Shown here: piece after piece, positions 1 to 64,000 of the stretch
How positions within the stretch are numbered: position 1 is the stretch's first letter
How the letters are laid out: each line of letters opens with the position of its first letter
NCBI GenBank assembly: GCA_017398585.1
Contig: JAFQFS010000156.1
Span: 33,259-97,258 of the forward strand
Direction of reading: 5' to 3'
DNA from: Clostridia bacterium
Lineage (GTDB): Bacteria > Bacillota > Clostridia > Oscillospirales > CAG-272
DNA length: 64,000 nucleotides
The notes under the pieces: generated by a model
Database searches by the model: none
Told to the model about the DNA's origin: nothing
The model's input: the letters and a program-made list of their open reading frames with translations, nothing else
Made by a program: the position numbers and the translations under genes

Positions 1-652
1 CGGGGCAGTTCCAGTTGTGTCCGAAGGTGTCCGGGGAGAAGTCGATCCGGATGGAATCGGGGTTGATATCGAACAGCTTGCCGAGGTAACGCTTGGTATA
101 CAGAATGTGACGGGAAAGGGATTCGCCGTTCGGCATGTTCTTGTCGGTTTCGGTCCATGCGGAGGCGGAGATTTCCCAGCGTCCTTCATGGATGCGCGCC
201 TTGATTTCGTCGATCATTTCGGGCGCATACTTCTCGATGATGCGGTAGGTGGACGCCTGTGACTGCGCGAAGGTGAAGTCCGGATATTCCTTCATGAGGT
301 TAAGAATGGTGCGGAAGGTGTCGACGGTGACGGAAGCGGTTTCCTGGAAGCCCCACATCCAGTTCATGTCGATGTGAGCGTGGGAAATGCAGTACACCTT
401 GAGTGCCTTTGCGTCCTGGGAAAGATCGGCGAGGGATTCTTCCATCGCGAGGACGTCCGCTTTTACGAGCACGGAGTTTTCGTCAAGCCTGGCGATGATT
501 GCGTCAAGTGCGGCGGAGAGGCGGTCATCGTAGCGGTTTTCTTTCGTTGAGGAGAGACAGGACATGTAGGCGAGTTCAGCGTACGCACGCTGGGTCCAGT
601 AATTGACGTTGTGAACGGCCTGCAGTCTCTTGAGTCTGTCGATCAGGGTCAT
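1..652 (-). CDS. alpha-mannosidase, GH38 family, N-terminal part (rest of gene lies beyond window start)
   Basis: Not in the ORF track because it has no stop in the window. My minus-strand translation from the ATG at 650-652 reads MTLIDRLKRLQAVHNVNYW...CISHAHIDMNWMWGFQET...IHEGRWEISASAWTETDKNMPNGESL. The HxHxDxxW and GRWE motifs are typical of the GH38 N-domain. GGAGGA lies 6 nt upstream. Confidence 0.8.
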   Translation of the reverse strand, partial: MTLIDRLKRLQAVHNVNYWTQRAYAELAYMSCLSSTKENRYDDRLSAALDAIIARLDENSVLVKADVLAMEESLADLSQDAKALKVYCISHAHIDMNWMWGFQETASVTVDTFRTILNLMKEYPDFTFAQSQASTYRIIEKYAPEMIDEIKARIHEGRWEISASAWTETDKNMPNGESLSRHILYTKRYLGKLFDINPDSIRIDFSPDTFGHNWNCP

Positions 653-864
653 GGGAAATCCTCCTGTTGATTGTGATATGGGTTTCCTGAGTTTTGTGAA
701 AAATTCATAGCAGAAATTCTTCTTCTGGATCAATTATATACAGAAAAGCAAAAGAAGTCAAGGACTTTTCCGTGTGTTTTTGGCGTTCCGGAGGAATGTC
801 GGGCCACGGATACCCGTACCGCGTGAACTGCGGCAAAATGCGGAAGGAACGGGCTTGTATAACC

Positions 865-893
865 TTGACAAGCGTTTTTCGGGATGATATAAT
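865..893 (+). promoter_or_regulatory. sigma-A type promoter for the BNR-hydrolase/TIM-barrel operon
   Basis: TTGACA (865-870), 17-nt spacer, TGaTATAAT with TATAAT at 888-893, about 100 nt upstream of the ATG at 991. Confidence 0.55.
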
Positions 894-990
894 ACATGAT
901 GAAAAACAAACAAAATAATCGGTTTGGATGCGGATATTATATGGATAATACACAAAATCCGCCGGTGTTTCCATCAGGAAAGGAGTATGT

Positions 991-2769
991 ATGTACGAGC
1001 TTGAAAAACTGGAAGCTTTGCTTTCCGACAAGGACAGGGAGAGACTGAAGAAAATCTATGCGCCCACAGTGGTCTGTGTACAGCCGGACGATGCGCGGCG
1101 CGGCATGTGCGTCATGCCGGACGGTGAGATCCGGAGTTACGGAATCACGGACAAGCGCCATGTCTGGGACGGCGGGCGGTACGTGTATCTTTCCAGCCGG
1201 AACTGCGGTCTGGATTGGACGCGGATCGATCTGCCGGAAGAATACGCCACGGTCATCAATTACGGGAAAATGTATGCCGGAAAACGGGTGATGGGCGCTT
1301 CTGCACGCGTGCCCTGGTCGGGACGGTATGTATGTCTGGTCGGAATTCATGAAGGGGAAGACAAGGGTACCTGGGCGATGCTGTCCGACCTCGGCCCCGG
1401 GGATACAGAGCCGCGGATGGTGAAGATCACGGATGAGGTGTTCGGCGATATGTTCCTGCCCACCATGCTCGAAGGACGGCAGCGGATCATCACGACCGGT
1501 TCCATCAACCGGGGCGGCGAGTACGGTCCTACGGTATTTTACTCCGACGACAACGGCGAGAGCTGGCAGATCGTCCCCCTGAAATCCACGCCGAAGCACA
1601 CGGTGGTATGGCCGCACCTCGGGCAGCGCTGGCAGAACAACGGCGCGGAACCCAATCTGGTCGTGCTTCCGGAGCCGGACGGCCGGATGATGATCCTGAT
1701 GCGGACGTCGCTTGACTATTTCTATGTGTACTACTCCTCGGACGACGGGGAAAGCTGGACGGACGGCGAACCGTCGCGGTTCCACGGAACCCTGACCACG
1801 CCGTTCCTGCTTCGTCTGCGGGACGGACGGGTGATCCTGTTCTGGAACAACACAAGACCGCTCGCGGAACCGAACCATGAGCAGACCTGGCCGCCGGTGG
1901 GAAACGGTGTGAAGAACGGACAGGGCGAAGACGCGTTCACCAACCGGGACGCGAATCACGCCGCCATTACGGAAGACGGTGTAAACTGGATCGGATTCCG
2001 CGAAATGTTCCTCAACGACCGCAGAGGCGCGGCGGATTTCCGCGTGGGCGGTTCCGGGGACAACAGTGTCCATCAGTTCCAGGCGATCGAACTGCCGTAC
2101 GGAAAGATTCTGGTGGCGTTCGGACAGCATGAATTCTCCAGACGTACCGTGATTTTTGACGTAAACTGGCTGTACGAAAAGGAACATTCCGAAAATTTCC
2201 AGCTTGGACTGGATCATGTCACCACCCATCTGTTTGTAAAAAGCGTGTCCGATTGTCATCTGCCGGCGATTCCCGGTCACTGTGCGTGGAATCGTACCAA
2301 CGGTGCGCTGCTGATGCCGGATCCCACCGGAAATTTCAGAGAAGCACTGCAGATCTGCCGGGTGCGGGACAAGCGTCTGGTCAGCGAACTGCAGGGCGCG
2401 GTGTGGAACTTCCCGAAAACCTTCCGTGGGGAACTGCGGATGGAAGTGTACGTTGCCGGGGCAGGCGTGAAGGTGCGCCTGTGCGACCACTGGATGAATG
2501 CCGGCGATCCGGACGCCGGAATGTGGGCGGCATACGATTTTGTACTGGATGCGAAGATGCTGCCTGCAGGGGAATGGCGGGAGATCGTCATCCGCTTCGA
2601 CACGATCGCCGGAACGGCGGAGGTGCAGGACGCGGAACGCTTTCTTGTGACGGTGCCCATGCGGCAGGCGTCTCCGGACGGACTGTCGTATCTGCATCTG
2701 CAGACGGCGGCGGAAACGGAAGATTTTGACGGAACGTATATCCGCAGTCTGTACTGCAGAGGGGAATGA
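991..2769 (+). CDS. BNR/Asp-box repeat glycoside hydrolase, sialidase-like six-bladed propeller
   Basis: 592-aa ORF with AAAGGAG RBS. Asp-box motifs YSDDNGESWQ, YSSDDGESWT and ITEDGVNW. No signal peptide. I did not see a clear FRIP motif, so sialidase specificity is not asserted. Confidence 0.7.
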   Translation: MYELEKLEALLSDKDRERLKKIYAPTVVCVQPDDARRGMCVMPDGEIRSYGITDKRHVWDGGRYVYLSSRNCGLDWTRIDLPEEYATVINYGKMYAGKRVMGASARVPWSGRYVCLVGIHEGEDKGTWAMLSDLGPGDTEPRMVKITDEVFGDMFLPTMLEGRQRIITTGSINRGGEYGPTVFYSDDNGESWQIVPLKSTPKHTVVWPHLGQRWQNNGAEPNLVVLPEPDGRMMILMRTSLDYFYVYYSSDDGESWTDGEPSRFHGTLTTPFLLRLRDGRVILFWNNTRPLAEPNHEQTWPPVGNGVKNGQGEDAFTNRDANHAAITEDGVNWIGFREMFLNDRRGAADFRVGGSGDNSVHQFQAIELPYGKILVAFGQHEFSRRTVIFDVNWLYEKEHSENFQLGLDHVTTHLFVKSVSDCHLPAIPGHCAWNRTNGALLMPDPTGNFREALQICRVRDKRLVSELQGAVWNFPKTFRGELRMEVYVAGAGVKVRLCDHWMNAGDPDAGMWAAYDFVLDAKMLPAGEWREIVIRFDTIAGTAEVQDAERFLVTVPMRQASPDGLSYLHLQTAAETEDFDGTYIRSLYCRGE

Positions 2770-2817
2770 GACGAAGCAGCAGGCAAACGGAACTCCTATA
2801 GTTGAAAGGAACAGAAT

Positions 2818-3690
2818 ATGAAACGTAAAGTCAGCCTGGCGATCGGGCATTTTCAGAACAAATACGGAGATTACGAAGCTCTTGATATAGCAAAGCGGCT
2901 CGGTCTGGATGCCGTGGATTTTGAAACGGTCGGCGGACGGTGGGATTACCGTAATCCGAAGTCGGTCTACAGCAAAACGGACGAAGAAATTGCCGAATAT
3001 TTCACGACGCTGCGCCGCCATGCGGATGAACTGGGCATCGAAATCGGACAGACGCACGGACGGATCACCGGTTTCCGGGACGATCCGGAGGAAGACGACG
3101 CGCTGATCCGGAACGCCCGTCTCGACTGCCTTGCGGCGGGCATTCTCGGAGCGCCGCACGTCATCATTCACAGCGTCACGACGATCTATATGGGGGCAGA
3201 TGCGGATCCGAAACGGATGCACCGCCTGAACTATGATATGTTCCGGCAGATCGTCCCGTTCGCAAAACAGTATGGTGTGAAAATTGCCTCCGAAACCTTC
3301 GGCGACGCGACCGGACGCGGCTGCTGCGACTTCTTCGGGAATATCAATGAATTCCTGATTTCATACAATAAAGTATGCGGCACGGAGGATTTCGCGGACT
3401 ATATGAGTGTCTGCGTGGATACCGGACATTCCAATAAAGCCACGCGCTACAACAACAATCCTTCCTCCGCGGACGTCATCCGGATGCTCGGGAAGAACAT
3501 CACAACGCTTCATCTGAACGACAATGATACTCTGACCGACCAGCACAAGCTGCCGATGACCGGCACGCTGAACTGGAACGACATTTTCGACGCACTCGAC
3601 GAAACAGGGTACAGCGGCAATTATAATATGGAACTGAATCTGCGTCATTTGGGGAAGAATTCGCGTATGAAACCGCGGAATTTGCCGTGA
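2818..3690 (+). CDS. sugar phosphate isomerase/epimerase (xylose isomerase-like TIM barrel); C-terminus probably frameshifted
   Basis: 290-aa ORF. LHLNDND, DTGHSN and ETFGDATG stretches are typical of AP-endonuclease-2/xylose-isomerase-like barrels. The alternative frame from 3648 continues FGEEFAYETAEFAVKLMRFLLRRRYGENA to a stop at 3735-3737. Confidence 0.7.
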   Translation: MKRKVSLAIGHFQNKYGDYEALDIAKRLGLDAVDFETVGGRWDYRNPKSVYSKTDEEIAEYFTTLRRHADELGIEIGQTHGRITGFRDDPEEDDALIRNARLDCLAAGILGAPHVIIHSVTTIYMGADADPKRMHRLNYDMFRQIVPFAKQYGVKIASETFGDATGRGCCDFFGNINEFLISYNKVCGTEDFADYMSVCVDTGHSNKATRYNNNPSSADVIRMLGKNITTLHLNDNDTLTDQHKLPMTGTLNWNDIFDALDETGYSGNYNMELNLRHLGKNSRMKPRNLP

Positions 3691-3794
3691 AGCTGATGCG
3701 GTTCCTGCTGCGCCGCCGGTACGGGGAGAATGCGTGACAGACGGAACGCTGTACGGAAGTTTGTGAAGCTGCAGAATAAATCAGAAAATTGAAT

Positions 3795-3858
3795 GTGCAG
3801 GGAGATGCGGAACCCGTCAGGGAAGACGGAGGTGCTGCATCTCCCTGCACGGATTTTT
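3795..3858 (+). terminator. rho-independent terminator after the TIM-barrel gene
   Basis: 14-bp arms GTGCAGGGAGATGC (3795-3808) and GCATCTCCCTGCAC (3837-3850), then GGATTTTT. Confidence 0.6.
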
Positions 3859-3869
3859 ATGCAGCGGCG

Positions 3870-3903
3870 AAAAATCCCCGGTGTACAGTTTTATACACCG
3901 GGG
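3870..3903 (-). terminator. rho-independent terminator of glgP
   Basis: Arms CCCCGGTGTA (3876-3885) and TACACCGGGG (3894-3903). The plus-strand A-run at 3870-3874 is a T-run on the minus strand. Sits directly downstream of the glgP stop. Confidence 0.65.
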
Positions 3904-3928
3904 AAAATCCGAGAAATGTATTGCGGGA

Positions 3929-6292
3929 TTATTTGAAATCGACCTTCCAGATGTTGCTGCAATAGACCATGACCATACGGTCGGAAGAGAAGAAGTGAGA
4001 ATTTGCGATGTTACGGAGGCATTTTTTGCACCAGCGGACCTTGTCGCTGAAGTCTGCATTCATGCACAGGAAGGTGTCCAGATAGCTGGTGAAATCAGCG
4101 AGGACGAAGAAGCGGTCGGGCATGTCCCCGTGCAGCCAGCTGTCACAGAGTTCGCCGAACGTGTCATCACCGTTTTCAGTGGGCGTGATCCGGCGGACGG
4201 TTCCGTCCGTCATTGCGTTCAGTGCTTCGGCGAGACGAGGGTCGGCCTGGATCCATAAGTCGGGATCGGTCCTGGCGTGCATGGCTTCCCGGCCGAGGAC
4301 GATCTCTGCCTGCGTACCGAAGATGTAGATGTTCCGGTCACCGACCGCTCTGCGGATTTCGACATTGGCGCCGTCCAGCGTTCCGATCGTTACAGCACCA
4401 TTGATCATGAACTTCATGTTCCCGGTACCGGAAGCTTCTTTGCTTGCGGTGGAAATCTGTTCGGAGCAGTCTGCCGCTGCGTAGATCATTTCTGCCTTGG
4501 TTACGTCGAAATCTTCGATGAAAGCGACACGCATTTTGTCGTTTACTTCCGGATCGCTGTTGACAAGCACTTCGAGCGCACGGATGAATTCGAGGGTAAC
4601 TTTTGCGAGATGGTAGGAAGCCGCTGCCTTTCCGGCGAAAAGGAAAGCGGTGGGTGTAAAGGGCATGGAAGGGTTCTTCTTGAGAGTCAGGTAGAGGCTG
4701 AGGATTTTCATACAACCGAGGGTCTGACGTTTATACTCATGAATCCGCTTCACATGGACATCATACATGAAGTCAATGGGAAGGTCGATGCCGCGCTGCC
4801 GGAGTACAAACTGACGGAGCACTTCCTTGCGGGCAAGATGTGCGGAGATATATTCATTCTGGACGTCCGGCTTGTCTTCAAGCGTCTGGAGGTATGTGAT
4901 GCGTGAGAAACTGGTACGCCACTCCTTTGTGCCGCACCAGCCGTCGATTGCAGAGGAAAGCTCGGGATTGGCATGTCCGAGAAATTTTCTCTGCGAGACT
5001 CCGTTTGTGACATTTTTGAGCTTTGAAGGAAAAAACTGGCAGAAATCCCGCAGTTCCCGGATACGGAGAATATTCGTATGAAGTTCCGCAACGCCGTTGA
5101 CCGAGTAACCGGTGCAGATGGCGAGGTTGGCCATGCGGATCTTTCCGTCCCAGAGGATATCCATCGCTTCCATCTTCCGCATTGCTTCTTCGGGCAGGAA
5201 GCTGTCACGGATTTCGGCTTCAAAATGCTGATGGATCTGATGGATTTCGGAATAAACGTCTGGAAGCATCGTTTCAACAAGGGAGATCTCCCACTTTTCC
5301 AGTGCTTCATTAAGGATCGTATGGTTCGTATAGACGAAGGTTCTGGCACAGATATCGTACGCCTTTTTGTAGGGCATACGGTAGTCCTGACGGAGAACAC
5401 GCATCAGTTCGGGAATCATGAGAACCGGATGAGTGTCATTAACATGCAGAACAAAGTGCTCTGGGATCGTTTCGATCGGGAAGTCGTTTTCCTTCATACG
5501 GCGGATCATGTCTCCGACGGTTGCGGCACTAAGGAAGTATTCCTGCATCAGGCGAAGCTGCTTGCCGGTATAGTTGGAATCATCTGGGTAAAGCGTCTCG
5601 TCAATGCGGCGGAAGAAGGAAGCCGCTTCGCGTGAATCGGCGTTTACGGCATCTACCGCCCACATACGGAGGAAATTGATTGAATCCGCGCGGTCGGATG
5701 CACCGATGACCGGGATGTCATAGGGAAGAGCGGTTACGGTCACAGTCTTGCCGTGATAGCGGAAACGGATATCCACAGCGGCGTTGTCGCGGCAGATCTC
5801 AAACGGATAGGTATTGTTTGCATTGAGCCAGCGGTCGGGCGATTCAACCTGCTTGCCGCCGATAAATCCCTGACGGAAGAGACCGCAGCGGAAGCGGATC
5901 GTGGAGACGTCCAGCGGAACTTCATGGGCGGCAGCGGCTTCGAGAATGCAGGCTGCAAGACGTCCGAGACCGCCGTTGCCGAGTCTGGGCTCGTTTTCGA
6001 GATCTTCAAGCGCATTCAGGCTGAGACCGTGATCGTCCATCCAGTGGAGAAGGTCGTCGGCTTCGGGGAGGTTCATCAGGTTATTGGCAAGCGTACGTCC
6101 CGGAAGAACTTCCATGGAGACGTAAAAAACACGCTTGCGGCAGTCGGGAATTCGTTTTGCGTATTCACGCATACGCTTCTTGGCATAGAGAAAGACGCCG
6201 AGGAGGAGTTCGTCGGGACTTCTGCTGCTGAATGGGGCCGCTTCATCCATATTGAGGATTCGGCGGATTTCGGAATCGATGGAAGGATGCAT
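3929..6292 (-). CDS. glgP: glycogen/maltodextrin phosphorylase (GT35)
   Basis: 787 aa. EPRLGNGGLGRLAAC near the N-terminus and the PLP-site region EASGTGNMKFMINGAVTIGTLDGANVEI. Confidence 0.95.
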   Translation of the reverse strand: MHPSIDSEIRRILNMDEAAPFSSRSPDELLLGVFLYAKKRMREYAKRIPDCRKRVFYVSMEVLPGRTLANNLMNLPEADDLLHWMDDHGLSLNALEDLENEPRLGNGGLGRLAACILEAAAAHEVPLDVSTIRFRCGLFRQGFIGGKQVESPDRWLNANNTYPFEICRDNAAVDIRFRYHGKTVTVTALPYDIPVIGASDRADSINFLRMWAVDAVNADSREAASFFRRIDETLYPDDSNYTGKQLRLMQEYFLSAATVGDMIRRMKENDFPIETIPEHFVLHVNDTHPVLMIPELMRVLRQDYRMPYKKAYDICARTFVYTNHTILNEALEKWEISLVETMLPDVYSEIHQIHQHFEAEIRDSFLPEEAMRKMEAMDILWDGKIRMANLAICTGYSVNGVAELHTNILRIRELRDFCQFFPSKLKNVTNGVSQRKFLGHANPELSSAIDGWCGTKEWRTSFSRITYLQTLEDKPDVQNEYISAHLARKEVLRQFVLRQRGIDLPIDFMYDVHVKRIHEYKRQTLGCMKILSLYLTLKKNPSMPFTPTAFLFAGKAAASYHLAKVTLEFIRALEVLVNSDPEVNDKMRVAFIEDFDVTKAEMIYAAADCSEQISTASKEASGTGNMKFMINGAVTIGTLDGANVEIRRAVGDRNIYIFGTQAEIVLGREAMHARTDPDLWIQADPRLAEALNAMTDGTVRRITPTENGDDTFGELCDSWLHGDMPDRFFVLADFTSYLDTFLCMNADFSDKVRWCKKCLRNIANSHFFSSDRMVMVYCSNIWKVDFK

Positions 6293-6595
6293 AGCAGTTA
6301 CCTCGTTCGTTTTATGTTCGGAAGCAGTATGTATTCTGCGGCTGATCCGCAGAATATACGGCGGTTCCGGTGTACCTCAATTGTACCAGAGGTGTTTGGA
6401 TATAGCAAACTTTTGGCATTTGATTTTTGGAGTTTCACGGAACGCTGCAGCGGAGCAGCGGACGTTTGTGTGATGCTGCGGACGATGAACGGCTCCCTGT
6501 TCCTGAACAAAAATAAAATACTGGGTAATGGACCAATTTACAGTAATATTGTACTATTTGTAGTGTAATATTACATGATTTTGGAGGATTGACTT

Positions 6596-7222
6596 ATGTC
6601 GGAATATTCACAGAAATGGAAAGACAACCGCTTGATGAAAACCAGAAAACCTTTTGACGGAACCGAGTGTTTTCTGAATACAAACATTCCTCGCAGTGAA
6701 ATATCTGTGGTAATATTTCGGGATCATTCGGACAACATTCCGTTCTTCGCACGTGTATGGACGGTCGGCAGCGGTGTAAAAGTATGGGCTGTCCGTTCGG
6801 AAAAGCTGTACCGTGTCTGTATCTGTGCGGAAGGCGGGATCAATGCTGCCGGTGCCTGCGAATACCTTTTCAGCAAGTGCAGAAATCTTCGGGAAGTGCA
6901 GTTCAATTCCTGTTTCCACATTACAGACGAAAACAACGCAGCAGATCTCCCGGAAACAGACGATGCGGAAGGTCAGGACAAGTTTTCACTGAAAGGCATG
7001 TTCAGCGAATGCGAACTGCTGGAATCTCTTGATATCTCTGACTGGGATACAAGCCTCATTCAGAATATGGCCTGCATGTTCAAATATTGCACAAGTCTTT
7101 CGTCCCTTGATATCTCCCGCTGGAACACGGGGTGTGTCCGCAGCATGTCCCACATGTTTTGTGGCTGTAAGAGCCTCGAATCCATTGATATTTCCTGTTG
7201 GAACACGGTACGTTCTGCATGA
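6596..7222 (+). CDS. DUF285/BspA-like leucine-rich repeat protein, fragment 1
   Basis: Repeats of the form LESLDISDWDTSLIQNMACMFKYCTSLSSLDISRWNTGCVRSMSHMFCGCKSLESIDISCWNT. The ORF stops in the middle of a repeat. Confidence 0.6.
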   Translation: MSEYSQKWKDNRLMKTRKPFDGTECFLNTNIPRSEISVVIFRDHSDNIPFFARVWTVGSGVKVWAVRSEKLYRVCICAEGGINAAGACEYLFSKCRNLREVQFNSCFHITDENNAADLPETDDAEGQDKFSLKGMFSECELLESLDISDWDTSLIQNMACMFKYCTSLSSLDISRWNTGCVRSMSHMFCGCKSLESIDISCWNTVRSA

Positions 7223-7764
7223 ATGAGACGGAATGGCATTCCGGTTTGATTTCTGAAAACAATCTTGTATCCCTTGATGTCTCCGGCTGGGATACAAGCA
7301 ATGTTCGGAAAATGCCCTGGCTCTTCAGAGGATGCAGCTTTTCTTCCATCGATCTTTCTTCATGGGATACGGGCAAGGTCGAGGATATGACCGCTATGTT
7401 CTGGGGCTGCAAAAACCTTGTCCGGGCGGATGTCTCGCGCTGGAACACAAGCAATGTTGCAGAGATGAAAGAGCTGTTCCGGTACTGCTGCCGTCTTGTT
7501 TCGGTCGATTTGACCGGCTGGGACATAAGCAATGTCCGATCTTCCTTCGATTTCTTTTTGGGGGATACCGCTCTGAACTATGATCCCTGGACCGAACATC
7601 CCGGGAAGACTCCGATAACTTCCGGTATAGGCGCAGATTTGCCGCTACTCACTATGAGAACGATTCCGGTATGGGACTCTTGGATATGTATGGGAATGCA
7701 ATTATCCCCTGCAGACACAACTCCGTTGCTTATGAAGGTTATTGGAAGGACGGCAACCTGCTGA
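7198..7764 (+). CDS. DUF285/BspA-like leucine-rich repeat protein, fragment 2 (different frame)
   Basis: The same repeat continues: LDVSGWDTSNVRKMPWLFRGC...DLSSWDTGKVEDMTAMFWGC...DVSRWNTSNVAEMKELFRYC...DLTGWDISNV. Overlaps fragment 1 by 25 nt. Confidence 0.6.
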   Translation: MEHGTFCMNETEWHSGLISENNLVSLDVSGWDTSNVRKMPWLFRGCSFSSIDLSSWDTGKVEDMTAMFWGCKNLVRADVSRWNTSNVAEMKELFRYCCRLVSVDLTGWDISNVRSSFDFFLGDTALNYDPWTEHPGKTPITSGIGADLPLLTMRTIPVWDSWICMGMQLSPADTTPLLMKVIGRTATC

Positions 7765-8417
7765 AGATCCGGGATGTTGTTGGACAATATCGTACAACCT
7801 ATTACTATGCAGATATCGATGGAAAGGAATACCATCCATATCCCTGGTGCGGAATGGGACCGTTCCGGGACGGTCTGGCTCTTGTCTGGACATCTTCCAG
7901 GACCATTTTTGAACCTATCTCGATCCCGCCGTACTACTGTCCGATTCAATATAATCCGGATCTTCCCTACGGAGAATTGGAAGACGATCGTTCGGATACC
8001 CCGTCGGTAACCAAGTACGGTTACATAAATTGCGAGGGAGAACTGGTCATTCCGTGTGAATTTGATTCTGCAGGAAACTTCTATGACGGATATGCCCGTG
8101 TGGAAAAGGACGGGAAGGAGGGATACATTGACACATCCGGACGGATCCTTTATCCCGGGCAGCCGAATCCGGAGATCGGTGCGGATTTTTTCAGAAAGCC
8201 CGTAAGAATCTATGAAAACGGATATTTCGGCTTCCTCGGTACAGACGGAAGAAAACTGACGGAATCCAAATGGAAAAAGGCCAACGAGTTTTCTGAAGGT
8301 TATGCAGCCGTCAAGGACAGGAATACAGACAAATGGGGGATCCTCAATTCGGAAGGCAATCTGAGTTGTCCGTACCGTTGGGAATGGATCGGGGATTTCC
8401 ACAGACGCGAAGAGTGA
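7671..8417 (+). CDS. WG-repeat (KWG-like) protein, possibly the 3' part of the same broken gene
   Basis: GYINCEGELVIPCEFDSAGNFYDGYARVEKDGKEGYIDTSGRIL and FGFLGTDGRKLTESKWKKANEFSEGYAAVKDRNTDKWGILNSEGN. The frame is open upstream to the TGA at about 7579-7581 and reads ...YENDSG before the first ATG. Confidence 0.6.
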   Translation: MGLLDMYGNAIIPCRHNSVAYEGYWKDGNLLKIRDVVGQYRTTYYYADIDGKEYHPYPWCGMGPFRDGLALVWTSSRTIFEPISIPPYYCPIQYNPDLPYGELEDDRSDTPSVTKYGYINCEGELVIPCEFDSAGNFYDGYARVEKDGKEGYIDTSGRILYPGQPNPEIGADFFRKPVRIYENGYFGFLGTDGRKLTESKWKKANEFSEGYAAVKDRNTDKWGILNSEGNLSCPYRWEWIGDFHRREE

Positions 8418-8442
8418 TCCGGGGCTTTGAAGCAACTGCTGG

Positions 8443-8489
8443 GAAACACCAGAGGGGAACTTTTCAAAAAAGTTCCCCTCTGGTGTTTC
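8443..8489. repeat. perfect 22-bp-arm palindrome, GGGGAAC-TTTT/AAAA-GTTCCCC family copy 1; probable terminator
   Basis: GAAACACCAGAGGGGAACTTTT (8443-8464) pairs with AAAAGTTCCCCTCTGGTGTTTC (8468-8489), 3-nt loop CAA. Related copies are at 39629, 50474 and 57914. Confidence 0.75.
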
Positions 8490-8492
8490 TGC

Positions 8493-8521
8493 TTGCTTTT
8501 CAAAAACAGGTGTGATATAAT
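8493..8521 (+). promoter_or_regulatory. sigma-A type promoter for the GH3 gene
   Basis: TTGCTT (8493-8498), 17-nt spacer, TGaTATAAT with TATAAT at 8516-8521. Confidence 0.5.
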
Positions 8522-8622
8522 GAAAAAAATCCGCAAATCGGTGCAGCAGCTTTTGAAAATAACAGTCATTTCATCGGAGCTGACGCGTATACGATTGCGA
8601 AGAAAGGAAGCAGGCATATCAA

Positions 8623-11133
8623 ATGATGGATACAGTAAAATTCAGAGATCCGTCCCTTCCGATCGAGGAGAGGGTACAGGATCTGATGTTGCGCATGACG
8701 ATCCGTGAGAAGATTGCGGTAATTATTGAAACCTCCCCTGCCAACGAACGTCTCGGGATTCCGAAATACAACCACGGCAACGAAGCTCTGCACGGTGTTG
8801 TCCGTCCCGGGCGTTTTACCGTCTTCCCACAGGCGATCGCGCTCGGTGCAACGTTTGACGATACCCTGATCGAGGAGATCGCCGATGCGATCTCGGACGA
8901 ATCGCGCGCCGTTTATCATCACGGCAAGGGTGTCTGTGTCACAGAGGAGGAATACGAGGGACGGTACAACGGCCTTCTGACCTTCTGGTCGCCGGACCTT
9001 AATATCTGCCGCGACCCCCGCTGGGGCAGAACGGGAGAAACGTACGGGGAGGATCCGTATCTTGCCGGAAAAATGGGTGCGGCATTTGTGCGCGGTCTGC
9101 AGGGCAAGGACCCCAGATATCTGAAAGCGGTTGCGACACCGAAGCATTATACGGCGAACAACGAGGAGCATAACCGCTTCAGCTGCAATGCGGAAATGAG
9201 CGAAAAGACGCTCCGGGAGTATCATCTGGAACCGTTCCGCAGGGCGGTTGAGGAAGGACATCCCGCGGCGGTCATGGCGGCATACAATGCGATCAACGGC
9301 GAACCCTGTCATCAGAATCCGTATCTCTTAAAGACGATTCTGCGCGACGAATGGGGCTTTGACGGATATGTGGTCTCCGACTGCAGCGGCATTGCCCGGC
9401 TCTGGGACGCCCATCACAAGCATGAGGATCCCGCGGATGCTGCATCGGCGGCGCTGAATGCGGGTGTCGATCTGGAATGCGGAAGCTACAGCCCGTATGA
9501 ACATTTTTATATGGAATTTCTGGAACGTCAGCTTGCCTGCGGAAAAACGACGGAGGCGCGTATTGACGAAGCCTGCCGCCGTGTGCTGACCGCACGGTTC
9601 CGGCTCGGTCAGTTTGATCCCGAGGAGGACGTTCCGTTCAGTAAGATCCCGCTGTCCGTGGTCGGATGCGAGCGTCACGCCGAACTTGCCTACCGTGCAG
9701 CGGCAGAATCCATTGTTCTGCTGAAAAATAACGGAATTCTTCCGCTCCGTCCGGACATGAAGGTTGCCGTCGTCGGCAACAATGCCCATCTGTGCCAGTT
9801 CGGGGACTACAGCGGCCGGCCGAAGAACACGCCGGTATCTCCTCTGGACGGTATCCGTGCGGCAGGCAGCGAAAACGTAAGCTCCGTCCGTTTTATGGGA
9901 ATCCGTTCCGCGGAGGACTATACCGTCATTACCGGCGAATATCTGCGCGATCCCGACGGCAATCCCGGTCTGCGCGGCAGTTATTACAACAATGCCGGAC
10001 TTCTCGGGAACCATAAAGTCCGTACGGACGCGGCGATCGACTTTGCGTGGCGTGACCAGATGCCCGATCCGTACATTGAAGTACCTCAGTATTCCATCCG
10101 ATGGGAGGGTACGCTTTGTCCTGAGGTCAGCGGTACCTATTTCCTGCGTCTGACTTACAGCGGCTGTGCACCGTGTGAGACTCCGAAGATCACGCTTGAC
10201 GGGGAACCGACCGGCACACAGACGGCAATTTCCCTTGAAGCGGGTACGAAGCATCCCATCACTGTGGAATATGTAAAATCCGATGAGAATCCGTCGATCC
10301 GTCTGATGTGGATCATGCCTTCCTCCGGGGAAGAAGGACTCTTCGGGGCGGAATGCAGAGCCGCACGTGAGGCGGACGCCGTCGTTGCCGTCGTGGGTCT
10401 AGGCAGGGAATACGAGAGTGAGGGGAAGGACAAGGATTCCCTGAATCTTCCTCCGGAGCAGGAAGAACTTCTGCGCCGTCTGTGGGAGGTCAATCCGAAT
10501 CTGATCGTCGTTCTTGAGACGGGCAGTCCCATGACGATTCCGGACATTCACGAACATTCTGCCGCTGTGATCGAAGCATGGTATCCCGGTGAGTCGGGCG
10601 GCCGTGCACTGGCGGATATTCTGTACGGTAAGGTCAGCCCCTCCGGACGTCTCTGCGCATCCTTCCCGATGTCCCCGGATGATATCCCCGCATTCAATGA
10701 CTACGAAATGTCCCACGGCAGGACGTATATGTACAATACAAACATGCCGCTGTATCCGTTCGGCTTCGGTCTGTCCTATACGACGTTCGCATACTCCGAC
10801 CTCTCTGCGGATCGGAATACGGTCTCGGTCCGGGTGAAAAACACGGGCAGCCGTGCCGGCGATGAGGTCGTACAGCTGTATCTTGACAGCGCGGGATGTT
10901 CGAATCAGCCGATGCTCCGTCTGGTCCGCTTCAAGAGGGTCACTCTTGCGGCAGGAGAGGAGCAGACCGTGGTCTTTGATCTGGATGACCGCTGCTTCAC
11001 GCTGTTCTCCGATGAGGGAAACGAGCAGTTTGTGAACGGTACGTACAAGGTTTTCGCGGGCGGATCTCTGCCCACGGAGCGCAGCCTTGTTCTTGGTGCC
11101 GCACCGACGGTCAGCGCGGAGATCACCGTCTGA
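8623..11133 (+). CDS. GH3 beta-glucosidase/beta-xylosidase with inserted PA14-like domain
   Basis: 836 aa. GH3 N-domain (LGIPKYNHGNEALHGV), nucleophile region GFDGYVVSDCSGI, PA14-like stretch GLRGSYYNNAGLLGNHKVRTDAAIDFAW, and a C-terminal FnIII-like end. Confidence 0.9.
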   Translation: MMDTVKFRDPSLPIEERVQDLMLRMTIREKIAVIIETSPANERLGIPKYNHGNEALHGVVRPGRFTVFPQAIALGATFDDTLIEEIADAISDESRAVYHHGKGVCVTEEEYEGRYNGLLTFWSPDLNICRDPRWGRTGETYGEDPYLAGKMGAAFVRGLQGKDPRYLKAVATPKHYTANNEEHNRFSCNAEMSEKTLREYHLEPFRRAVEEGHPAAVMAAYNAINGEPCHQNPYLLKTILRDEWGFDGYVVSDCSGIARLWDAHHKHEDPADAASAALNAGVDLECGSYSPYEHFYMEFLERQLACGKTTEARIDEACRRVLTARFRLGQFDPEEDVPFSKIPLSVVGCERHAELAYRAAAESIVLLKNNGILPLRPDMKVAVVGNNAHLCQFGDYSGRPKNTPVSPLDGIRAAGSENVSSVRFMGIRSAEDYTVITGEYLRDPDGNPGLRGSYYNNAGLLGNHKVRTDAAIDFAWRDQMPDPYIEVPQYSIRWEGTLCPEVSGTYFLRLTYSGCAPCETPKITLDGEPTGTQTAISLEAGTKHPITVEYVKSDENPSIRLMWIMPSSGEEGLFGAECRAAREADAVVAVVGLGREYESEGKDKDSLNLPPEQEELLRRLWEVNPNLIVVLETGSPMTIPDIHEHSAAVIEAWYPGESGGRALADILYGKVSPSGRLCASFPMSPDDIPAFNDYEMSHGRTYMYNTNMPLYPFGFGLSYTTFAYSDLSADRNTVSVRVKNTGSRAGDEVVQLYLDSAGCSNQPMLRLVRFKRVTLAAGEEQTVVFDLDDRCFTLFSDEGNEQFVNGTYKVFAGGSLPTERSLVLGAAPTVSAEITV

Positions 11134-11151
11134 ACTGCACATTGAAGAAAG

Positions 11152-11196
11152 ACAGCCGCCGGAGGTATTGGGGAATATCTCCGGCGGCTGTTTATC
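11152..11196 (+). terminator. rho-independent terminator after GH3
   Basis: Arms ACAGCCGCCGGAG (11152-11164) and CTCCGGCGGCTGT (11179-11191), followed by TTAT. Confidence 0.6.
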
Positions 11197-11389
11197 TGAG
11201 CGGAAGCGGTACAGGAGGGCTTGCTTCAAACGGCAATGCTTCTGCGCTGTTTTCGGGAGAAAAAACTTTTCAAGTGAATTATACTTAAAAAGAACCTTTT
11301 TGTGTCTGGAAACCACCGAATGTGTGCTGGAAGAGGGGGGGAAACTTTACCCAAACGTCATTTGAAGGACATTCCTGTGACCATGCCTG

Positions 11390-12063
11390 ACCGTATTACC
11401 GGATTGTTACCGGCGATACCGCCTACAATATTGCTATCGGCTGGCCGGGAAGCTGGCAGTCCTGGTTTGAAAAGGCCTCGGACGGCTTCCGTATCGGTGC
11501 AAAGCAGGAAGATACCAATTTTTATCTGAAACCGGGCGAGATCGCGCGTTCCCCGCGAATGGTGGTCATGGCCCTTAAAGGCGACTCTGACCGTGCCGTC
11601 AATATGTGGAGACGCTGGTACTTCGCTCACTGTCTCAATCGTTCTCAGGGCAATCCGCTCGGTGCGAAATCCTGCTACGTTCATACCGGCGGCGGTGATG
11701 AATTCACTCTTGCCGATGAAGAGAACCAGCTCGGTGCTATTTCTACTGGGAAAACTTGTACTGGATCCGCAGACGCTTCCGATACAGTTTCAGCTCGGAG
11801 GCAAAACGTACCGCGGAATGCCCGAAAACTGCGTGACAGAGCGGAACGGTATGAAAATCACCTGCACCGCGCGCATTGAAATCGAAGTGATCCGCAACAA
11901 CGGCGCACCGGACGAATCTCTGACCGTATCTCCACGCCTGAGAGAAGGAAAGTATTGTTTCAGAAATATGAGAAGCGGCGAAGAGTTTGTTTACGAAGGC
12001 GGAGAAATCACGTTCCGTCAGGCAATCCGTACGGTAACTTTGTGGGAATATCGGAAGATCTGA
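11390..12063 (+). pseudogene. scrambled remnant of a GH36-like glycoside hydrolase
   Basis: One frame reads AIGWPGSWQSWFEKASDGFRIGAKQEDTNFYLKPGEIARSPRMVVMALKGDSDRAVNMWRRWYFAH, which looks like a GH36 N-terminal sandwich. A second frame reads LPIQFQLGGKTYRGMPENCVTERNG...YCFRNMRSGEEFVYEGGEITFRQAIRTVTLWEYRKI*, which looks like a C-terminal end. No frame stays intact. Confidence 0.55.
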
Positions 12064-12077
12064 GTGTTTTCGGAAGG

Positions 12078-12113
12078 AAACTGATATTAGGATAAAAACT
12101 GATATTAGGATAA
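12078..12113. repeat. perfect 18-bp tandem duplication
   Basis: AAACTGATATTAGGATAA occurs twice back to back (12078-12095 and 12096-12113). Confidence 0.9.
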
Positions 12114-12132
12114 ATTGAAAAAATAGCAGAAA

Positions 12133-12167
12133 GTGCATCCGTGAGACAAATCAGCGGATGCACTTTT
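12133..12167 (+). terminator. rho-independent terminator
   Basis: Arms GTGCATCCG (12133-12141) and CGGATGCAC (12155-12163), then TTTT. Confidence 0.55.
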
Positions 12168-12323
12168 GGCTGTTTATTGTATGGAGAAGTCCGTTAAAAA
12201 TTCGACTGACATGGGGTGTTACGTTTTTGTGAACAATTGCGGCTTGTTCTTGCAATTCGCAGGGAATTATGGGATGATACCTTTGTCGATTGAAAAAATC
12301 CTTATTGGACAGGAGGTTTCAGA

Positions 12324-13784
12324 ATGAATTATATTCCAACGACAGCGGCAGAAACCGGAAGCTATCTGTGTACGTGGGATCGTCAGTCATTCGTTGCGGG
12401 AAAATACGGTATTCAGGGTGCCGCGAGTCAACGCGATGCTCTGATACCGGAGTATCTGTTCGGAGATGAACAGGACTATCACTGGCTGCCCCGGGAATTC
12501 CGGAGCGGACTGTATTTTCTGCTTGATGACGGCTGGGATACTCCGCCGCATACCGCAAACAACAGCTCCGTTCGTCCGTTCGGTGCAGTCGATCCGGATC
12601 CCGTAAGGTTCGGGTCACTGGGAAAGACGCCCGAAGAACGTCTCAGCGCGCTGAACCGGCTGGCACGGGAGTGGGGCTATATCGGCCTTGGCCTGTGGAT
12701 TTCGCCGCAGATGTACATGGAAGACCGCCGGGTGGGTGCAGAGGAGGCACGCGATTACTGGAAGGAACGCGCGATCCGGTGTCAGCAGGCGGGCGTACGG
12801 TACTGGAAGGTGGACTGGGGCGCACACGACCATGAGGTGGACTACCGCCGTATGCTCACGGAAGTTGTGAGGGAGTATGCACCGGATATCGCTGTGGAAC
12901 ACACCTATGTCCAGATGCCGCTGACCGATCTGATCAATCGGGAAAATCGCCAAAGGGAATCCCGCGAGGTGTTTGCCTTCAGCGACTTCTTCCGTACCTA
13001 TGACGTAATGTGGCCGTTTGCCGACAGTACAACGCTTGCCCGGATCCATGAGCTGCTTTCCGACCCGCTTCCCTTTGAACTGGGAGCGAAAGGGATGCTG
13101 AGTACCGAGGAACAGCAGTTTATCGCGGCAGGTTTGGGATGCGCCATCGGCATCATGAATCCGGCAGTGGAGACCCGTGCGGTGCTTCGCTGGCAGCGGC
13201 TTGCTCCTCCGTTCAGCGCATCGGAGTCAAATTATGTGTTCTCTGAGGAAGTGCTGACCGACTGTTATGATTATCCGAAAAATCCTGTCCGTTGGGTTCC
13301 CGTCGGCGGCAGAGTGATCCGGGAAACCGCACCGGCGGTTATGGCGCGCGGGTGTACGCTGCCGACGGTGAATCCTGTCGGGAAGGAAAAGCCCTATGTC
13401 CTTGTTTCCCGCAATCCGCACACGGGTGCGTATGCGATCGCATCCATCCGCCGCAATATTGTACCCAATCCGATGACGGTCGTTCCTGCCGATGTGACAT
13501 GGGAACTGGAGAACATGGATGCCTTTGTCGGGGTATTCGGATATTTTGAAAGTCTGACATTGGTTTATTCTCAGGAGATTCCTTCCGGATGCCGTGTTTT
13601 CGCTCAGAATCTGATGGATGACGAGGCTCAGGATATCACCGGGCAGGTTCAGACAGAGGGAAACCGGCTGACGATCCCCGGACGTACGCTTATGCAGACC
13701 GGCGTGTGCAACTATGCCTACCGTGATATGAGGGGGCGGAAAATGTCCGATCCCATGCTGCTGATCCGGATGGAACAGCAGTGA
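12324..13784 (+). CDS. putative glycoside hydrolase, clan GH-D-like (GH27/GH36-type DDGW motif)
   Basis: 486 aa with GGAGG RBS. YFLLDDGWD and VRYWKVDWG resemble the alpha-galactosidase-type DDGW and KxD motifs. The family is not resolved by eye. Confidence 0.5.
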   Translation: MNYIPTTAAETGSYLCTWDRQSFVAGKYGIQGAASQRDALIPEYLFGDEQDYHWLPREFRSGLYFLLDDGWDTPPHTANNSSVRPFGAVDPDPVRFGSLGKTPEERLSALNRLAREWGYIGLGLWISPQMYMEDRRVGAEEARDYWKERAIRCQQAGVRYWKVDWGAHDHEVDYRRMLTEVVREYAPDIAVEHTYVQMPLTDLINRENRQRESREVFAFSDFFRTYDVMWPFADSTTLARIHELLSDPLPFELGAKGMLSTEEQQFIAAGLGCAIGIMNPAVETRAVLRWQRLAPPFSASESNYVFSEEVLTDCYDYPKNPVRWVPVGGRVIRETAPAVMARGCTLPTVNPVGKEKPYVLVSRNPHTGAYAIASIRRNIVPNPMTVVPADVTWELENMDAFVGVFGYFESLTLVYSQEIPSGCRVFAQNLMDDEAQDITGQVQTEGNRLTIPGRTLMQTGVCNYAYRDMRGRKMSDPMLLIRMEQQ

Positions 13785-13827
13785 ACCTGTGGGGGAACAC
13801 TTGGCGGTTTTTCTTCCAAAAACGAAT

Positions 13828-13877
13828 GAAATCCCTGCTTCTGCGGAATCTTTCGGATTCACAGAAGCAGGGATTTC
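13828..13877. terminator. long hairpin downstream of the GH-D-like gene
   Basis: 16-bp arms GAAATCCCTGCTTCTG (13828-13843) and CAGAAGCAGGGATTTC (13862-13877) with a nested GAATC/GATTC stem. No clear T-run follows. Confidence 0.45.
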
Positions 13878-13934
13878 AGGTTGAAGACGAAAAAGCAGAA
13901 TTGTCTCAGACACAATCTTTGTCTTGATAAATCT

Positions 13935-14075
13935 CCATGCGTACGTGCCCATCACGCCAATGCGGTACAGGCAGTTCTGGCAGCTTCCGGTGTGAAGTTT
14001 TTGTTTCTGCCGCCATACAGTACTCCGGTTCGGGAAGTCCCGTTTTTGCAAGTTCATGATAAATTGTGGGGATTC
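13935..14075 (+). pseudogene. IS630/Tc1-mariner-type transposase C-terminal relic
   Basis: HHANAVQAVLAASGVKFLFLPPYSTPV resembles the conserved ...H.a..V...L...GI.l.fLPPYSP.LNPIE block. The sequence after it is degenerate, and there is no N-terminal part or terminal inverted repeats. Confidence 0.4.
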
Positions 14076-14226
14076 CCGAATTTTACGGAAAAACCGATTG
14101 ATATCGGAAAAAAACGGATTTAATAATATAGATATTTTCTGCACAATGCGCTATAATAATGGTAAATATTACAGAAAGCCGTAAGAATCCCTGTATCTCC
14201 CGCTTTGGCGGAAAGAAAGGAAAACT

Positions 14227-17200
14227 ATGACACAAAAACACATACGTCCTGCCGAAAACATGATCGGCAGACAGACCCACAACGTCGGATTTTCTGCCGT
14301 TCCCGCACCGGTGACGGTCACCGTCGACGGCTGTTTTGACGACTGGGATCTCTCCGGACAGATTCTCTGCTGTGCGGACTCCGGGATCCGGGACATTTTT
14401 TCCGTGAAAGCTGCCGCGATGTGGGACAAGGATTATCTCTATCTTGCGTTCGACTGGCGCGATCCCTATCCGCTGATCAACCGGTTCCATCCCCTGCAGG
14501 ACAAGACCCGCGGCTGGATGGCGGACAGCGTCCAGCTGCGCGTGTTCGCCGACGGACAGCCGGCGTGGATCACATTCTGGCCGTTTGAAGGGGACAAGCC
14601 GGCGGTGGATATCGTTTATCTGCAGGATCGCGACCACATGGACGGCGACATCGAACATTCGACCGTATATTACACGGGAATCTCCGGAGAAGCGGAACTC
14701 GGCGGAGGAATCGCGTCCGCTTACCGGATGGCGGAGGACGGAAAGGGATTTTTGCACGAAGTCCGTCTGCCGTGGTCTCTGCTGTACAAAAAGCCGCATA
14801 CCGCAGTATCCGGGGAGACGATCCGCCTCGGGATGGAATTCCAGTACGGAACGCCGGGCGGAAATCAGTTCCCGATGCATCAGTATTCGGACAATATGCA
14901 GCCCGGAAAGACCTCGCGCGTGTTCTACTGGACGAACGTAGATGCGTGGGGCGATCTGACCCTGCTCGATGCTTCCGTTTCCGACCCGCGCCGCTATGTG
15001 GAAGAATCGGAAGCACCGCAGGGAAGCATTCCGCTCCGCTGCCGGATTCCCGCAGACGCAAAGACGTTTACTCTGACGATCGGTACCCCCGATGGGCGCA
15101 GGATCCGCAATGCCGCCGGAGGATTTCCGGTCGAGTCCTATAAAGTCGGGGAGGAAGACGGCGAAACCGTTGTGGAAGTGCTCTGGGACGGTCTCGACGA
15201 AAACGGTGATCTGGTTCCATCCGGAACATATCTTCTTTCGGGGCTTACGGCGGACAGGATTGACGGATATTACGAATCCAGCTTTTACAATCCCGGTACC
15301 CCGGCATGGGAAACGGGAAACAGTGAGAGTGCATGGGGGGCCGACCATATGCCCGCGCACCGTCTTGCGGCAGCGGGGGACGGCATGGTTGTCTGTTCTC
15401 AGTTTGCCGAAGGCGGATACGGCACGTTTCTCCTGAATACGGATGGGGAACAGGTTTTCCGCAAACGATGGAGCGAAAAGCGTGGTACCAATGCCGCCGC
15501 GGCGGATGACCGTTACGTTTATATCGTTCCGAACGACTGGTCGGTTTCCGGCGTACAGCTTCTCCGGATGAACGTTTCGGACGGAAGCTGCGCGCCGTTC
15601 TTCCGGGACGGTGCCGAGTGTCCGATGCCGTATCCGCTGACCGACTTGTTCGGCGTATCCGCGGAGGAACTGCCGGATGTTCTGGCGATGACGGCGGCAG
15701 GAGGACAGCTGATTGCGCGCTGTTCCGACCATACCGTCCGCGTGATCGATCCGGAAAACGGCGTACAGCGCCGTGTTTACCCTCTTGAAGCGGACGGGGC
15801 GGCGGAATCAAACCGCTTCTCCCTCGCTCACGGCGGACCGGCGAAGCGATCCGCTTCCTGTTCCGTCGCATCCGACGGCGATCATGTATGGTATATCGCG
15901 GACACTGTCGTATACCTGCTTGATCTTGCGGACGGAACGGCGGTACCGCTGCCGCTGAACGGGATCACGAAGCCGATGTGCATTGCCGCTGACCGGGAAG
16001 GGTGCATTTATCTTGCCGACGATACCTGCAGTCAGATCGTGAAGTTCACACCGGACGGGCGGGAACTCCTGCGCATCGGGAAACCGGGCGGAAGAACGCG
16101 TCAGGGAACCTACGACCGGGACGGTTTTATTGACATTACCTCGATTGCGGTGGATCGCTCCGGGCGAATCTGGGTGACGGAAGAGGGAACAAAGCCGCGA
16201 CGCATTTCAGTATGGAATCCCGACGGTACGTTCTGCCGGGAATTCATTGGAAACGCGGGTTATGCGGGACAGGGAACGTTCCTCCACAGCCATCGGCCGG
16301 ACAAGGCGTATGCCGAACTGAACGAACTGGTCTTCCGCCCTGAAACGGGAACGTGGGAGACGGAAAACGTGATGTACCGTCCCGATCCCGAAAAGGGACT
16401 TGCGGCCGCGCCGGGCTACAGCGATTTTGACAGCGGAAACGTGTTCTTCTCCTCCGCTTCCGGCGAAGAGAGGGAATATTTTGCCGTTCTCGGGATGCAG
16501 CGCACCACCTCGTTCTTCCTGATGCGGAAGGACGGGGACCGCTGGAATCCGGTCGCGGCGGTCGCTTCGGTTGCGGATCTGCAGAATCTGCTCGGCGGAC
16601 AGTACAATGCGTGGGTCGTCCGCGCGCCGTACGGGGAGTGGGCGGACAGCGATCCCGCCGACGTGGTGTTCTGGAATGACTGGAACAACGACGGTTACGT
16701 GACGAAGGACGAATGCGTGATTCTGCCGTCCTTCTGCAGAACATGGAACGGCGGGGAACCCCTTGAGAAAATCGAACCGGCGGTACCGTTTTTCTCCTGC
16801 TGCTGTTCCTCCGTCGCTCCCGACGATCTGTCTTTCCTCGGGACGCTGCGGGAAGAGGGGCAGCCGGATGCGGTCTGCCTCGTTAAGCCGGTGTCCTTCC
16901 GCGACGACGGGCGTCCGGTTTATCTTCCGGAAGGAATCCGCAGGATCACGGACCGGTTTGAACTGCACGGTTCGTCCGCGCAGCTTCCCGGAAAGGGGCT
17001 TGCGGTTGCGTTCATCCGTCAGAACGACAAAAACTGGATTGCGGGATTCGACCGTGAAACCGGCGTCATCCGCTGGAAATACGCGTCTCCTTATCATGGC
17101 GTTCACGGTTCCCATACCGCACCCATGCCGAAACCGGGGATGCTGATCGGATGTCTGAAGATCGCGGGGATTGCCGAACACTGCGGGGATTCCGACGTGT

Positions 17201-18231
17201 TCATGATCCGCGGCAATCTTGGGGAGGACTATTTCCTCACCACGGACGGGATGTACATTGACCGTCTGACGAGAGACAGCCGTCTTCCGGGGATTTCGTA
17301 TCCCGAAACACCGGAGGAACTGCGGAAAGTTTCGTTCTCTCAGTTTTCCGGACGTGGGGAACACTTTTCCGGAGTGTTGACCAGACAGTCGGACGGCGTT
17401 ATCCGCTGTTCGGGCGGTCTTCCCGCCTGCCAGGCAGGAAACATCCTCCGGATCGAGGGACTGGAATCCGTCCGTCATCTTGCGCCGGTAACGTTTGAGA
17501 TCACCGAAAAAGACCTTTATGAGGCGAAGGAGGACAACCGTGCCCGCGCACTGGCGGAAAAGAAGTCCGCCGGACCGCTGCGGATCACCCGCGACGATAT
17601 GGGATGGGAGAATGCCGTACCGGCGGAGATTTCCCGCGAGGGACAGCAGATCCGGGGTACATTCCGTGCGATGTACGACGAAAATGCACTGCATCTGCAC
17701 TGGGACGTAAAAGGGATCCGCTGGCGCAACGGCGGAAACGACTGGCATATTTTATTCAAAACCGGGGACTGTGTGGATTTCCAGTGCAGTCCGTCCGCGA
17801 ACCGGGAGCAGAGTGCCGCTGACGGGGACTTCCGTCTGCTGATCGCGCCGTATATGGGGGACAATGCCGTGGTTCTGATGAAGCAGTGCAGCAGTACGGC
17901 GGATGAGCGGGATGCGTTTGTTTACACGTCTCCCGTGATGGATGCACCATTTGACGAGGTACGCAGACTGCGGGAGATTCATCCCGACGTGTCGGCGGAT
18001 GCGGAAGGCGTGACGGTGCGGGTCCGTGTACCGTGGAGCGGCCTCGGCATGGCGCCTCCGGCAGCGGGAACTGCGCTTGCAGGAGACATTGGGATCATTG
18101 CCGCGGATGCGGAAGGAAAGAGCAATGCGGCGCGTATTTACCGAAGCAACACCTGCACCAATCTGGTCAACGATCAGCCCGGAGAAGCGGTTCTTCATCC
18201 GGAGGCATTTTCGGAGATCCGTTTTGAATGA
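14227..18231 (+). CDS. large multidomain protein: CBM9/DOMON-like ends, FlgD-Ig-like module, NHL-type beta-propeller; function unknown
   Basis: 1334 aa. VTVDGCFDDWDLSG...AAAMWDKDYLYLAFDW at the N-terminus and FRAMYDENALHLHWDV near the C-terminus (CBM9-like). VLWDGLDENGDLVPSGTYLL (FlgD-Ig-like). IAADREGCIYLADDTCSQIVKFTPDGREL and IAVDRSGRIWVTEEG (NHL-like). No signal peptide. Confidence 0.6.
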   Translation: MTQKHIRPAENMIGRQTHNVGFSAVPAPVTVTVDGCFDDWDLSGQILCCADSGIRDIFSVKAAAMWDKDYLYLAFDWRDPYPLINRFHPLQDKTRGWMADSVQLRVFADGQPAWITFWPFEGDKPAVDIVYLQDRDHMDGDIEHSTVYYTGISGEAELGGGIASAYRMAEDGKGFLHEVRLPWSLLYKKPHTAVSGETIRLGMEFQYGTPGGNQFPMHQYSDNMQPGKTSRVFYWTNVDAWGDLTLLDASVSDPRRYVEESEAPQGSIPLRCRIPADAKTFTLTIGTPDGRRIRNAAGGFPVESYKVGEEDGETVVEVLWDGLDENGDLVPSGTYLLSGLTADRIDGYYESSFYNPGTPAWETGNSESAWGADHMPAHRLAAAGDGMVVCSQFAEGGYGTFLLNTDGEQVFRKRWSEKRGTNAAAADDRYVYIVPNDWSVSGVQLLRMNVSDGSCAPFFRDGAECPMPYPLTDLFGVSAEELPDVLAMTAAGGQLIARCSDHTVRVIDPENGVQRRVYPLEADGAAESNRFSLAHGGPAKRSASCSVASDGDHVWYIADTVVYLLDLADGTAVPLPLNGITKPMCIAADREGCIYLADDTCSQIVKFTPDGRELLRIGKPGGRTRQGTYDRDGFIDITSIAVDRSGRIWVTEEGTKPRRISVWNPDGTFCREFIGNAGYAGQGTFLHSHRPDKAYAELNELVFRPETGTWETENVMYRPDPEKGLAAAPGYSDFDSGNVFFSSASGEEREYFAVLGMQRTTSFFLMRKDGDRWNPVAAVASVADLQNLLGGQYNAWVVRAPYGEWADSDPADVVFWNDWNNDGYVTKDECVILPSFCRTWNGGEPLEKIEPAVPFFSCCCSSVAPDDLSFLGTLREEGQPDAVCLVKPVSFRDDGRPVYLPEGIRRITDRFELHGSSAQLPGKGLAVAFIRQNDKNWIAGFDRETGVIRWKYASPYHGVHGSHTAPMPKPGMLIGCLKIAGIAEHCGDSDVFMIRGNLGEDYFLTTDGMYIDRLTRDSRLPGISYPETPEELRKVSFSQFSGRGEHFSGVLTRQSDGVIRCSGGLPACQAGNILRIEGLESVRHLAPVTFEITEKDLYEAKEDNRARALAEKKSAGPLRITRDDMGWENAVPAEISREGQQIRGTFRAMYDENALHLHWDVKGIRWRNGGNDWHILFKTGDCVDFQCSPSANREQSAADGDFRLLIAPYMGDNAVVLMKQCSSTADERDAFVYTSPVMDAPFDEVRRLREIHPDVSADAEGVTVRVRVPWSGLGMAPPAAGTALAGDIGIIAADAEGKSNAARIYRSNTCTNLVNDQPGEAVLHPEAFSEIRFE

Positions 18232-18324
18232 GGGGACGGGGTGAGAGAATACGTGTGAATTTTTCGGGAAAGACGGGTATACGATGTAGCCGCATACCCC
18301 GCCGTTCCGCACCCAATCTTTTTC

Positions 18325-18353
18325 TTGATAAATCCCCGGATTTGTGGTAAAAT
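18325..18353 (+). promoter_or_regulatory. sigma-A type promoter for the AAA-ATPase/PD-(D/E)XK gene
   Basis: TTGATA (18325-18330), 17-nt spacer, TGgTAAAAT with TAAAAT at 18348-18353. Confidence 0.5.
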
Positions 18354-18399
18354 AATACCGGATACTTACGAATGGATTATGACAGGAGGTGTACAGAGA

Positions 18400-19986
18400 A
18401 TGGGCAGTTATTTGAACCCGGGAAGTAAGGACTTTCAGGAAAGTCTGAATTCAAAAATCTATGTGGACAAAACCCTGCTGATCGAACGGACGAACGAACT
18501 GGTAAATACCAGACAGAAATTCGTCTGTCTGAGCCGTCCGCGCCGGTTCGGGAAATCCATGGCGGCAGATATGCTGGCGGCATATTACAGCTGCGGGGAA
18601 GATACCTCCGCAATGTTTGAAAATCTGAAAATAGCGAAAGCGGAATCGTTCAAAGAACACCTGAATCGGTATGATGTCATCAAGCTCAATATGCAGCTGT
18701 TCCTCAGTACCACACACAACGTAGAAGAAATGCTGGAAGTATTGCAGAAACGCGTTGTGAGAGAGCTGAAACGAGCTTATCCGGATATTGTTGACGGAGA
18801 ATCACTGATCTGGGCAATGACAGATGTCTACACGGAGACCAACCGCCCGTTTGTGATCCTGATTGACGAATGGGACTGCCTGTTCCGGGAATATGCTCAC
18901 AATACCGACGCGCAGAGGATGTATCTGGATTTCCTGCGTGCATGGCTGAAGGATCAGAATTACGTGGCACTTGCCTATATGACGGGAATCCTGCCGATCA
19001 AGAAATACGGTACCCATTCCGCGTTGAATATGTTTACGGAGTATTCCATGGCGGATTCTGGAAGTTTAGCGGAGTTTTTCGGATTCACGGAGGCGGAAGT
19101 AAAGGTGCTCTGTGAAGAATACAGTATGGATTTTGACGAAGCCCGTTCATGGTATGACGGATATGATCTTGTAACGAACAGTGCAAATGGGAATATTCAT
19201 TATTCCATGTACAGCCCCAAGTCTGTGGTAGAAGCGATGCTGCGTCACAAGTACGGTCCCTACTGGAATCAGACGGAAACCTACGAGGCACTGAAAGTCT
19301 ATATCCAGATGAACATGGACGGTCTGAAGGATGCGGTTGTCCGGATGCTTGCCGGAGAGAGTGTTGAGATCAATACCGGCACGTTCACGAACGACATGAC
19401 CACATTTGCGAGGAAGGACGACGTGCTGACCCTGCTGGTACATCTGGGATATCTGACTTATGATTCCGAAAAATGTACGGTCTCCATACCCAATAAGGAA
19501 GTCGCCCAGGAATACGTCAATGCGATCAGCACGATGGACTGGAGTGAGGTAACACGATCCGTGGAAGCGTCACGGAAACTGCTGCAGTCCTTATGGGATA
19601 TGGATGCGGAAGCGGTGGCGAAAGGAATCGATCAGGCGCACGACGAGATATCGATTCTGCAGTACAACGATGAGAATTCACTGAGCTGTGTGATCGGACT
19701 GGCATTCTATTCCGCAAAAGATTACTATACAATCGTCCGTGAAATGCCGAGCGGTAAGGGATTTGCCGACATTTTCCTGATTCCGCGGCCGAAGCATATG
19801 GATAAACCTGCGGTAGTGATTGAGCTGAAGAAGGATAAGGATGCACATGGAGCCATCGATCAGATCAGGCAGAAGAACTATGTGAAAGCACTGGAAGACT
19901 ACAAGGGAAATCTGTTGCTGGCGGGGATCAATTACGATAAGGAAAAGAAACACACCTGTGTGATTGAGAAGTGGATTTGTGAATGA
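18400..19986 (+). CDS. predicted AAA-ATPase (AAA-ATPase_like) fused to PD-(D/E)XK nuclease-like domain (PDDEXK_9 type)
   Basis: Start moved to the ATG at 18400 (AGGAGG RBS). The protein begins MGSYLNPGSKDFQESLNSKIYVDKTLLI...CLSRPRRFGKSM, with the family's P-loop-like RRFGKS. The C-terminus has GKGFADIFLIP...PAVVIELKKDKD, a D...ExK nuclease motif. Confidence 0.7.
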   Translation: MGSYLNPGSKDFQESLNSKIYVDKTLLIERTNELVNTRQKFVCLSRPRRFGKSMAADMLAAYYSCGEDTSAMFENLKIAKAESFKEHLNRYDVIKLNMQLFLSTTHNVEEMLEVLQKRVVRELKRAYPDIVDGESLIWAMTDVYTETNRPFVILIDEWDCLFREYAHNTDAQRMYLDFLRAWLKDQNYVALAYMTGILPIKKYGTHSALNMFTEYSMADSGSLAEFFGFTEAEVKVLCEEYSMDFDEARSWYDGYDLVTNSANGNIHYSMYSPKSVVEAMLRHKYGPYWNQTETYEALKVYIQMNMDGLKDAVVRMLAGESVEINTGTFTNDMTTFARKDDVLTLLVHLGYLTYDSEKCTVSIPNKEVAQEYVNAISTMDWSEVTRSVEASRKLLQSLWDMDAEAVAKGIDQAHDEISILQYNDENSLSCVIGLAFYSAKDYYTIVREMPSGKGFADIFLIPRPKHMDKPAVVIELKKDKDAHGAIDQIRQKNYVKALEDYKGNLLLAGINYDKEKKHTCVIEKWICE

Positions 19987-20077
19987 ATAAGGAAATCGCA
20001 GTAATTTTCGAAATTGCTGCGATTTTCGCTCTCTTATAAGGGGCGTTTCTTTCATCCATAATGGAGTGTTTAGAACT

Positions 20078-21034
20078 TTACAGCTCCTTCACCGCGTCAA
20101 CGACCCACTGGATCCGGTTCACATCAATGCTTCCGGGCAGCGTGCAGTCCGCGCCGATCATGATGCCGGTTGTGCCGGATTTTGCGACAAGTTCCTTTGC
20201 ATACGCCTGAATTTCTTCCTTCGTCCCGTTGACGATCAGGCTGTCCCCGCGGTTGTCAAATCCGCCGAGGACACACTTGCCGCCGAAGAATTTCTTTCCT
20301 TCCGTCAGGTCAACATTTTCCACGAAGCACGCCCAGTTGATCGCCTTGGCGGGATAGTTCTGCCACACTTCCAGATGATTCGGAATTCCCGCCCATCCGC
20401 AGCAGTGCAGGACGTTGCAGTCGGAGAACTTGTTCGCGCGTTCCAGAACGGCAAGATCGCTCGGCGTCACGAATTTTGTGTATTCTTCGGGAGTGAAGCG
20501 ATCCTTTTCGCCGCCCTGCACGCAGTAGTACACGCCGTCGATTTTCGCTTCGGTCAGCAGAAGCTCGCAGAGAACCGCATTATCCTGCGCCACCACATCA
20601 AGCGCGTAAGCAATCGCGGCGGGGTCTTCTCTGAGATGCTTCATGACGATATCGTTGCCCGCACCGAACCGCAGCGTGGAAAACGGCGCGAATACATTGT
20701 ACAGAATCAGGCAGTCGCTCGTCAGTCCGGCTTTCACCGCTTTGGCACGTTCGACCTGCTCTCTGACAAACGGACTGTCCGCACCGAGCGGCTTCATGTC
20801 ATACCAGTACTTCGCCTCCTTTACCGACTTTGCGACCGGGTTCGGATAATCGAAATACCCGTCGCACATCAGCTTGGCAATGTCAACGTCTATCTTATTA
20901 TAATAGTCCAGATGCGCGTCCACGCAGGGCTGCCCCTTGGACTGCTCTGCCTTGAAGTGGAACCAGAACCCCACCGGCGGACGGTCCACCGGCTGATTGT
21001 TCATTGCCGCGATCACGCGTTCCCGTTTTGTCAT
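20078..21034 (-). CDS. uroporphyrinogen decarboxylase (URO-D) family protein, non-haem context
   Basis: Start taken at the ATG at 21034 (MTKRERVIAAMNNQPVDRPPVGFWFHF...) with GGAGG RBS, 16 nt after the GH38 stop. The N-terminal signature matches URO-D/MtaA-like proteins. Confidence 0.65.
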   Translation of the reverse strand: MTKRERVIAAMNNQPVDRPPVGFWFHFKAEQSKGQPCVDAHLDYYNKIDVDIAKLMCDGYFDYPNPVAKSVKEAKYWYDMKPLGADSPFVREQVERAKAVKAGLTSDCLILYNVFAPFSTLRFGAGNDIVMKHLREDPAAIAYALDVVAQDNAVLCELLLTEAKIDGVYYCVQGGEKDRFTPEEYTKFVTPSDLAVLERANKFSDCNVLHCCGWAGIPNHLEVWQNYPAKAINWACFVENVDLTEGKKFFGGKCVLGGFDNRGDSLIVNGTKEEIQAYAKELVAKSGTTGIMIGADCTLPGSIDVNRIQWVVDAVKEL

Positions 21035-21050
21035 GATAATACCTCCGATT

Positions 21051-23528
21051 TTATTCCAGCGGAACCGCACCCTCGAGCATATCGGTCTCGGTGACGGTTC
21101 CGTCTTTGATTTTGTACGTTTTAATTTCAAACGGCTTGAATTCCGCGTCTAAAGTCTGTCCGAAGACGGGCAGTTCGATATGAGCGGATGCCGCCGTACC
21201 CTGACATTCGAACAGGCGGAAGATGTACACGTTTTCTTCCCGTTCGCTCCGCTTGAAGCAGCTCAGCGCGATGTTTTCCCGGTCGACAGAGATCAGCGCT
21301 TTCGGCTTCACGCCGTTTCCGGACGGACAGAATGCAAGCGGATATGCCCGCTGATTGAAAACGGCGGCTTCGCGGTCGGCTTTTTTCAGCAATTCCTCCC
21401 GATTGCCCGCGAGAATCCGGAATTTGTACCGGCGTTCACCCTGGTCCATCCGCTGCTGATACATGGGTTCGTGGAACGGTTCGCCCCATGCGGAGTTTCC
21501 CGCACCGTAACCCGCGGAACGGAGAAGCGTCACGCCGAGATTCCCGTCGAAGAAGTTGGAGCCGTATACGCCGTCGTCGATCACAACAAGTGCGTGTTCT
21601 TCATCCGCCGCGGCCTGCCAGTACTGGGAGACCACATCGGCATACGACCGCTTCAGCACTTCGCGTCCGAAGATCGTCTGCCCGATGTGTTCGCCGTTTT
21701 CGATGACGGAGGGAATCCAAAACTTGAAGCGCTTTTCGTTTTCCGCGTTGAACACACGAAGCTCGACTTCCAGAACACCCGTTACCTTGTCCACGATGTA
21801 CCGCGTGAGCAGGCGAGAGTTATTGTACATGAAGTCCGCTTCCACGACGACATTTACGTCGCCTTCGTCGGTCACACGGACGGGCTGAACGATGCCGGCC
21901 TTGACGCCCGCGAAATCGGTCGCCTGACCTGCGGTCATCAGATGGAACTGTCCGGTGGGTTCGTACACATTGAGCGCACCCTTGCCTTCCCAGCAGTTGA
22001 ACGCATCGGTGTGGACGTTGACCGCAAACGCGCCGGGTTTCAGATATTCTTTTCCGTCGACCACATAGCTGTCCACGTGCCCCGTACGGCAGTTGACGAC
22101 CACCTGACCGCGCGCCGTTTCGATGCGGATTTTCCCCCTTTCGGGACGGATCACGGGTTCCGGACGTTTTTCGATCACTTCGAAATGGATGTCGAACCGG
22201 GTCACGGAGCAGGGTGGAAGCGGGGAGTCGAAGATCACACGCTTGCACCAGTCCATGTAGAAGTTGCCGGATTCCTTCGCCTGCTGCGAACGTACGGGAA
22301 CGCCGTCACGGTAAACCACGGGATTCGAGAATTCCTTATGCCAGAGCTGGCGCGGCAGGAGGAATTCCACATCGATGGGCTGTGTGTATTCAAACGGATG
22401 CGGGTTATACACCAGAAGCGGTACGGTATTGCCGTCTTTGATCTTTTCCTGACCGACGGACAGCGCAAGGAAATATTTCGCCTTGAGCTGATTCATGATT
22501 TCGAGTCCATGGTTCAACATCCGGAGCGTGTCGTCTTCAACGGGCTGGATGCAGGATCCGGGCAGCGCGTCGTGGAATTCCGCGAACAGAAGGTCACGCC
22601 ATGCGTCGTCGATTTTTTCCTTTTCGTAAACTGCCAGACCGGCCGCCGCCGCATGGGACGCCATCTTTTCCACCATCACAAGATCGTTTTCCAGTCTGCG
22701 GTGGAGCTGCTTGATGCGGATGATGGAGGTGTAACAGCCTTCCATGAGTGTATTCAATCCGCGTTCCACTGTCGGGAGCTTTTCACGGTCAACGGTCTTG
22801 AAATATTCGTCCGGTGTGGAGTGAACGATATCCATGCCGTTTTTCTGCATTTCGGCGATGTTGTCGAGGTCGATTCTGGACGGACCGCCGCCGTGGTTGC
22901 CGACACCCCAGAGATACAGCGCGGTATCGGTATTATCGTACCGTTCCATCCATTTCGGCAGTTCCTCGTTCACCTTGCCGAAGACGGAGTTGTACCCCTT
23001 GTCCGAACGGTGAACGAGGATTTCGGATTCGCCGTCGTATCCGCGCCAGAGGAAGTCCTCGTTGTCGAAATCGTAGTTGCCTCTGCCGGGACGGATGTTG
23101 ACGTAATGTTTGTACCCGCACTTCTCAAGCATCTGTACCAGACCCTGCGCATGCCCGAACGAGTCGAAATTGACCGCCGTCACGGGAACTTTTTCGAATT
23201 TGTCATAGAAATACAGCCGTCCGCGGAGAACCTGACGGAAGATGGATTCGCCGGATGGGATGTTGCAGTCGGGCTGGAGGAACCATCCGCCGATGATCTC
23301 CCAGCGTCCTTCCTTCACCTGCCGCTGAATTTTCGCAAACAGCTCCGGTTCGTGCTCCTCGATCCACTCGTACAGGAGGGATTCGTTGTGGTTGAAGATG
23401 AAATCCGGATATTCGTCGATGAAATCCGATGCTGCACGGAAGGTGGACAGGGCTTCGGACAGCCCCGATTCCCACTGCCACAGCCACACCGGATCGAGAT
23501 GCGCGTTGCAGAACATGTAGGTTTTCAT
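21051..23528 (-). CDS. alpha-mannosidase, GH38 family
   Basis: 825 aa. FCNAHLDPVWLWQWESG, EGRWEIIGGWFLQPDCNIPSGES and GVGNHGGGPS motifs. AAGGAG RBS. Confidence 0.9.
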   Translation of the reverse strand: MKTYMFCNAHLDPVWLWQWESGLSEALSTFRAASDFIDEYPDFIFNHNESLLYEWIEEHEPELFAKIQRQVKEGRWEIIGGWFLQPDCNIPSGESIFRQVLRGRLYFYDKFEKVPVTAVNFDSFGHAQGLVQMLEKCGYKHYVNIRPGRGNYDFDNEDFLWRGYDGESEILVHRSDKGYNSVFGKVNEELPKWMERYDNTDTALYLWGVGNHGGGPSRIDLDNIAEMQKNGMDIVHSTPDEYFKTVDREKLPTVERGLNTLMEGCYTSIIRIKQLHRRLENDLVMVEKMASHAAAAGLAVYEKEKIDDAWRDLLFAEFHDALPGSCIQPVEDDTLRMLNHGLEIMNQLKAKYFLALSVGQEKIKDGNTVPLLVYNPHPFEYTQPIDVEFLLPRQLWHKEFSNPVVYRDGVPVRSQQAKESGNFYMDWCKRVIFDSPLPPCSVTRFDIHFEVIEKRPEPVIRPERGKIRIETARGQVVVNCRTGHVDSYVVDGKEYLKPGAFAVNVHTDAFNCWEGKGALNVYEPTGQFHLMTAGQATDFAGVKAGIVQPVRVTDEGDVNVVVEADFMYNNSRLLTRYIVDKVTGVLEVELRVFNAENEKRFKFWIPSVIENGEHIGQTIFGREVLKRSYADVVSQYWQAAADEEHALVVIDDGVYGSNFFDGNLGVTLLRSAGYGAGNSAWGEPFHEPMYQQRMDQGERRYKFRILAGNREELLKKADREAAVFNQRAYPLAFCPSGNGVKPKALISVDRENIALSCFKRSEREENVYIFRLFECQGTAASAHIELPVFGQTLDAEFKPFEIKTYKIKDGTVTETDMLEGAVPLE

Positions 23529-23579
23529 GATGTTGCTCCTTTCCCGTTATCTTTGGGATATTATTTATCTCTGAGATAA

Positions 23580-24276
23580 TTATCTCATGCATTCGCCGGG
23601 ATTTTCGGGAATGCCGCCGTCGCGGAGGATCTGCACTGCCGATGCGGGACCGAGGTTCTTCCAGTCCTTGACCACCCAGACCACCTGTTTGTCCGGCGTG
23701 ACTTCGACAAGCTGCGGCGTTCTTCCGTTGTCCCCGCGTGCGCAGAGGATTGTGTTGCCGTTTTCCAGACGTACACAGCTCTGCGTTCCTGCGAGACGGT
23801 ATTCTTCGGGCAGTTCGGCAATTCGGAATTCCCACGCCGTCGATTTGTCGGGACGTACTTCCCGCACAAGATCGCCCGCCTCGTCGCTGATGAGGGTGTT
23901 GCCGTTCTTCAGACGGACCGCCGCCCACGGCTTCAGTCTGCCGATGTCATACGTCCACAGTTCGTTGAAATCCTTGTCGAATTCCGTGACCTTGCCGGGC
24001 GCACAGAATATTGCCGTTTGTCAGCATCCAGATGTCGTCGTATTCCCAGCCCTTGCCGGTGCAGTACGTCCAGACGATTTTTCCGCCGACGATGAGGTAC
24101 ATCCGGTTGCAGCCCTCGCCGATGTAGAGCATATCGTGCCTCGCCAGACCACCGCCGGGCAGGGACGGGTCACAGCCTTCTTTCGCGATCAGCCACCACG
24201 GCGTGTCGATTTCTTCTTCGCTCGCGCCCCATGCGGGGATGGTGGGATCAAGGAATTTTGCGATTGCGCTGTCCAT
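23580..24276 (-). pseudogene. small beta-propeller repeat protein, split by one frameshift
   Basis: ORFs 23947-24276 and 23580-23867 join if 1 nt is restored near 23995-24001. The joined reading is ...WMLTNGNILCA|PGKVTEFDKDFNELWTYDIGRLKPWAAVRLKNGNTLISDEAGDLVREVRPDKSTAWEF..., with recurring NGNxL blades. Confidence 0.6.
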
Positions 24277-24434
24277 AATGTGTTTTATTCGAATGCCTTC
24301 TTTCCTGTTTCTGAAGTTTGTTGTTACTTTTTATTATATCACATTATAGCCGGCGACAATATTCAATAAAGCTAATCTTTTCCGCCGATTCTGCCAAAAT
24401 CGACTAAACCTGCCGGATGCAGGGGTGTTCTCGC

Positions 24435-24463
24435 TTGACTTGACGATTTTCCTGTGATAAAAT
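24435..24463 (+). promoter_or_regulatory. sigma-A type promoter for the GH97 gene
   Basis: TTGACT (24435-24440), 17-nt spacer, TGaTAAAAT with TAAAAT at 24458-24463. Confidence 0.55.
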
Positions 24464-24498
24464 TCAGAAAAAACAAACGACAGAGGGAGACTATCGAA

Positions 24499-27162
24499 AT
24501 GAAATTTGAAATTACATCCCCTTCCATGAATACCGCAATGACCGTCCGTCTGTCCGGCTCCGGCGCACTGACCTATACCGCCGTGCAGGACGGTATTCCC
24601 GTTCTGGAAGAATCCGCGATGGGGATTATCACAAGCCTCGGGGACTTTACAGACGGACTTGTTTTGGAAGCCGAATCCGACCATATCATCGACGAAACCT
24701 ATCCGGTGTTCTCCGGCAAGAAGCGGATTTACACCAACCGCTGCAAGGAGAAAACGCTTCATTTTAATAAGGAAGGCGTGAACTTTGATCTGGTCTGCCG
24801 GGCATACGATGACGGCATCGCCTTCCGCTATGTCATCAGCACCGCCGAAGCACAGGCGATGACAATTGAGCCGGATGCCGAAATCACAAACTTCCGTCTG
24901 CCGGATCAGGCAAATATCTGGTTCATGCCCCGCCGCGGACGTGATTTCATGTATGAGGACAACTACCTCCCCGGAAAAATCGGTGAAACCGAAGACGGCA
25001 TCCGTCCGTCCCTGCCCATGCTGTACGAAACGAACGGCAGGTACGGTCTCATCATGGAAGCCGACCGCCACGGAACCTACACCGGCTCCCTCCTGCGGCT
25101 GGAAAACGGCAGTACCATGCAGATGATCTTCGATCTCGTGCAGACCGAACCCATTCAGACTTCCGCACCGTTCGTCTCCCCGTGGAGATGCGTCATTCTC
25201 GGTACACCGGCGGATATTCTGCATAACACCATGGTCGAAAACCTCAGTCCCGCACCTGATCCGGCGTATGAATTTGACAAGTGGGTACAGCCCGGTCTGT
25301 CATCGTGGTCGTGGGTCAGCTACTACGGCGGGCAGGAAGACCCCGACATCCACAAGAAGTTCATCGATCTCGCTGCCGACATGGGATGGAAATACTACAT
25401 CCTCGACGAACGCTGGCAGCCCGAATGCAAATCCAAACCCGGCATCCGCTACGAAGGCATGTGGCCGTGGTTTGACGATGTGAAGGCACATGCGGACGAA
25501 AAGGGCGTGAAGCTGATCGCATGGGTCAACAAAACCGACGTTGCCGTAAAGGAAGAACGTCTTGCGCGGTTCAAAGAATGGTCGGAAGCCGGAATTGTCG
25601 GCATCAAGGTGGACTTCTTCTTCAACGACGGTCAGAAAATGATGCAGCTTTACGACGATATCTACCGCGACGCGGCGCAGTATAAACTGCTTGTGAACGC
25701 TCACGGCTCCAATCCGCCGTCCGGTGAAATCCGCACATGGCCCAACGCCATCGCAAGAGAAGCGATCCGCGGTCAGGAACAGGGCGGCATCACCGTGGAA
25801 CAGTATACCCTCATCCCGTTCCTGCGTTCCGCCGTCGGTACCGCCGATGTGACCGAACAGCTTTACTCCCGTGATGTCCGCAAGACTTCGATGGGCTTCC
25901 AGATTGCCCTGTCCGTGCTGATCGAAAACGGCATCCACTCTATGGGAAGCAAGCCGGAAGAGTATTACAGCGTCCCCGCGGCAATCAATCTGTACACCAA
26001 CTTCCCCGAAAGCTGGGATGAACTCGCCGTCATCGACGCGGATGTGGGCGTAAAGGTCAATTTGGCGCGCAGATCAGGGGATACATGGCTTGCGGGCGGC
26101 ATCAGTGTGGACGAGTATACTTTTACATACAAACCGGCATTCCTTGATGCGGATAAGACCTACACCGCGGTCATCTACCACGAAAAGGGTGAAGAACGTC
26201 AGGTTCTGGATATGCGCGTGATGAACAGCGTGACCCGTGAAACTGATATTTCCGTCCATGTCCAGCGGGGCGGCGGTTATGTAATCAAGTTTGTTCCTGC
26301 GGGAGCATCCGATCTGAAGTCCGTCACCGCCGATGTGACCGACGTGACCGTGGAAACCTATTACACCGTTCCGGTTTCTCTGGCGTACGATCCCATGAAT
26401 ACCGCATCCGCCGGGGTGATCTGGTCCGTGGCGGATCCTGAAATTGCATCCGTGGAATTCACCGCAAAGGGTGCGTTCATCAAGGGACTGTCCGCCGGTA
26501 AAACCACCGTTACGGCAATGTCGATTTATGATGAAACAAAGAAAGCCGAAATCGTCGTGACCGTTCTGCCGCCGAAGTATGTGCTTGACGGCAAGTGGAC
26601 GGTGAAGAACAGCGACGCGAAGTACATCATCAAGGGCGAAAACGAAGTGACGATCACCGCCAAAACCGGCATCATCGAGTCCAATGTGTTCGCCATGAAA
26701 GCGGACGGAGACTTTGAGATCACCGCTGAGATTTCCGGCTCACTGAACGCAAACTGGCAGGGCGGATTCATCGGCGCGTTTTCGGGAGACCTGACGAAGT
26801 TCGTCTCCATCGGCAAGCGGTATCACACCTCCTTCCCGAATCAGACCGAAACCCGCCACAACCACATCGCCATGATGTGCGGCAGCAAGAATATCGAACG
26901 CTATACCGCCGACCCGAATCCGACAGGATATACAGCGGTGCGGCTTGTGAAATCCGGGGATATTTTCACGGGATATTATCAATCAGGCAGTGCTTGGATT
27001 CCCTTTGCGGACGGTGCGATTGAGAATCCCGAGCTTGCGACAGATGCTATGTACGTCGGATTCTGGACGGGCTGCGGCGGATCTAATAATTCCATTGATA
27101 TCACCGTGCGGAATTTCTCTTTGAACGGGGAATCTGCTGCTCCCGCAAAAGAAAATCAATAA
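24499..27162 (+). CDS. GH97 glycoside hydrolase (alpha-glucosidase/alpha-galactosidase type) with Big_2-like and concanavalin-like C-terminal domains
   Basis: Start at the ATG at 24499 (MKFEITSP) after AGGGAG. DGIAFRY and GIVGIKVDFFFNDGQKMMQLYDDIYRDAAQYKLLVNAHGSNPPSGEIRTWPNAIAREAIRGQE match the GH97 catalytic region. Confidence 0.85.
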   Translation: MKFEITSPSMNTAMTVRLSGSGALTYTAVQDGIPVLEESAMGIITSLGDFTDGLVLEAESDHIIDETYPVFSGKKRIYTNRCKEKTLHFNKEGVNFDLVCRAYDDGIAFRYVISTAEAQAMTIEPDAEITNFRLPDQANIWFMPRRGRDFMYEDNYLPGKIGETEDGIRPSLPMLYETNGRYGLIMEADRHGTYTGSLLRLENGSTMQMIFDLVQTEPIQTSAPFVSPWRCVILGTPADILHNTMVENLSPAPDPAYEFDKWVQPGLSSWSWVSYYGGQEDPDIHKKFIDLAADMGWKYYILDERWQPECKSKPGIRYEGMWPWFDDVKAHADEKGVKLIAWVNKTDVAVKEERLARFKEWSEAGIVGIKVDFFFNDGQKMMQLYDDIYRDAAQYKLLVNAHGSNPPSGEIRTWPNAIAREAIRGQEQGGITVEQYTLIPFLRSAVGTADVTEQLYSRDVRKTSMGFQIALSVLIENGIHSMGSKPEEYYSVPAAINLYTNFPESWDELAVIDADVGVKVNLARRSGDTWLAGGISVDEYTFTYKPAFLDADKTYTAVIYHEKGEERQVLDMRVMNSVTRETDISVHVQRGGGYVIKFVPAGASDLKSVTADVTDVTVETYYTVPVSLAYDPMNTASAGVIWSVADPEIASVEFTAKGAFIKGLSAGKTTVTAMSIYDETKKAEIVVTVLPPKYVLDGKWTVKNSDAKYIIKGENEVTITAKTGIIESNVFAMKADGDFEITAEISGSLNANWQGGFIGAFSGDLTKFVSIGKRYHTSFPNQTETRHNHIAMMCGSKNIERYTADPNPTGYTAVRLVKSGDIFTGYYQSGSAWIPFADGAIENPELATDAMYVGFWTGCGGSNNSIDITVRNFSLNGESAAPAKENQ

Positions 27163-27179
27163 AAACGAGGGAACACATC

Positions 27180-27555
27180 ATGACACCGGACAAAACCGTA
27201 TTCACATGGGACAACTGCGAGGCAGAAGTCTCCGTCACCCCCGTATCCGCCGAAAACGGCATTTATCTCTACCGGATCACCGTGGATTATCCCGAAAAAC
27301 GCTTTCCCGAGCGGATCAAACTGCGGTGGTTCACGGAATTTGACGATATTTTCTCCACATGGAACCCCGGCGGACGGTTTTCGCATGAACTGATGCCGTC
27401 GTGGCGTCCCGTGGATACCCGTTCCCGTTCTGCGGCAGGCGCACCGGTCTTTTCCATGATGGCGAAGGGCAGCGAAAACCGCTGTACCTTCGCTCTGGCT
27501 GATGCCGCAAATCCCGTCCGTCTCACCGGCGGCATGGAGGAACGCAGCGGTTTCA
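27180..27555 (+). pseudogene. N-terminal fragment of a glycoside-hydrolase-like protein, truncated at about 27.54-27.56 kb
   Basis: MTPDKTVFTWDNCEAEV...RSRSAAGAPVFSMMAKGSENRCTFALADAANPVRLTGGMEERSGFM reads like a real protein. The ORF then runs antisense into the AlbA_2 remnant and becomes low-complexity. Confidence 0.4.
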
Positions 27556-28000
27556 TGAAAAGTCAGCTGCTGCTGGAGAGAACGTGCGGCTTCATAGCTG
27601 TCCCCGCTGGTCTCTTTAATCATGGCAAGAATGGCACTTTCCGTGGCAGGAACCGTGGATGCTCCCTGACGTACATAGATTCCTTCCGGGCGGATCCTTT
27701 TCCGGCGAGATAATAAGGACGTGCCGTGCCGCGCTGTACCGTGATTACAACAACATTTTTTCCATCCATGGTCTCATTTCGGCATTCGGTAAACATGGTT
27801 ACATCGGGACGGATTGCATCGCGTATCGCACTTGCCGCACGGAGCATTGTACTGTCCACATTTTCCACGCCGCAGACACTTCCGTCGTCGTTGATTCCTA
27901 TATAGATCGATCCGCCGTCGCAGTTAGCAAATGCGGTGACGGTGTTTTTAATTGCATCGATATATTCCCGTTTCAGCTCGGTTGTTTTGTTTTCAGTCAT
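27533..28000 (-). pseudogene. AlbA_2 (Schlafen-like) domain protein, frameshifted and 3'-truncated
   Basis: MTENKTTELKREYIDAIKNTVTAFANCDGGSIYIGINDDGSVCGVENV...VQRGTARPYYLAGKG. After a 1-nt slip at the T-run 27698-27701 the reading continues as IRPEGIYVRQGASTVPATESAILAMIKETSGDSYEAARSLQQQLTF and then ends at the junction. Confidence 0.6.
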
Positions 28001-28176
28001 GCGTTCAGATCCCTTTATAATAATGATTATCAAGTATATAAGCAAGATGTTTTGTGAAATTTTTGTGGCGGATAAAGGGCAGAATTCAGAAAAAACAATT
28101 CCAACCGATCTCTCCTGCTATAAACCCTCCGACGTATGCTATAATAAAAACAAACACCAAACAGGAGAACCCTATT

Positions 28177-29274
28177 TTGCTTACTATACAGAATACCCAC
28201 AACACCGCTGTCATCTATGCCGATACCATCGACAGCAGTACCGAAGGAATGCTCCGCGAATTCTGCGGACTTCCGCTTTCCGCAGACAGCAGAATCCGCG
28301 TTATGCCGGATGTTCATGCCGGAAAAGGCTGTGTGATCGGTTTGACGATGACCGTCACCGACTGCGTCGCGCCCGGGCTGATCGGCGTGGACATCGGCTG
28401 CGGAATCCTTGCGGTCCGGCTGGATGCGAAACGTTTGGATCTGCAGAAACTGGACAAGCTGATCCATGAAAAAATTCTGGCGGGACGAAATGTCCGTACA
28501 AAACCGCATCGTTTTGCGGAACAGGCGGAACTGGAACGGCTGTTGTGTTACCGTCACATTCAGGCGGACAAAGCTCACGCAAGTATCGGCACCCTCGGCG
28601 GCGGAAATCACTTTATCGAAGTTGACCGCAGCGGGGACGGTTCGTACTGGCTGATCGTTCACAGCGGCAGCCGTCATCTCGGCGCGGAAACGGCGAATTT
28701 CTATCAGAGAGAGGCGTATCGGCAGGATGACAGCGTTCCATACGAATTCGCCTGTCTGACCGGCGAGGGTATGACGGCATATCTGCACGATCTGTCGGTC
28801 GTGCAGGCGTTTGCATCGCTCAACCGTCGGGCGATTGCGGATGAAATTGTCCGGGGAATGAAGGCGGATGTTGCCGAAACGGTCGAGTGTGTCCACAATT
28901 ACATTGATACCGATGCGATGATCCTGCGGAAAGGCGCGATTTCCGCGAAGGAAGGAGAACGTGTGGTGATTCCGATGAACATGAGGGACGGCTGTTTGAT
29001 CGGTATCGGGAAGGGAAATGCGGAGTGGAATTACTCGGCACCGCATGGTGCCGGACGGATCATGAGCCGCGCGGAGACGAGAGATCATTTTACGCTGTCG
29101 CAGTACAAGAAGGAGATGAAGGGGATTTATACGACGTCGGTTTCAAGGGAGACGCTGGACGAAAGCCCGATGGCGTATAAGCCGATGGAGGCGATTGTCG
29201 GGAAAATCGGTGAGACGATGGATGTGATCGAGAGGATTACACCGGTGTATAACTTTAAGACGGGGGAGGAATAA
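28177..29274 (+). CDS. rtcB: RNA 3'-phosphate/2',3'-cyclic phosphate ligase RtcB
   Basis: MPDVHAGKGCVIG, GGGNHFIEV, HSGSRHLG and SAPHGAGR motifs. I prefer the TTG start at 28177, 8 nt after AGGAGA. The track ORF starts at 28054 with a low-complexity extension. Confidence 0.85.
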   Translation: MLTIQNTHNTAVIYADTIDSSTEGMLREFCGLPLSADSRIRVMPDVHAGKGCVIGLTMTVTDCVAPGLIGVDIGCGILAVRLDAKRLDLQKLDKLIHEKILAGRNVRTKPHRFAEQAELERLLCYRHIQADKAHASIGTLGGGNHFIEVDRSGDGSYWLIVHSGSRHLGAETANFYQREAYRQDDSVPYEFACLTGEGMTAYLHDLSVVQAFASLNRRAIADEIVRGMKADVAETVECVHNYIDTDAMILRKGAISAKEGERVVIPMNMRDGCLIGIGKGNAEWNYSAPHGAGRIMSRAETRDHFTLSQYKKEMKGIYTTSVSRETLDESPMAYKPMEAIVGKIGETMDVIERITPVYNFKTGEE

Positions 29275-29330
29275 AGAGGAGGACAGTACCCGCCAAACTT
29301 TCTATTTTCAACTACATATTATCTCTATGA

Positions 29331-29364
29331 AACCCAGCCAATCCGGCTGGGTTATTTTCATTTT
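29331..29364 (+). terminator. rho-independent terminator between rtcB and the amidoligase gene
   Basis: Arms AACCCAGCC (29331-29339) and GGCTGGGTT (29345-29353), then ATTTTCATTTT. Confidence 0.55.
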
Positions 29365-29382
29365 ACGAGGTAATATTTTATT

Positions 29383-30483
29383 ATGACCACCCCCACCTGC
29401 ACACTCTGCAGCCACAACACCCCCGCCGAGGATATCCTCGAATTCGCCGACCATCTCCTCTGTCCCGACTGCGTGACCCGCTACACTACCGAATGCCAAT
29501 GCTGCGGCGAACGCATCTGGTTCGCCGACAACGCCGGTTCCCACGGCTTCCCGCTGTGTCAGGGCTGCTACGAACAGCACTATACCCACTGTACCTCCTG
29601 CGGCTGTATCCTCCATCTTGCTGAAGCCTATTATCCCGACGATGATGACGATCCCTACTGTCGCTCCTGTTACTCCGCACGTGCCGAATCCCAGAGCATC
29701 AACGACTACAACTACAAGCCTGATCCCATTTTCTATGGAACCGGCGAACGATTCTTCGGTGTGGAACTGGAGATCGACGGTGCAGGCGAATGTACTTCCA
29801 ATGCAGAACGCATCCTCGAAACCGCACACCGCAACGGTTTGGAATACATCTACTGCAAGCATGATGGTTCGCTCGAAGACGGTCTGGAGATCGTCACGCA
29901 CCCGATGTCGCCTATGTTCCACCAGTACGAAATGCCGTGGCAGGCGATCCTCGACAAAGCCGTCCGCCTCGGCTATACCTCCCACCAGAGTGGTACCTGT
30001 GGTCTGCATATCCACGTCAACCGTACCGCATTCGGCGATACCGAAGCCGAACAGGATGAAGTTATCGCAAGAATCCTGTACCTCTTCGAACGTCATTGGG
30101 AGGAGCTTCTCAAATTCAGCCGCCGTACCCGCCGTCAGCTTGACCGCTGGGCTGCCCGTTACGGTTACAAGGACAAACCGAAAGACATCCTCGAACACGC
30201 CAAGAAAGGCAGCGCAGGACGCTACACCTGTGTGAACCTGACAAACTTCCACACCATCGAATTCCGCATTTTCCGCGGTACCCTCAAATACAACACCCTC
30301 ATCGCCACGCTGCAGATGGTCAACCACATCTGCGACGCGGCGATTCTTTTGTGTGATGAGGAAATGCGCAACCTGTCGTGGAGCGACTTCATGATGGGGA
30401 TCACCGAACCGGAGCTGATCCAGTATCTCAAGGAACGTCGGCTGTACATCAACGACAAAATCGAAAGCGAGGAGGAAGTGTAA
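29383..30483 (+). CDS. Amidoligase_2 family enzyme (glutamine-synthetase-like fold) with Cys-rich zinc-ribbon N-terminal extension
   Basis: 366 aa. FGVELEIDG, KHDGSLEDGLEIVTHPM, CGLHIHVN and TIEFRIFRGTL match the amidoligase core. The first ~96 aa carry six CxxC-type pairs. Confidence 0.75.
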   Translation: MTTPTCTLCSHNTPAEDILEFADHLLCPDCVTRYTTECQCCGERIWFADNAGSHGFPLCQGCYEQHYTHCTSCGCILHLAEAYYPDDDDDPYCRSCYSARAESQSINDYNYKPDPIFYGTGERFFGVELEIDGAGECTSNAERILETAHRNGLEYIYCKHDGSLEDGLEIVTHPMSPMFHQYEMPWQAILDKAVRLGYTSHQSGTCGLHIHVNRTAFGDTEAEQDEVIARILYLFERHWEELLKFSRRTRRQLDRWAARYGYKDKPKDILEHAKKGSAGRYTCVNLTNFHTIEFRIFRGTLKYNTLIATLQMVNHICDAAILLCDEEMRNLSWSDFMMGITEPELIQYLKERRLYINDKIESEEEV

Positions 30484-31397
30484 TGTGCTGCTTATTCGGA
30501 ATCATTGACTATGGCAGAAGTCTGAGTATGTCTCAGAAGGAGCATATCCTGACTGTCCTCTCAAGGGAATGCGAACTTCGCGGTGTTGATGCCACAGGGA
30601 TCGCTTACAATGGTCAGGAGAGACTTCATATTTACAAACGTCCACTTCCTGCGCATAAAATGAAATTCCGCGTACTGTCCGATACCAATATCATCATGGG
30701 ACACACACGGATGACCACGCAGGGAAGTGAGCAGAAAAATCGGAACAATCATCCGTTTGGTGGGACAACTTTTGCGTTGGCGCACAACGGTATCATTGAT
30801 AATGACTGAGAGCTACGGAAGAGAGAGAATCTTCCTTCGACGGATGTAGAAACCGACAGCTATATTGCGGTACAGCTTCTCGAACGTTCGGATACCTTGA
30901 CCTTCGACAGTCTGCGCGATATGGCGGACCTGCTGAGCGGAACGTTCACGATCACCGTATTGGATGATTGCGACAACCTCTATTTCATCCGTGGCAGTAA
31001 TCCGATGTGCCTGTATCACTGGGAGAATCATGGACTGTACCTGTATGCCTCCACGGAAGAGATATTACTCGGTGCGCTGAGAAATTTGCGGTTCTCGCTT
31101 GGTAAGCCGAAGGAAGTTCCTCTCAGAGCAGGCGATATCCTTCGTATTGACAAATCTGGGGAGCTGACCTACAACAACTTTACGATGAAGCCGATGTACA
31201 CCCGTCCGTATAGTTTTGCTCTGTGGGATTACTATCCGTCCTGCATCAAAGCGGAAGAATCCTATATGGATGATCTCTATTCCATCTCAGGGGCATTCGG
31301 CTATACACGGGAGGACATCGACGCACTGTTGGAAGAAGGAATCACACCGGAGGAAATCGAAGAGTATTTCTACGGCATGGTTCCCTATGAGCTGTGA
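30483..31397 (+). pseudogene. class II (Ntn) glutamine amidotransferase-like protein interrupted by in-frame TGA at 30807-30809
   Basis: MCCLFGI... provides the Cys2 nucleophile. The ATG overlaps the amidoligase stop (TAATG at 30481-30485). ...LAHNGIIDND-TGA-ELRKRENLPSTDVETDSYIAVQLLE... continues in the same frame to 31397. Confidence 0.65.
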
Positions 31398-31491
31398 AGG
31401 GAGGTGAACGGATGGACAATATGTGTATTGGCGTGCCGCCGCGTCGTTAGGATCGCCGCGGAAAATGGCCCATGCCAGAATGAGAAACATA

Positions 31492-31528
31492 ACCCTATTG
31501 CCATACTTTTACGGTATGCTAATAGGGT
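31492..31528. promoter_or_regulatory. imperfect inverted repeat upstream of the recombinase gene (candidate recombinase binding/crossover or autoregulatory site)
   Basis: ACCCTATTGCCATAC (31492-31506) faces GGTATGCTAATAGGGT (31513-31528), 22 nt before the ATG at 31550. Confidence 0.4.
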
Positions 31529-31549
31529 GTACTTCAATGGGAGGAATTT

Positions 31550-32107
31550 ATGAAAATCGGATACATCAGATGCAGCAGTTCTGATCAGAATACCGCACGG
31601 CAGGAAGTGCTGATGCAGGAACTGGGTGTGGAACAGGTCTACATTGACCGCATGAGCGGTAAGAACACCGATCGACCGGAATTACAACGGATGATGAACT
31701 ACGTCCGCGAAGGCGATACGGTGATTGTGGAGTCCATCAGCCGGTTTGCGAGAAATACCCGCGACCTGCTGGAGCTGATCGATTACCTGAACCGCAAGAA
31801 TGTGGAATTTGTATCGAAGAAGGAAGTAATCGATACGTTAACTCCGACAGGAAAATTCATGTTGACAATCTTTGGTGCTGTCGCGGAGTTGGAACGCGAG
31901 TATATTTTGCATAGACAGCGCGAAGGTGTAGAGATTGCGAAAGCGAACGGTGTATATAAAGGAAGAAAGCCGATCGAACGGGAAAACTTCGCACAGGTTG
32001 TAACCCTATGGGAATCCGGCAGGATCACCGCAGTGGAAGCCATGAGGCGGCTGAATTTGAAGCCGAGCACGTTTTATCGGAAGGTCAGGAAGAGGAGAGG
32101 GGGATGA
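31550..32107 (+). CDS. small serine recombinase (resolvase/invertase family)
   Basis: 185 aa. MKIGYIRCSSSDQNTARQ carries the catalytic Ser. Also has the ESISRFARN and GAVAELEREYILHRQREG blocks and a C-terminal HTH (RITAVEAMRRLNLKPSTFYRK). Confidence 0.9.
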   Translation: MKIGYIRCSSSDQNTARQEVLMQELGVEQVYIDRMSGKNTDRPELQRMMNYVREGDTVIVESISRFARNTRDLLELIDYLNRKNVEFVSKKEVIDTLTPTGKFMLTIFGAVAELEREYILHRQREGVEIAKANGVYKGRKPIERENFAQVVTLWESGRITAVEAMRRLNLKPSTFYRKVRKRRGG

Positions 32108-32250
32108 CAGAAAGCACTTCATTCCCCTTCGGATCCCTTCTGAGCTTATGTAAACTCTTACTTGCACTCTAACCATATTGTAAAGGAAATGTTGTCTATG
32201 AATGACAGTCCTGAAAAAATATTATTTCAATCCCAAAAAGGAGAAAAATT

Positions 32251-32826
32251 ATGGTAATCGAAAATGAAAGCAGATTAACTGCAGTAAGAGAAGGCAGAGT
32301 ACTGGATGGGAAAATTCAGATTGAAGGATCCAGTGAAACCTTTACTCTCGTATTATCCAACAAAGAAGTTGTTGTTCCGGAAATTATGGGACCAGATGCA
32401 TATGGAGAGATTGATCCTATCCATGTGTCCGACAGAGAATACGGAAAAGTACAGTTTTATAATGACACCGAAGAATGTTTGTATAAAGGGGACAGAGGAA
32501 ACATTCTTTATTTCAGCGCAAGAAGTACTTCCTGTAATACCCCTTGCGGCGATATGAATGAGCTTATCCATTTTGTTTTATACGGATCGCTTTCAGAGGA
32601 ACTGAAAGACGCTTCGCATAGGGTTGTCTGGGTGAGCGATGTGGCGAACTGTACCAGAGACTATGTGATGATTCAGGACGAGGCGTTTTATTCGAAAGTG
32701 AAATCGCTTTATGCGCCGGAAGTTTGTTGGTATATCCACAATTATGTCAAGGATGCATACGGAGACTTTCCGATCGGCTTTGGAGCCGGCATCATTCGCG
32801 ATGGAGTATTTGAAAGTCTGTGCTGA
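32251..32826 (+). CDS. hypothetical protein
   Basis: 191-aa ORF with AAGGAG RBS and AT-rich codon usage. I recognise no motif. Confidence 0.5.
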   Translation: MVIENESRLTAVREGRVLDGKIQIEGSSETFTLVLSNKEVVVPEIMGPDAYGEIDPIHVSDREYGKVQFYNDTEECLYKGDRGNILYFSARSTSCNTPCGDMNELIHFVLYGSLSEELKDASHRVVWVSDVANCTRDYVMIQDEAFYSKVKSLYAPEVCWYIHNYVKDAYGDFPIGFGAGIIRDGVFESLC

Positions 32827-33001
32827 AACTTGTGAGATGGGGGCAGGGGGATTCTTGCCTCCTTTCTCTCTGTACAGCGTTGATTTTTTGCTGAGCAAAC
32901 AAAAAATCGGTTGTATAGTATATATAAAAAGTGAATTCACTTTTTTAAAAGGGAACATGGGAGTAAACATAATTGTAAATCAATAAAGGAGGTCATTGCT
33001 A

Positions 33002-33358
33002 ATGAATGACAACAACAAAACCGAAATGATCCGGGCTCTGAGAAACCGTACCACAAAGCTTCAGCGGGAAGGAGACTACTGGGATCAGGAAGAAATCGAA
33101 AAACTTAAAGATATGTTTAACGAAGGTGTAGGCATCAGTGACATTGCACTGCAGCTTCAGAGAACCGAGCCTGCGGTACAGCAGCAGATCGAGAAACTGG
33201 ATCTGTACCGTCGGAAGGACAGACCGCAGCGCAGGAAACAGAATAAGAAACGCTGTGAGTATGCGGACAACTGCCCTCATACGCCGGAGACCTGTCCGAA
33301 GTTCCGGAAATGCAGAGAGGAAGGAATGGAATGTTCAGAGAGTACGAAGAACTGCTGA
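33002..33358 (+). CDS. hypothetical small DNA-binding-like protein with Lys/Arg-rich and Cys-rich tail
   Basis: ATG at 33002, 9 nt after AAGGAGG. WDQEEIEKLKDMFNEGVGISDIALQLQRTEPAVQQQIEKL resembles a SANT/Myb- or sigma-r4-like helix-turn-helix. The tail is RRKQNKKRCEYADNCPHTPETCPKFRKC. Confidence 0.45.
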   Translation: MNDNNKTEMIRALRNRTTKLQREGDYWDQEEIEKLKDMFNEGVGISDIALQLQRTEPAVQQQIEKLDLYRRKDRPQRRKQNKKRCEYADNCPHTPETCPKFRKCREEGMECSESTKNC

Positions 33359-33522
33359 CCGCACAGGAAGCCGCTGAAATGCTGAGAGTCGGACATAACG
33401 CGATCTACGCTTTGCTGAAGAGCGGGAAGCTGAAAGGGTTCCGAGTAGGTCGGGTGTGGAAGATACCTAAGGAGGCGGTGGAGGAATATGTGCGCGATAG
33501 CGCGAAGCTGTGGAAGAAATGA
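33331..33522 (+). CDS. excisionase-family (MerR-like) helix-turn-helix protein
   Basis: MFREYEELLTAQEAAEMLRVGHNAIYALLKSGKLKGFRVGRVWKIPKEAVEEYV. Overlaps the preceding gene by 28 nt. Confidence 0.7.
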   Translation: MFREYEELLTAQEAAEMLRVGHNAIYALLKSGKLKGFRVGRVWKIPKEAVEEYVRDSAKLWKK

Positions 33523-33526
33523 GATA

Positions 33527-33555
33527 CCCCCGAGGACTGTGGATGTCCTCGGGGG
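33527..33555 (+). terminator. hairpin after the Xis-like gene
   Basis: Arms CCCCCGAGGAC (33527-33537) and GTCCTCGGGGG (33545-33555), then AGTTT. Confidence 0.5.
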
Positions 33556-33813
33556 AGTTTGCACGGATGGTAGAAAAGCCGTGATAAGCATAGATATATG
33601 AAGTAAATCTTTAACAATGCAGCAAACAATAAGATAAAATAATATGGGCGCCCCAGGGCAAGAGTTGCAGAAACTCTTGCCCCTTGCGTAAACTATAGAG
33701 GAGGAAATACCTATATGTAGATATACACTGATAGACTATCTATACATCATTAATATACAAATATAGTATATATAAACAATACAACTGACATGAAAAACAG
33801 GAGGTACAAAATC

Positions 33814-34335
33814 ATGGCAATTTTTAAGACAGCAAATAAGAAAGGCAAGTATCATGATGATGAGGCAAGATATGATATCCTCAGATATATTCTGCAGGAA
33901 TACAAGCTTCCGCATCGGTGTTTTATGGGATATAATTTCCCTGGACTGATGATTGAGGATCCGACGAGAGCAGCTGCCTATTATGCAGCATGTATGGATA
34001 CAACTGCGGCAAAATTTAACAAGAGCAATGGTGTAAAGGTACGGCAGTTCATTGTGAGTTTTGCTTCGCAGGAACTGGAAGATTACAGAATTGCGAATGA
34101 GATCGCTCACAAATTGTCTGCTTTCTATAGGATGGAATATGAGATGGTATATGCGGTTCATGAAGATACGGGAAATCTGAACATCCATATTGTAATCAAT
34201 TCGGTCAGTTATGTGGACGGACATCGCTATGGCGGAACCAGAAAAGAACATCATGCTTTTTTGAACTACGCCAAGGCTGTACTTCGTCCCTATGGGATTA
34301 ATTTATGGTATCAGAGCAATAAGGAAACAGTTTAA
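33814..34335 (+). CDS. short relaxase/mobilisation-nuclease-domain-like protein
   Basis: ATG at 33814 after AGGAGG. AVHEDTGNLNIHIVINSV matches the relaxase HxDxxxxxHxH histidine motif. At 173 aa it is much shorter than typical MobA/VirD2 relaxases. Confidence 0.5.
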   Translation: MAIFKTANKKGKYHDDEARYDILRYILQEYKLPHRCFMGYNFPGLMIEDPTRAAAYYAACMDTTAAKFNKSNGVKVRQFIVSFASQELEDYRIANEIAHKLSAFYRMEYEMVYAVHEDTGNLNIHIVINSVSYVDGHRYGGTRKEHHAFLNYAKAVLRPYGINLWYQSNKETV

Positions 34336-34370
34336 AAGAATACAGGGTATTTGCTGTAAACTCACAGAAA

Positions 34371-34421
34371 TTCAAGCAGATAGTATAGCTTTGAACAAGC
34401 CGCTGTCTGCTTGAATTTTTT
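34371..34421 (+). terminator. rho-independent terminator after the relaxase-like gene
   Basis: Arms TTCAAGCAGA (34371-34380) and TCTGCTTGAA (34406-34415), then TTTTTT. Confidence 0.6.
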
Positions 34422-34437
34422 ATACCGGAGGATGAGT

Positions 34438-34779
34438 ATGTCCAGCCCTACCATCACCGTTTTACTGGTGAACCCTTATGAAGTTCCGAAACCGATCGAA
34501 ATCCCCGCAGAACTGTCCGTCTATCAGAAACTTGTCGGAGGTACGATCCAGGCAATTTATCCCTCAATGGAAGACCCGATCGCACTGATCTGCAACGACG
34601 AGGGCAAGTTGCTCGGACTCCCGTGGAACCGTCCGCTGTTCGATGAAGATGGGAACCTGTACGACATTATTGCAGGAACCTTCTTCGTTGCCGGCCTGAC
34701 GAAGGACGACTTTGGTTCCCTCTCGCCGGAGCTGATCCAGAAATATACTGCGGTGTTTGCAACGGTATTTCTGATCTGA
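34438..34779 (+). CDS. DUF3846 domain protein
   Basis: MSSPTITVLLVNPYEVPKPIEIPAELSVYQKLVGGTIQAIYPSMEDPIALICNDEGKLLGLPWNR...IIAGTFFVAGL is a typical DUF3846 pattern of conjugative and mobilisable elements. Confidence 0.7.
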   Translation: MSSPTITVLLVNPYEVPKPIEIPAELSVYQKLVGGTIQAIYPSMEDPIALICNDEGKLLGLPWNRPLFDEDGNLYDIIAGTFFVAGLTKDDFGSLSPELIQKYTAVFATVFLI

Positions 34780-34807
34780 ATTCCAGCTTCTCAAAAGGCC
34801 GAAACGA

Positions 34808-34844
34808 TTAAAGAGGAAATGTTTGTGAAGCATTTCCTCTTTAA
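34808..34844. terminator. hairpin between convergent DUF3846 and ATPase genes
   Basis: 14-bp arms TTAAAGAGGAAATG (34808-34821) and CATTTCCTCTTTAA (34831-34844). Confidence 0.5.
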
Positions 34845-35049
34845 TGGGACTATACATTGAATGTTTTTTGGTAGTATACCGGTTCAGATAAGGCAGATTC
34901 GGGTGGTTCGGATGCATTGATCTGAGAAGGGGGATTGGGAGAGGGAAGATTATCTTCGGAAAGAGCCGTTGAACTGTCGATCGGGATCGTCGGATGAGGT
35001 GAGCATGAGAAAAGGAACTGTCCTTTGGAAAGCTGCTCATCCAGGATTT

Positions 35050-37767
35050 TCAGAAAATTATTTTTTCTTTTTGGGTATTACCGAGCAGACCGGCAATTTT
35101 TTTATTGCCTTCCTTTCCCGAATCGAAGAATATACGTACACCGGCTTGCTTGACACAGGTGTTGAACAAAGCACCGTTTTCGCTGCTGACCGTTTGAGAC
35201 GCAAGCCAGAAAGAAACTCCGTATTTTCGTTCTTCACGTAAAATTTCATTGATGATGGAGTTTTTACTGGTGTCAAGATGCTGGAATTCATCAATAACCA
35301 GTATGAGCGGATTTTTATTGGCGGCGTCAGAGGAGGTTTGTGTTTCATTCTTTTTTTGCCAGCGATACAAATCTGTCATGAAAGCTGCAGCCAGTTTCGA
35401 TCGCAGACTGTCGGACTCTGCACAGTTTCTGAAATCGAGTATTACTGTTTTGCCGCGATAATCATTCCAGCGAAGCGGTTTCCCGGAGAAAAAGTGGTTT
35501 TCAATAATGTCGTTCCACATTCTTTGTACAGGAACGGGAGTCTTTATGGATGGCGGGGTATCCGTGGTATCATAGCCGGACAGAGTCTTCTCGTATTTTT
35601 CTTTGTATTGATTGAAGTTTTTTGCAAAGGTGTGGAGAGTGTATACATCGCTGTGGTTCTGGGCGTACGCCTTATAGCTTCCCTGAATGATTGATTGGTA
35701 GATATCTCTGATGCCATACATTTTTTGGAGCAGATAAAAAACAGTTTCTCCATTATACAATTCATGGTTCTCCAGATCTATGCCCGGGTTATCCCCTGCG
35801 ATATCTATGATGACAGAATTGTCAGCGGAGGGCAAATCCCCCTGAAGGTGAATGACTACGGTGGTTAACTTTTGTTCGCCTGCTTGTTTTATTAATTTGG
35901 AAAGGAAGACGCTTTTACCGCAGCCGCTTTGTCCGGTGATCAGCAGATGTTTGTTCGGGACTCTTTCGTCCTCAAAATCCCAATAGACATTCGAGGAACA
36001 GTTCATATCCAGTCCTAATTTGAAATGGGACGTTTGAGGCTTTATATACGGAGGAGCTTGTGTGGGATCTTGCTTTTTTTCTTCGGCGGGGAAACGGATA
36101 CCGTATAATGCAATATCATGGTGACAGGAAATTGTATCCTCGTTGTTGATGTGTACAGTATATCTTTTTTGGTACGAGGCAGGATTGATATTGCTGGATT
36201 CCAGAATCCCTTTTTCGGAAAGCAGCTGTAATACCTCTTTTATGTGGTTCTGACCGGGAATATTCTGAAGTACACTTCGGAGAGCGGGCAGGTTGATACT
36301 CCAGACCGTATTATTTTCAGAGTCAGTACTTTCTAAAATATACGGCAGCATTTTATCCAAATAAGTGATGTACGGAAGACACTCGTTGACCGGGGCATTC
36401 AGCCGTTTGTATACGGGGATGGTATGATTATCCGCCAGTGTTTTCAGTGTATCAAGGAACAGCTGTGGAGTAACCGTTCTGACTTTGCTGATTTTGGGCA
36501 GATAGGCATCCAGCAGAATTGCTGTATTGCAGGAGTCGATGCAATTCGGGTCATCGTGAACATTTAACGGGTTCGTAATCTTTAATGAGTAACACATATC
36601 TTCCCAGGCAGTGTACAGTGTAAAAAAAATGATTTTGATAGGGGATCGGGAAAACGCATCATGCTGCAGGGCATGTTGGAATGCTGTTGGAAAGTATCTG
36701 TAAAAGTGATTGAAGTATTCCTGAAGTTCGGCAGAAGATGTCGGTGTAGAGAAACTGAGGTGAGAGGCAGAGTAACTGAAGGGAGAGAAGGATTCGGGAT
36801 CAAGAAAAATATGATAGAAGGATTTTTCCGGATGGGATTGTTCAGTGAAAAGGATTGGAACAGCAAAGTTTTCCTCAATAATTGGAAAGGAATTTGGGAT
36901 TGTTGGGAAGAGAGGAGTGCGCTGAATGGTAACAATCTTATTTACAATGGATTCAAGTTTTCCGATTGTTGAATTCCGGATACTTGGAACCTCTTCAACG
37001 ATAAAGGGAATATCATTGGTATTATTATATACTTCACAAAACTCTTTCTTGGTGGAACTGGTCAAAACACTTTCACAGACAGTTGCAGGGAAAAAGCGTG
37101 CTATGATATCAGCGCGTAAATTTGGATCTGGGATATCAAGGCACAGGATTTTGTCAGACTGCAGCTGACCGAAAAGGGAGGCAGTGAAACAGTAATGATA
37201 GTAGAGGAACAGGAAAATACGGGTATCGCGATCCAGAATCTGATTGAACGCATAGGCAATTTTCTGGCAGGTGTCAACCAAAGAGTTGTTCATGGGTACG
37301 AGATTTGCAGGTTGAATGTGCTTTGAAAATTCAGCAGGATCCTTTTCTGCGAAAGTTCTCATGAAGCGATTAATAGTACCGATGTAGTTACAGGAATTGA
37401 TCTTGTCTATCCTTTGCCATCCACCCTGATAGGGGCAGACATATTGTTTCTGTTGAAGGTTGGAGAGCGCGTTGCGAAGCTGTTCACTTGACTGTGCCGG
37501 AGAATTTATGGGGAAAACCAGGGCGTCTGGGTTTCCGATTCGAAGTTTGTATTGGTCAACAAGAAGGGAGAAAAAGGAATCGGATAGATATTCTTCCTGA
37601 GAGATTTTAATGATATGGCAGGGGTAGGCGAGTTTTTCTTCTTGGGAAGAGGTGTAAGTTTTTCCTGAAACGGATAAAAGATAAACAGGGGGGTGATGGT
37701 ATAATTTATCATAAGTTGTATAAACGACGTTTGATATAAACAGAACATCCTGCTCCTTGTTATCCAA
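35050..37767 (-). CDS. 905-aa protein: uncharacterised ~600-aa N-terminal region fused to HerA/FtsK-type P-loop ATPase
   Basis: Walker A GQSGCGKS is encoded at 35911-35934. Walker B PLILVIDEFQ is at 35281-35310. EERKYGVSFWLASQTVSS follows, as in the HerA/DUF87 (R/K)KxG...SQ block. The gene is strongly AT-rich compared with the flanking chromosome. Confidence 0.7.
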   Translation of the reverse strand: MDNKEQDVLFISNVVYTTYDKLYHHPPVYLLSVSGKTYTSSQEEKLAYPCHIIKISQEEYLSDSFFSLLVDQYKLRIGNPDALVFPINSPAQSSEQLRNALSNLQQKQYVCPYQGGWQRIDKINSCNYIGTINRFMRTFAEKDPAEFSKHIQPANLVPMNNSLVDTCQKIAYAFNQILDRDTRIFLFLYYHYCFTASLFGQLQSDKILCLDIPDPNLRADIIARFFPATVCESVLTSSTKKEFCEVYNNTNDIPFIVEEVPSIRNSTIGKLESIVNKIVTIQRTPLFPTIPNSFPIIEENFAVPILFTEQSHPEKSFYHIFLDPESFSPFSYSASHLSFSTPTSSAELQEYFNHFYRYFPTAFQHALQHDAFSRSPIKIIFFTLYTAWEDMCYSLKITNPLNVHDDPNCIDSCNTAILLDAYLPKISKVRTVTPQLFLDTLKTLADNHTIPVYKRLNAPVNECLPYITYLDKMLPYILESTDSENNTVWSINLPALRSVLQNIPGQNHIKEVLQLLSEKGILESSNINPASYQKRYTVHINNEDTISCHHDIALYGIRFPAEEKKQDPTQAPPYIKPQTSHFKLGLDMNCSSNVYWDFEDERVPNKHLLITGQSGCGKSVFLSKLIKQAGEQKLTTVVIHLQGDLPSADNSVIIDIAGDNPGIDLENHELYNGETVFYLLQKMYGIRDIYQSIIQGSYKAYAQNHSDVYTLHTFAKNFNQYKEKYEKTLSGYDTTDTPPSIKTPVPVQRMWNDIIENHFFSGKPLRWNDYRGKTVILDFRNCAESDSLRSKLAAAFMTDLYRWQKKNETQTSSDAANKNPLILVIDEFQHLDTSKNSIINEILREERKYGVSFWLASQTVSSENGALFNTCVKQAGVRIFFDSGKEGNKKIAGLLGNTQKEKIIF

Positions 37768-38131
37768 TTTATGGTTTACCTGGACGTATCCGTTTAAAAA
37801 GTAATATACATAATATCAATATAACACCTAAATTATAAAATTTAATTTAAATAAATTATAGCATAAAAAAATGGTTTTAATCAATATTTAAAAGTTTAAA
37901 TTAGGTAATTGAATTTTAATTTATAAAAGTTAAAAACAGTTTACTTGTGTAAAAACATGTAAAATTACATGTGTAGTCTGATGCGCGATTCTGTGTATGG
38001 AGTATTTGTTTTGAAGGTTATTTATACAGAACAGCCGAATCCATGGCATCCTCATTTGCCCCCATGTTACTTTTTACGCAAAAAAAGAACCTTTTCAAGC
38101 GAATCTCACTTAAAAAGGTTACTTTTTCGAT

Positions 38132-38205
<74 letters not shown>

Positions 38206-38228
38206 ATATTCAGTTTATCAACAGAAGA

Positions 38229-38314
38229 TGCCGGACACCGGGTTCGAACCGGTACGATACTTACGTATCACGGGATTTTAAGTCCCGGGCGTCTGCCAAT
38301 TCCGCCACTCCGGC
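38229..38314 (-). tRNA. tRNA-Leu (UAA), class II
   Basis: GCCGGAGTGGCGGAATTGGCAGACGCCCGGGACTTAAAATCCCGTGATACGTAAGTATCGTACCGGTTCGAACCCGGTGTCCGGCA. It has a long variable arm (GATAC/GTATC) and a perfect T-arm. Position 7:66 is G-G. Confidence 0.85.
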
Positions 38315-38353
38315 ACATTCTCCCGCATAGGGGCTTCCCTCTGTTGCTCCATC

Positions 38354-38382
38354 ATTATATCACATTGTTTCGGCTTTGTCAA
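38354..38382 (-). promoter_or_regulatory. consensus sigma-A promoter driving the tRNA-Leu/tRNA-fMet pair
   Basis: The minus strand reads TTGACA (38377-38382), a 17-nt spacer, then TGaTATAAT with TATAAT at 38354-38359. The tRNA-Leu 5' end is about 40 nt downstream. Confidence 0.7.
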
Positions 38383-38463
38383 TACCTTTTTTGAAAAAGA
38401 TTCAGGATTTTTCTGAAGATTTTATCGAATTGCGATCTCTGTGAAAAAATCCGAAAAACCCCC

Positions 38464-38492
38464 TTGCGAATTTCCTTCATTTCCATTATACT
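38464..38492 (+). promoter_or_regulatory. candidate promoter for the URO-D-like gene
   Basis: TTGCGA (38464-38469), 17-nt spacer, TATACT (38487-38492). Confidence 0.4.
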
Positions 38493-38539
38493 AAGAACAG
38501 AAAGATAAACGTTATCCAAGAACGAAAGGATGAAAAACT

Positions 38540-39607
38540 ATGGCAGAAATGACAGTAAAGGAACGCTTTGCGCGGATGTACGCACACAAGGAAGCGGACC
38601 GGGTACCGATTATCGACAGTCCGTGGGCGGGGACGATCCGCCGCTGGCAGAACGAAGGAATGCCGGAAGGAATGGACTGGAGAGAATTTTTCGGGACCGA
38701 TAAGACGGCAGGGATCGGTGTGGATATTACGCCGCGCTATCCCTACGAAGTGCTTGAAGAAGACGAAACGTCGATCACGTACAAGACGAACTGGGGTGTG
38801 ACGATGCGTCACAACAAGGGTCTGGACTCGACGCCGGAATTCCTCGACTACACGGTAACCGATCCGGCGGCATGGGAAGACTGCAAGCGCCGGATGTACG
38901 AAGGGGAAGGACGTATCGACTGGAATTACCTGAAGAAAGCGTATCCGAAGTGGCAGGCGGAGGGGCAGTGGATCACAGCGAACTTCTGGTTCGGCTTTGA
39001 CGTGACGCACTCCTGGATGATGGGCACGGAAAACCTGCTGATCGCGATGTACGAAGAGCCGGAGATGGTACAGGATATGTTCAACACGTACCTCGACCGC
39101 TGCATCGACCTGTTCGGGCAGATCTGGGACGCGGGCTACCACTTCGACTGCATCAGCTGGCCGGACGACATGGGCTACAAGGGCACGACGTTCTTCTCGA
39201 ACGAAATGTACCGCGAAATGCTGAAGCCCGTTCACAAGCGCGCGGTTGACTGGGCGCACAATCACGGCATCTACGCGCATCTCCACTCCTGCGGCAACAT
39301 CATGAGCCGCATGGACGACCTGATGGACATCGGTCTCGACGCTTTGAACCCGCTCGAAGTCAAAGCGGGCATGGAACCCCTGACCCTGAAGGAAAAATAC
39401 GGCGACAAGCTCGTCCTTCACGGCGGCGTCAACGCCGTTCTCTGGGACGACAAGGAAGCCATCATCGAAGAAATTCGCCGTGTCATCCCCGCTCTCAAGG
39501 AAAACGGCGGCTACATCTTCTCCTCCGACCACTCCGTCCCCAATTCCGTAAGTCTTGAGAACTTCCGTGCGATCGTGGAAGAAATCAAGATTGTCGGGAA
39601 GTATTGA
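38540..39607 (+). CDS. uroporphyrinogen decarboxylase (URO-D) family protein, second paralog
   Basis: 355 aa. MAEMTVKERFARMYAHKEADRVPIIDSPW..., HLHSCGN and LNPLEVKAGM blocks are typical of URO-D/MtaA-like TIM barrels. Confidence 0.7.
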   Translation: MAEMTVKERFARMYAHKEADRVPIIDSPWAGTIRRWQNEGMPEGMDWREFFGTDKTAGIGVDITPRYPYEVLEEDETSITYKTNWGVTMRHNKGLDSTPEFLDYTVTDPAAWEDCKRRMYEGEGRIDWNYLKKAYPKWQAEGQWITANFWFGFDVTHSWMMGTENLLIAMYEEPEMVQDMFNTYLDRCIDLFGQIWDAGYHFDCISWPDDMGYKGTTFFSNEMYREMLKPVHKRAVDWAHNHGIYAHLHSCGNIMSRMDDLMDIGLDALNPLEVKAGMEPLTLKEKYGDKLVLHGGVNAVLWDDKEAIIEEIRRVIPALKENGGYIFSSDHSVPNSVSLENFRAIVEEIKIVGKY

Positions 39608-39628
39608 GTTACAAAATAGCGTTTTTTC

Positions 39629-39660
39629 TTGAGGGGAACTTTTGAAAAAGTTCCCCTCAA
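39629..39660. repeat. GGGGAAC-TTTT/AAAA-GTTCCCC palindrome, copy 2
   Basis: TTGAGGGGAACTTTTGAAAAAGTTCCCCTCAA, 22 nt after the URO-D gene stop. Confidence 0.75.
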
Positions 39661-39668
39661 ACTCCCTT

Positions 39669-39691
39669 CAAAACTTTTTAATCTGTTGTAG
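39669..39691 (+). repeat. 22-nt motif copy A (left inverted repeat of the 39.7-40.2 kb element)
   Basis: CAAAACTTTTTAATCTGTTGTAG. The last 12 nt are identical to the reverse complement of 40244-40255. Confidence 0.6.
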
Positions 39692-40243
39692 CCGGTTTGA
39701 TACAGCGGATTTTTTGTTTATTAGGGGATTTTTATTGGGGCTGTGCGTAGCCATTTAGACTATCCCATCCGCGAAAATATAGACATCCAATTTCTGAGGA
39801 AGGGTGGAGACGGAAGTCAGGGGCCACCGAGACCCTGACTTCCCACGCCGTATGGGATAACCTTAATATAGTGCGAAGGAGAGAAATCCTTCTACATTTT
39901 GTCAGTGTCCGCTCGGCTTGGCTGTCGCCGTCCTCGCTTCTGATAGTTCTATCGGCTGACATACAGTTTGCACGAACGCAAAGCACGAACGGCGGCATGC
40001 CAAGACGAGTTGCGGAGCAACTCGAGCGGATGCTGACGCATCCGTAGCTGAATTCTACAAGGGCGTACTAAATTGAGGTTACGGAAGTGTCGAGCGCTGA
40101 ACAAAATGTCATTTTGTGAAGTCGCTCTCCTATTCCCCATGATTTTTATGACTCCACGGCTATCGCCCGAACAAATTTCAGCCGTACTCCACCGAAAATT
40201 CCTTCCTTTTCCCCCTCTGTATCATGTCAGCCAAACAATATGG
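39692..40243. other. ORF-poor, hairpin-dense segment; candidate structured ncRNA or non-autonomous mobile element
   Basis: Stems found by eye: TATCCCAT...ATGGGATA enclosing GGAAGTCAGGG/CCCTGACTTCC; GAAGGA/TCCTTC; TTTGC/GCAAA; GAGTTGC/GCAACTC; CGGATGC/GCATCCG. Only short, compositionally odd ORFs are present. Confidence 0.35.
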
Positions 40244-40265
40244 CTACAACAGATTGAAGTTTTTG
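40244..40265 (-). repeat. 22-nt motif copy B (right inverted repeat)
   Basis: The plus strand CTACAACAGATTGAAGTTTTTG is the reverse complement of CAAAAACTTCAATCTGTTGTAG. A degenerate half-palindrome follows: CTTTTTTCAAAAAGCGACCGTTCCCC. Confidence 0.6.
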
Positions 40266-40309
40266 CGGAGCTTTTTTCAAAAAGCGACCGTTCCCCTTTT
40301 CCGAAACCC

Positions 40310-40338
40310 TTGCAATTTCTCCCCCTTTATGGCATAAT
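40310..40338 (+). promoter_or_regulatory. candidate promoter for the GH36 gene
   Basis: TTGCAA (40310-40315), 17-nt spacer, TGgCATAAT with CATAAT at 40333-40338. Confidence 0.45.
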
Positions 40339-40377
40339 AGAACCAACAAAATTCCTGAAAACCAAGGAGAAAACCAT

Positions 40378-42558
40378 ATGGGCATTCGTTTTATCGAAGA
40401 TAAGAATATCTTCAAACTTGATACCGCGACCTCGACGTATGTGATCGAGATTTTCGAACAGGGATACCTTCTCTGTCCGTACTACGGCGCGAAGATTCCG
40501 GACGTGAACTTCAAGGGATATATGTTCCGCGAATATTTTGCATCCTTCTCGCCGAACAACGCTTCCGTGCAGGAGCGTTCCTTCTCTGCGGACGTTTCTC
40601 CGCTGGAATACTCCGGTTTCGGCGTCGGTGATTTCCGCAAGACTGCCGTTGCGATCCGCAATGCCGACGGCAACAACTGCACCGACTTCCGTTATGTCAG
40701 CCATAAGATCTACAAGGGCAAGCCCGCTCTTGCCGGTATGCCCGCAACTTACGCGAACAGCGACGACGAGTGTGAAACTCTCGAAATCTACGTCCGTGAT
40801 AAGGTGACCGACACTGCTGCGGTTCTTATGTACACCGTATTCGAAAATTACGGCGCTATGACCAAGGCCGTCCGCATCATCAACGAATCCGACAAGCCGA
40901 TGGATATCGAAAAGGTCTACAGTGCGAGCGTTTCTCTCAACACGATGGATTTCGATATCGTTCATCTCTATGGCCGCCACAACGCGGAACGCAATATGGC
41001 ACGCTCCCCGCTGGAACACGGCCATACTTCGCTGTCCTCCACCCGCGGTTCGTCTTCGCACTTCCATAATCCCTTTGCGGCTCTTGTCCGTCACGGCGCG
41101 GATGAAAACCAGGGCGAAGTTTACGGCTTCAACCTCGTTTACAGCGGCAACTTCGACATCACCGCCGACGTGGACTACTACGAATGTACCCGCGTGAACA
41201 TCGGTATCAATCCCGACGGATTCAACTGGCACCTCGAAGCGGGCGAAGAATTCCAGACGCCCGAAGCCGTTCTCGTCTTCTCTGCGGAAGGTATCGGCGA
41301 AATGTCCCGTATCTTCCACCGTCTGTACAACAACAACCTCATCCGCGGCAGATGGAAGACCGAAAAGCGCCCGCTCCTCATCAACAGCTGGGAAGCTGCT
41401 TATTTCAGCTTTGACACCGACAAGCTCGTTTCCTTCGCGGAACGTGCAAAGGAAGTCGGCATCGAAATGCTCGTTATGGACGACGGCTGGTTCGGCGTCC
41501 GCAATTCCGACAACTGCTCCCTCGGTGACTGGTACGTCAACGAAGACAAGCTCCCGGGTGGTCTCGGCGTGCTGATCGACCGCGTCAATGCGCTCGGTCT
41601 CAAGTTCGGTATCTGGTACGAACCCGAAATGATCTCTCCCGACTCCGACCTCTACCGTGCGCATCCCGACTGGTGCATTCATGTTCCCGGCCGTGACTGC
41701 TCCATCGCACGTCAGCAGTATGTCATCGACATGTCCCGCGCGGACGTCCGCGAAAACATCTACGGTCAGATGAAGGAAGTTCTCTCCAAATACAAGATCG
41801 ACTATGTCAAGTGGGACTTCAACCGCAACATTTCCGAAGCGGGCAGCGCACTTCTCTCCGTTGAACGCGGAGAAGAAATCTTCCACCGCTTCGTTCTCGG
41901 TACCTATGAAGTCATGGACCGACTGACCCGCGACTTCCCGGATATCCTTCTCGAAAACTGCTCCGGCGGCGGCGGACGCTTCGACCCCGCCATGCTGTAC
42001 TATTCTCCCCAGATCTGGGCGTCCGACAATACCGACGCGATCGAACGAATCGCGATCCAGTTCGGTACCTCCATGTGTTATCCGGCATCCACGATGGGCG
42101 CGCATGTTTCCATGAGCCGCCGTACCGGTTTCGAAACCAAGGGCAACGTGGCAATGTGGGGTACGTTCGGATACGAACTTGACCCGAATCACCTGACCGA
42201 AAAGGACATCGAAATCGTGAAGAAGCAGGTAGCGGACTACCACAAGTATTACGATCTCACCCATAGCGGCGACCTCTACCGCATCGTAAATCCGTGGGAC
42301 AACAGCTACTACGCCGCATGGGAACTCGTATCCCCCGACAAGAGCGAAATGCTGTTTACCCTCGTGAACATGCGCTACTACCACTGCAACAAGCGCATCA
42401 TCCGCTTCCGCGGTCTTGACGCAGACAAGACTTACCGTCTTGAAGAAAATGGCGAACTCTACTCCGGCGCATTCCTCATGAATGCCGGTCTGAACGTCTC
42501 CCGCATGCGCAGCGGCACCGGCGACAGCTTCACCCTGCATTTTGTGGAACAGAAATAA
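40378..42558 (+). CDS. GH36 alpha-galactosidase
   Basis: 726 aa. LLINSWEAAYFSF, EMLVMDDGWFG, IDYVKWDFNRN and LENCSGGGGRFD are the classic melibiase/GH36 blocks. Confidence 0.9.
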   Translation: MGIRFIEDKNIFKLDTATSTYVIEIFEQGYLLCPYYGAKIPDVNFKGYMFREYFASFSPNNASVQERSFSADVSPLEYSGFGVGDFRKTAVAIRNADGNNCTDFRYVSHKIYKGKPALAGMPATYANSDDECETLEIYVRDKVTDTAAVLMYTVFENYGAMTKAVRIINESDKPMDIEKVYSASVSLNTMDFDIVHLYGRHNAERNMARSPLEHGHTSLSSTRGSSSHFHNPFAALVRHGADENQGEVYGFNLVYSGNFDITADVDYYECTRVNIGINPDGFNWHLEAGEEFQTPEAVLVFSAEGIGEMSRIFHRLYNNNLIRGRWKTEKRPLLINSWEAAYFSFDTDKLVSFAERAKEVGIEMLVMDDGWFGVRNSDNCSLGDWYVNEDKLPGGLGVLIDRVNALGLKFGIWYEPEMISPDSDLYRAHPDWCIHVPGRDCSIARQQYVIDMSRADVRENIYGQMKEVLSKYKIDYVKWDFNRNISEAGSALLSVERGEEIFHRFVLGTYEVMDRLTRDFPDILLENCSGGGGRFDPAMLYYSPQIWASDNTDAIERIAIQFGTSMCYPASTMGAHVSMSRRTGFETKGNVAMWGTFGYELDPNHLTEKDIEIVKKQVADYHKYYDLTHSGDLYRIVNPWDNSYYAAWELVSPDKSEMLFTLVNMRYYHCNKRIIRFRGLDADKTYRLEENGELYSGAFLMNAGLNVSRMRSGTGDSFTLHFVEQK

Positions 42559-42580
42559 GGTTTTTCCCCGCACCCCTTTT

Positions 42581-42602
42581 CAAAAACTTTCAATCTGTAT
42601 AG
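42581..42602 (+). repeat. 22-nt motif copy C
   Basis: CAAAAACTTTCAATCTGTATAG lies between the GH36 stop and the RBS of the esterase gene. Confidence 0.55.
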
Positions 42603-42620
42603 ATAAATAGGAGGTTTTCT

Positions 42621-44582
42621 ATGTTTACGTTACAGAAGATTTTTATGGACGGCGCGCTGTTTCAGGCGGACGCACGTCTGGTGATTAACGGGAAAGCAGG
42701 CGAAGATGCGGAGATCACCGGTAAGATTTTCAGTGAATCCGGTCTGGTTTCTTCCGCTTCCGCGACGTCGGACGCGGAAGGGAATTTCGCCCTTGAACTG
42801 AAGACTCCTGCGGCTTCCTTCACGAAGTACGACATCTCTCTCCACTGCGGAAAGTGCGGCTGCGATTACACGATGCACGACGTTCTTTTCGGAGAACTCT
42901 GGCTCGCGTCCGGTCAGTCCAATATGGAACTGTCGAATTTCGCCATGACCGACCGGCATAAGCTGTATGAAGAGATCAAGGGAAAGAACATCCGCGTGTA
43001 CCATGTTGATTATCCGGCGTTCGGCGGAGGCGGTGCATTCCCGTGGGAACCCGACCGGATGATGACCGGTTCGTGGATGACGGCGGACGATACGGCAAAG
43101 CTGAACGGTGTGTCCGCACTCGGACTGAAATTCGCGGCGGAACTGTACGACTGGCTGAACGGCGCGGAAGATGTTCCGGTCGGCTTCCTCAACGCAACGT
43201 GGGGCGGCACGTCCATGCCGTCGTGGTTCCCGAAGGATGCCATCGACGCGGACGAATACATGAAGGAACGGATGCAGAAGATCGGCAACTACCCGACGCC
43301 GGAAAACTGGAACAGCCGCGGTGACTGCAACTTCCAGCAGACCTCTTCCCAGTACAATGTCAAGATTGCTCCGCTCGAAGGTGTGAAGGTGCGCGGTGTG
43401 ATCTGGTATCAGGGCGAAAACGAATGCGGCGGCGAATTCTGGACGAAGGCGTACGCGGATTACCTCCGCTTCTATCAGAAAACCTACGCCGAACGCTTCG
43501 GCGCATTCCCGGATTCGTTCATGATGATCTCGTCCCTCATTTATCCGTGGACGTACGGCGGCTCCGGTGAATGCAACGTCGGTTACCTCAACAACGCTTT
43601 CGTTGAAACGGCGAAGGAAGCTCCCGAAAAGTTTGCGGCGGCTCCGATCTGCGACCTTGCGCCCTCGTGGGCGTACCATCAGGCGAACCACCCGATCCAC
43701 CCGACGAACAAATATCCCCTCGGCGAACGTATGGCGAGCCTCGCGCTCGACAACGTCTACGGCAGAGGATGGGAGCAGACCTCTCCCGCGCATCTGACGG
43801 ACTGGGAAATCGTCGGGAACCGCATCCGCCTGAACTTTGCACCGGTCGGATTCGGCCTGTTCGTGGACGGCGAACGTCCGGTCGGTCTGTATGTTGCCGG
43901 GGAGGACGGCATCTATCTCCCCGCAGAATGCGAAATCCATCCGATGTCCGGCACGATGGACGTCTGGTGCGATGCCATCCCGGAACCGAAGCACGCGGCA
44001 TATTCCGTACAGTCGCTTGAACCGTGCTGCAACCTCTGGGGCGGTGCGTACCCGATCTATCCGTTCTTCACCGATAAGGAAAACCGCATCACCATCGAAG
44101 CGCGTCCGTGGTACGACACGTTCCGCACCTCCGTCTGGGGTTCGAAACTCCACGACGACGTGCTCGACCTGTTCTGGCATCCGATCTGGCAGCCCGAAAC
44201 CGGCTCTGAAGTCTGCCCGGATATCGCGTTCACACTCGAGGGACAGAGCGTGCGCGTTTGCTCGGACGACGCGGAATTCGGCTGCTTTGTCAGGTCCTAT
44301 CCGTACAATAAGCTTGACCTTCAGAAATTCGGCAGGCTGACGGTGAACCTGTACAACACGGTGAACCTGAATGCGAAGCTTATTCTCGAATGGGCAAACG
44401 GCGCGCTCGAGATCCCGCTTGAAAAATCCGCCGACCTCTACGGCGGCTGGCACACCTTTGAAGCGGTTCTCGACGGCATTCCGGAAAATGCGGACATCAA
44501 AAAGATGACGTTCCGCTTCTCCCACACCGACTGCCGCTACCACTTCGTCAACCTCGAAAAAGTGAGACTCTGGAAAAAGTAA
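42621..44582 (+). CDS. sialate O-acetylesterase-like (SASA/DUF303) carbohydrate esterase
   Basis: 653 aa. FGELWLASGQSNME and GVIWYQGENE are the SGNH-like SASA signatures. No signal peptide. Confidence 0.8.
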   Translation: MFTLQKIFMDGALFQADARLVINGKAGEDAEITGKIFSESGLVSSASATSDAEGNFALELKTPAASFTKYDISLHCGKCGCDYTMHDVLFGELWLASGQSNMELSNFAMTDRHKLYEEIKGKNIRVYHVDYPAFGGGGAFPWEPDRMMTGSWMTADDTAKLNGVSALGLKFAAELYDWLNGAEDVPVGFLNATWGGTSMPSWFPKDAIDADEYMKERMQKIGNYPTPENWNSRGDCNFQQTSSQYNVKIAPLEGVKVRGVIWYQGENECGGEFWTKAYADYLRFYQKTYAERFGAFPDSFMMISSLIYPWTYGGSGECNVGYLNNAFVETAKEAPEKFAAAPICDLAPSWAYHQANHPIHPTNKYPLGERMASLALDNVYGRGWEQTSPAHLTDWEIVGNRIRLNFAPVGFGLFVDGERPVGLYVAGEDGIYLPAECEIHPMSGTMDVWCDAIPEPKHAAYSVQSLEPCCNLWGGAYPIYPFFTDKENRITIEARPWYDTFRTSVWGSKLHDDVLDLFWHPIWQPETGSEVCPDIAFTLEGQSVRVCSDDAEFGCFVRSYPYNKLDLQKFGRLTVNLYNTVNLNAKLILEWANGALEIPLEKSADLYGGWHTFEAVLDGIPENADIKKMTFRFSHTDCRYHFVNLEKVRLWKK

Positions 44583-44589
44583 TGCACCG

Positions 44590-44621
44590 AAAGCCGGTCC
44601 GTGAGCGCGGACCGGCTTTTT
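44590..44621 (+). terminator. rho-independent terminator after the esterase gene
   Basis: Arms AAAGCCGGTCCG (44590-44601) and CGGACCGGCTTT (44608-44619), running into TTTTT. Confidence 0.7.
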
Positions 44622-44728
44622 CTGCGCAGAATAGGCAAAAATCATTGACAAATTCGTGAAAATCTGTTACAATAACATATTATTAAATGGTTATTATGAA
44701 TCAAAAAATCCCGATCGGAGGGAATTCA

Positions 44729-46276
44729 ATGTTTAAATTATTCATTGCCGTGGTTCTGTCGCTGCTGATGGTTTCCTGCGGAACGGAGACGGATGTCCTG
44801 CCGGAAGAAACGCAGGCGCAGGAAGAAGCCGTTCCCGAGACCGAAGCACCGGAACCGGACTATCTGTTTGAAAGCTTCTTTGAAGCGAAAAAAGCGTTGT
44901 TTGAAGTCGAGGAACTGGAAGGCGACCTTGATCTGTACGAGAAGGAAGGGATCGACCGGTTTATCGCGATCAAGCAGGAAATGAACGCCGTACTCGGTTC
45001 GGATGCGTTCGACCAGGCGATGGCGGAGGACTTTTACGTCCGTCTGGCGGAAGCCAAAAAGGATCTGAAATACATACAGGGCGACATCCCGCGCGTATAC
45101 ATCAAGACGCGCGGCGGACACGGCTGGGTCGACTGGAGCTATCAGCCGTGTGACATCGTGATCGTTTCCGCGGAAGACGAAAAGTATAAGGTCACGGAAG
45201 GAAACGCGGAAATTTCCCTCCGCGGCAACTCGACGGCAGGTGCGCCGAAACAGCCGTTCAACATCCGCTTTGCGGACAAGGTATCGGTGCTCGGCATGGA
45301 CAAGGGCCGCCGCTGGGCGTTCCTCGCGAACCTCTACGACAAATCCCTGATGCGCAACTATATCGCGCACCATCTCGGCGAACGCATGGGACTGCCATAC
45401 ACTTCCAAGTGCCGCTATGCGGACGTTTACATCGACGGAATCTACAAAGGAAATTACACCATTCAGGAACCCGTCACGGACGGCAGCGGACGCGTCGACA
45501 TCGATACGTCGAATTTCGAATACATCTTTGAAATCGACATGAACCGCAACGGCTGCGTGTTCTACATCAACAAGCCGAAGGTCGGTCAGCGGTTCGGCGT
45601 TGTCCGTCCCGAAGCGGTCACGGACGACGACAAGGCGGTCATCAAGGGCTTCTTCGATGAAATGGAAACCGCACTCCTGACCCACGACATGGCGGAATAC
45701 TCGAAGTACATCGACGTGGATTCGTTTGTGAACTTCTACATTCACTCGGAAATCACCAAATCCATCGACGTTTACGACTTCTCAACGAAGTATTTCCTCA
45801 AGGACGGCCTGCTGTATGCCGGTCCGATCTGGGACTATGACCTCGCGATGGGCAATGTTTCGCATACCTGTGCAGAAGAAAAATACTACATATACTGCAA
45901 CAATCCCGGTTACGGTACCGGTTCCGGCGATACCGCGGACGGCGTCTGGATGGACAACTACTGGTTCCACGAACTTCTGCAGGATCCGGAGTTTGTAGAT
46001 CTCGTCGTCAAGCGGTTTGAAGAAATTTATCCGGTTCTCGAAAATCTGTATCAGGACAATGAAATCGGACAGAACGTCATTGACTGGCTGATGGACAATT
46101 ACGGTGCTTCGTTCCTCCGTAACTTCGAAGAAGCGGGATGGAACATCGAGGTTCAGTACAGCGGTCTGGCGAAGAACGAGCAGCTTCCGTACCTCGAAGA
46201 GGTGGAATGGCTGCGCGACTGGCTGAAACGCCGCGTGGAATTTATCGGACTGTATCTGATGGATCTGCAGCAGTAA
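44729..46276 (+). CDS. CotH kinase family lipoprotein
   Basis: Start at MFKLFIAVVLSLLMVSCG, a lipobox-like signal. ISLRGNSTAGAPKQPFNIRF...GRRWAFLANLYDKSLMRNYIAHHLGERMGLP is the CotH core. Confidence 0.8.
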   Translation: MFKLFIAVVLSLLMVSCGTETDVLPEETQAQEEAVPETEAPEPDYLFESFFEAKKALFEVEELEGDLDLYEKEGIDRFIAIKQEMNAVLGSDAFDQAMAEDFYVRLAEAKKDLKYIQGDIPRVYIKTRGGHGWVDWSYQPCDIVIVSAEDEKYKVTEGNAEISLRGNSTAGAPKQPFNIRFADKVSVLGMDKGRRWAFLANLYDKSLMRNYIAHHLGERMGLPYTSKCRYADVYIDGIYKGNYTIQEPVTDGSGRVDIDTSNFEYIFEIDMNRNGCVFYINKPKVGQRFGVVRPEAVTDDDKAVIKGFFDEMETALLTHDMAEYSKYIDVDSFVNFYIHSEITKSIDVYDFSTKYFLKDGLLYAGPIWDYDLAMGNVSHTCAEEKYYIYCNNPGYGTGSGDTADGVWMDNYWFHELLQDPEFVDLVVKRFEEIYPVLENLYQDNEIGQNVIDWLMDNYGASFLRNFEEAGWNIEVQYSGLAKNEQLPYLEEVEWLRDWLKRRVEFIGLYLMDLQQ

Positions 46277-46307
46277 ACAAAATTTGACGGATTGGAGGCC
46301 AGACTTC

Positions 46308-46964
46308 ATGACGGCGGAGAAAAAGAAGAATGTGCATGCCGGGCACCGCAGACGGATGCGCGAACGGTTTCTCAATGGCGGACTGACGATGTTCGAACCG
46401 CATGAAGTTCTGGAACTGCTTCTGTTTGAGTTTATTCCCGTTGTGAACACGAATCCGATCGGTCATGCGCTCATCGATGCGTTCGGCAGTGTGAAAGGCG
46501 TGCTGACGGCACCATACAGTGAATTGGTGAAGGTTCCCGGCATCGGGCCGAAGGCGGCGGAAGGCATCCTGAGTATTTATCCCTTCGTGTCGAACGATAT
46601 CTGCGACTGGTTCCGGAGGGAAGGTGCGCTGACGCGGTATGACCTTGCTTTCCTTGCCGACTGGTTCATGGACTGGACACCTGCGGGAAGCGCGGGAATC
46701 GTCCTGTGCGGAAAGGACCGCCGGTTTCATGATTTTGTCCGGCTGAGAGTCAGTCCGGACGATTTGCTGTTCGATTTCGGAAGGCAGATCATCCAATCGG
46801 CAAAGGGACTGAATTACTATCTGCTGATCAAGGAGGATTACAGCCTTCTTTCCCGTGAAAAAGCGCAGGTTCTGCGTACGATCACCGGACGCGGACATGC
46901 CTACCTTCTGGATGTCTTTGTTCTCGAGGGATTCCGGCCGAATTCCATTATTTACGGACGTTAA
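46308..46964 (+). CDS. RadC-like protein with degenerate JAB/MPN domain
   Basis: HRRRMRERFLNGGLTMFEPHEVLELLLFEF...FGSVKGVLTAPYSELVKVPGIGPKAAEGI is the RadC N-terminal HhH region. LLIKEDYS occupies the expected position of the HNHPSG motif. Confidence 0.6.
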   Translation: MTAEKKKNVHAGHRRRMRERFLNGGLTMFEPHEVLELLLFEFIPVVNTNPIGHALIDAFGSVKGVLTAPYSELVKVPGIGPKAAEGILSIYPFVSNDICDWFRREGALTRYDLAFLADWFMDWTPAGSAGIVLCGKDRRFHDFVRLRVSPDDLLFDFGRQIIQSAKGLNYYLLIKEDYSLLSREKAQVLRTITGRGHAYLLDVFVLEGFRPNSIIYGR

Positions 46965-46970
46965 CCTTCA

Positions 46971-47015
46971 AGCCCCTTACCGTTTTTCAAAAACGGCAAG
47001 GGGCTTTGTTTGTTT
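46971..47015. terminator. bidirectional terminator between radC-like and FAD/Rieske genes
   Basis: 17-bp stem AGCCCCTTACCGTTTTT / AAAAACGGCAAGGGGCT with one mismatch, then TTGTTTGTTTT. Confidence 0.65.
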
Positions 47016-48442
47016 TATTCCATTGCGATGCCGTGCCCGGCGGGATTCGAAAGGCATTTGCCCGTGTAATCGAAGCGGGAGCCGTGACAGGGACAGTCCC
47101 ATGTTTTTTCTTCCGGATTCCACTCAAGCGAACAGCCAAGATGCGGACAGCGCAGTCCGACGACGTGGAGCTGTCCGTTCTCATCGCGGTATGCGCCGGC
47201 ACGTTTGCCGTGATAATTGATGATCTCCGCGTGACCGCAGGCGATTTCGCTTGCGTAACGGTCGGGCGGCGCGGACATTGTGCGCATCGCTCCGCCTACG
47301 GCGGTGGACATGTGTTCCGTGAAATGGGATGTCCCTCCGCGCAGAAAATTACGGTAGGGTGAGAAAATATCGTCATACCATACACCGTTTCCGCAGATCT
47401 GTTCCGCAAGGATGACGGCGGCTGCTGCGGAATTGGTCATCCCCCATGCGCCGTATCCGCAGGCGATACGGATTCCGCAGCGGAGCGCACCAACATAGGG
47501 GATGCCGTCGTGGGTGTAGCCGTCGTTGTTCGACCACTGCCGGACGATTTCGATCTCTCCGACCGCCGCCTCCTTTGCTGCGCGGAGCAGACGTTCGCCT
47601 GCATTCGGAGACGCCGCACCGCGGTGGGTCTCGCCGCTCACGATCAGAAGTTTGCCGTTCTGCGCGTACCGGTAGCCGAAACCGCCGTCCGCGCCGAACG
47701 CCATCACGTCCTCCATGCGGAATCCGCCCTCGCACCGTACCGCGACCGCATAGGAGGCCTTGCGGGCGAGCTTCAGCGGGAGCGTTCCCTCGTGGAAGAC
47801 GGGGTAGTTCGTCGCGGCGATGACGTGCGCGGCAGAGACGGTGTGTCCGCAGCAGGTGAGAGAATGACGTCCGGCGGCGGTGACGGGAGCATGTTCGAAG
47901 ACCCGGAACGTTCCCGCACTGCACAGTGTATGCACTACTTCGACCGGGTCGAGTGCAAGCTGTCCGGGAAGGCGGACGGCGCCCGTCACGGGGAAGGGAA
48001 GAGGAGCGTGGTCGAGGTATTCGCAGTCGATGCCGTTTTTCCGCATTGCGAGAAACTCGCGCCGCAGCCGCCGTTCGCCGTGGATGGCGTAGAGGTACAT
48101 GGTACGGGCATCGCTGCCGTCGGTGAGGCTATGCAGAAAGCGCAGTCCGGCAAGATTCGCGGCGGCGTATTTCCGTGATACCTCGGGTGAGATTTTTTCC
48201 GTGAGGGTGGAGTAGGACGTTTCGTGCGCGACGGTTGCTTTCGCGGTGCTTCGGGCGGTTTTGCTTCCTTCGTGCGCGACGGTCTGTTCCTCAAACAGCG
48301 CAACGGACAGTCCGCGTGCGGCAAGGGCATGTGCACAGAGAACGCCGGTGAGCCCGCCGCCGATGATCGCCGCGTCGCAGGTGAGATCGCCGTCCGGCGG
48401 GGAATGAGGGGTGTATCTGCCGAAATTCCAGATTTTGTTCAT
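47015..48442 (-). CDS. FAD-dependent oxidoreductase fused to C-terminal Rieske [2Fe-2S] domain
   Basis: Start at the ATG at 48442 (MNKIWNFGRY). DAAIIGGGLTGVLCA is the dinucleotide-binding motif. CPHLGCSLEW...CPCHGSRFD is the Rieske CxH...CxxH. Confidence 0.8.
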   Translation of the reverse strand: MNKIWNFGRYTPHSPPDGDLTCDAAIIGGGLTGVLCAHALAARGLSVALFEEQTVAHEGSKTARSTAKATVAHETSYSTLTEKISPEVSRKYAAANLAGLRFLHSLTDGSDARTMYLYAIHGERRLRREFLAMRKNGIDCEYLDHAPLPFPVTGAVRLPGQLALDPVEVVHTLCSAGTFRVFEHAPVTAAGRHSLTCCGHTVSAAHVIAATNYPVFHEGTLPLKLARKASYAVAVRCEGGFRMEDVMAFGADGGFGYRYAQNGKLLIVSGETHRGAASPNAGERLLRAAKEAAVGEIEIVRQWSNNDGYTHDGIPYVGALRCGIRIACGYGAWGMTNSAAAAVILAEQICGNGVWYDDIFSPYRNFLRGGTSHFTEHMSTAVGGAMRTMSAPPDRYASEIACGHAEIINYHGKRAGAYRDENGQLHVVGLRCPHLGCSLEWNPEEKTWDCPCHGSRFDYTGKCLSNPAGHGIAME

Positions 48443-48565
48443 AGTATAAAAATTCTCCCTGTTTCTGGAGGTATGATATCGTACAGATAGTGTACCCGAT
48501 TCGTGAAAAAATATAAATAAACGCAATTAATTATTGCGCGGAACAGTATTTTTAAAAAATACTTC

Positions 48566-48594
48566 TTGACTTTATCTCCCCGTCCGATTATAAT
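48566..48594 (+). promoter_or_regulatory. consensus sigma-A promoter for rny
   Basis: TTGACT (48566-48571), 17-nt spacer, TATAAT (48589-48594). Confidence 0.6.
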
Positions 48595-48730
48595 ATTATT
48601 AAGTATGTTTTTAATAATCCCGCCAGTGCGGTTTGGTTACAGACATATCAAAAATATAATCATAAAGCTAAAAAGCGAAAGGTGAAAGCCCATGCAGAAC
48701 AAAGTTCAGACAAACAAAGGGGGGAACGGG

Positions 48731-50278
48731 ATGATACCAGCCGTCATTGCAGCAATCATTGCAGGCGTTGTCGGCATCGGTGCAGGTTTCCTGTGCGGTG
48801 TCGTATATCGCAAGAAGGTTGCGGAAGCCGAAATCGGTTCCGCTGAAACACAGGCAAGAAAAATTCTTGAGGAAGGTATCAAGGCCGCCGAAACCAAGAA
48901 GAAAGAAGCCCTGCTCGAAGCAAAAGAAGAAATCCTCCAGACGAAGAACGAGTTCGAAAAAGAACTCAAGGATCGCCGCAATGAACTGACCCGTCAGGAA
49001 CGCCGCGTGACCTCCAAGGAAGAAACCCTCGACCGCAAGATCGAATCCGCAGAACGGAAAGACGAAAATCTCCAGAAGAAACTCAAGGAAACCACCGAAC
49101 TCAACGAGTCCATTGAAAAGATCAAGGCAGAACAGTACGAAACTCTTCAGAAGATCGCCGGCATGACCGCCGAAGAAGCGACCGCGAAACTGATCGCACA
49201 GCTCGAAGGCGAAATCAAGCACGAACAGGCGAAGAAGATCGTCGAACTGGAAGAAGAATTCAAGGAAGTTGCCGACGAAAAGGCGAAGGACATCATTGCA
49301 CTGGCCGTTCAGAGATGCGCTGCCGATCATGTATCCGAAATCACCGTTTCCGTCGTACCGCTTCCGGGCGAAGAAATGAAGGGACGCATCATCGGACGTG
49401 AAGGGCGCAACATCCGCACGATCGAAACGCTTACCGGCGTCGACCTCATTATCGACGATACCCCCGAAGCAATTACCGTCTCAAGTTTTGATCCCGTTCG
49501 CCGCGAGATCGCGAGACTTGCTCTCGAAAAGCTTATCTCCGACGGACGGATCCATCCGACCAGAATCGAAGAAATGGTCGAAAAGGCACGCCGCGAAGTG
49601 GAAACCACCATCAAGCAGGCGGGTGAACGTGCCGTATTCGATACCGGCATCCACGGCATGAACACGGAACTCGTGAAGCTGCTCGGACGCCTGAAGTACC
49701 GTACCAGTTACGGTCAGAATGTACTCGGTCACTCCGTGGAAGTCGCACTCCTCTCCGGCATGATCGCCGACGAGCTGGGTGTTGACAGCACATTGGCAAA
49801 GAGAGCCGGTCTCCTCCACGATATCGGCAAGGCACTTACTCAGGAAGTCGAAGGTTCCCATGTACAGCTCGGCGTGGAAATCGCAAGAAAGTACAAGGAA
49901 TCCAAGGAAATCATCCACGCGATCGAAGCACACCACGGCGACGTGGAAGCACAGTCGATCACCGCACTGATCGTACAGGCAGCGGACGCAATCTCCGCGG
50001 CAAGACCCGGTGCGAGACGTGAAAACCTCGAAAACTACATCAAGAGACTGAACAAGCTCGAAGAAATCGCAAACGAATTTGAAGGCGTTGAAAAATCCTT
50101 CGCAATTCAGGCGGGACGTGAAATCCGCATCATGGTAAAGCCGGAGGTTGTCAACGACGATCAGATGGTGATTGTGGCGCGTGACATTGTCAAGAAGATT
50201 GAAAACGAGCTGGAATATCCCGGACAGATCAAGGTCCACATGATCCGCGAAAGCCGCGCGATCGATTACGCAAAATAA
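48731..50278 (+). CDS. rny: ribonuclease Y
   Basis: N-terminal TM helix [21 protein letters not shown], a coiled-coil, a KH domain ([15 protein letters not shown]) and an HD domain ([12 protein letters not shown]). The track ORF starts 13 codons earlier. Confidence 0.9.
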
Positions 50279-50382
50279 ATTTTGCTGAATAAACACGAAA
50301 ACACTGCCGCCTGCGGCTCTATATAAAACAATATCATATCGTTTGTATCATATAGTTGATATATAGAACTTTTCGTAAAGAA

Positions 50383-50420
50383 AACCCCGCCTTATGGTCA
50401 TAAGACGGGGTTTGTTTTTT
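50383..50420 (+). terminator. rho-independent terminator of rny
   Basis: Arms AACCCCGCCTTA (50383-50394) and TAAGACGGGGTT (50401-50412) with one mismatch, then TGTTTTTT. Confidence 0.65.
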
Positions 50421-50473
50421 CGGTTTGCACAATATCTTGTTCTATGTTTGTTTCAAAGTTTTTTGAAAGGGGT

Positions 50474-50510
50474 CCGGGGAAAACTTTTTCGAAAAAAAGT
50501 TTTCCCCGGG
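50474..50510. repeat. GGGGAAAAC-TTTTT/AAAAA-GTTTTCCCC palindrome, family copy 3; likely nagB terminator
   Basis: CCGGGGAAAACTTTTTCGAAAAAAAGTTTTCCCCGGG lies directly downstream of the nagB stop on the minus strand. Confidence 0.7.
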
Positions 50511-50518
50511 AACTTTTT

Positions 50519-51304
50519 TTACTTTTCGTTCTTGTAGATTTCCTTGAAGTACTTGTAGGTGTCAACCTTGAGTTCGCCGCATGCAGCTTCGTCGCAGGCA
50601 ACGATTCCGTCCGGATGCATCTGGAGAGCGGAGATGGTCCATGCGTGGTCAACGCCGCCTTCAACGCAGTGACGGAGAGCGCGGGCCTTGTTGTGGCCGC
50701 TGATGAGCAGGAGAACCTGCTTGGAGTCGCAGACGGTGCCTACGCCAACGGAAAGAGCGGTCTTCGGAACCTTGTCGGGGTCGTTGCCGAAGAAGCGGGA
50801 GTTGACGAGAAGGGTGTCTTCGGTCAGAGCGCGTACGCCGGTGCGGGAAACGAGAGAGGTGAAGGGTTCGTTGAACGCGATGTGGCCGTCAACACCGGAG
50901 CCGCCCATGAAGAGGTCGATGCCGCCGTAGGAAGCGATCTTGTCTTCGTAGCGCTGGCATTCCGCTTCGAGATCTTCCGCCATACCGTTGAGGATGTTGA
51001 TGTTTTCTGCGGGGATGTCGATGTGGTTGAAGAAATTGTCGTGCATGAAGTACCAGTAGCTCTGGTCGTGTTCGCGGGGGAGACCAACGTATTCGTCCAT
51101 GTTGAAGGTTACGACGTTCTTGAAGGTCACTTCGCCGGCCTTGTTCATTTCGATGAGGCGCTTGTAAACGCCGAGCGGGGAGGAACCGGTGGGCAGACCG
51201 AGAACGAAGGGACGGTCTTCCTTGTGTGCGTTGATTGCGGCAGCGATGTGCTGTGCAGCCCATTCGCACATTGCATTGTAGTCATTCTTGATGATCAGTT
51301 TCAT
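50519..51304 (-). CDS. nagB: glucosamine-6-phosphate deaminase
   Basis: 261 aa. [28 protein letters not shown] and [21 protein letters not shown]. Confidence 0.93.
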
Positions 51305-51555
51305 TTGCAGTCACACTCCATATCAGATTAAAAGCCTTCCGTCTTTCAAAAAGCAGAGGCTTTATCATTATCAAGTATACTCCATACGGGGGAGGTTTTC
51401 AAGGGTTTCCCGAAAGAATTTACACTTTTTGATGTGCATTTCTCGGCAGGCGGAAAATTTCCTTGAAAAAAGTTCCGGGAACACGGAACAAAATGCCGCG
51501 GCGGAACGTCTAAAAAATAACAGAATTGTACGGAAATATCTGACAGGAGGTTTGT

Positions 51556-53307
51556 ATGAAAAAATTAACGAAATTCGCGGCCCTGCTTCTTGCGGCGGTC
51601 GTCTGCGCCGGTACGGCAGCGGCGGAAACGATTGCCGAAAACGGCGTGACCTATGAGTCCGCCAAGGTGGACAGCCACCGGCTTGTCCGCTATTCGCCCG
51701 ATAAACCGGAGACGGAATTCACGATTGCGGACACTTCGGTGGATGCTTACGCCTTTGAGGGAGCGGAAAATCTTCAGAAAATCACGATCGGTGACGGGGT
51801 TTTCTACATCGGGGAGTATGCCTTCAAGGACTGTACGTCGCTGAAGGAGGTCGTGATCGACAAAACGTGGGGCGGCGTGGTCATTCCGGAAAATGCGTTT
51901 GACGGATGCACGTCCCTTGACCCGGCGGTGGTTGCAGAACTTTGCTGGGAGAATCCGTTCCACGATGTTTATCCGCAGGAGCGGTATTACGATGCCGTGA
52001 AGTTTGTCCATAAAAACGGAATCATGAACGGCATGTCGGACGACCGGTTTGCACCCGACACCGGTATGACCCGCGCGATGTTCGTGACCGTTCTCGGACG
52101 TCTCACCGGCGTGGGAACGGACAAAGTGCAGCTGGAATACGATCCGCTGACCGGACTTGCGGTTTCGGAAGGACCGGTACAGTTCTATTTCCACGACGTG
52201 GATTATGAAAGCTGGTACGGACCGTATGTGGACTGGGCGGCGGCGACCGGACTGGTTGAGGGTTACGGAAACGGGAAATTCGGCGTGGACGACAACGTGA
52301 CGATCGAGCAGGCGGCGGTGATCCTGTGCCGGTATGCAAAATTGATCGAAACTCCGCTGTACGATATGGAAGCGGACTACACCGACACGGACGAAATTTC
52401 CGCATGGGCGGATAACGCAATGCGCTGGGTCACGGCAACGGACATCTACACCGGCTATGACGGCGAACTCCGTCCGAAGCAGAATGCACCGCGTGCACTG
52501 GTGGCGGAAATGCTGTACAATTATGTGCGCGAGACGGAAAAGCCCGATGAAATCCCGGAAAAGAAGATTTCCGAGGTGGAAAATCCCGACTGGGGACTTA
52601 CGCTGACAGCTTCCAATGTGACTTCCACGGGAATGACGCTGACGTTCACGCAGTCCGGAGGAAATGTGAACGACGATTATTTGAATTCCGGATCGTACTA
52701 TTATATTGAGACTTACAAAGACGGTCAGTGGACGGAGATTGAACCGAAAATCAGACTCAATGCATGGACGGAAGAAGGATGGCCGATTCCGCTGAACGGC
52801 GAGTTTGTGATTGACACTTCGTGGGAACCTCTGTACGGTGAGCTTCCGGTTGGACAGTACCGCATGGGGAAGCGGGTGAGTGACGATTGGAATTACGCGA
52901 CGTTCTACGCGGAATTCACAATTGTTGATCCGGCAGAAGATGACTGGGGAATGAATGTTCATGCAGAAGGTGCAGCGCCGTACGGGCTGACCCTTGTGTT
53001 TACGTTCTCGGGTAAAAAGCCGGACGGTGACCTTCAGCACGGAAGCGATTATATTCTGGAACAACGGAAAAACGGTGAATGGCTGCCCGTCTCGGAAAAA
53101 CCGTTTGATTTTACCGCAGAGGCAATCGTTTTTCTTCCGAAGGAGATCGAGGAAGTTCCGGAAAAAGTGGAGTGGGCGGTTGACTGGACAAATTTGTATG
53201 GAGAACTTCCGGCAGGAGAGTACCGGATTGTCAAGGAAATCATGAATTTTCGTGGCGGAGATGATTATGATACAAAAACCTTCTACGCGGAATTCACCAT
53301 CGAATAA
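51556..53307 (+). CDS. secreted cell-wall protein with BspA-type LRR and S-layer homology (SLH) domains
   Basis: Signal peptide MKKLTKFAALLLAAVVCAGTAAA. LRR stretch YAFEGAENLQKITIGDGVFYIGEYAFKDCTSLKEVVI. SLH stretch FHDVYPQERYYDAVKFVHKNGIMNGMSDDRFAPDTGMTRAMFVTVLGRL. Confidence 0.75.
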   Translation: MKKLTKFAALLLAAVVCAGTAAAETIAENGVTYESAKVDSHRLVRYSPDKPETEFTIADTSVDAYAFEGAENLQKITIGDGVFYIGEYAFKDCTSLKEVVIDKTWGGVVIPENAFDGCTSLDPAVVAELCWENPFHDVYPQERYYDAVKFVHKNGIMNGMSDDRFAPDTGMTRAMFVTVLGRLTGVGTDKVQLEYDPLTGLAVSEGPVQFYFHDVDYESWYGPYVDWAAATGLVEGYGNGKFGVDDNVTIEQAAVILCRYAKLIETPLYDMEADYTDTDEISAWADNAMRWVTATDIYTGYDGELRPKQNAPRALVAEMLYNYVRETEKPDEIPEKKISEVENPDWGLTLTASNVTSTGMTLTFTQSGGNVNDDYLNSGSYYYIETYKDGQWTEIEPKIRLNAWTEEGWPIPLNGEFVIDTSWEPLYGELPVGQYRMGKRVSDDWNYATFYAEFTIVDPAEDDWGMNVHAEGAAPYGLTLVFTFSGKKPDGDLQHGSDYILEQRKNGEWLPVSEKPFDFTAEAIVFLPKEIEEVPEKVEWAVDWTNLYGELPAGEYRIVKEIMNFRGGDDYDTKTFYAEFTIE

Positions 53308-53315
53308 ACAACAAA

Positions 53316-53343
53316 ACCGGAGTGACCAAAAATCACTCCGGTT
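53316..53343. terminator. bidirectional terminator between the SLH-protein and TauE genes
   Basis: Arms ACCGGAGTGA and TCACTCCGGT with a 7-nt loop, flanked by an A-run upstream and T-rich sequence downstream. Confidence 0.65.
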
Positions 53344-53349
53344 CAATTT

Positions 53350-54102
53350 TTATCCCATAATCGCCGTCACAAATTTCCATGTATTCACCGCAACGATCAG
53401 TACCCCCAGCACCGCAATCAGCGGCTTCACGGGAACTTTCTTGCACAGGTACGCCGAGAACGGCGCGACGATGATCCCGCCGAAAATCAGTCCGCCGACC
53501 GCCGGAAGATAGTCCGCCACCGACCCGAGCGTCAGAATGAACGCCGCCGATTCCGCGAGCGTCACGAAAAACTCCGCCGCATTGACTGAACCGATGGTCG
53601 TGCGGACGTCGCAGTCCGCCGCAACGAGTGTGGACGTGACAACCGGTCCCCATCCGCCGCCTCCGATGGAATCGCTGAATCCGCCGACCAGCGCAATCGG
53701 ATACACCGCGTTCCCGATTTTCTTCGGCTCCTTCGCCTTCTTTTTGAACGCTTTCAGAAAAATCACGACACCCATCACGATCAGGTACGCGCTGACAACC
53801 GGCGAGATGATACGGTCGTCGAAGCTGGTCAGCACGTATGCGCCGAGCACGCCGCCGAAGACGCCCGGGACGATGAGCCGCAGGAACAGCGGACGGTCGA
53901 TGTTGTTCATTTTGAAGTGGGAAATCCCCGAAACGAGGGTCGTGAACATTTCCGCCGCGTGGACGCAGAACGACGATACCGCCGACGGAATGCCCATCGC
54001 GCGGAGAAGGGTACTGCACGTGACGCCGTACGCCATGCCGAGCGTCCCGTCGATGAGCTGTCCCGCCACCCCCGCAATGAAGCAGATGAGGAATATTTTC
54101 AT
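53350..54102 (-). CDS. TauE/SafE (TSUP) family anion exporter
   Basis: 250 aa, polytopic membrane protein. GTLGMAYGVTCSTLL and IGGGGWGPVVTSTL are typical TSUP blocks. Confidence 0.8.
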   Translation of the reverse strand: MKIFLICFIAGVAGQLIDGTLGMAYGVTCSTLLRAMGIPSAVSSFCVHAAEMFTTLVSGISHFKMNNIDRPLFLRLIVPGVFGGVLGAYVLTSFDDRIISPVVSAYLIVMGVVIFLKAFKKKAKEPKKIGNAVYPIALVGGFSDSIGGGGWGPVVTSTLVAADCDVRTTIGSVNAAEFFVTLAESAAFILTLGSVADYLPAVGGLIFGGIIVAPFSAYLCKKVPVKPLIAVLGVLIVAVNTWKFVTAIMG

Positions 54103-54384
54103 TATATATATTTCCTTATGATAATAATAAGCTGTAATGTATTATAACATGAAGGAAACGGGATTGGCAAGCGGTTCCGGAGCGATTGGCGGGATTTGTA
54201 CGGAAATCGTAAAAAAATGAGAGAAAACAGTGAGCACGTGAGAACAATGGAAACGGGGAAAATTCCACTCCTGCGGGAGAACCGTACCCGAACGCGGTTG
54301 TTGACCGGGGGCGCGGTTTATGGTATTCTATAACCGATGACAGGGCCCGTCGTCGGAACATCAGGTTCGGAAAGGAGACGATTT

Positions 54385-55524
54385 ATGGAATTGATGATTG
54401 CAGAAAAAGTGAAAAAATACCGCAGGGAGCGTGACATGACACAGGAAGCGCTGGCACAGGCGCTCGGCGTGGCACCGCAGTCCGTGAGCAAGTGGGAGTG
54501 CGACGAAGGGTATCCCGACATCACGCTGCTTCCGGCAATTGCGAATTTTTTTGAGATTACCGTGGATGAGCTGATCGGCAATGACGAAATCAGCGCGAAG
54601 GAGGATGTACAGAAGAATTATTTCAATGTACACGGCAAACTCTCCCCGGACGAGAATCTTGCGCTGGCACTGAAATATCACCGCAAATATCCGAGAAACT
54701 GGCACATTGCGACTTCTCTGATGCACGAAATTGCGAAGAATCACCGCGACAAGCTGGACGAATACCGTCCCCTGCTGAACGAAATCGCGGAACGGATTCT
54801 GAAGGAATGTACGGACAGCGTCATGCGGCGGAGTGCGGTCAAGGCAATGTGTACGGTATGCGCTGAGGAAGAGATTGAAGAATGGCTGAAAAAGGATACA
54901 CGCTTCTGGTATAATGATCGGCTGGACATTTATGAAGAGCGTTATCACCTTCTTGATGATAAAGACCAGTATTGGATGTATCGGTATGCGGGGAATTTTG
55001 TCCGTGCGGCAGTAATGGTCGGACGCCTGGTAAAACACGAGAAGAATTATTGGGGCGATGCCGTCGGATTTTCTGAGTGGTTTGAAAATTATGTCAGAAT
55101 ACTGGACGGACTGACAGGACGCAGAACCGATGACGAAATACCGGATGGCTGGATGGCGGATTATGCCCATGCCTATCGCTGTCTTGCCAATGCGTACTGC
55201 GGAAGGAAGGATTACGGGAAAGGGTATGAATATTTGGAACGTGCCCTTGTATTGACAGAGCGTTGGGCAGGTATTCCCGATGAAACACCGATGTCTCTCG
55301 GAAACCCATTATTTTTTGGTGAAACAAAAATCCTGAAGAAAAAATACGGGATCGAATTGCCGAACGGAAAAAAGTTTCCGCATTTACTGGGGATTCGCGT
55401 ATATATGGGTGACCTCGCCTACTGCATGACAACCGATCATGCGGAATGGTCGTGGTTCGACCCCATCCGCAAGGAAGAACACTATCAGCAGATCCTTGCC
55501 CGCGCGAAGGAACTTACCATATAA
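54385..55524 (+). CDS. XRE-family HTH transcriptional regulator with long helical C-terminal domain
   Basis: Start at MELMIAEKVKKYRRERDMTQEALAQALGVAPQSVSKWECDEGYPDITLLPAIANFFEITVDELIG, after AAGGAG. Confidence 0.8.
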   Translation: MELMIAEKVKKYRRERDMTQEALAQALGVAPQSVSKWECDEGYPDITLLPAIANFFEITVDELIGNDEISAKEDVQKNYFNVHGKLSPDENLALALKYHRKYPRNWHIATSLMHEIAKNHRDKLDEYRPLLNEIAERILKECTDSVMRRSAVKAMCTVCAEEEIEEWLKKDTRFWYNDRLDIYEERYHLLDDKDQYWMYRYAGNFVRAAVMVGRLVKHEKNYWGDAVGFSEWFENYVRILDGLTGRRTDDEIPDGWMADYAHAYRCLANAYCGRKDYGKGYEYLERALVLTERWAGIPDETPMSLGNPLFFGETKILKKKYGIELPNGKKFPHLLGIRVYMGDLAYCMTTDHAEWSWFDPIRKEEHYQQILARAKELTI

Positions 55525-55529
55525 AAAAC

Positions 55530-55560
55530 AGCAGGAACGCTTATTTCAGGCGTTCCTGCT
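55530..55560. terminator. bidirectional terminator between the HTH gene and rnr
   Basis: Arms AGCAGGAACGC (55530-55540) and GCGTTCCTGCT (55550-55560), flanked by an A-run and TTTG. Confidence 0.7.
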
Positions 55561-55565
55561 TTGTA

Positions 55566-57752
55566 TCAGTTCCGTTTCGGTTCAAACGTAATTTTTCCCG
55601 CGGCAATGTCCACATCGTACAATACCGCCGTCAAACGGCTTCCGAGCGTGTACACTGTGCCGTCCGCCGCGAGGGTCATGAACTCGTCGTTCACTTTCGC
55701 GTCCTTCCAGCACGCCGCCGGGATGAAGCCTTCCACCAGATTGTCGCACTGCACGAACATGCCGCTCCGGATCACCGAGCATACCGTCACACGGAATTCC
55801 TGTCCGAGCTTGTCCGACATATAGAGCGCCATGTAAAGGTCGGTGATGTCGCGTTCCGCTGTCTGCGCACGCAGTTCTGCGTCACTTGATGACGCTCCGC
55901 GGTCGTATGCCGCCGCCGCGAGTTCGCCGGCGCAGGTCTTGTCCGCTTCACTGAACCGGTCGAGATACGGCAGACCCGTTTTCTCAAGCACGGTCGTTAT
56001 GACCGTGTGGACGAACAGGTCGGGATACCGCCGGATCGGGGAAGTGAAGTGGCAGTACACCGGTGCACCGAGTCCGAAGTGCGGCGCGCAGACCGACTGG
56101 TACTTCGCCTTCATCATGCTTCGCAGAAGAACCGTCGAGACAATCCCGCCGATGCCGCGTTCGTTCGCGTCTTCGAGGATGCCCATCAGTTTTTCCGACA
56201 GCGCCGCGATCTCCTTCATGGAAGCGGGTTTGTCGCCGTCGTCTTCGTCACGCAGGCGCTTTGGCAGCTTTTCTTCCGTATAGATCCCGCGCGTGTCCAG
56301 CCCGAGATTGTGAGCGAAAACAGCGAACGCCTGCATTTTTTCGCGGTCGGGTTTCTCGTGCGTTCGGTACAGACAGGGGAGATCCAGCGTTTTCAGGGTT
56401 TCCGCAACACCGTAGTTCGCCTGCAGCATGAACTGTTCGATCAGCTTTTCCGCATCTCCGCGTTCCCGGCGCAGGATGTCCACGGGTTTCCCTTCGCCGT
56501 CGAGGACAATCACCGCTTCGCTGTCTTCAAGTTCCATCACGCCGCGCTCCCGGCTGTTTTTTGAGAGAATTTCATACAGTTCCCGCATGTCGGCGAGCAT
56601 CGGGAAAACGTCACGGTATTTTTCGTAATAAACGCTCGATTCGCCGTCTGAGAACAGGGCGTTGACTTCGTCGTAAACGCCGCGCACGTTGCTGCGGATG
56701 AGGGATTTGAAAATTTTCGTCCGGAGGCGGCGTCCGTCGGGAGCCAGCGTGATCTCCGCCGAGAGGGCGTATTTGTCCGTGCCGGCGTTCAGCGAGCATG
56801 CGCCGTTCGACAGCGATTCGGGCAGCATCGGTACGACTTTATCGGTGAAGTAAACGCTTGTTCCGCGCTCGCGGGCTTCGTATTCCGTCGGGGTATTCTG
56901 CCGGACATAGTGAGAAACGTCCGCGATGTGCACGCCGAGGATCCAGTTGCCGTCTTCGCGTTCGAGGGAAATCGCGTCGTCGAGGTCTTTCGCGCCCGCA
57001 CCGTCGATGGTGAGGATCAACTTATCTCGCAAATCCATGCGGTTTTCAACAGGATAGATATTTTCTGCCGACACTTCGTCCGCGTGACGGAGTACCGCTT
57101 CCGGGAATTCCGTGCGGATGCCGGACGAATGCAGGATCGCCGCATAGTTCGCATCTTTCGTCAGCGCACTGCCGAAGACGTTTGCGATCTCGCCCATCGT
57201 GTCAAAATACGGCATATCGTACGGACCACGCACGGTGATCGAACGGGTGCGGGTAAAGAATTCCTCCTCGTACGGACGTACTTCGACCTTCAGCAGGTCG
57301 GAATTCGCATCGCAGACCGCATCGGCCGACGTTTCGGGGATATAAATGTTGACTCCGAACCGCTTGCTGTCCGGCACCACGTAGGAATATCCGCGCTTGC
57401 GGTGCAGCGTCCCGATGATGGAATCGCACGCGTATTCCACATCCACGACCTCACCCTCGAGTTTTTCGCCTTCCGCTCTGCCGTTGATTCTGACCGTGAT
57501 GCGGTCGCCGGACATTGCGCCCATCGTCATGCGCGGCGGGAGAAAAATATCGGGCAGTTCGTAGTCCTCGTCGGGGATGCAGAAGCCGAAACCGCGCCCG
57601 CTGTAGGCAAACGTCCCTTCGACGGTCACGCCGAACGCTGTCTTGTTCGCGAATGCGTGGCGGCGGCGTTTTGCTGCCTTTGCCTTGCGGTCACCGGTCA
57701 CGACCTTGCGGAAATCTTTCTTTTTGTTTTTTGTTTTTGTTCTGTTAGACAA
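55566..57752 (-). CDS. rnr: ribonuclease R
   Basis: 728 aa with a Lys/Arg-rich N-terminus, cold-shock-like region, RNB domain (DGAGAKDLDDAISLE, HFGLGAPVYCHFTSPIRRYPDL) and C-terminal S1 (GMFVQ). The secG-rnr arrangement is typical of Firmicutes. Confidence 0.92.
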   Translation of the reverse strand: MSNRTKTKNKKKDFRKVVTGDRKAKAAKRRRHAFANKTAFGVTVEGTFAYSGRGFGFCIPDEDYELPDIFLPPRMTMGAMSGDRITVRINGRAEGEKLEGEVVDVEYACDSIIGTLHRKRGYSYVVPDSKRFGVNIYIPETSADAVCDANSDLLKVEVRPYEEEFFTRTRSITVRGPYDMPYFDTMGEIANVFGSALTKDANYAAILHSSGIRTEFPEAVLRHADEVSAENIYPVENRMDLRDKLILTIDGAGAKDLDDAISLEREDGNWILGVHIADVSHYVRQNTPTEYEARERGTSVYFTDKVVPMLPESLSNGACSLNAGTDKYALSAEITLAPDGRRLRTKIFKSLIRSNVRGVYDEVNALFSDGESSVYYEKYRDVFPMLADMRELYEILSKNSRERGVMELEDSEAVIVLDGEGKPVDILRRERGDAEKLIEQFMLQANYGVAETLKTLDLPCLYRTHEKPDREKMQAFAVFAHNLGLDTRGIYTEEKLPKRLRDEDDGDKPASMKEIAALSEKLMGILEDANERGIGGIVSTVLLRSMMKAKYQSVCAPHFGLGAPVYCHFTSPIRRYPDLFVHTVITTVLEKTGLPYLDRFSEADKTCAGELAAAAYDRGASSSDAELRAQTAERDITDLYMALYMSDKLGQEFRVTVCSVIRSGMFVQCDNLVEGFIPAACWKDAKVNDEFMTLAADGTVYTLGSRLTAVLYDVDIAAGKITFEPKRN

Positions 57753-57890
57753 TGTATACTCCTGAAAAATAATTTGAACTTATCGTTTGCAGAATCCGTG
57801 ATTTTATCCGCTGTACTGAGGCGAAGAAAAACTCCAGATTTGCACAAACTCTGTTATCTGTAATCGTTTAAAGCTTTTTGAAGAGGGGAC

Positions 57891-57945
57891 GAGACTTTCT
57901 TAGGAAAGTCTCAGGGGAAAACTTTTTCTCGAAAAAGTTCTCCCC
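57891..57945. repeat. two adjacent palindromes, the second a family copy (copy 4)
   Basis: GAGACTTTCTTAGGAAAGTCTC (57891-57912), then GGGGAAAACTTTTTCTCGAAAAAGTTCTCCCC (57914-57945). Confidence 0.65.
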
Positions 57946-57964
57946 AATAATTTCCCTCTGTCAA

Positions 57965-57992
57965 ACAAAAAAGCGGAACACACGGCTCCGCT
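57965..57992 (-). terminator. terminator of secG
   Basis: Minus-strand stem AGCGGA/TCCGCT followed by TTTTTT (plus-strand A-run at 57966-57971). Confidence 0.5.
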
Positions 57993-58009
57993 CATTTTGT
58001 TGTTTTCAG

Positions 58010-58384
58010 TTACGGTTCGGTTACTTCGCCTTCTGCTGCGGGTTCTTCCGCGGTGCCTTCTGCGGCTGCACCGTCAACAACGGTTTCACCGAGAGAATCG
58101 GTGACTGCGGCAGCATCGGCTGCAGAGGGAGCGTATGCGCTCAGGTCAACGGTATCCTGAATGAAGTAGGATACGAGAACGAGGAGAGCGAACACGATAG
58201 CAACAACGGTGGTCAGCTTGGAGAGCTTGTTATTGATAGAGGAGCCCTTTTCCTTGCCGAAGAAAGTTTCCGCGCCGCCGGCAATCGCACCGGACAGGTT
58301 GTGGCTCTTACCCTGCTGCATGAGAACAGCAACGATAAGGAAAAGTGCGGAAATGATCAGAAGGATGCCAATCGCGATTTGCAT
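58010..58384 (-). CDS. secG: preprotein translocase subunit SecG
   Basis: MQIAIGILLIISALFLIVAVLMQQGKSHNLSGAIAGGAETFFGKEKG... with a second TM helix and an Ala/Glu-rich tail. Confidence 0.88.
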   Translation of the reverse strand: MQIAIGILLIISALFLIVAVLMQQGKSHNLSGAIAGGAETFFGKEKGSSINNKLSKLTTVVAIVFALLVLVSYFIQDTVDLSAYAPSAADAAAVTDSLGETVVDGAAAEGTAEEPAAEGEVTEP

Positions 58385-58499
58385 GTTTTTGCCTCCGATA
58401 AAAGGTTATAGTATAACCATGATATGGTTATAAGAACTTAGCCTATCTATTGTATCACAGAGTGTAGAAAAATGCAATAGCTTTTCAAAATTTTCTCGA

Positions 58500-59963
58500 T
58501 TATTTCACACCTTCCGAAAGGGCCTTCAGCGCTGCTTCAAAGGCTTCGGCAATGCAGCGTGCGGTATGGATGCCGACGGAGTTGGTTTCTTCGTAGTGGT
58601 TCTCACCCTTGTGGTCGTCGATCTTGTCAAAGAACGGTGCGATCGGGGAGAGCAGGAAGTCGTTCGGAGGAACGATGTATCCGAGTTCGTCGTTCGCGAG
58701 ACCGCAGATGAGCAGGTTGTCATGACCGTACTTCGCGGCGATTTCGGTCAGCGGAACCGGATTTTCGTTTTCCGGAGAGGTTGCCATATCGTCGTCAAAA
58801 TAGCCGCCGTAAACGAGTTCAGGGAAGATTTCGCCCGGGATCAGCGTCAGCGTGTAGTCGCCGAGCGTGAGGAGGGACAGTTCGCTCACAAGCGCGTAGC
58901 CCGTGCCGCTGGTCTTGTCCGGCACCGCGGTGTTGTCGAGGATGCCGAGGAAGCGGTAGTACATGAACGCCGTGTTGTCGAGCGGAATGCTGAACTTCGT
59001 CCGTGCGGAGGTCATCACCGGTTCGATCGTCACTTCTTCGCTTTCCGGAACCGCGAGGAGGTAATCCGCCATCAGGCGTCCCGTGTAGCGCATGTTCTGC
59101 TCATAGTCGTAGAAGCCCTGTTCTTCGCAGAAGTCGCGGGTCATCAGCAGACCGCCGAGGGCTGCGGGCATATACATCATGTTGTCGCCGGTTTCCGCCT
59201 TGAAAATATCCGCCATTTCACCGGGGAAGTCGCGGCTGAGGTAGGTGTTGTCGCCGCGCAGGGATTCCGCGTGCGCAGTGTAGGAGATGATGCGCAGACC
59301 GTCCGAGCCGTCGTCCGGCTTGAAGCGGAGCTGATGCAGGAAGGGGTCGTACACCTGCGGGTCACGCGAGTCGCGAAGGGCATTTACTGTTTCGGCGGCA
59401 CTGTAGGTCAGCGTGCCGGTGCGGCGGTTTTCGTACGCCTGACATGCGGCGTCGAATGCGCCTTCCACAAGCGTCTGCTGGAATTCGGGATTTTTGCCGT
59501 CAACGCCGAGCGGCCCCCAGAGACCGAGGGTGTCGATGCCGGCGTGGGTGTGGGTAGAGTAAACGTGAACGGCCGCGCAGCCCCATTCGGCGCATTCCGC
59601 CGCGAGGTCGGTGCGGATGTCTTCGACGTACTTGTTCGAAAGACCGACGCAGTCGATGCCGATGATCAGGATGCCTTCTCCGCCGCAGTCGAGCCAGACG
59701 GCGGAAGCCCGCTGTTCGTCAAGGATGCCGCTGACGTCCCAGCCCTGGTTGTAGCCGGCGATGTAGATCGGGTTGTCCGACGTTTCCGGATAGGGAAGAA
59801 CCGCCTGACCGAATCCGACGGTCCACTGAGCGGTTTCTTTGCTTGTCAGATCAAAAATTTCTGTGGTCATGGTATCTCCCGTGGCACATCCGGTGAGCGC
59901 GGTCAGCAGGGTGACGGCGGCGATCAGGACGGCGAGCAGTTTCATTCGGTATGTTTTTTTCAT
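58500..59963 (-). CDS. lipoprotein, neutral/alkaline ceramidase N-terminal-domain-like hydrolase
   Basis: Signal and lipobox LLTALTGC. IAGYNQGWDVSGILDEQRASAVWLD...VHVYSTHTHAGIDT resembles the ceramidase-like G-Y...D...ATHTHSGP pattern. Confidence 0.5.
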   Translation of the reverse strand: MKKTYRMKLLAVLIAAVTLLTALTGCATGDTMTTEIFDLTSKETAQWTVGFGQAVLPYPETSDNPIYIAGYNQGWDVSGILDEQRASAVWLDCGGEGILIIGIDCVGLSNKYVEDIRTDLAAECAEWGCAAVHVYSTHTHAGIDTLGLWGPLGVDGKNPEFQQTLVEGAFDAACQAYENRRTGTLTYSAAETVNALRDSRDPQVYDPFLHQLRFKPDDGSDGLRIISYTAHAESLRGDNTYLSRDFPGEMADIFKAETGDNMMYMPAALGGLLMTRDFCEEQGFYDYEQNMRYTGRLMADYLLAVPESEEVTIEPVMTSARTKFSIPLDNTAFMYYRFLGILDNTAVPDKTSGTGYALVSELSLLTLGDYTLTLIPGEIFPELVYGGYFDDDMATSPENENPVPLTEIAAKYGHDNLLICGLANDELGYIVPPNDFLLSPIAPFFDKIDDHKGENHYEETNSVGIHTARCIAEAFEAALKALSEGVK

Positions 59964-59974
59964 CGTTTGTCACC

Positions 59975-60448
59975 TCACAGCAGGTATGCTAAGCCTTCTA
60001 AATTGCGGTAGAGCGAGAGCACGAGGTCGGCGAAGCGGATGTCGTTGACTTCCGTAAGCAGGAGAGAAACAGCAAGCGAGACGGCAAACAGGATCAGTCC
60101 CACGATTACAGCGAGAACGATACTGATGACGAAGCGTGCGCCGCCTTTTTTGTGACCTGTCCGGAGGATCATTCCGACGCCGAAAGAAAAAACAACGGCG
60201 AGCAGACCGGGGATGAGAGCGTGTACTTCGAGGACGGCATGGTCAAGACCGGCGAAGACGTCGACGAAGTCTTCAAGGCTGAAGTCGTCTTCGGCGAGTT
60301 TCGCGAGGATGTCGTCAACGCCGCGGAAAATCGTGGCGGTGAGGGAACAGCAGAGAATGGTGAGCAGGATGGCTGCAAGCAGGACGTAGACAAAGAACAA
60401 CTTCCAGCTCATGTTTTTCTTTTGTAGAGGGATGGATGAATCGTTCAT
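59975..60448 (-). CDS. hypothetical membrane protein
   Basis: 157 aa with three or four hydrophobic helices. AAGGAG RBS. Its stop is 11 nt before the lipoprotein gene start, so the two are likely co-transcribed. Confidence 0.55.
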   Translation of the reverse strand: MNDSSIPLQKKNMSWKLFFVYVLLAAILLTILCCSLTATIFRGVDDILAKLAEDDFSLEDFVDVFAGLDHAVLEVHALIPGLLAVVFSFGVGMILRTGHKKGGARFVISIVLAVIVGLILFAVSLAVSLLLTEVNDIRFADLVLSLYRNLEGLAYLL

Positions 60449-60665
60449 AAAGGCTCCTTTTTTCTGGGAATTTTGTCTTCTTGTTCATTTTATCACATTT
60501 TCGGCAAAAAAGGAAGAACCTCGGTCGAATTATAATGTAAATTTTATAAAAAGCTATTGAAATCAGTGATAAAATATATTAAAATTATGAGTATCACTGC
60601 AATTATATAACATCACCATCTGAGTTATCTGATATTATCAAAACACATCGGAGGTTTCCATACGA

Positions 60666-63600
60666 ATGAAAAAGGCAAACTCCCCGTTCCGGAAATCGGT
60701 GACGGCTCTCCTGACGGCGGCGCTCCTTCTTTCGGGCGCGCTTCTGTCCTGTGAAAAGACTGCGCCGATCACCCCCACGCCCGCACCGGATTCCGCTGTG
60801 ACGGACACGGCACCCGACAGCGCGGACACGTCCGCAGACTCCGCGGAAGAAGCGGCGGTCGAAAAAAAGCCGGACGGCAGCGTTGACAGTGACGCGGAAT
60901 CGATCGAAGGCATCACCATCCGTTCCGCTGCGGAGCTGGCAAAGATCGGTACGAGCGCGAAGTACCCCATCGACGGCGACTACGTCCTCGTTGCGGACAT
61001 CGACCTCACCGCTACCCCCAATTTCACCCCCATCGGCGGTTCCGAAAGTGAATGCGGCATCGTCGAAGGCAAAAACGTTTTCACCGGCACGTTCGACGGA
61101 CGCGGACACACCATCCTCGGTCTGAAGATCGCCGTCAGTGACAGCGACCGCGTACATGTCGGTCTGTTCGGATCCGTCGGTTCCAAGAACAAAAACGACC
61201 CGGCGATCGTCAAGAACCTTGTTCTGAAGGACGTCAGCGTTACCGGCAAGGCAAAAGGTCCGGCGACCTACGGTGTTCTCTGCGGTCAGGTCAGCGGCAG
61301 TGCAGTCATTGACAACATTTCCATCATCTCCGGTACGCTGAACGTTGAAAATGATTCCGGCGATATCCTCGGTATCGGTTCTCTCATCGGTCAGTGCCGT
61401 ACCAAGCATGAGACCGGCTGTTCCAACACCACCATCCACATTTCGAACATTTTTGCGAACGTGGATGTTACCGGCGACAATAACGGCAACGCAAACTATA
61501 CGAGCGGTCTGATCGGACGTATCCGTGCGTCGGATCTCGGTTCGCTCAAGAACGTTCTCCAGCTCGGCACCGTCGTCCATGAAGGCGGCGCGGGACAGGC
61601 GATCACCGGCGGTGACTCCGACGTTATCGACCTCCAGAACGTATACTATCTCTCCGGCTGCGGCAATGAACACCGCGGCATCGGTCAGGCGAAGTCCTAC
61701 GAATCCCTCTGCGGCGGCAACCTTCCGATGGATGAAGCTTACTGGCACCTCGAAGAAGGTCTGTACCCGCTTCCGATCGACACGTACGAAAGCCCGCTTT
61801 TCTCCGTCCTCGACTTTGTCACCGTGACCCTCGCGAACGACGAAACGGCGGACAAGGTGCAGTCCAGCTTCACCCTTGTGGACGAAGTTATGGGCAAAAA
61901 GATCACCTGGAAGAGCAGCGATGACTCCGTCATCAGGATCGACGGCAAGAACGCAAAGGTCACCAAGCCCGAATTCGGCTACGCGGATGTGACCATCACC
62001 GCGCGTGCCGACGGCATCATGAAGTCCTATGACTTGCGCGTCTTCTCCGGCGTGGTCGGTTACATCGAACGTGACGGCGACAAGCTCGTCGCGAAGAATT
62101 ACCCGGACGGCGTGACCTTCAAGTGGATCGTCAAGAACGCCGCATCCGGCGCGACCATGGGCACCGCATCCTCCAAGGACGGTACCTACTCGCTCACTTC
62201 CAAGGATGAAAACGGCATGGTAACCCTGCAGGTCGAAGGCTACGACGACGCGGTTTACTACCACAGCAACATCCCGACATTCTACATTGACAGCGAACGG
62301 GCGTATTACGACGTCTCCAAGGGCGGCTACAACAGCGCGAAGCTCCAGATCATTACCACGTCAGAGTACCCGGATACGAAGTACAACGGCGATATGCAGA
62401 TCAAGCTCCGCGGCAACTCCACGGCTTATCAGGCAAAGCGCCCGTTCCGCATCAAGCTCGACGAAAAGACCTCACTCTTCGGTATGGAAGAAAGCAAGCA
62501 CTGGTGCCTGCTCGCCAATGTCTACGACCGTACCAACCTCCGCAACAAGCTCTCCTACGACTTCGGTATGGCACTGGGGCTTGCGACCTGTGAATCCAAT
62601 TTTGTCAACGTAATCTTCAACGGCGAATACTACGGTATGTACCAGCTCACGGAAGCGATCCGTGCGGAACCCGGTCGTGTGGATATCTTCAACTGGGAAG
62701 AAGAAGCGGAAGATGTTGCCAAGGCGATTGCGAAGAAAGAAGGTCTCTCCAAGGATGAGCGCGACAAGCTCGAAGACAACCTGACGAGAAACCTCTCCTG
62801 GATCACCTCCGGCAAGTTCGGCAACTACACCATTTCCGATTACGTAGATACCTCGGGTTATGACATCACCGGCGGCTACCTCATCGAAAACGACTTCTAC
62901 TACGATGAAGTTTCCAAGTTCACGACGAAGAACGACATGAAGCTCCAGCTTCAGAATCCGGAATTCCTGAACAGCAACGATGATATGATGAATTACCTGA
63001 AGGATTACATTCAGGATATGGAAGACGCGATCTATGCTCCGAACCGCCTGAACGCGGACGGCAAGCACTATTCCGAATACATGGACGTTGATTCGTTCAT
63101 CGATTTCTGGATGGTCAATGAAGTCTTCAAGAACGTCGAACTGCTGTACAAGAGCTGTTATCTGTACAAGGATGTCGGCGGACTTATCACCTGGGGGCCG
63201 ATCTGGGATATGGACTGGACATCCGGCAACCACGTCAACCTCGGCGGCAACGGCGGCAAGTACAACACCTGGTGGCACAGCGAAAGCCAGGACCGTGAAT
63301 ACTGGTACCGTGCGCTGTACAACGACCCGTGGTTCGTTCTTCAGCTTTACGAACGCTGGGGCGAAATCCAGAGCAACATCGACGACGTGATGTCCGAACT
63401 GGAAGTATGGAACGAAAAGCTCGCAGGTCCGTCCGCGATCGATAACACCCGCTGGTGGTACGACTGGACACACGAAAAGGAAGTCGATACCTTCCGCAAG
63501 TGGATGAACGACCGCCGTGAATGGATGACCAAGCAGATGGAAACTCCCGAGACGCTGATGGAATCCTTTGAATATTACACGGCGTCGAAGAACATCGGCA

Positions 63601-63896
63601 TCACCGGTCTGTACGACGGCAGTGACTACTATGACCTGATCGTGACCATCAACGGCGACAAGATCAAGTCGGCGGATCTGCTCATCAACGGCAAGGTCGT
63701 CCGCACGATCGACGGCATCAAGACCGGCGACAAAATCCGTATCGAAGCGTCCGAACTTCGCGGCGCAGGTCTCTACAATTCCGTGGAACTCCTGAGCAAG
63801 GATGCAAACGGCAATTACATTGTCGCACGCAAGCGCTCCGGTCAGAACGGCGCGTCTGCCATGGAAGCGGATTACATCTATCTGATGGGGAAATAA
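60666..63896 (+). CDS. large CotH kinase family lipoprotein with GLUG-motif and Ig-like domains
   Basis: Signal and lipobox LLLSGALLSC. GLUG-like repeats (VGLFGSVGS, GSLIGQC, SGLIGRI). CotH core IKLRGNSTAYQAKRPFRIKL...KHWCLLANVYDRTNLRNKLSYDFGMALGL. Confidence 0.8.
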   Translation: MKKANSPFRKSVTALLTAALLLSGALLSCEKTAPITPTPAPDSAVTDTAPDSADTSADSAEEAAVEKKPDGSVDSDAESIEGITIRSAAELAKIGTSAKYPIDGDYVLVADIDLTATPNFTPIGGSESECGIVEGKNVFTGTFDGRGHTILGLKIAVSDSDRVHVGLFGSVGSKNKNDPAIVKNLVLKDVSVTGKAKGPATYGVLCGQVSGSAVIDNISIISGTLNVENDSGDILGIGSLIGQCRTKHETGCSNTTIHISNIFANVDVTGDNNGNANYTSGLIGRIRASDLGSLKNVLQLGTVVHEGGAGQAITGGDSDVIDLQNVYYLSGCGNEHRGIGQAKSYESLCGGNLPMDEAYWHLEEGLYPLPIDTYESPLFSVLDFVTVTLANDETADKVQSSFTLVDEVMGKKITWKSSDDSVIRIDGKNAKVTKPEFGYADVTITARADGIMKSYDLRVFSGVVGYIERDGDKLVAKNYPDGVTFKWIVKNAASGATMGTASSKDGTYSLTSKDENGMVTLQVEGYDDAVYYHSNIPTFYIDSERAYYDVSKGGYNSAKLQIITTSEYPDTKYNGDMQIKLRGNSTAYQAKRPFRIKLDEKTSLFGMEESKHWCLLANVYDRTNLRNKLSYDFGMALGLATCESNFVNVIFNGEYYGMYQLTEAIRAEPGRVDIFNWEEEAEDVAKAIAKKEGLSKDERDKLEDNLTRNLSWITSGKFGNYTISDYVDTSGYDITGGYLIENDFYYDEVSKFTTKNDMKLQLQNPEFLNSNDDMMNYLKDYIQDMEDAIYAPNRLNADGKHYSEYMDVDSFIDFWMVNEVFKNVELLYKSCYLYKDVGGLITWGPIWDMDWTSGNHVNLGGNGGKYNTWWHSESQDREYWYRALYNDPWFVLQLYERWGEIQSNIDDVMSELEVWNEKLAGPSAIDNTRWWYDWTHEKEVDTFRKWMNDRREWMTKQMETPETLMESFEYYTASKNIGITGLYDGSDYYDLIVTINGDKIKSADLLINGKVVRTIDGIKTGDKIRIEASELRGAGLYNSVELLSKDANGNYIVARKRSGQNGASAMEADYIYLMGK

Positions 63897-63916
63897 TCCG
63901 TAAATAAGCATAATAA

Positions 63917-63954
63917 AACCGGAGGGAACGACAAAAGCCGCCCTCCGGTTTTTG
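63917..63954 (+). terminator. rho-independent terminator after the large CotH gene
   Basis: Arms AACCGGAGGG (63917-63926) and CCCTCCGGTT (63941-63950), then TTTT. Confidence 0.7.
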
Positions 63955-64000
63955 TCTGAATTTGGTCGAATGTGACATTGCAATCTATACGGAGATATGA

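Follow-up and report, generated by a model that had tools for sequence, protein, structure and literature searches.

A damaged copy of a common amidoligase-amidotransferase module on a mobile-element remnant in a Clostridia genome

Results

Gene content of the locus

The window, i.e., the whole stretch of 64,000 nucleotides of Clostridia bacterium DNA that was analysed, carries three genes in the same order on the + strand: rtcB (28177-29274), an Amidoligase_2 gene (29383-30483) and an amidotransferase-like gene (30483-31397). A first-pass annotation had given these coordinates together with the three family calls (RtcB, Amidoligase_2, class II amidotransferase), all of which were upheld by Pfam profile search. 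Positions 29309-31397 are a two-gene enzyme module at one end of the remnant of a putative integrative mobilizable element.

The amidoligase gene (29383-30483, +) is intact and encodes zinc ribbons, an acidic linker and a carboxylate-amine ligase domain of the GS/YbdK fold. Its product matched Amidoligase_2 (PF12224) over residues 155-312 (35 bits, gathering cut-off 22) and phrog_16683 (2e-94), and 5917 homologues were collected, which carry PF12224 as well. The earlier label "Cys-rich" proved apt: the homologue alignment contains 12 invariant Cys, arranged as six CxxC pairs within residues 6-96, a region modelled at pLDDT >90 (83 for the protein overall) as three CxxC...CxxC zinc ribbons forming a LIM-like array. 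This array is variable among homologues (0-6 LIM-like ribbons), some of which are fused to DUF3846. A Foldseek search with the model returned YbdK (2e-5), GS (8e-4), Dop/PafA and LIM domains, with low TM-scores (0.35), and comparison to PDB sequences gave marginal LIM matches only. GS-type motifs are retained (ELE, Glu128/Glu130; HxH, His209/His211; RxxR, Arg295/Arg298), and ATP-dependent amide-bond formation is predicted from these conserved Glu, His and Arg residues.

The amidotransferase-like gene (30483-31397, +; 304 codons, class II, Ntn, Cys2) is interrupted by a TGA. Translational coupling, proposed at first pass, is supported by the overlap of the amidoligase TAA (30481-30483) with the amidotransferase ATG (30483-30485) in TAATG (30481-30485) and by an AGGAGGA 7-13 nt upstream of the ATG. 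The segment 30483-30806 matched GATase_6 (28.4 bits, cut-off 27), while the intact relative P0122 (94% identical) reached 45.5 bits and matched GATase_7 too. The window product begins MCC; its Cys2, previously suggested as the Ntn nucleophile, is invariant in 22 of 22 aligned sequences, which agrees with that role. Arg76, Asn102-Gly103 and Asp125 are, like Cys2, invariant or nearly so, and align to Arg73, Asn98-Gly99 and Asp123 of GlmS, the Arg and Asp corresponding to the glutamine-binding residues and Asn-Gly to the oxyanion motif; a C-terminal helical tail is conserved. The glutaminase domains of GlmS, PurF and AsnS were among the Foldseek matches, and the protein is nearer to GlmS/PurF/AsnB, which channel ammonia (72 bits), than to EgtC (19.5 bits, cut-off 218), in agreement with the top 50 Foldseek hits.

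A recent nonsense mutation in the amidotransferase gene

The interruption reported at first pass is a single in-frame TGA (30807-30809) at codon 109, with an identical reading frame on either side. Codon 109 encodes Arg in close relatives (CGC in locus L001). Because the TGA is shared by independent metagenome assemblies (ERZ28019142 and ERZ28654015, at least 99.9% identical), it is real and fixed, and a sequencing error is excluded. Stop recoding or selenocysteine insertion was also rejected, as position 109 is variable, the gene's own stop codon is a TGA and intact relatives exist at 90-94% identity. We conclude from these alignments that a CGN codon was turned into TGA by a nonsense mutation that has become fixed. 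The stop removes everything past Asn102/Gly103, including Asp125, and the window amidotransferase is accordingly annotated as a dead pseudogene beside an intact amidoligase. It is not a long-standing pseudogene: its dN/dS (0.05-0.065) is the same as that of intact copies, so the nonsense mutation is recent. In a sister lineage (L002), an independent 770-bp deletion affects the same gene. The amidotransferase was lost twice with the ligase kept, a pattern that simple decay of the remnant would also give.

A conserved leader precedes the amidoligase gene

A terminator-like site between rtcB and the amidoligase gene had been assigned to the end of rtcB at first pass. The hairpin (29331-29353) and the T-rich tail that follows it were detected, but they belong to a conserved leader of the amidoligase gene (29309-29382, +), which combines the GC-rich hairpin, the tail and a ribosome-binding site (GAGG), and not to the rtcB 3' end. 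The leader is kept in L001, L088, L090 and L092 although the upstream genes differ, and a hairpin at the equivalent position was found in 40 of 102 loci, compared to 19 of 585 control windows. The left limit of element homology falls at approximately 29277-29309. Comparison of the leader and the element to known RNA families returned tRNAs and one tmRNA only.

The module lies on a mobile-element remnant

The setting supports the earlier view of a mobile-element remnant, given a resolvase, an HTH_17 protein, a relaxase, a TraD-like ATPase and adjacent tRNAs. The resolvase, a small serine recombinase (31550-32107, +; Pfam Resolvase 2.7e-44), occurs 3' of the pair in 54 of 81 loci and is the commonest third gene of the neighbourhood. 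The element backbone (32251-34779, +), identified by Pfam and made up of genes that recur beside the pair, comprises a 191-aa ORF, a GcrA-like protein (32996-33358), an HTH_17 excisionase-like protein (33310-33522), a short protein with a MobA/VirD2-type relaxase domain (33790-34335) and DUF3846 (34411-34779), for which PDB sequences gave no match. In the right part of the element, a P-loop ATPase of the TraD/VirD4/HerA type (35050-37767, - strand; Pfam AAA_22 and TrwB_AAD_bind) had DndH/HerA/CedB-like PADLOC and NCBIfam matches, all below cut-offs. Homology common to related elements stops at 37350. At the right border lie tRNA-Met and tRNA-Leu (38129-38315, - strand; ARAGORN, Rfam tRNA), a likely former integration target; tRNA and tmRNA genes are found at element borders.

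Related elements encode tyrosine or serine integrases and a D5-like primase. The window element has no integrase, and no att-type direct repeats of at least 10 nt were found between the left (29250-29400 or 27400-27700) and right (37000-38560) sides. It is therefore considered a remnant of roughly 8-9 kb (about 29.3-37.4 kb), located between chromosomal rtcB and tRNA-Met/tRNA-Leu. Overall, the module is carried by small integrative mobilizable elements of Oscillospiraceae with a resolvase, an excisionase-like HTH protein, a relaxase, DUF3846 and an integrase.

The pair is conserved across genomes and phages, rtcB is not part of it

The co-occurrence across genomes expected from the first-pass annotation was found for one part of the proposed unit and not for the other. 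The amidotransferase gene is located directly 3' of the amidoligase gene in 78 of 81 genome loci, and about 72 of 80 loci on viral contigs have an amidotransferase partner, a close one in 35; in 37 of 44 divergent viral loci the partner is an Ntn protein starting "MCI...", homologous by hhalign (95.7%, E 1e-8). By contrast, rtcB is linked to the pair in one of the 81 species-level loci (distance up to 10 kb) and in none of the 80 viral loci. The intergenic gap between the paired genes is -1 to +4 nt in 117 of 119 loci, all 119 partners begin ATG-TGY, and pairs duplicate jointly. Zinc ribbons occur on either protein, and on both in some clades. Purifying selection is strong on both genes (dN/dS 0.03-0.10; 0.06-0.10 for the amidoligase). 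Judged from these sequence comparisons, the amidoligase and amidotransferase form a real, obligate module. With more than 5,000 clusters per protein at 90% identity, it is spread over Oscillospiraceae mobile elements, mycobacteriophages (e.g., Marvin gp105/gp106) and large uncultured phages; near-identical DNA was absent from PLSDB plasmids and INPHARED phages.

The rtcB gene (28177-29274, +) itself encodes an intact RNA 3'-phosphate ligase. Its product matched RtcB (PF01139) over 28177-29271 (1.9e-57; 195.8 bits, cut-off 27), and the motifs MPDVHAGKG, DIGCG, GGGNHF, HSGSRHLG and PHGAGR align to Pyrococcus horikoshii RtcB, including the metal-binding Asp/His/Cys motifs and the guanylylated His (HGAGR). 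It favours the phage family phrog_1075 (1e-121, 408 bits), far above its scores against NCBIfam equivalogs, and an RtcB relative is found in a mobile-element context (L175). Upstream, a truncated 5' fragment of an AlbA_2/Schlafen-like gene (27541-28045, - strand; SLFN_AlbA_2, 1.2e-19) belongs to the flank and not to the module. In relatives the full-length protein has 446-462 aa with HATPase_c_4; the gene is complete in L088, L089 and L092, and homology of the window to these loci starts abruptly at 27541. In the near clade, the pair is immediately preceded by rtcB, together with the divergent AlbA_2/Schlafen-like gene, in the window as well as in L088 and L092; L089 and L090 share the rtcB-pair order with a 4.4-kb insertion in between, exactly at the rtcB/pair junction. 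There is a homology break directly after the rtcB stop codon: in L001, the closest relative with a different upstream context, homology to the window is limited to 29304 onward. Furthermore, L178 has a 90% identical RtcB but no pair, and in comparisons between the same genomes rtcB shows roughly half the dS (0.22-0.46) of the pair (0.50-0.70). The first-pass annotation had counted RtcB as a third "ligation/amidation" cargo member; its linkage in one locus, the homology break, the insertion, the separate occurrence and the dS values argue that it is an unrelated flanking neighbour. In L088, an insertion may have separated rtcB from an ancestral type I-C cas operon like that of L177, but the comparison is only suggestive, with an identity of 35% for Cas3 and 65% for RtcB.

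Discussion

Relation to known systems

The window pair is a damaged copy of a two-enzyme module that is very common in gut Clostridia, where mobile elements and phages carry it. According to secondary sources, Iyer, Abhiman, Burroughs and Aravind in 2009 predicted pairs of Amidoligase_2 and class II GATase-like proteins on phages and mobile elements. The family had thus already been predicted, and our locus is a further example and not a new kind of system. At first pass the locus was rated the most promising uncharacterised system of the window, a fair judgement of the family, but the window copy is decaying. The earlier statement that no substrate is experimentally defined agrees with our search: the literature within its reach contained neither biochemical data nor a defined substrate for any family member and only repeats predictions.

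The pairs of Marvin (gp105/gp106) and of LUZ24-like phages share families, gene order, adjacency and a location on mobile DNA with the window pair. In contrast to them, the window clade has the N-terminal LIM-like zinc-ribbon array and the helical C-terminal tail of the amidotransferase, and is carried by integrative mobilizable elements of Oscillospiraceae that also encode a resolvase and DUF3846; COOH-NH2_lig and ATP-grasp genes, in turn, are additional members of the LUZ24 cluster. YbdK/GCS2 and glutamine synthetase, the best structural match of the catalytic domain, have in common with it the acidic, His and Arg motifs of ATP-dependent carboxylate activation, but identity is about 15% (NCBIfam YbdK 16.6 bits, cut-off 176), and they lack the added zinc-ribbon domain and the obligate partner gene. 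PafA and Dop belong to the same ligase superfamily by fold and act on a protein target via a Glu/Gln gamma-carboxyl group. Unlike them, the window pair is without Pup-like or proteasome genes, and the partner is an Ntn amidotransferase instead of a paralogous ligase-fold enzyme. The glutaminase domains of GlmS, PurF and AsnB share Cys1, Arg, Asn-Gly, Asp and the Ntn fold with the amidotransferase, which differs in being a stand-alone protein of 304 aa with no fused synthase and in scoring far below the equivalog cut-offs. EgtA/EgtC and PuuA/PuuD also pair a GS/GCL-fold ligase with an amidotransferase-like hydrolase, but these genes flank intermediate pathway enzymes.

A putative two-subunit amidating enzyme

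Our preferred, still tentative reading is that the pair is a two-subunit glutamine-dependent amidating enzyme that is directed to a macromolecule by the zinc-ribbon array, with RtcB as an unrelated flank. The first gene would encode an ATP-dependent carboxylate-amine ligase of the GS/YbdK fold with an N-terminal array of three zinc ribbons, and the second a translationally coupled N-terminal-Cys class II glutamine amidotransferase with a helical C-terminal tail. Coupling, co-duplication and the tail suggest a 1:1 complex of the two proteins. In this scheme, the ligase would phosphorylate a carboxyl group on a target gripped by the zinc ribbons, and the amidotransferase would hydrolyse glutamine to release ammonia that converts the carboxylate to an amide. 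The target is probably a protein or other macromolecule, as suggested by the LIM-like array, with DUF3846 as a candidate partner or substrate. In this genome, the amidotransferase is dead through the Arg-to-stop change, with the ligase intact. The similarity to GlmS, PurF and AsnB indirectly favours transfer of ammonia to a synthase partner over a plain amidase. Weighing against the amidating reading are the low TM-scores of the ligase and the repeated loss of the amidotransferase beside a retained ligase. MurT/GatD, the lipid II isoglutamine amidotransferase, consists of a separate, co-expressed ATP-dependent ligase and glutaminase, and MurT binds zinc via Cys4. It resembles the proposed mechanism as an analogy only, given that the folds are unrelated (Mur-ligase fold for MurT, class I for GatD).

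Alternatively, the two proteins may be a writer/eraser or tag-processing pair acting on gamma-glutamyl amides, an explanation that we regard as possible but doubtful. The ligase would join the gamma-carboxyl of Glu, or of a peptide ending in Glu, to a target amine such as lysine or a polyamine, and the Ntn enzyme would be a thiol amidase that removes the group or deamidates the substrate, as Dop does for Pup. The 2009 comparative-genomics work of Iyer et al. is said to have read the partner as a "GAT-like thiol peptidase". Structurally, the closest relatives of the ligase domain are YbdK/GCS2, glutamine synthetase and Dop/PafA; of these, YbdK/GCS2 and PafA/Dop make or break gamma-glutamyl amides, which speaks against amidation. 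Other Amidoligase_2 clades are paired with an AIG2/gamma-glutamyl-cyclotransferase (GGCT)-like protein (e.g., Tn6164 orf22/orf23), a cleaver of gamma-glutamyl amides that cannot supply ammonia and therefore points to gamma-glutamyl-amide chemistry, and phage clusters join amidoligase, amidotransferase, ATP-grasp enzyme and GGCT. EgtC and other class II amidotransferase-like proteins that stand alone are hydrolases, which likewise counts against the amidating reading; Arg76 and Asp125 would suit a gamma-glutamyl group as well as free glutamine, and the zinc ribbons that both proteins carry in some clades would fit a shared target. However, the amidotransferase is much more like GlmS, PurF and AsnB than EgtC, and no tag-like small gene is consistently present near the pair (DUF3846 is limited to 37 of 81 loci). 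Moreover, a co-translated, obligate 1:1 module of simply opposing enzymes would cycle futilely, and a synthase with its glutaminase is therefore favoured.

The pair could also be an establishment or counter-defence enzyme of the mobile element, controlled by the leader hairpin, that amidates or tags a host or element macromolecule at cell entry; we consider this unlikely. Its target would be either a protein, with DUF3846 or a factor of defence or replication as candidates, or a base in a nucleic acid.

Modification of a small molecule or of the cell envelope appears unlikely as well, and marginally more so. The pair would amidate or build a peptide-like metabolite, or amidate a peptidoglycan stem-peptide carboxylate, altering the surface (superinfection exclusion) or nitrogen metabolism in an "auxiliary metabolic gene" role. 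Known envelope amidators, such as MurT/GatD and AsnB-type enzymes, do combine an ATP-dependent ligase and a glutaminase, phage papers list the pair among auxiliary metabolic genes, and such a role was proposed for phiEco32 and Marvin, according to secondary sources citing Iyer 2009 and Mageeney 2012. Yet the 0-6 LIM-like ribbons and the DUF3846 fusion suggest recognition of a macromolecule and not binding of a metabolite; in the examined neighbourhoods, which include the 81 genome loci, no transporter, membrane or cell-wall genes recur near the pair and no homologue was seen in a core metabolic operon.

Least probable by far, and largely refuted, is the single three-gene counter-defence cargo suggested at first pass, in which RtcB mends cleaved tRNA and the pair modifies a target: the shared upstream order in the near clade and the phage-like affinity of RtcB are outweighed by the near-absent linkage, the break and insertion site between rtcB and the pair, a leader that moves with the amidoligase, the occurrence of RtcB elsewhere without the pair, the roughly two-fold difference in dS, and the lack of PADLOC defence-model matches for RtcB, amidoligase, amidotransferase and DUF3846.

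Significance

As the amidotransferase is dead, the window adds little beyond another example of the module. The comparison nevertheless offers handles on the family, namely intact close relatives (P0121-P0123) and their cognate ligases, the variable zinc-ribbon array, the fusion or adjacency to DUF3846 and the conserved leader hairpin. Flagged since 2009, the family is very large and under strong purifying selection, and the identity of its substrate would make sense of a cargo that gut mobile elements commonly carry. If true, the establishment or counter-defence reading would mean that gut Clostridia harbour a novel kind of post-translational or nucleic-acid modification system.

Gene layout and conservation of the pair

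The three genes at 28177–31397 lie on one strand (+) in both the ORF listing and the sequence. rtcB (28177–29274; Pfam RtcB, 1.9e-57) is followed by an amidoligase gene (29383–30483; Amidoligase_2, 35 bits against a cut-off of 22) and by a class II (Ntn) amidotransferase-like gene (30483–31397), whose 108-codon N-terminal piece matched GATase_6 at 28.4 bits (cut-off 27). P0122, an intact amidotransferase homologue with 94% identity, scored 45.5 bits for GATase_6 and also matched GATase_7. The amidoligase TAA (30481–30483) overlaps the amidotransferase ATG (30483–30485), which is preceded immediately 5' by AGGAGGA and opens a product starting with MCC. A single in-frame TGA (30807–30809) interrupts the amidotransferase frame, which is otherwise open up to 31397. 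ORFs, sequence and Pfam matches thus bore out the layout and family calls of the first-pass annotation, including the TAATG overlap and the interrupted amidotransferase.

The amidoligase was found together with the amidotransferase well outside this genome. Homologues comprised 5917 clusters for the amidoligase and 5368 for the amidotransferase (90% identity), and a species-level scan, with each species represented by a single genome, returned 573 relatives, from which 80 loci were kept and counted together with the related locus L001 (n = 81). The amidotransferase lay directly 3' of the amidoligase in 78 of these; the exceptions were the sister locus L002 (a deletion, see below), a contig end and L066. 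Among 211 relatives on IMG/VR viral contigs, the same partner was present wherever the amidoligase was at least about 47% identical, and 37 of 44 more divergent loci encoded a protein starting with "MCI...", whose gene nearly always came directly after the amidoligase. This protein had no Pfam match, and profile-profile comparison identified it as a homologue of the amidotransferase family (95.7% probability, E 1e-8; DGAG, HxR..T.G, N.HPF, AHNG and SDT motifs aligned). The distance from amidoligase stop to partner ATG was −1 nt in 57 loci, 0–4 nt in 60 and more than 100 nt in only two (n = 119), and all 119 partner genes began with ATG-TGY. On large viral contigs the genes were duplicated as pairs, two or three times in tandem. 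Both genes are under strong purifying selection (dN/dS 0.03–0.10). To judge from these comparisons, amidoligase and amidotransferase make up a conserved module.

RtcB is predicted to flank the module

The first-pass annotation had counted RtcB as a third cargo member, a proposal that comparison with relatives did not support. The window rtcB is intact, with all catalytic motifs present. Of the 81 genome loci, a single one (L076) had an rtcB less than 10 kb from the pair, at 4.6 kb; the 80 viral loci had none. In the near clade (amidotransferase 90–94% identical), rtcB and a full-length AlbA_2 (Schlafen-like)/HATPase_c_4 gene, transcribed divergently from rtcB, stand upstream of the pair in loci L088, L089/L090 and L092. 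L001 has an HTH_3 gene in the upstream position; its homology with the window begins at 29304, 30 nt past the rtcB stop, and in L089/L090 a 4.4-kb four-gene insertion falls between window positions 29276 and 29307. This block (4467–8399, opposite strand), sitting precisely at the junction of rtcB and the amidoligase leader, encodes products of 462, 443 and 332 aa (faint WYL match) plus one more gene, and may be a defence-island-type insertion. A 90%-identical RtcB had no amidoligase nearby (L178), and in L177 a 65%-identical RtcB lay amid housekeeping genes, with a type I-C cas operon after it. Across the same pairs of genomes, dS was 0.22–0.46 for rtcB versus 0.50–0.70 for amidoligase and amidotransferase, i.e. 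about half.

The amidoligase leader (29309–29382, +) contains a hairpin (29331–29353) with a 9-bp GC-rich stem and a T-rich tail. It had been read as the rtcB terminator; instead, it travels with the amidoligase. The leader of about 70 nt and its hairpin were kept with the amidoligase in the L001 (1290–1361), L088 (8830–8900), L089/L090 and L092 contexts despite differing upstream genes. A GC-rich hairpin with a T-rich tail was present in 40 of 102 loci, mostly ending 23–28 nt before the amidoligase ATG, compared with 19 of 585 random windows of the same loci. Stem sequences were unrelated between loci, and an Rfam search around the leader gave no family match. Since loci with a divergent upstream gene have the hairpin too, it is assigned to the operon's 5' leader, where it may act as an insulator or attenuator. 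Linkage counts, homology break, the L089/L090 insertion, the leader, the L178 and L177 contexts and the dS gap together argue that RtcB is a flank beside an insertion hot spot and no member of the module.

Further upstream, the window AlbA_2 gene (27541–28045, −) is cut at 27541 through a separate rearrangement, with only its first 126–141 codons left. An AAA-ATPase_like/PDDEXK_9 gene (18325–19986, +) is 87% identical in DNA to a gene two genes from AlbA_2 in L088, which suggests that the carbohydrate-gene block at 20–27.5 kb was inserted between this gene and AlbA_2 in this genome.

The window amidotransferase is a recent pseudogene

Codon 109 is Arg in the closest amidotransferase relatives (CGC in L001), and the window TGA is a CGN-to-TGA nonsense change. 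The window locus was recovered at ≥99.9% identity from several independent metagenome assemblies, and the TGA was seen wherever the position was covered (ERZ28019142, ERZ28654015); this ruled out an assembly error and indicates that the TGA is fixed in the lineage. Intact relatives with 90–94% identity have 304 aa. The truncated product retains residues up to Asn102/Gly103 and loses Asp125, and is therefore a dead enzyme. Against intact copies, its dN/dS was 0.05–0.065 on both sides of the stop and not above intact-versus-intact values, which points to a recent nonsense mutation and hence to a recent pseudogene. In L002, a deletion of about 770 bp (window 30496–31264 absent) has taken out the amidotransferase and spared the amidoligase.

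The pair lies on a probable mobile-element remnant

Downstream (3') of the pair, the window encodes a small serine resolvase, a 191-aa ORF, GcrA-like and HTH_17 proteins, a short relaxase-domain protein, DUF3846 and a TraD/HerA-type ATPase. Around the pair in the 81 loci, resolvase (54), HTH_17 (44), DUF3846 (37), GcrA-like (17) and relaxase (13) genes recurred; unsupervised neighbour clustering also returned tyrosine integrases, large serine recombinases, D5_N/DUF5906 primase-like, HTH_3, DUF960 and WYL proteins. tRNA-Met and tRNA-Leu (38129–38315, −) border the window element and one related element abuts a tmRNA 3' end (L050, 1–75), consistent with integrase-mediated insertion. G+C falls from about 0.55 to about 0.42 across 32–38 kb, and homology with related elements stops at 37350. 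The element is mosaic, with 33243–37350 being 97–98% identical to L088 and L002, and 27541–32590 being 87–90% identical. Neither an integrase nor a flanking direct repeat was found for the window element. The earlier suggestion of a mobile-element remnant is supported, with resolvase, HTH_17, relaxase and DUF3846 recurring at relatives and the integrase missing in the window, and the label "remnant of an integrative mobilizable element" fits reasonably well.

The ATPase ORF (35050–37767, −; P-loop, 905 codons, 747 aa in public-assembly calls) showed weak TraD/VirD4, HerA, DndH and CedB-type similarity, all under family cut-offs. DUF3846 (34411–34779), which adjoins the pair in the 37 loci, is fused N-terminally to the amidoligase in homologue clusters with hundreds of member sequences (P0007, P0060 and P0098). 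A PDB sequence search returned no relative of DUF3846, a candidate partner or substrate of the pair.

Domain architecture and proposed activity

The amidoligase consists of a Cys-rich region with 12 invariant Cys (six CxxC pairs, residues 6–96), an acidic linker and a catalytic domain with invariant ELE, KHDGSL, HxH and RxFRGT motifs. Its structural model had a mean pLDDT of 83 (>90 across the Cys-rich part). In Foldseek searches the catalytic domain resembled YbdK/GCS2 (E 2e-5), glutamine synthetase and Dop/PafA, and the N-terminal part resembled LIM domains; as TM-scores were low (about 0.35), the family is called on all lines of evidence taken together. Viral homologues carry 0 to 6 tandem CxxC...CxxC zinc ribbons, and some viral Ntn partners bear one at the C-terminus (ribbon variation or tandem pair copies in L129, L132, L139, L142, L157, L168 and L171). 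In the amidotransferase alignment, Cys2, Arg76, Gly103 and Asp125 are invariant and Asn102 nearly so; Arg76, Asn102-Gly103 and Asp125 align with GlmS Arg73, Asn98-Gly99 and Asp123. All top 50 Foldseek matches of the P0122 model (pLDDT 81) were GlmS/GFAT, PurF or asparagine synthetase glutaminase domains, and NCBIfam scores were 72 bits for GlmS and 19.5 for EgtC. A disordered, variable linker leads to a conserved three-helix C-terminal tail (FGYT.EDID.LL.EG.TPEEIE..FY).

The literature search found no experiments on any family member. We tentatively propose, as a possibility somewhat short of probable, that the two proteins would form a complex in which the zinc ribbons hold a macromolecular target, a carboxylate of that target is activated by the ligase, and the amidotransferase provides ammonia from glutamine. 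This proposal draws on a GS-fold ligase with the full catalytic motif set, an Ntn enzyme with the full glutamine/gamma-glutamyl binding set, obligate co-occurrence, tight coupling, co-duplication and a modular zinc-ribbon array. The main alternative, which we consider less likely, would have the pair perform gamma-glutamyl tagging, the Ntn protein serving as amidase or processing enzyme; the AIG2/GGCT partner of other Amidoligase_2 clades (Tn6164 orf22/23; phage clusters) and the YbdK/PafA/Dop relatives of the ligase speak for it. A synthase with an ammonia donor is preferred over a writer/eraser arrangement because the amidotransferase is far nearer to true ammonia donors than to EgtC-type amidases, because a ligase co-translated strictly 1:1 with a hydrolase that reverses it would run a futile cycle, and because targeting domains occur on either subunit. 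A small-molecule or cell-wall role, repeated by secondary sources, fits the zinc-ribbon array and gene context poorly and is improbable.

The window pair belongs to the Amidoligase_2/class II amidotransferase gene pair known from comparative genomics and routinely annotated in phages (Marvin gp105/gp106, LUZ24-like phages, OM43 phages). The LIM-like zinc-ribbon array, the amidotransferase C-terminal tail and the co-occurrence with resolvase and DUF3846 genes on Oscillospiraceae elements may be undescribed, and are variations within this already known type of pair.

Follow-up and report, generated by a model that had tools for sequence, protein, structure and literature searches.

A HerA/FtsK-type ATPase with a predicted initiator-helicase-like N-terminal module, encoded in a remnant of an integrative mobilizable element of gut Clostridia

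The FtsK/HerA superfamily of ATPases includes the type IV coupling proteins (T4CPs; TrwB/VirD4), the TcpA-type FtsK-like proteins of integrative mobilizable elements (IMEs) and ICEs of Firmicutes, and the HerA/DUF87 clade, to which anti-phage HerA, the C-terminal ATPase of DptH/DndH and the archaeal CedB belong. Proteins of another kind, Cch of SCCmec and Rep/PriRep of SaPIs (DUF927-type, SF3/MCM-like; structures 5DGK and 7PDS), are encoded on integrative mobile elements and adjoin a recombinase; in the initiator-helicases SaPI Rep and Cch, the winged helix binds the iterons of the ori, and the Walker A motif is essential in Rep1 and PriRep5 (PMC9371898). IMEs often encode relatives of replication initiators and in some cases an FtsK-like coupling protein of their own (PMC5704250). 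Here we describe a protein family of gut Clostridia that joins both kinds of module in one chain: the intact protein of about 990 aa consists of an N-terminal module of ~570 aa, which is predicted to be initiator-helicase-like and has no P-loop, and a C-terminal HerA/FtsK ATPase of ~400 aa. This domain architecture is new, and the biological role belongs to a kind already known. One member is encoded in the window, by which we mean the whole stretch of 64,000 nucleotides from a Clostridia bacterium that was analysed.

An earlier reading of the window, made from its letters and open reading frames (the sequence-only reading), had reported an ORF of 905 aa on the minus strand at 35050-37767, and this ORF, which begins with TTG, and its Walker A motif GQSGCGKS (35911-35934, minus strand) were found as described. 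The product is 100% identical to MBQ4592510.1, annotated as "hypothetical protein [Clostridia bacterium]", and the same 905-aa product is on record for three contigs. The Walker B motif LILVIDEFQ is also present on the minus strand, at 35281-35307, its end having been placed 3 nt too far, at 35310, and the EERKYGVSFWLASQ block of the ORF lies at 35194-35235 on the same strand and contains an EERK motif where all relatives read EGRK. However, what had been taken for the gene is the middle piece between two frameshifts, both of which had been missed. Relatives have lengths of 959-997 aa, against 905 aa for the reported ORF, and the missing C-terminal ~80 aa are readable in another frame immediately downstream of 35050. 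Homopolymer run lengths were judged against relatives of ~98% identity, the positions within the runs being approximate. At 37796-37800 (minus strand), the coding strand reads T5 instead of the T6 found in the 98.7%-identical locus L004, and translation from the native ATG at 37809-37811 gives MYITF and then meets a stop. At 35061-35066 (minus strand), the coding strand reads A6 instead of the A7 found in L003, L005, and L001, with the loss of ~80 aa from the C-terminal end, the conserved LKILDEQLSKGQFLF segment and the KTFNV tail among them. Repair of both 1-nt deletions in silico yields an ORF of 987 aa (34850-37811, minus strand), equal in length to the intact allele P0042, which sits in locus L011 together with an intact integrase. 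The 905-aa ORF is a fragment of a 987-aa gene, intact alleles of which occur elsewhere. Programmed frameshifting was rejected because near-identical relatives carry in-frame run lengths.

The window copy of the ATPase gene is most likely non-functional and is regarded as a probable pseudogene. That the frameshifts are errors of sequencing or assembly, the gene being intact and functional in the organism, appears unlikely. Each indel affects one base of a homopolymer in an AT-rich gene, the source is apparently a MAG and many members of the cluster are fragmentary, all of which would fit such errors, but other decay in the island consists of a base-substitution nonsense codon in a GATase gene, the G-to-E change in the otherwise invariant EGRK and the complete deletion of an integrase gene, none of which can be put down to a homopolymer error. 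Furthermore, host ORFs of great length remain intact throughout the window, and the identical 905-aa product was recorded on all three contigs.

The gene lies in an island that the sequence-only reading had not recognised as a decayed mobilizable element. Its leftmost gene encodes an amidoligase_2 protein (29383-30483, plus strand), similarity to locus L001 starting at 29306, and is followed on the plus strand by a GATase_6 pseudogene (30483-31397), in which a CGT codon has become TGA at 30807-30809, by the gene for the resolvase of the element, a small serine recombinase (31550-32107), and by an HTH_17 (excisionase/AlpA-like) gene (33310-33522), the product of which is 94% identical to the HTH_17 protein of L001. 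A probable oriT follows at 33656-33692 (plus strand), where a hairpin with 11-bp arms (GGGCAAGAGTT/AACTCTTGCCC) precedes a conserved CCCCTTGCG; in other clades, the hairpin stem is preserved by compensatory changes. Next to it are genes for a small MobA/VirD2-type relaxase that consists of the nuclease domain only (33790-34335, plus strand; homology-supported start at 33814) and for a DUF3846 protein belonging to the element backbone (34411-34779, plus strand). Between the converging DUF3846 and ATPase genes, an 18-nt inverted repeat (34807-34845, no strand assigned) is a likely bidirectional terminator. On its other side, the ATPase gene is bordered by a very AT-rich spacer (37812-38030, no strand assigned) which is homologous to the divergent integrase-ATPase intergenic region of intact elements. 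Since the similarity of this spacer to L011 extends to 38030, the expected start of the integrase gene, and no further, the integrase has been deleted in the window, and the window copy is therefore a remnant of an IME. The GC content amounts to 0.424 for the ATPase gene, 0.259 for the upstream spacer and 0.54 for the flanks; the ATPase gene had been called the most AT-rich of the window and it is indeed among the most AT-rich, whereas the single lowest value belongs to the small relaxase gene (0.401). The neighbourhood contains no further gene on the same strand and the 5' end of the ORF points at tRNA genes, as had been noted when the gene was described as monocistronic and facing a tRNA.

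These tRNA genes, tRNA-Met(CAT) at 38129-38206 and tRNA-Leu(TAA) at 38227-38315 (together 38129-38315, minus strand), are oriented with the 3' end of tRNA-Met towards the island, and this 3' end is the probable attachment site. Linkage to tRNA-Met was observed in three loci: in the window, in L009, where the same tRNA pair adjoins a distant family member, and in L010, where a 43-nt piece of the tRNA-Met 3' end is located upstream of the ATPase gene. A comparison of the tRNA-Met flank with the left end of the island revealed no direct repeats of at least 16 nt that might represent att sites, short matches occurring at chance level. Upstream of the ATPase gene, the window has only AT-rich imperfect repeats and no iterons are shared in six relatives; as no iteron array was found beside the gene in the window or these relatives, a classical Rep-type origin is not evident. 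About 15 loci share a small module with a Tyr integrase and a small MobA/VirD2 relaxase, to which HTH_17, DUF3846, a NikA-like protein, resolvase, GATase, and amidoligase are added in varying combinations. The integrase and relaxase module holds in homologs down to ~20-25% identity, and wherever a locus is long enough for neighbours to be seen, the relatives are accompanied by a Tyr integrase and/or a MobA/VirD2 relaxase. The relatives present an integrase together with a relaxase/oriT, no T4SS genes and site-specific insertion, the features by which IMEs are recognised, and their module is an IME of 8-10 kb.

The protein family is rare: 17 representatives were found among 1.84 billion proteins, all of them from gut Clostridia. 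When the word-indexed homolog search was repeated with a diverse alignment, only the same six proteins came back, and scans of genomes, metagenomes, and viral contigs added four short loci, none of which is viral. The two-module architecture is uniform across the family, and the conserved motif at the extreme C-terminus (the KTFNV tail) lies after a low-complexity linker. It had been stated that the protein has no clear transmembrane helices and this holds true for the 905-aa ORF, in which the hydropathy maximum is 1.19 and no window of 19 residues reaches transmembrane level, as well as for eight family members, in which no transmembrane helices were detected (Kyte-Doolittle maxima of 1.1-1.6, 19-residue windows).

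The N-terminal part had been described as unassignable, which is correct as far as sequence is concerned and is not correct for the predicted fold. No Pfam family was matched at E <= 5 by the N-terminal module of 11 members, and sequence searches of PDB (profile) and PHROGs gave no matches. An AlphaFold (AF2) model calculated from a 6-sequence alignment was unusable (pLDDT 48.8), and a good model of the N-terminal 573 aa (pLDDT 85.3, pTM 0.76) was obtained after a profile search had added distant members. In a Foldseek comparison with PDB, this model matched 5dgk (Cch) at 1.3e-9 and 7pds (PriRep1) at 5.8e-6, followed by the helicases ASFV C962R and NrS-1, and in BFVD it matched DUF927 proteins, ring helicases, RepB, and primase-helicases, down to 1.4e-13. 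TM-scores were low (0.3-0.4), as is expected because multi-domain chains differ in their inter-domain angles. The model suggests the same whole-chain fold as in Cch and SaPI Rep, with an N-terminal domain (NTD), an AAA+/SF3-like core, a helical region and a C-terminal winged helix, although sequence similarity to these proteins is not detectable. In the coordinates of the window (all minus strand; residues refer to the P0002 model), a beta-rich N-terminal domain, which lies inside the whole-chain match to Cch, corresponds to 37447-37811 (residues 1-125), a degenerate AAA+/SF3-like alpha/beta core of five strands without P-loop to 36802-37290 (residues 178-340) and a winged-helix-like C-terminal domain to 36094-36468 (residues 446-570). 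The core includes RIFLFLYYHYCF (37186-37221), NTNDIPFIVEE (36991-37023), and AVPILFTEQ (36838-36864). By analogy with SaPI Rep and Cch, the winged-helix-like domain would serve in DNA recognition.

In contrast to Cch and SaPI Rep, the N-terminal module appears to have lost its own ATPase. No [AG]x4GK[ST] motif is present in this module in any of 21 family sequences, its Walker B is not conserved, the pore-hairpin region varies across the family and the loop after beta1 reads IPDQKLRS, which is not conserved. The site of the lost P-loop can be placed tentatively by the order of secondary-structure elements and by motif spacing relative to SaPI Rep1 (K186, hairpin 248-253, CTD after 346; PMC9371898). 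Two candidate motifs in this module were discarded: an AEP primase motif (hhhDxD at ILCLDIPD), because its aspartates are not conserved across the family, and a would-be Walker A, SGKT at residues 34-37, because homologs lack it and it falls within the beta-rich N-domain. Further differences from Cch and SaPI Rep are the C-terminal fusion to a second, unrelated ATPase and the relaxase carried by the element; an iteron origin was not found in the window and the six relatives.

The C-terminal module (34850-36045, minus strand) is a RecA-like ATPase with Walker A, Walker B, and an EGRK-type motif, in line with the earlier assignment to the HerA/FtsK superfamily, and the sole Walker A of family members is always found in this module. 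It is nearest to HerA, DptH, CedB, and EccC. For residues ~580-900, the best sequence matches are with the HerA/DUF87 clade, which has Walker A, an insertion of ~210 aa, the Walker B DEFQ and an EGRKYG motif in common with the module. At 30-60 bits, these matches are weak and far under family cutoffs. The best PDB sequence matches were anti-phage HerA proteins and DptH, a PDB profile search gave 1e-8 for HerA against E = 0.33 for TrwB, and PADLOC reported domain-level P-loop matches to DndH (3.8e-17), mad8 (2.5e-12), and HerA (1e-8). Scores stayed below the family cutoff for DUF87 (20.9 versus 23.2), HerA_C (12.4 versus 22), NF042944 (HerA_antiphage; 30.9 versus 850), FtsK_SpoIIIE (TcpA-type; 17.5 versus 24), and TraD_Ftype (16 versus 521), whereas TraG-D_C was matched with E = 0.004 and Pfam TrwB_AAD_bind exceeded its cutoff (26.5 versus 20.5 bits) over only 42 residues round the P-loop (profile positions 14-55 of 387). 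Unlike members of the HerA/DUF87 clade, the protein has no HAS-barrel N-domain, and neither the window nor any related locus contains a NurA, SIR2, DUF4297, or Dnd partner gene. Membership in a MADS system was rejected because the matches to mad1 (by the HTH_17 protein) and mad8 are generic helix-turn-helix and P-loop matches and mad2-7 are absent.

On balance, and with a probability that we put slightly above even, the island is a decayed IME of ~8.8 kb (29306 to ~38128) at the 3' end of tRNA-Met, of which the ATPase gene is the largest backbone gene, encoding a ring motor that would process the DNA of the excised element for replication or transfer. The second choice of the sequence-only reading had been an ATPase that serves the island in replication or partition, and it is the one favoured by fold and gene context. 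According to this model, Int/Xis would excise the element and the minimal relaxase would then nick the conserved oriT hairpin. The dead helicase module might provide for ring assembly, presumably as a hexamer, and for element-specific DNA recognition through its winged helix, and the HerA-type module might provide ATP-driven translocation or unwinding of DNA, so that the motor would unwind or pump element DNA in rolling-circle replication of the excised circle and/or supply a strand to the T4SS of a helper.

Other functions were weighed against this proposal. The first choice of the sequence-only reading, a single-gene anti-phage or anti-plasmid defence in which a HerA-type ATPase is coupled in cis to an N-terminal sensor or effector, now seems very improbable. 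In its favour are the best PDB matches to anti-phage HerA and DptH, the PADLOC matches to DndH, mad8, and HerA, and the proximity of some relatives to type I-C CRISPR-Cas loci or to Fic, Eco57I, and T5orf172 genes. However, all these matches are restricted to the P-loop domain and PADLOC detects no system among the neighbouring genes. A known replication domain in the N-terminal region had itself been named as evidence against defence, and such a domain is what Foldseek indicates for the ~570 aa concerned, in which no effector fold, be it of the nuclease, SIR2, TIR, or another type, was recognised. Defence by way of a HerA partner also finds no counterpart in the homolog survey: no locus has an adjacent partner effector, be it nuclease, SIR2, or another HerA partner, the kept neighbours are integrase, relaxase, and excisionase-like genes, and no relative occurs in the viral contigs scanned. 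A soluble, non-canonical type IV coupling protein, whose winged helix or KTFNV tail would recognise the relaxosome in order to deliver the nicked strand to a helper T4SS, is a less doubtful alternative, albeit still an unlikely one. With T4CPs the protein has in common the superfamily, a location on a mobilizable element close to a relaxase gene and an oriT-like hairpin, to which it is always linked, and a motif in the C-terminal tail, which in this family is conserved and comes after a low-complexity linker. Many IMEs encode an FtsK-related coupling protein of their own (PMC5704250), and the TrwB_AAD_bind and TraG-D_C matches point in the same direction. Against this stand the absence of a transmembrane anchor, the P-loop-local nature of the TrwB_AAD_bind match, the much better profile match to HerA than to TrwB, the FtsK_SpoIIIE score under cutoff and an N-terminal module that resembles a replication helicase and not a T4CP. 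The least probable proposal, to which we give hardly any credence, is a directional translocase of FtsK type, acting together with the serine resolvase of the element in multimer resolution or partition of the excised circle. Most loci contain a gene for a small resolvase, and an FtsK/HerA-type motor with a winged helix is reminiscent of FtsK-gamma/KOPS logic, but no resolvase was seen in L008 or L009 and the protein shows neither similarity to FtsK-gamma nor a membrane anchor. Small resolvases are not known to need a motor.

As it is a decaying remnant, the biological significance of the window copy is limited. If the architecture is confirmed for the family, a pseudo-enzyme helicase scaffold would be driven by a motor grafted from another ATPase clade, and the gene would define the backbone of small mobilizable islands that form an uncharacterised family in gut Clostridia. 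HerA/DUF87-like matches, or PADLOC domain matches to DndH or mad8, are by themselves no sign of defence, and in the present case gene context and fold point to DNA processing by a mobile element. A bolder proposal, which we regard as speculative and rather unlikely, is that an initiator-helicase ring without its own ATPase, re-motorised by fusion to a HerA-type module, represents an undescribed class of soluble DNA motor that allows an IME with a minimal relaxase to replicate and/or to feed a foreign T4SS, and that insertion of the same IME family favours both tRNA-Met and the vicinity of type I-C CRISPR-Cas loci, hinting at an interaction with CRISPR loci. Junctions of three different types were observed for the insertions next to these CRISPR-Cas loci.

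The 905-aa ORF on the minus strand (35050-37767, TTG start), which the sequence-only reading took for a HerA/FtsK-type ATPase gene, is present, and its motifs lie where they had been placed: the Walker A GQSGCGKS at 35911-35934, the Walker B LILVIDEFQ at 35281-35307 and EERKYGVSFWLASQ at 35194-35235. Its AT-richness was also borne out (GC 0.424 in the gene and 0.259 in the upstream spacer versus ~0.54 in the flanks), its 5' end is directed towards two minus-strand tRNA genes, tRNA-Met (38129-38206) and tRNA-Leu (38227-38315), and 0 windows of 19 residues reach transmembrane hydropathy, in agreement with the claimed lack of transmembrane helices. However, the 905 aa had been taken for the whole gene and are a fragment. 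A collection of 5.8 billion clusters yielded only six homologs, and alignment with the full-length ones (959-997 aa) indicates that both ends are missing, ~18 N-terminal and ~75-80 C-terminal residues. The lost C-terminus (NNFLKILDEQLSKGQFLFSCS...KTFNV, followed by the stop codon) is encoded in a different frame directly downstream of 35050. The 3' frameshift consists of A6 in the window versus A7 in relatives 98% identical, and the 5' frameshift of T5 versus T6 in a near-identical contig; the T6 form recovers an ATG (37811) that has a ribosome-binding site, AGGTG, in front of it. Repair of both indels yields a 987-aa ORF (34850-37811), and an intact allele from other samples (P0042) also has 987 aa. 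Without repair, the 905-aa product has the same sequence as MBQ4592510.1, which is recorded as a "hypothetical protein" from a Clostridia MAG.

Full-length family members share a two-module layout, and in public annotation they appear as "hypothetical" or "DUF87 domain-containing". When 1.84 billion proteins were searched exhaustively with a profile of the N-terminal ~570 aa (N-module), no more than 17 representatives emerged, and sequence methods, including Pfam and PDB profile searches, gave no assignment for this module. Its fold was confidently predicted by AlphaFold2 from a 21-sequence alignment (residues 1-573 of the family protein P0002, pLDDT 85.3, pTM 0.76). Foldseek searches of the PDB with this model returned the SCCmec Cch helicase (5dgk, E 1.3e-9), SaPI PriRep1 (7pds, 5.8e-6), ASFV C962R and the NrS-1 helicase region, and searches of BFVD returned DUF927 proteins, a "ring shaped helicase", RepB and many primase-helicases, with E down to 1.4e-13. 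The matched proteins are initiator-helicases of mobile genetic elements (MGEs), composed of an N-terminal domain, an SF3-type AAA+ core and an origin-binding winged helix (PMC9371898). The P0002 model has the same order of elements, with a beta-rich N-terminal domain (1-125), an alpha/beta core of five strands (178-340), a helical region (356-437) and a winged helix (446-570).

In all family members examined the N-module is devoid of a Walker A motif, each protein having exactly one, in the C-terminal module. The N-module loop after beta1 (IPDQKLRS) is variable in the family, the acidic residues ending beta3 are not conserved, and at 302-320, the expected site of the DNA-contacting pre-sensor-1 hairpin, model confidence is low and length varies. 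Element spacing agrees with that of SaPI Rep1, whose landmarks are K186, a hairpin at 248-253 and a C-terminal domain after 346 (PMC9371898). From these features, rather than from a residue-level superposition, we infer that the N-module may be a catalytically dead helicase scaffold. Residues ~580-900 (C-module) belong to the FtsK-HerA superfamily according to Pfam, PADLOC, NCBIfam and PDB profile searches, the best matches, all weak, being DndH/DptH, mad8, anti-phage HerA, CedB and EccC. The extreme C-terminus K-T-F-N-V-COOH (34850-34870), preceded in family proteins by a linker of low complexity (Ser/Pro/Glu), is kept in clades down to ~27% identity (KIWNV in P0008) and looks like a docking tail for a partner.

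The gene lies in a tRNA-Met-linked island of ~8.8 kb that aligns with two relatives of the element, L001 (over window positions 29306-37924, 81% identity) and L011 (over window positions 32143-38030, 90.6% identity). The island encodes an amidoligase (29383-30483, plus strand), a GATase_6 protein (30483-31397), a resolvase (31550-32107), a 191-aa protein of no named family, a GcrA-like protein of 120 aa, an HTH_17 protein (33310-33522), a small MobA/VirD2 relaxase (33790/33814-34335) and a DUF3846 protein (34411-34779), and the ATPase gene is on the strand opposite to these genes. The Amidoligase_2/GATase_6 pair is kept in the element backbone of several clades (L001, L005, L015-L019). A public gene call in L001 (17501-18517) is a shadow ORF antisense to the amidoligase gene; of the two overlapping ORFs, the Pfam match falls to the plus-strand one and not to the window counterpart of the shadow ORF (29308-30327, minus). 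Outside the island the window consists of ordinary chromosome, with glycoside hydrolases, RNase Y, RNase R and similar genes; among carbohydrate-utilisation genes there is a 553-aa protein that combines an AAA-ATPase_like domain with a PDDEXK_9 nuclease domain (18325-19986, plus).

Neighbourhoods were examined for homologs from 98% down to ~20-25% identity. All loci long enough to show neighbours contain a tyrosine integrase and/or a relaxase of 156-178 aa, and variable companions are HTH_17, DUF3846, a NikA-like protein, a resolvase and TnpV. T4SS genes are absent from these neighbourhoods. Upstream of the relaxase gene, a hairpin (33656-33682) followed by CCCCTTGCG is kept across clades, with the stem maintained by compensatory changes, and this region (33656-33692) is therefore likely an oriT or nic region. 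The distant member L009 adjoins the same tRNA-Leu/tRNA-Met pair as the window, and in another distant member, L010, 43 nt of the tRNA-Met 3' end recur upstream of the ATPase gene, so that the tRNA-Met 3' end is probably the attachment site. Given the integrase and relaxase neighbours, the tRNA-Met site and the oriT-like hairpin, the element is an integrative mobilizable element (IME) and the ATPase is one of its backbone genes.

The N-module fold and the IME context favour the earlier alternative of a replication or partition ATPase of the island, and we lean somewhat towards a ring DNA motor encoded by the element. In this reading oligomerisation and recognition of the element's own DNA would fall to the dead Rep/Cch-like tier, and ATP-driven unwinding or translocation to the HerA-type tier; the motor would act after excision and relaxase nicking, and its output might be circle replication and/or strand processing for transfer. 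IMEs are known to encode relatives of replication initiators and, in some cases, an FtsK-like coupling protein of their own (PMC5704250). The more specific role of a soluble coupling protein is rather unlikely; TrwB matches the C-module at E = 0.33 only, and the sole T4CP-type Pfam match above cutoff spans 42 residues around the P-loop. The originally proposed single-gene defence function, with anti-phage HerA among the C-module matches, is disfavoured by N-module fold and gene context and now seems quite improbable: the examined neighbourhoods contain no HerA-partner effectors, and no relative of the ATPase was found in the viral contigs scanned. Least probable, and speculative, is a translocase assisting the resolvase. 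The components and the role in MGE DNA processing are of known kinds, whereas a protein that joins an initiator-helicase module lacking its P-loop to a HerA-type ATPase, and an IME family marked by it, appear to be undescribed.

Intact relatives possess a tyrosine integrase of 471-474 aa divergent from the ATPase gene. Similarity of the window to L011 ends at 38030, exactly the expected integrase start, and the tRNA follows 98 bp further on. The GATase gene carries a nonsense codon (CGT to TGA, 30807-30809), and the ATPase reads EERK where 13/13 other family sequences covering the motif have EGRK. From the two ATPase frameshifts, the nonsense codon, the EERK change and the integrase loss we conclude that the window copy is a locked-in, decaying remnant and its ATPase gene probably a pseudogene in a dead element. 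The two homopolymer indels might be assembly errors, which we regard as doubtful, but artefacts of homopolymer type do not account for the substitution lesions or the integrase deletion. In L003 and L005 a deletion has brought a shortened integrase of 188 aa together with an ATPase that lacks its N-terminus, and L005 has in addition its own A-run frameshift; this damage (L003 8016-8612, L005 ~1378, window-equivalent positions 37350 and 35741) is independent of that in the window. Split members are also numerous in the protein clusters of the family, and together these observations suggest recurrent inactivation of the integrase-ATPase region.

Relatives of the element adjoin type I-C CRISPR-Cas loci by three different junctions. 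The integrase lies beside the cas3 5' side in L001 (5805-9651) and L003 (5609-8582), 157 bp separate the ATPase 3' end from the cas3 start in L002 (3116-3273), and in L011 (1-432) cas2, a leader and a single CRISPR repeat (361-392) are followed 40 bp on by the integrase 3' end. Such junctions appear commoner than expected from chance adjacency; there are no cas genes near the window copy. In the P0004 clade (L015-L019, 400-6632), genes for Fic, an Eco57I-like type IIG enzyme, T5orf172/MUG113 and DUF2971 lie just past the integrase/DUF3846 end and may be defence cargo; alternatively, the element may be located within a defence island. The ATPase of this clade, of 994 aa, is identical on at least 10 contigs.

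Follow-up and report, generated by a model that had tools for sequence, protein, structure and literature searches.

What occupies the 0.7-kb gap between two genes in a 64-kb stretch of DNA (the window) from an uncultured ruminant-gut Oscillospiraceae bacterium MAG, here called G000? The gap separates a URO-D-family gene from a GH36 alpha-galactosidase gene, and a preliminary description of the DNA had read it as a MITE-like non-autonomous element, a structured non-coding RNA gene, or both. Our analysis identifies the element as a DNA repeat, related to the REP/BIME/MITE type but very large, and not an RNA gene. More specifically, the gap probably holds a member of a non-coding family of composite palindromic (foldback) intergenic DNA repeats that is present in high copy, is restricted to one clade and has the character of a giant REP/BIME/REPIN-type mosaic.

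Architecture of the intergenic element

We aligned 15 full copies together with their flanks and found that homology between copies extends from just after the upstream stop codon (39605–39607) to about 40340. The element occupies the whole intergenic spacer, about 39609–40340, and the limits first proposed, 39629–40310, were too narrow and left out a promoter-like end. Its overall architecture is a degenerate palindrome of 0.62–0.72 kb with conserved side hairpins and two interchangeable REP-like caps, H1 and H2. The inverted repeats, hairpins and stems that had been described were all recovered in place by sequence reading and repeat search. The features of the window copy are as follows, with strand given where a feature has one.

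38540–39607, plus strand: upstream gene, URO-D family (ORF list; Pfam PF01208, E 4e-23)
39605–39607, plus strand: TGA stop of the URO-D-family gene (ORF list); the element starts 1–2 nt downstream
39609–39628: left terminal box TTACAAAATAGCGTTTTTTC (alignment of 15 full copies; orthologous loci in the same-genus species G006 and G009)
39629–39660: cap H1, a perfect 15-bp hairpin TTGAGGGGAACTTTT / AAAAGTTCCCCTCAA with arms at 39629–39643 and 39646–39660 (inverted-repeat search)
39661–39693: H1 tail ACTCCCTTC, then left closing arm AATCTGTTGTAGCC at 39680–39693 (sequence reading, repeat search, alignment)
39694–40241: core, a degenerate palindrome centred near 39962–39969 (self reverse-complement alignment, consensus fold)
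39812–39843: invariant 11-bp hairpin GGAAGTCAGGG / CCCTGACTTCC with arms at 39812–39822 and 39833–39843 (repeat search, alignment)
39917–40003: central 16-bp stem CTTGGCTGTCGCCGTCC / GAACGGCGGCATGCCAAG around the palindrome centre (consensus fold)
40007–40023: optional small hairpin GAGTTGC-GGA-GCAACTC, in about half of G000 copies (alignment)
40027–40044: hairpin CGGATGC-TGAC-GCATCCG at a variable position where other copies have other sequences (alignment)
40092–40127: most conserved hairpin block GAGCGCTGAACAAAAYGNNRTTTTGWGAAGTCGCTC (alignment, conservation profile)
40242–40258: right closing arm GGCTACAACAGATTGAA, complement of 39677–39693 (repeat search)
40256–40296: inverted cap H2, GAAGTTTTTGCGGAGCTTTTTTCAAAAAGCGACCGTTCCCC; a small hairpin lies at 40270–40285 (alignment)
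40310–40338, plus strand: predicted outward sigma-70-type promoter on H2, with −35 TTGCAA at 40310–40315, a 17-nt spacer with TG and −10 CATAAT at 40333–40338
40364–40380, plus strand: Shine-Dalgarno AAGGAG and ATG (40378) of the GH36 gene (sequence reading, ORF list)
40378–42558, plus strand: downstream gene, GH36 alpha-galactosidase (Pfam Melibiase, E 1.6e-143)

At the left end, the homolog of the terminal box in other copies, A(T/C)AAAAT-ATAG-TTTTCT, overlaps or provides the TAA stop of the upstream gene, and the H1 tail is a mirror repeat of the H1 pyrimidine arm. Two GGGGAAC palindromes had been noted at the ends; the left is indeed the perfect H1 hairpin, but the right (40270–40296), taken for a degenerate copy of it, is the distinct module H2, present in complete form in other copies, and not a decayed left hairpin. 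The closing stem of 14–20 bp (AATCTGTTGTAGCC...) lies within a long-range inverted repeat, 39677–39693 / 40242–40258, that matches at 94% over 17 nt and includes AATCTGTTGTAGCC and its complement GGCTACAACAGATT. The core it delimits measures about 530 nt and contains invariant blocks at 39812–39821, 39833–39844, 39914–39923, 40044–40054, 40096–40106 and 40118–40127, as determined from a conservation profile of 27 copies in three species. The 11-bp hairpin is enclosed by a stem at 39753–39771 / 39849–39867, its loop holds an extra small inserted hairpin in two G000 copies, and several copies of it stand alone in species G018. In the inner stem of the 40092–40127 block, the window copy has the variant AAAATGTCATTTTGTG and the majority of copies have AAAACGGAGTTTTGAG.

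The gap had been described as having no credible ORF, and this holds: it contains four ORFs of 58–123 amino acids with no Pfam match, and the longest frame, a minus-strand one, lacks 3-base periodicity across copies (0.257/0.269/0.239). A decayed gene was considered and rejected, as minus-strand frames of up to 160 codons are interrupted by stops in other copies and show neither a Pfam match nor a third-position excess. Cap pairs in G000 enclose no ORF, and none turned up in the G006, G009 and RGIG MAG loci that were read.

Copy number, distribution and homogenisation

A search for further copies, proposed with the preliminary description, revealed that the element is multi-copy in its own genome and present in sister species. 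G000, whose assembly is only 73.6% complete, contains 63 copies or fragments (200 nt or longer) at 72–87% identity; these are borne on 64 of 178 contigs, account for 0.82% of the assembly and contain 51 of its 356 contig ends. Short doublets and internally deleted derivatives exist as well. Of the other species of the genus, G006, G009 and G048 have copies, and G010, G018 and G019 have fragments. A family-wide search of 300 genomes from 97 genera gave no match, and of 185,579 species genomes only four others, all animal-gut MAGs, contain an exact 32-mer pattern from the 40092–40127 block.

At three orthologous sites, copies in G000 and G009 are 56–62% identical and the flanking genes about 90% identical, whereas the same G000 copies match their G000 paralogs at a median of 78–80%, and a tree of copies groups them by genome. 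This excess of likeness among paralogs (about 80%) over orthologous-site copies points to concerted evolution or turnover, with copies gained, lost, rearranged and homogenised inside each genome. The closest pair of copies in G000 is at most 87% identical, unlike what is expected of an actively bursting MITE or REPIN population. Copies are kept at orthologous sites across species, including one in the atp operon, in the spacer that separates atpB from atpE. In the conservation profile several core blocks are invariant in three species and the termini are the most variable part, a pattern opposite to that of a classical MITE and one that may reflect a function of the core.

Element sites are occupied in some species and unoccupied in others. 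Queries made from joined flanks recovered element-free orthologous sites in G006, G048 and G044 that are diverged spacers or carry remnants (GTGCGGATTG; promoter module), so that insertion and deletion look alike at these sites and a target duplication is unreadable there. Strain-level contigs retrieved through three flanking proteins were all filled or broken within the element, with no sign of recent movement. An origin from a plasmid or phage was considered and set aside, as blastn returned no match.

Polarity of the end modules

The two caps also exist outside complete elements. We counted 111 non-overlapping matches to the modules in G000 (49 H1, 62 H2), occurring as solos, doublets and caps, and complete elements combine them as H1...H2, H2...H1 or H2...H2, with either module at either end. 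Their orientation relative to genes is strongly polar. Judged by gene calls from a crude codon-usage caller made for this analysis, 23 of 37 H1 modules turn their outer side toward the 3′ end of a gene, 5–34 nt past the stop codon, and 44 of 55 H2 modules turn theirs toward a gene 5′ end (binomial p 9e-6). The contrast between the modules gives a Fisher p of 6e-5, although H1 and H2 counts are not mutually independent.

A promoter-like sequence, TTGCAA-N17-TATAAT, is often attached to H2 and has its window counterpart at 40310–40338; the copy in the gap belongs to a subfamily whose H2 bears an entire predicted promoter directed outward. A strict promoter at a fixed offset from H2 accompanies 11 of 57 H2 ends, compared with a background of 0.0009 per scanned window (0.09%), and the hexamers are kept in the G006 and G009 orthologs with a different spacer between them. 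From these sequence features we infer promoter and 3′-hairpin roles for the caps: the next gene probably receives its promoter from the outer (H2) end, and at this locus the presumed beneficiary is the GH36 alpha-galactosidase gene.

Relationship to known repeats and alternative explanations

Several properties place the element near the REP, BIME and REPIN sequences of Enterobacteria and Pseudomonas, which likewise are high-copy extragenic palindromes arranged in inverted-orientation mosaics, lie at gene ends and between operon genes, have co-varying hairpin arms and show no evident target duplication. The differences are substantial. REPs measure 20–40 bp and BIME/REPIN units are well below 0.2 kb (PMC2817692, PMC3116915, PMC3733652; review PMC3184786), whereas the unit here spans 0.62–0.72 kb with a conserved 530-nt core. 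At one end of REP hairpins a GTAG or CGTC tetranucleotide is conserved (PMC3733652); GTAG/CTAC is present in the element too (CTGTTGTAGCC / GGCTACAACAG), located within the closing stem instead of forming an unpaired tag beside a short hairpin. The copies, at 72–87% identity, do not cluster tightly about a master sequence, the host belongs to the Clostridia, and searches of the genome and of the surroundings of the caps in relatives yielded no RAYT (Y1) gene. The Y1/HUH family PF01797 has no match in G000, and Y1 occurs in 21 of 53 genomes of the genus with a distribution that does not follow the element. The Y1 protein of G006 was rejected as a partner, being an ordinary IS200-type TnpA with no caps nearby.

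Two further comparisons concern the ends. Neisseria REP2 and Borrelia IR-A repeats equip many unrelated genes with a promoter, a ribosome-binding site and a start context (PMC3184786), much as the H2-promoter-leader end would do at 10 or more loci, but Neisseria REP2 is about 120–150 bp, has no foldback core and no stop-codon cap at its other end, and shares no sequence similarity with the element. Cap H1, a hairpin whose pyrimidine arm recurs next to it as a mirror repeat (TTCCCCTC-AAA-CTCCC...), has the layout that an intrastrand triplex would require, as in E. coli TMECO, likewise an intergenic motif linked to local variability (PMC4666352); sequence and polarity differ, the third strand in H1 is pyrimidine, and the likeness is limited to the cap and does not extend to the 0.7-kb element.

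A classical MITE, that is, a deleted derivative of a DDE-type IS moving by cut-and-paste through terminal inverted repeats and leaving target-site duplications, is an improbable identity. The element is multi-copy, non-coding and intergenic with imperfect inverted ends of about 60–80 nt, has shorter deletion derivatives and both filled and unfilled orthologous sites, and like Correia/CREE (Neisseria), ERIC and RUP elements it is a non-autonomous intergenic repeat with inverted ends and long hairpins. Correia elements further bear promoters that face outward and are frequently found on the 5′ side of genes, and many MITEs directly adjoin the 3′ ends of genes and are transcribed together with them (PMC3184786). 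However, bacterial MITEs generally stay below 200 bp and reach about 400 bp at the largest; their terminal inverted repeats are defined and they duplicate the target, TA in the case of Correia (PMC3184786). The element exceeds this size, no fixed terminal inverted repeats are common to all copies, its ends being two different modules in any combination that also exist as solo hairpins, and it has no known parent IS. The aligned boundaries of copies show no direct repeats, near-identical pairs are absent, and no longer transposase-bearing relative was seen in G000 or in the G006, G009 and RGIG copies examined. One copy contains a nested genuine MITE with an 8-bp duplication, and this looks quite different from the element. 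Of the original MITE-like reading, then, a repeated, non-autonomous, non-coding element with filled and unfilled sites stands, and fixed terminal repeats, a transposase partner and the usual size do not.

It is similarly doubtful that the family is a host-domesticated element kept by selection and not by selfish spread, with core blocks that bind a host protein (a nucleoid protein, gyrase or an IHF-like factor, as in E. coli BIMEs) or insulate transcription units. The conserved inner blocks and variable termini, the retention at orthologous sites including the atpB–atpE gap, the strong polarity relative to genes and the lack of evident recent transposition all fit such a role. Against it, the family is confined to a few species of a single genus, sister species lose or replace sites at no obvious cost, copies are rearranged and truncated, and no binding protein is known.

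Least probable of all, and very unlikely, is that the copies are structured non-coding RNA genes or a guide or ribozyme RNA of a mobile element, such as HEARO/omega-RNA or an ORF-less group II intron, whose size of about 600 nt the element shares, with the fold representing a functional RNA structure. The predicted fold is very stable (plus strand −227.4 kcal/mol versus −166.7 ± 7.0 for shuffles, z −8.7) and includes blocks and hairpins invariant in three species, but the minus strand folds equally well (−222.4, z −7.7) and wobble at shared pairs is symmetric (53 G-T versus 48 A-C). Long-range pairs show no compensatory excess, with 26 doubly changed cells compared with 24–26 in shuffles, and on this result and the symmetric wobble a rod-like RNA under selection was rejected; pairs of the central 16-bp stem are nearly invariant and thus give no covariation signal either way. 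Local hairpins do retain pairing through double changes, with 80 doubly changed cells versus 41 in all-sequence shuffles and 71 in within-species shuffles (0 of 300 shuffles as high), yet swapping of whole hairpin modules between copies explains this equally well. The Rfam comparison proposed earlier gave no family at the gathering score and only noise for the element at E ≤ 10, with group I/II intron, HEARO and IS605-associated models all empty. Elsewhere in the window, Rfam finds two tRNAs. No conserved internal promoter or terminator is seen in the element, and G000 contains no RT, IscB or TnpB partner gene, TnpB searches giving sub-threshold noise only. Together these results do not support the earlier suggestion of a structured RNA gene.

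Under the reading of a composite palindromic DNA repeat, the element would spread and stay similar as DNA, with recombination or gene conversion between copies the likely route and hairpin-directed transposition by a trans-acting enzyme outside the 74%-complete assembly a possible additional one. It may be tolerated or mildly useful because it would supply a ready-made spacer in place of the intergenic one, giving a stable 3′ hairpin to the upstream URO-D-like mRNA and a promoter and leader to the downstream GH36 alpha-galactosidase gene; RNA from the element would be a read-through by-product and not a functional unit. We see an outside chance of a more ambitious version, in which the family consists of portable stop-to-start cassettes, each with a 3′ hairpin cap, an insulating foldback core with recognised invariant blocks and a promoter-leader cap, copied or homogenised by gene conversion or a hairpin-specific enzyme. 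If so, 30 or more unrelated genes, including the GH36 alpha-galactosidase gene and atpE, would be under a shared, co-evolving control region, and the invariant core blocks would be recognition sites, for protein or RNA, of an undescribed mobilising or regulatory factor.

What is new here is the unusually large size for REP/BIME/MITE-like repeats, the unit being several times larger than those described in bacteria. Such repeats degrade short-read assemblies of gut Oscillospiraceae, and the G000 assembly is fragmented because repeat copies lie at one contig end in seven; annotation pipelines should mask the repeat and not call small ORFs or RNA genes inside it. The greater likeness of paralogs than of orthologous-site copies suggests that homogenisation is active in a lineage that has yielded no REP-type enzyme. 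As the ends are oppositely polar, one abutting stop codons and the other bearing a promoter, a single family may, at dozens of loci, define both the 3′ end of the upstream gene and the transcription start of the downstream gene, and this dual-end control may extend even into the atp operon.

Genomic context and distribution

A repeat search of the window recovered every feature that the preliminary description had listed, all lying in a 770-nt spacer (39608-40377) between two plus-strand genes; the short ORFs of this spacer have no Pfam match.

Features of the spacer and its flanking genes
38540-39607, + strand: URO-D-family gene (PF01208), upstream of the spacer
39629-39660: perfect 15-bp hairpin
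39677-39693 / 40242-40258: 17-nt inverted repeat
39753-39771 / 39849-39867: stem enclosing an 11-bp hairpin (39812-39843)
40007-40023 and 40027-40044: two small hairpins
40310-40338: promoter-like motif TTGCAA-17-CATAAT with TG ahead of the -10, 40 nt before the alpha-galactosidase ATG
40378-42558, + strand: GH36 alpha-galactosidase gene (Melibiase, E 1.6e-143), downstream of the spacer

A MITE-like element had been proposed, and its repeated nature is borne out in the window's own MAG (G000; 3.18 Mb, 178 contigs, 73.6% complete), where 64 contigs carry 63 copies or fragments (200 nt or longer, 72-87% identity), and by others in congeneric genomes. Copies contain 51 of the 356 contig ends in G000, making the repeat a main cause of its assembly breaks. 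Within the genus, copies are numerous in G006, G009 and G048, and G010, G018 and G019 hold fragments only. G018, which lacks the long element, has at least eight solo occurrences, spread over several contigs, of a 47-nt hairpin block equivalent to window positions 39804-39850 (91% identity). Searches of 300 genomes from 97 other genera of the family (two candidates scored per genome), of 16 further families in the same order and of plasmid and phage collections did not find the element. Across 185,579 species genomes, a conserved 32-nt block has exact matches in just four other MAGs (Oscillospiraceae SIG618, Eubacteriales fecal_MAG_213, Clostridia RGIG7288 from buffalo caecum and Clostridia RGIG2226 from goat colon).

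Modular anatomy, turnover and repeat class

Alignment of 15 full copies with their flanks places the homology from just past the upstream stop codon to ~40340 in window coordinates and reveals two interchangeable REP-like hairpin caps. H1 consists of a perfect hairpin, GAGGGGAACC...GGTTCCCCTC, with a mirror-repeat tail behind it, and H2 is GGGGAAACGGTCGCTTTCTTGAAAGAAAGC...GCAAAGAACTTTAAT. Each is found at either end of the element (H1...H2, the arrangement of the window copy; H2...H1; H2...H2), and both also occur solo, as ~100-nt doublets and around internally deleted cores of ~220 nt. The caps enclose AATCTGTTGTAGCC(GGTTTG) and its complement, which pair across ~550 nt, and the core between these closing arms is a degenerate palindrome centered near 39962-39969. 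Copies in G009 align to their own reverse complement over 577 nt at 59%, and symmetric copies in G009 (L074:440-1152; L039, L047) and G048 (L076:429-1202) are dimers of the left arm and its reverse complement, in contrast to the left-arm/right-arm form of the window copy. A comparison of 27 copies drawn from three species shows six invariant blocks and cassette-like variation at the termini and in several inner segments, and some copies carry optional small hairpins (GAGTTGC..GCAACTC, GAGACAC..GTGTCTC or AGACTTCC..GGAAGTCT).

In H1 (window 39629-39672, and in modules genome-wide) a purine/pyrimidine hairpin precedes a mirror copy of its own pyrimidine arm, TTCCCCTC-AAA-CTCCC..., which is the layout required for a predicted intrastrand Py.Pu.Py triplex and is comparable to that of E. 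coli TMECO motifs (PMC4666352). Outside the window, on G000 contig C92 (~10125-10411), one foldback copy is interrupted by a different ~330-nt element that has CCCGTAGTGCCAGT / ACTGGCACTACAGG as terminal inverted repeats and a direct duplication of 8 bp, TAAATTGA; this insert, which lies within the foldback core, is a conventional MITE whose target duplication is clear.

G006 and G009 carry orthologs of the window copy at the same junctions, that of G009 with a different right cap. In G048 (L051, G048:C89), a gene of ~1.1 kb occupies the URO-D-like/GH36 spacer in place of the repeat; its N-terminus resembles, by eye, a bacterial TIR domain (..HIFISYAHRS..WYDEGI..). The C153 site contains the element in G000 and G009 and none in G006 or G048, and further sites filled in G000 are without it in G006 and/or G048 (C97b, C119b) or in G044 (C58). 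Such element-free sites are diverged spacers or retain remnants, for example GTGCGGATTG or a promoter module, so that loss by deletion is as likely as gain by insertion and a target duplication is not readable there; the aligned copies show no direct repeats at their boundaries. Recent movement was not seen, the best G000 pair being 87% identical, and every strain-level contig from other samples either contains the element or breaks within it, with no empty site. At three orthologous sites, G000 and G009 copies are just 56-62% identical beside flanking genes at ~90%, the same G000 copies match their G000 paralogs at a median of 78-80%, and a tree of copies clusters by genome. Paralogs that predate the species split are thus closer than orthologs, which indicates homogenisation or replacement of copies within each genome.

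PF01797 is the Y1/HUH family that includes RAYT and IS200 TnpA. A search with this profile found no match in the 73.6% complete G000 assembly, and TnpB searches there returned noise only. Of 53 genomes of the genus, 21 have Y1 genes, a distribution that does not track the element; the G006 gene was rejected as a partner, being a typical 155-aa IS200 TnpA that neighbors a serine recombinase and has neither H1 nor H2 close by. The incompleteness of G000 leaves room for a mobilising or homogenising agent.

The element works like REP/BIME/REPIN mosaics (PMC3184786, PMC2817692, PMC3116915, PMC3733652) and promoter-bearing MITEs such as Correia and Neisseria REP2 (PMC3184786). We class it as a REP/BIME/MITE-type repeat that departs from those classes in the features defining membership: REP, BIME and REPIN units are RAYT-linked, whereas no RAYT was found in G000; a MITE has a fixed terminal inverted repeat, whereas these ends are not fixed; and the element is several times larger than described units of either kind. 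The earlier MITE-like reading fits the repeated, non-coding nature of the element and not its ends, which are interchangeable modules.

Pairing on the two strands

The preliminary description also raised a structured ncRNA gene. As a single strand, 39669-40265 folds to -227.4 kcal/mol, where shuffles give -166.7 +/- 7.0 (z -8.7). The opposite strand comes close to this (-222.4, z -7.7), the consensus fold is of equal quality on either strand (-192 on plus, -207 on minus) and Rfam contains no matching family, even among hits at E<=10. Across 76 pairs predicted on both strands, G-T (wobble on plus) appears 53 times and A-C (wobble on minus) 48 times, favoring neither strand. The 62 long-range pairs, at least 100 columns apart, contain 26 doubly changed paired cells versus 24-26 in shuffles, a count reached by 106-144 of 300 shuffles, whereas the 84 pairs of local hairpins contain 80 versus 41 (all-sequence shuffles) or 71 (within-species shuffles), reached by none. 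This local excess without long-range compensation identifies the giant fold as an inherited, decaying palindrome, and only the small hairpins are kept paired, either as in REP-type DNA repeats or through exchange of whole hairpin modules; the best local pairing partners shift along the element. A decayed or intact protein gene was rejected, as the minus-strand open frames seen in some copies (up to 160 codons) are broken by stops elsewhere in the family and have no codon-position bias across copies (0.257/0.269/0.239). We therefore conclude against a protein gene and find the RNA-gene reading without support.

Orientation toward genes and a candidate promoter

Using a codon-usage gene caller trained on G000, which recovered the window genes correctly, we observed that overlap with a called gene is confined to 2 of 63 copies and that the caps differ in orientation (Fisher p 6e-5). 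H2 has its outer side toward a gene 5′ end in 44 of 55 cases (binomial p 9e-6), usually with 25-150 nt between it and the start. For H1, the outer side is toward a gene 3′ end in 23 of 37 cases, every one 5-34 nt from the stop; in several copies the TAA stop of the upstream gene lies within the terminal ATAAAAT box. The motif TTGCA(A/C)-N16-18-(T/C)ATAAT is present at 11 of 57 H2 ends against a background of 0.0009 per window scanned, eight of them at one fixed offset, and flanks at these H2 loci are homologous through a purine-rich leader up to the Shine-Dalgarno sequence. Orthologs of the window copy in G006 and G009 retain the hexamers (TTGCAA/TTGCAC, CATAAT/TATAAT) with a changed spacer.

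The module CTTGCAAT(C/T)TCC...TGnTATAAT with its purine-rich leader also lies beside other small hairpins (GAAGATCGTC..GACGATCTTC), including at G000 C97:14327, C90:38513, C102:10810, C98:21124 and others, and occurs in G006 at a site without the long element; the promoter module may be a separable repeat unit.

Within the ATP synthase operon of G000, one full copy (C58 6664-7368) separates atpB from atpE, making a spacer of 727 nt as compared to 89 nt in G044; two independent metagenome assemblies (L114, L115) also have the copy there. We infer that the H1 end would provide a stable 3′ hairpin for the upstream mRNA and the H2 end a promoter for the downstream gene.
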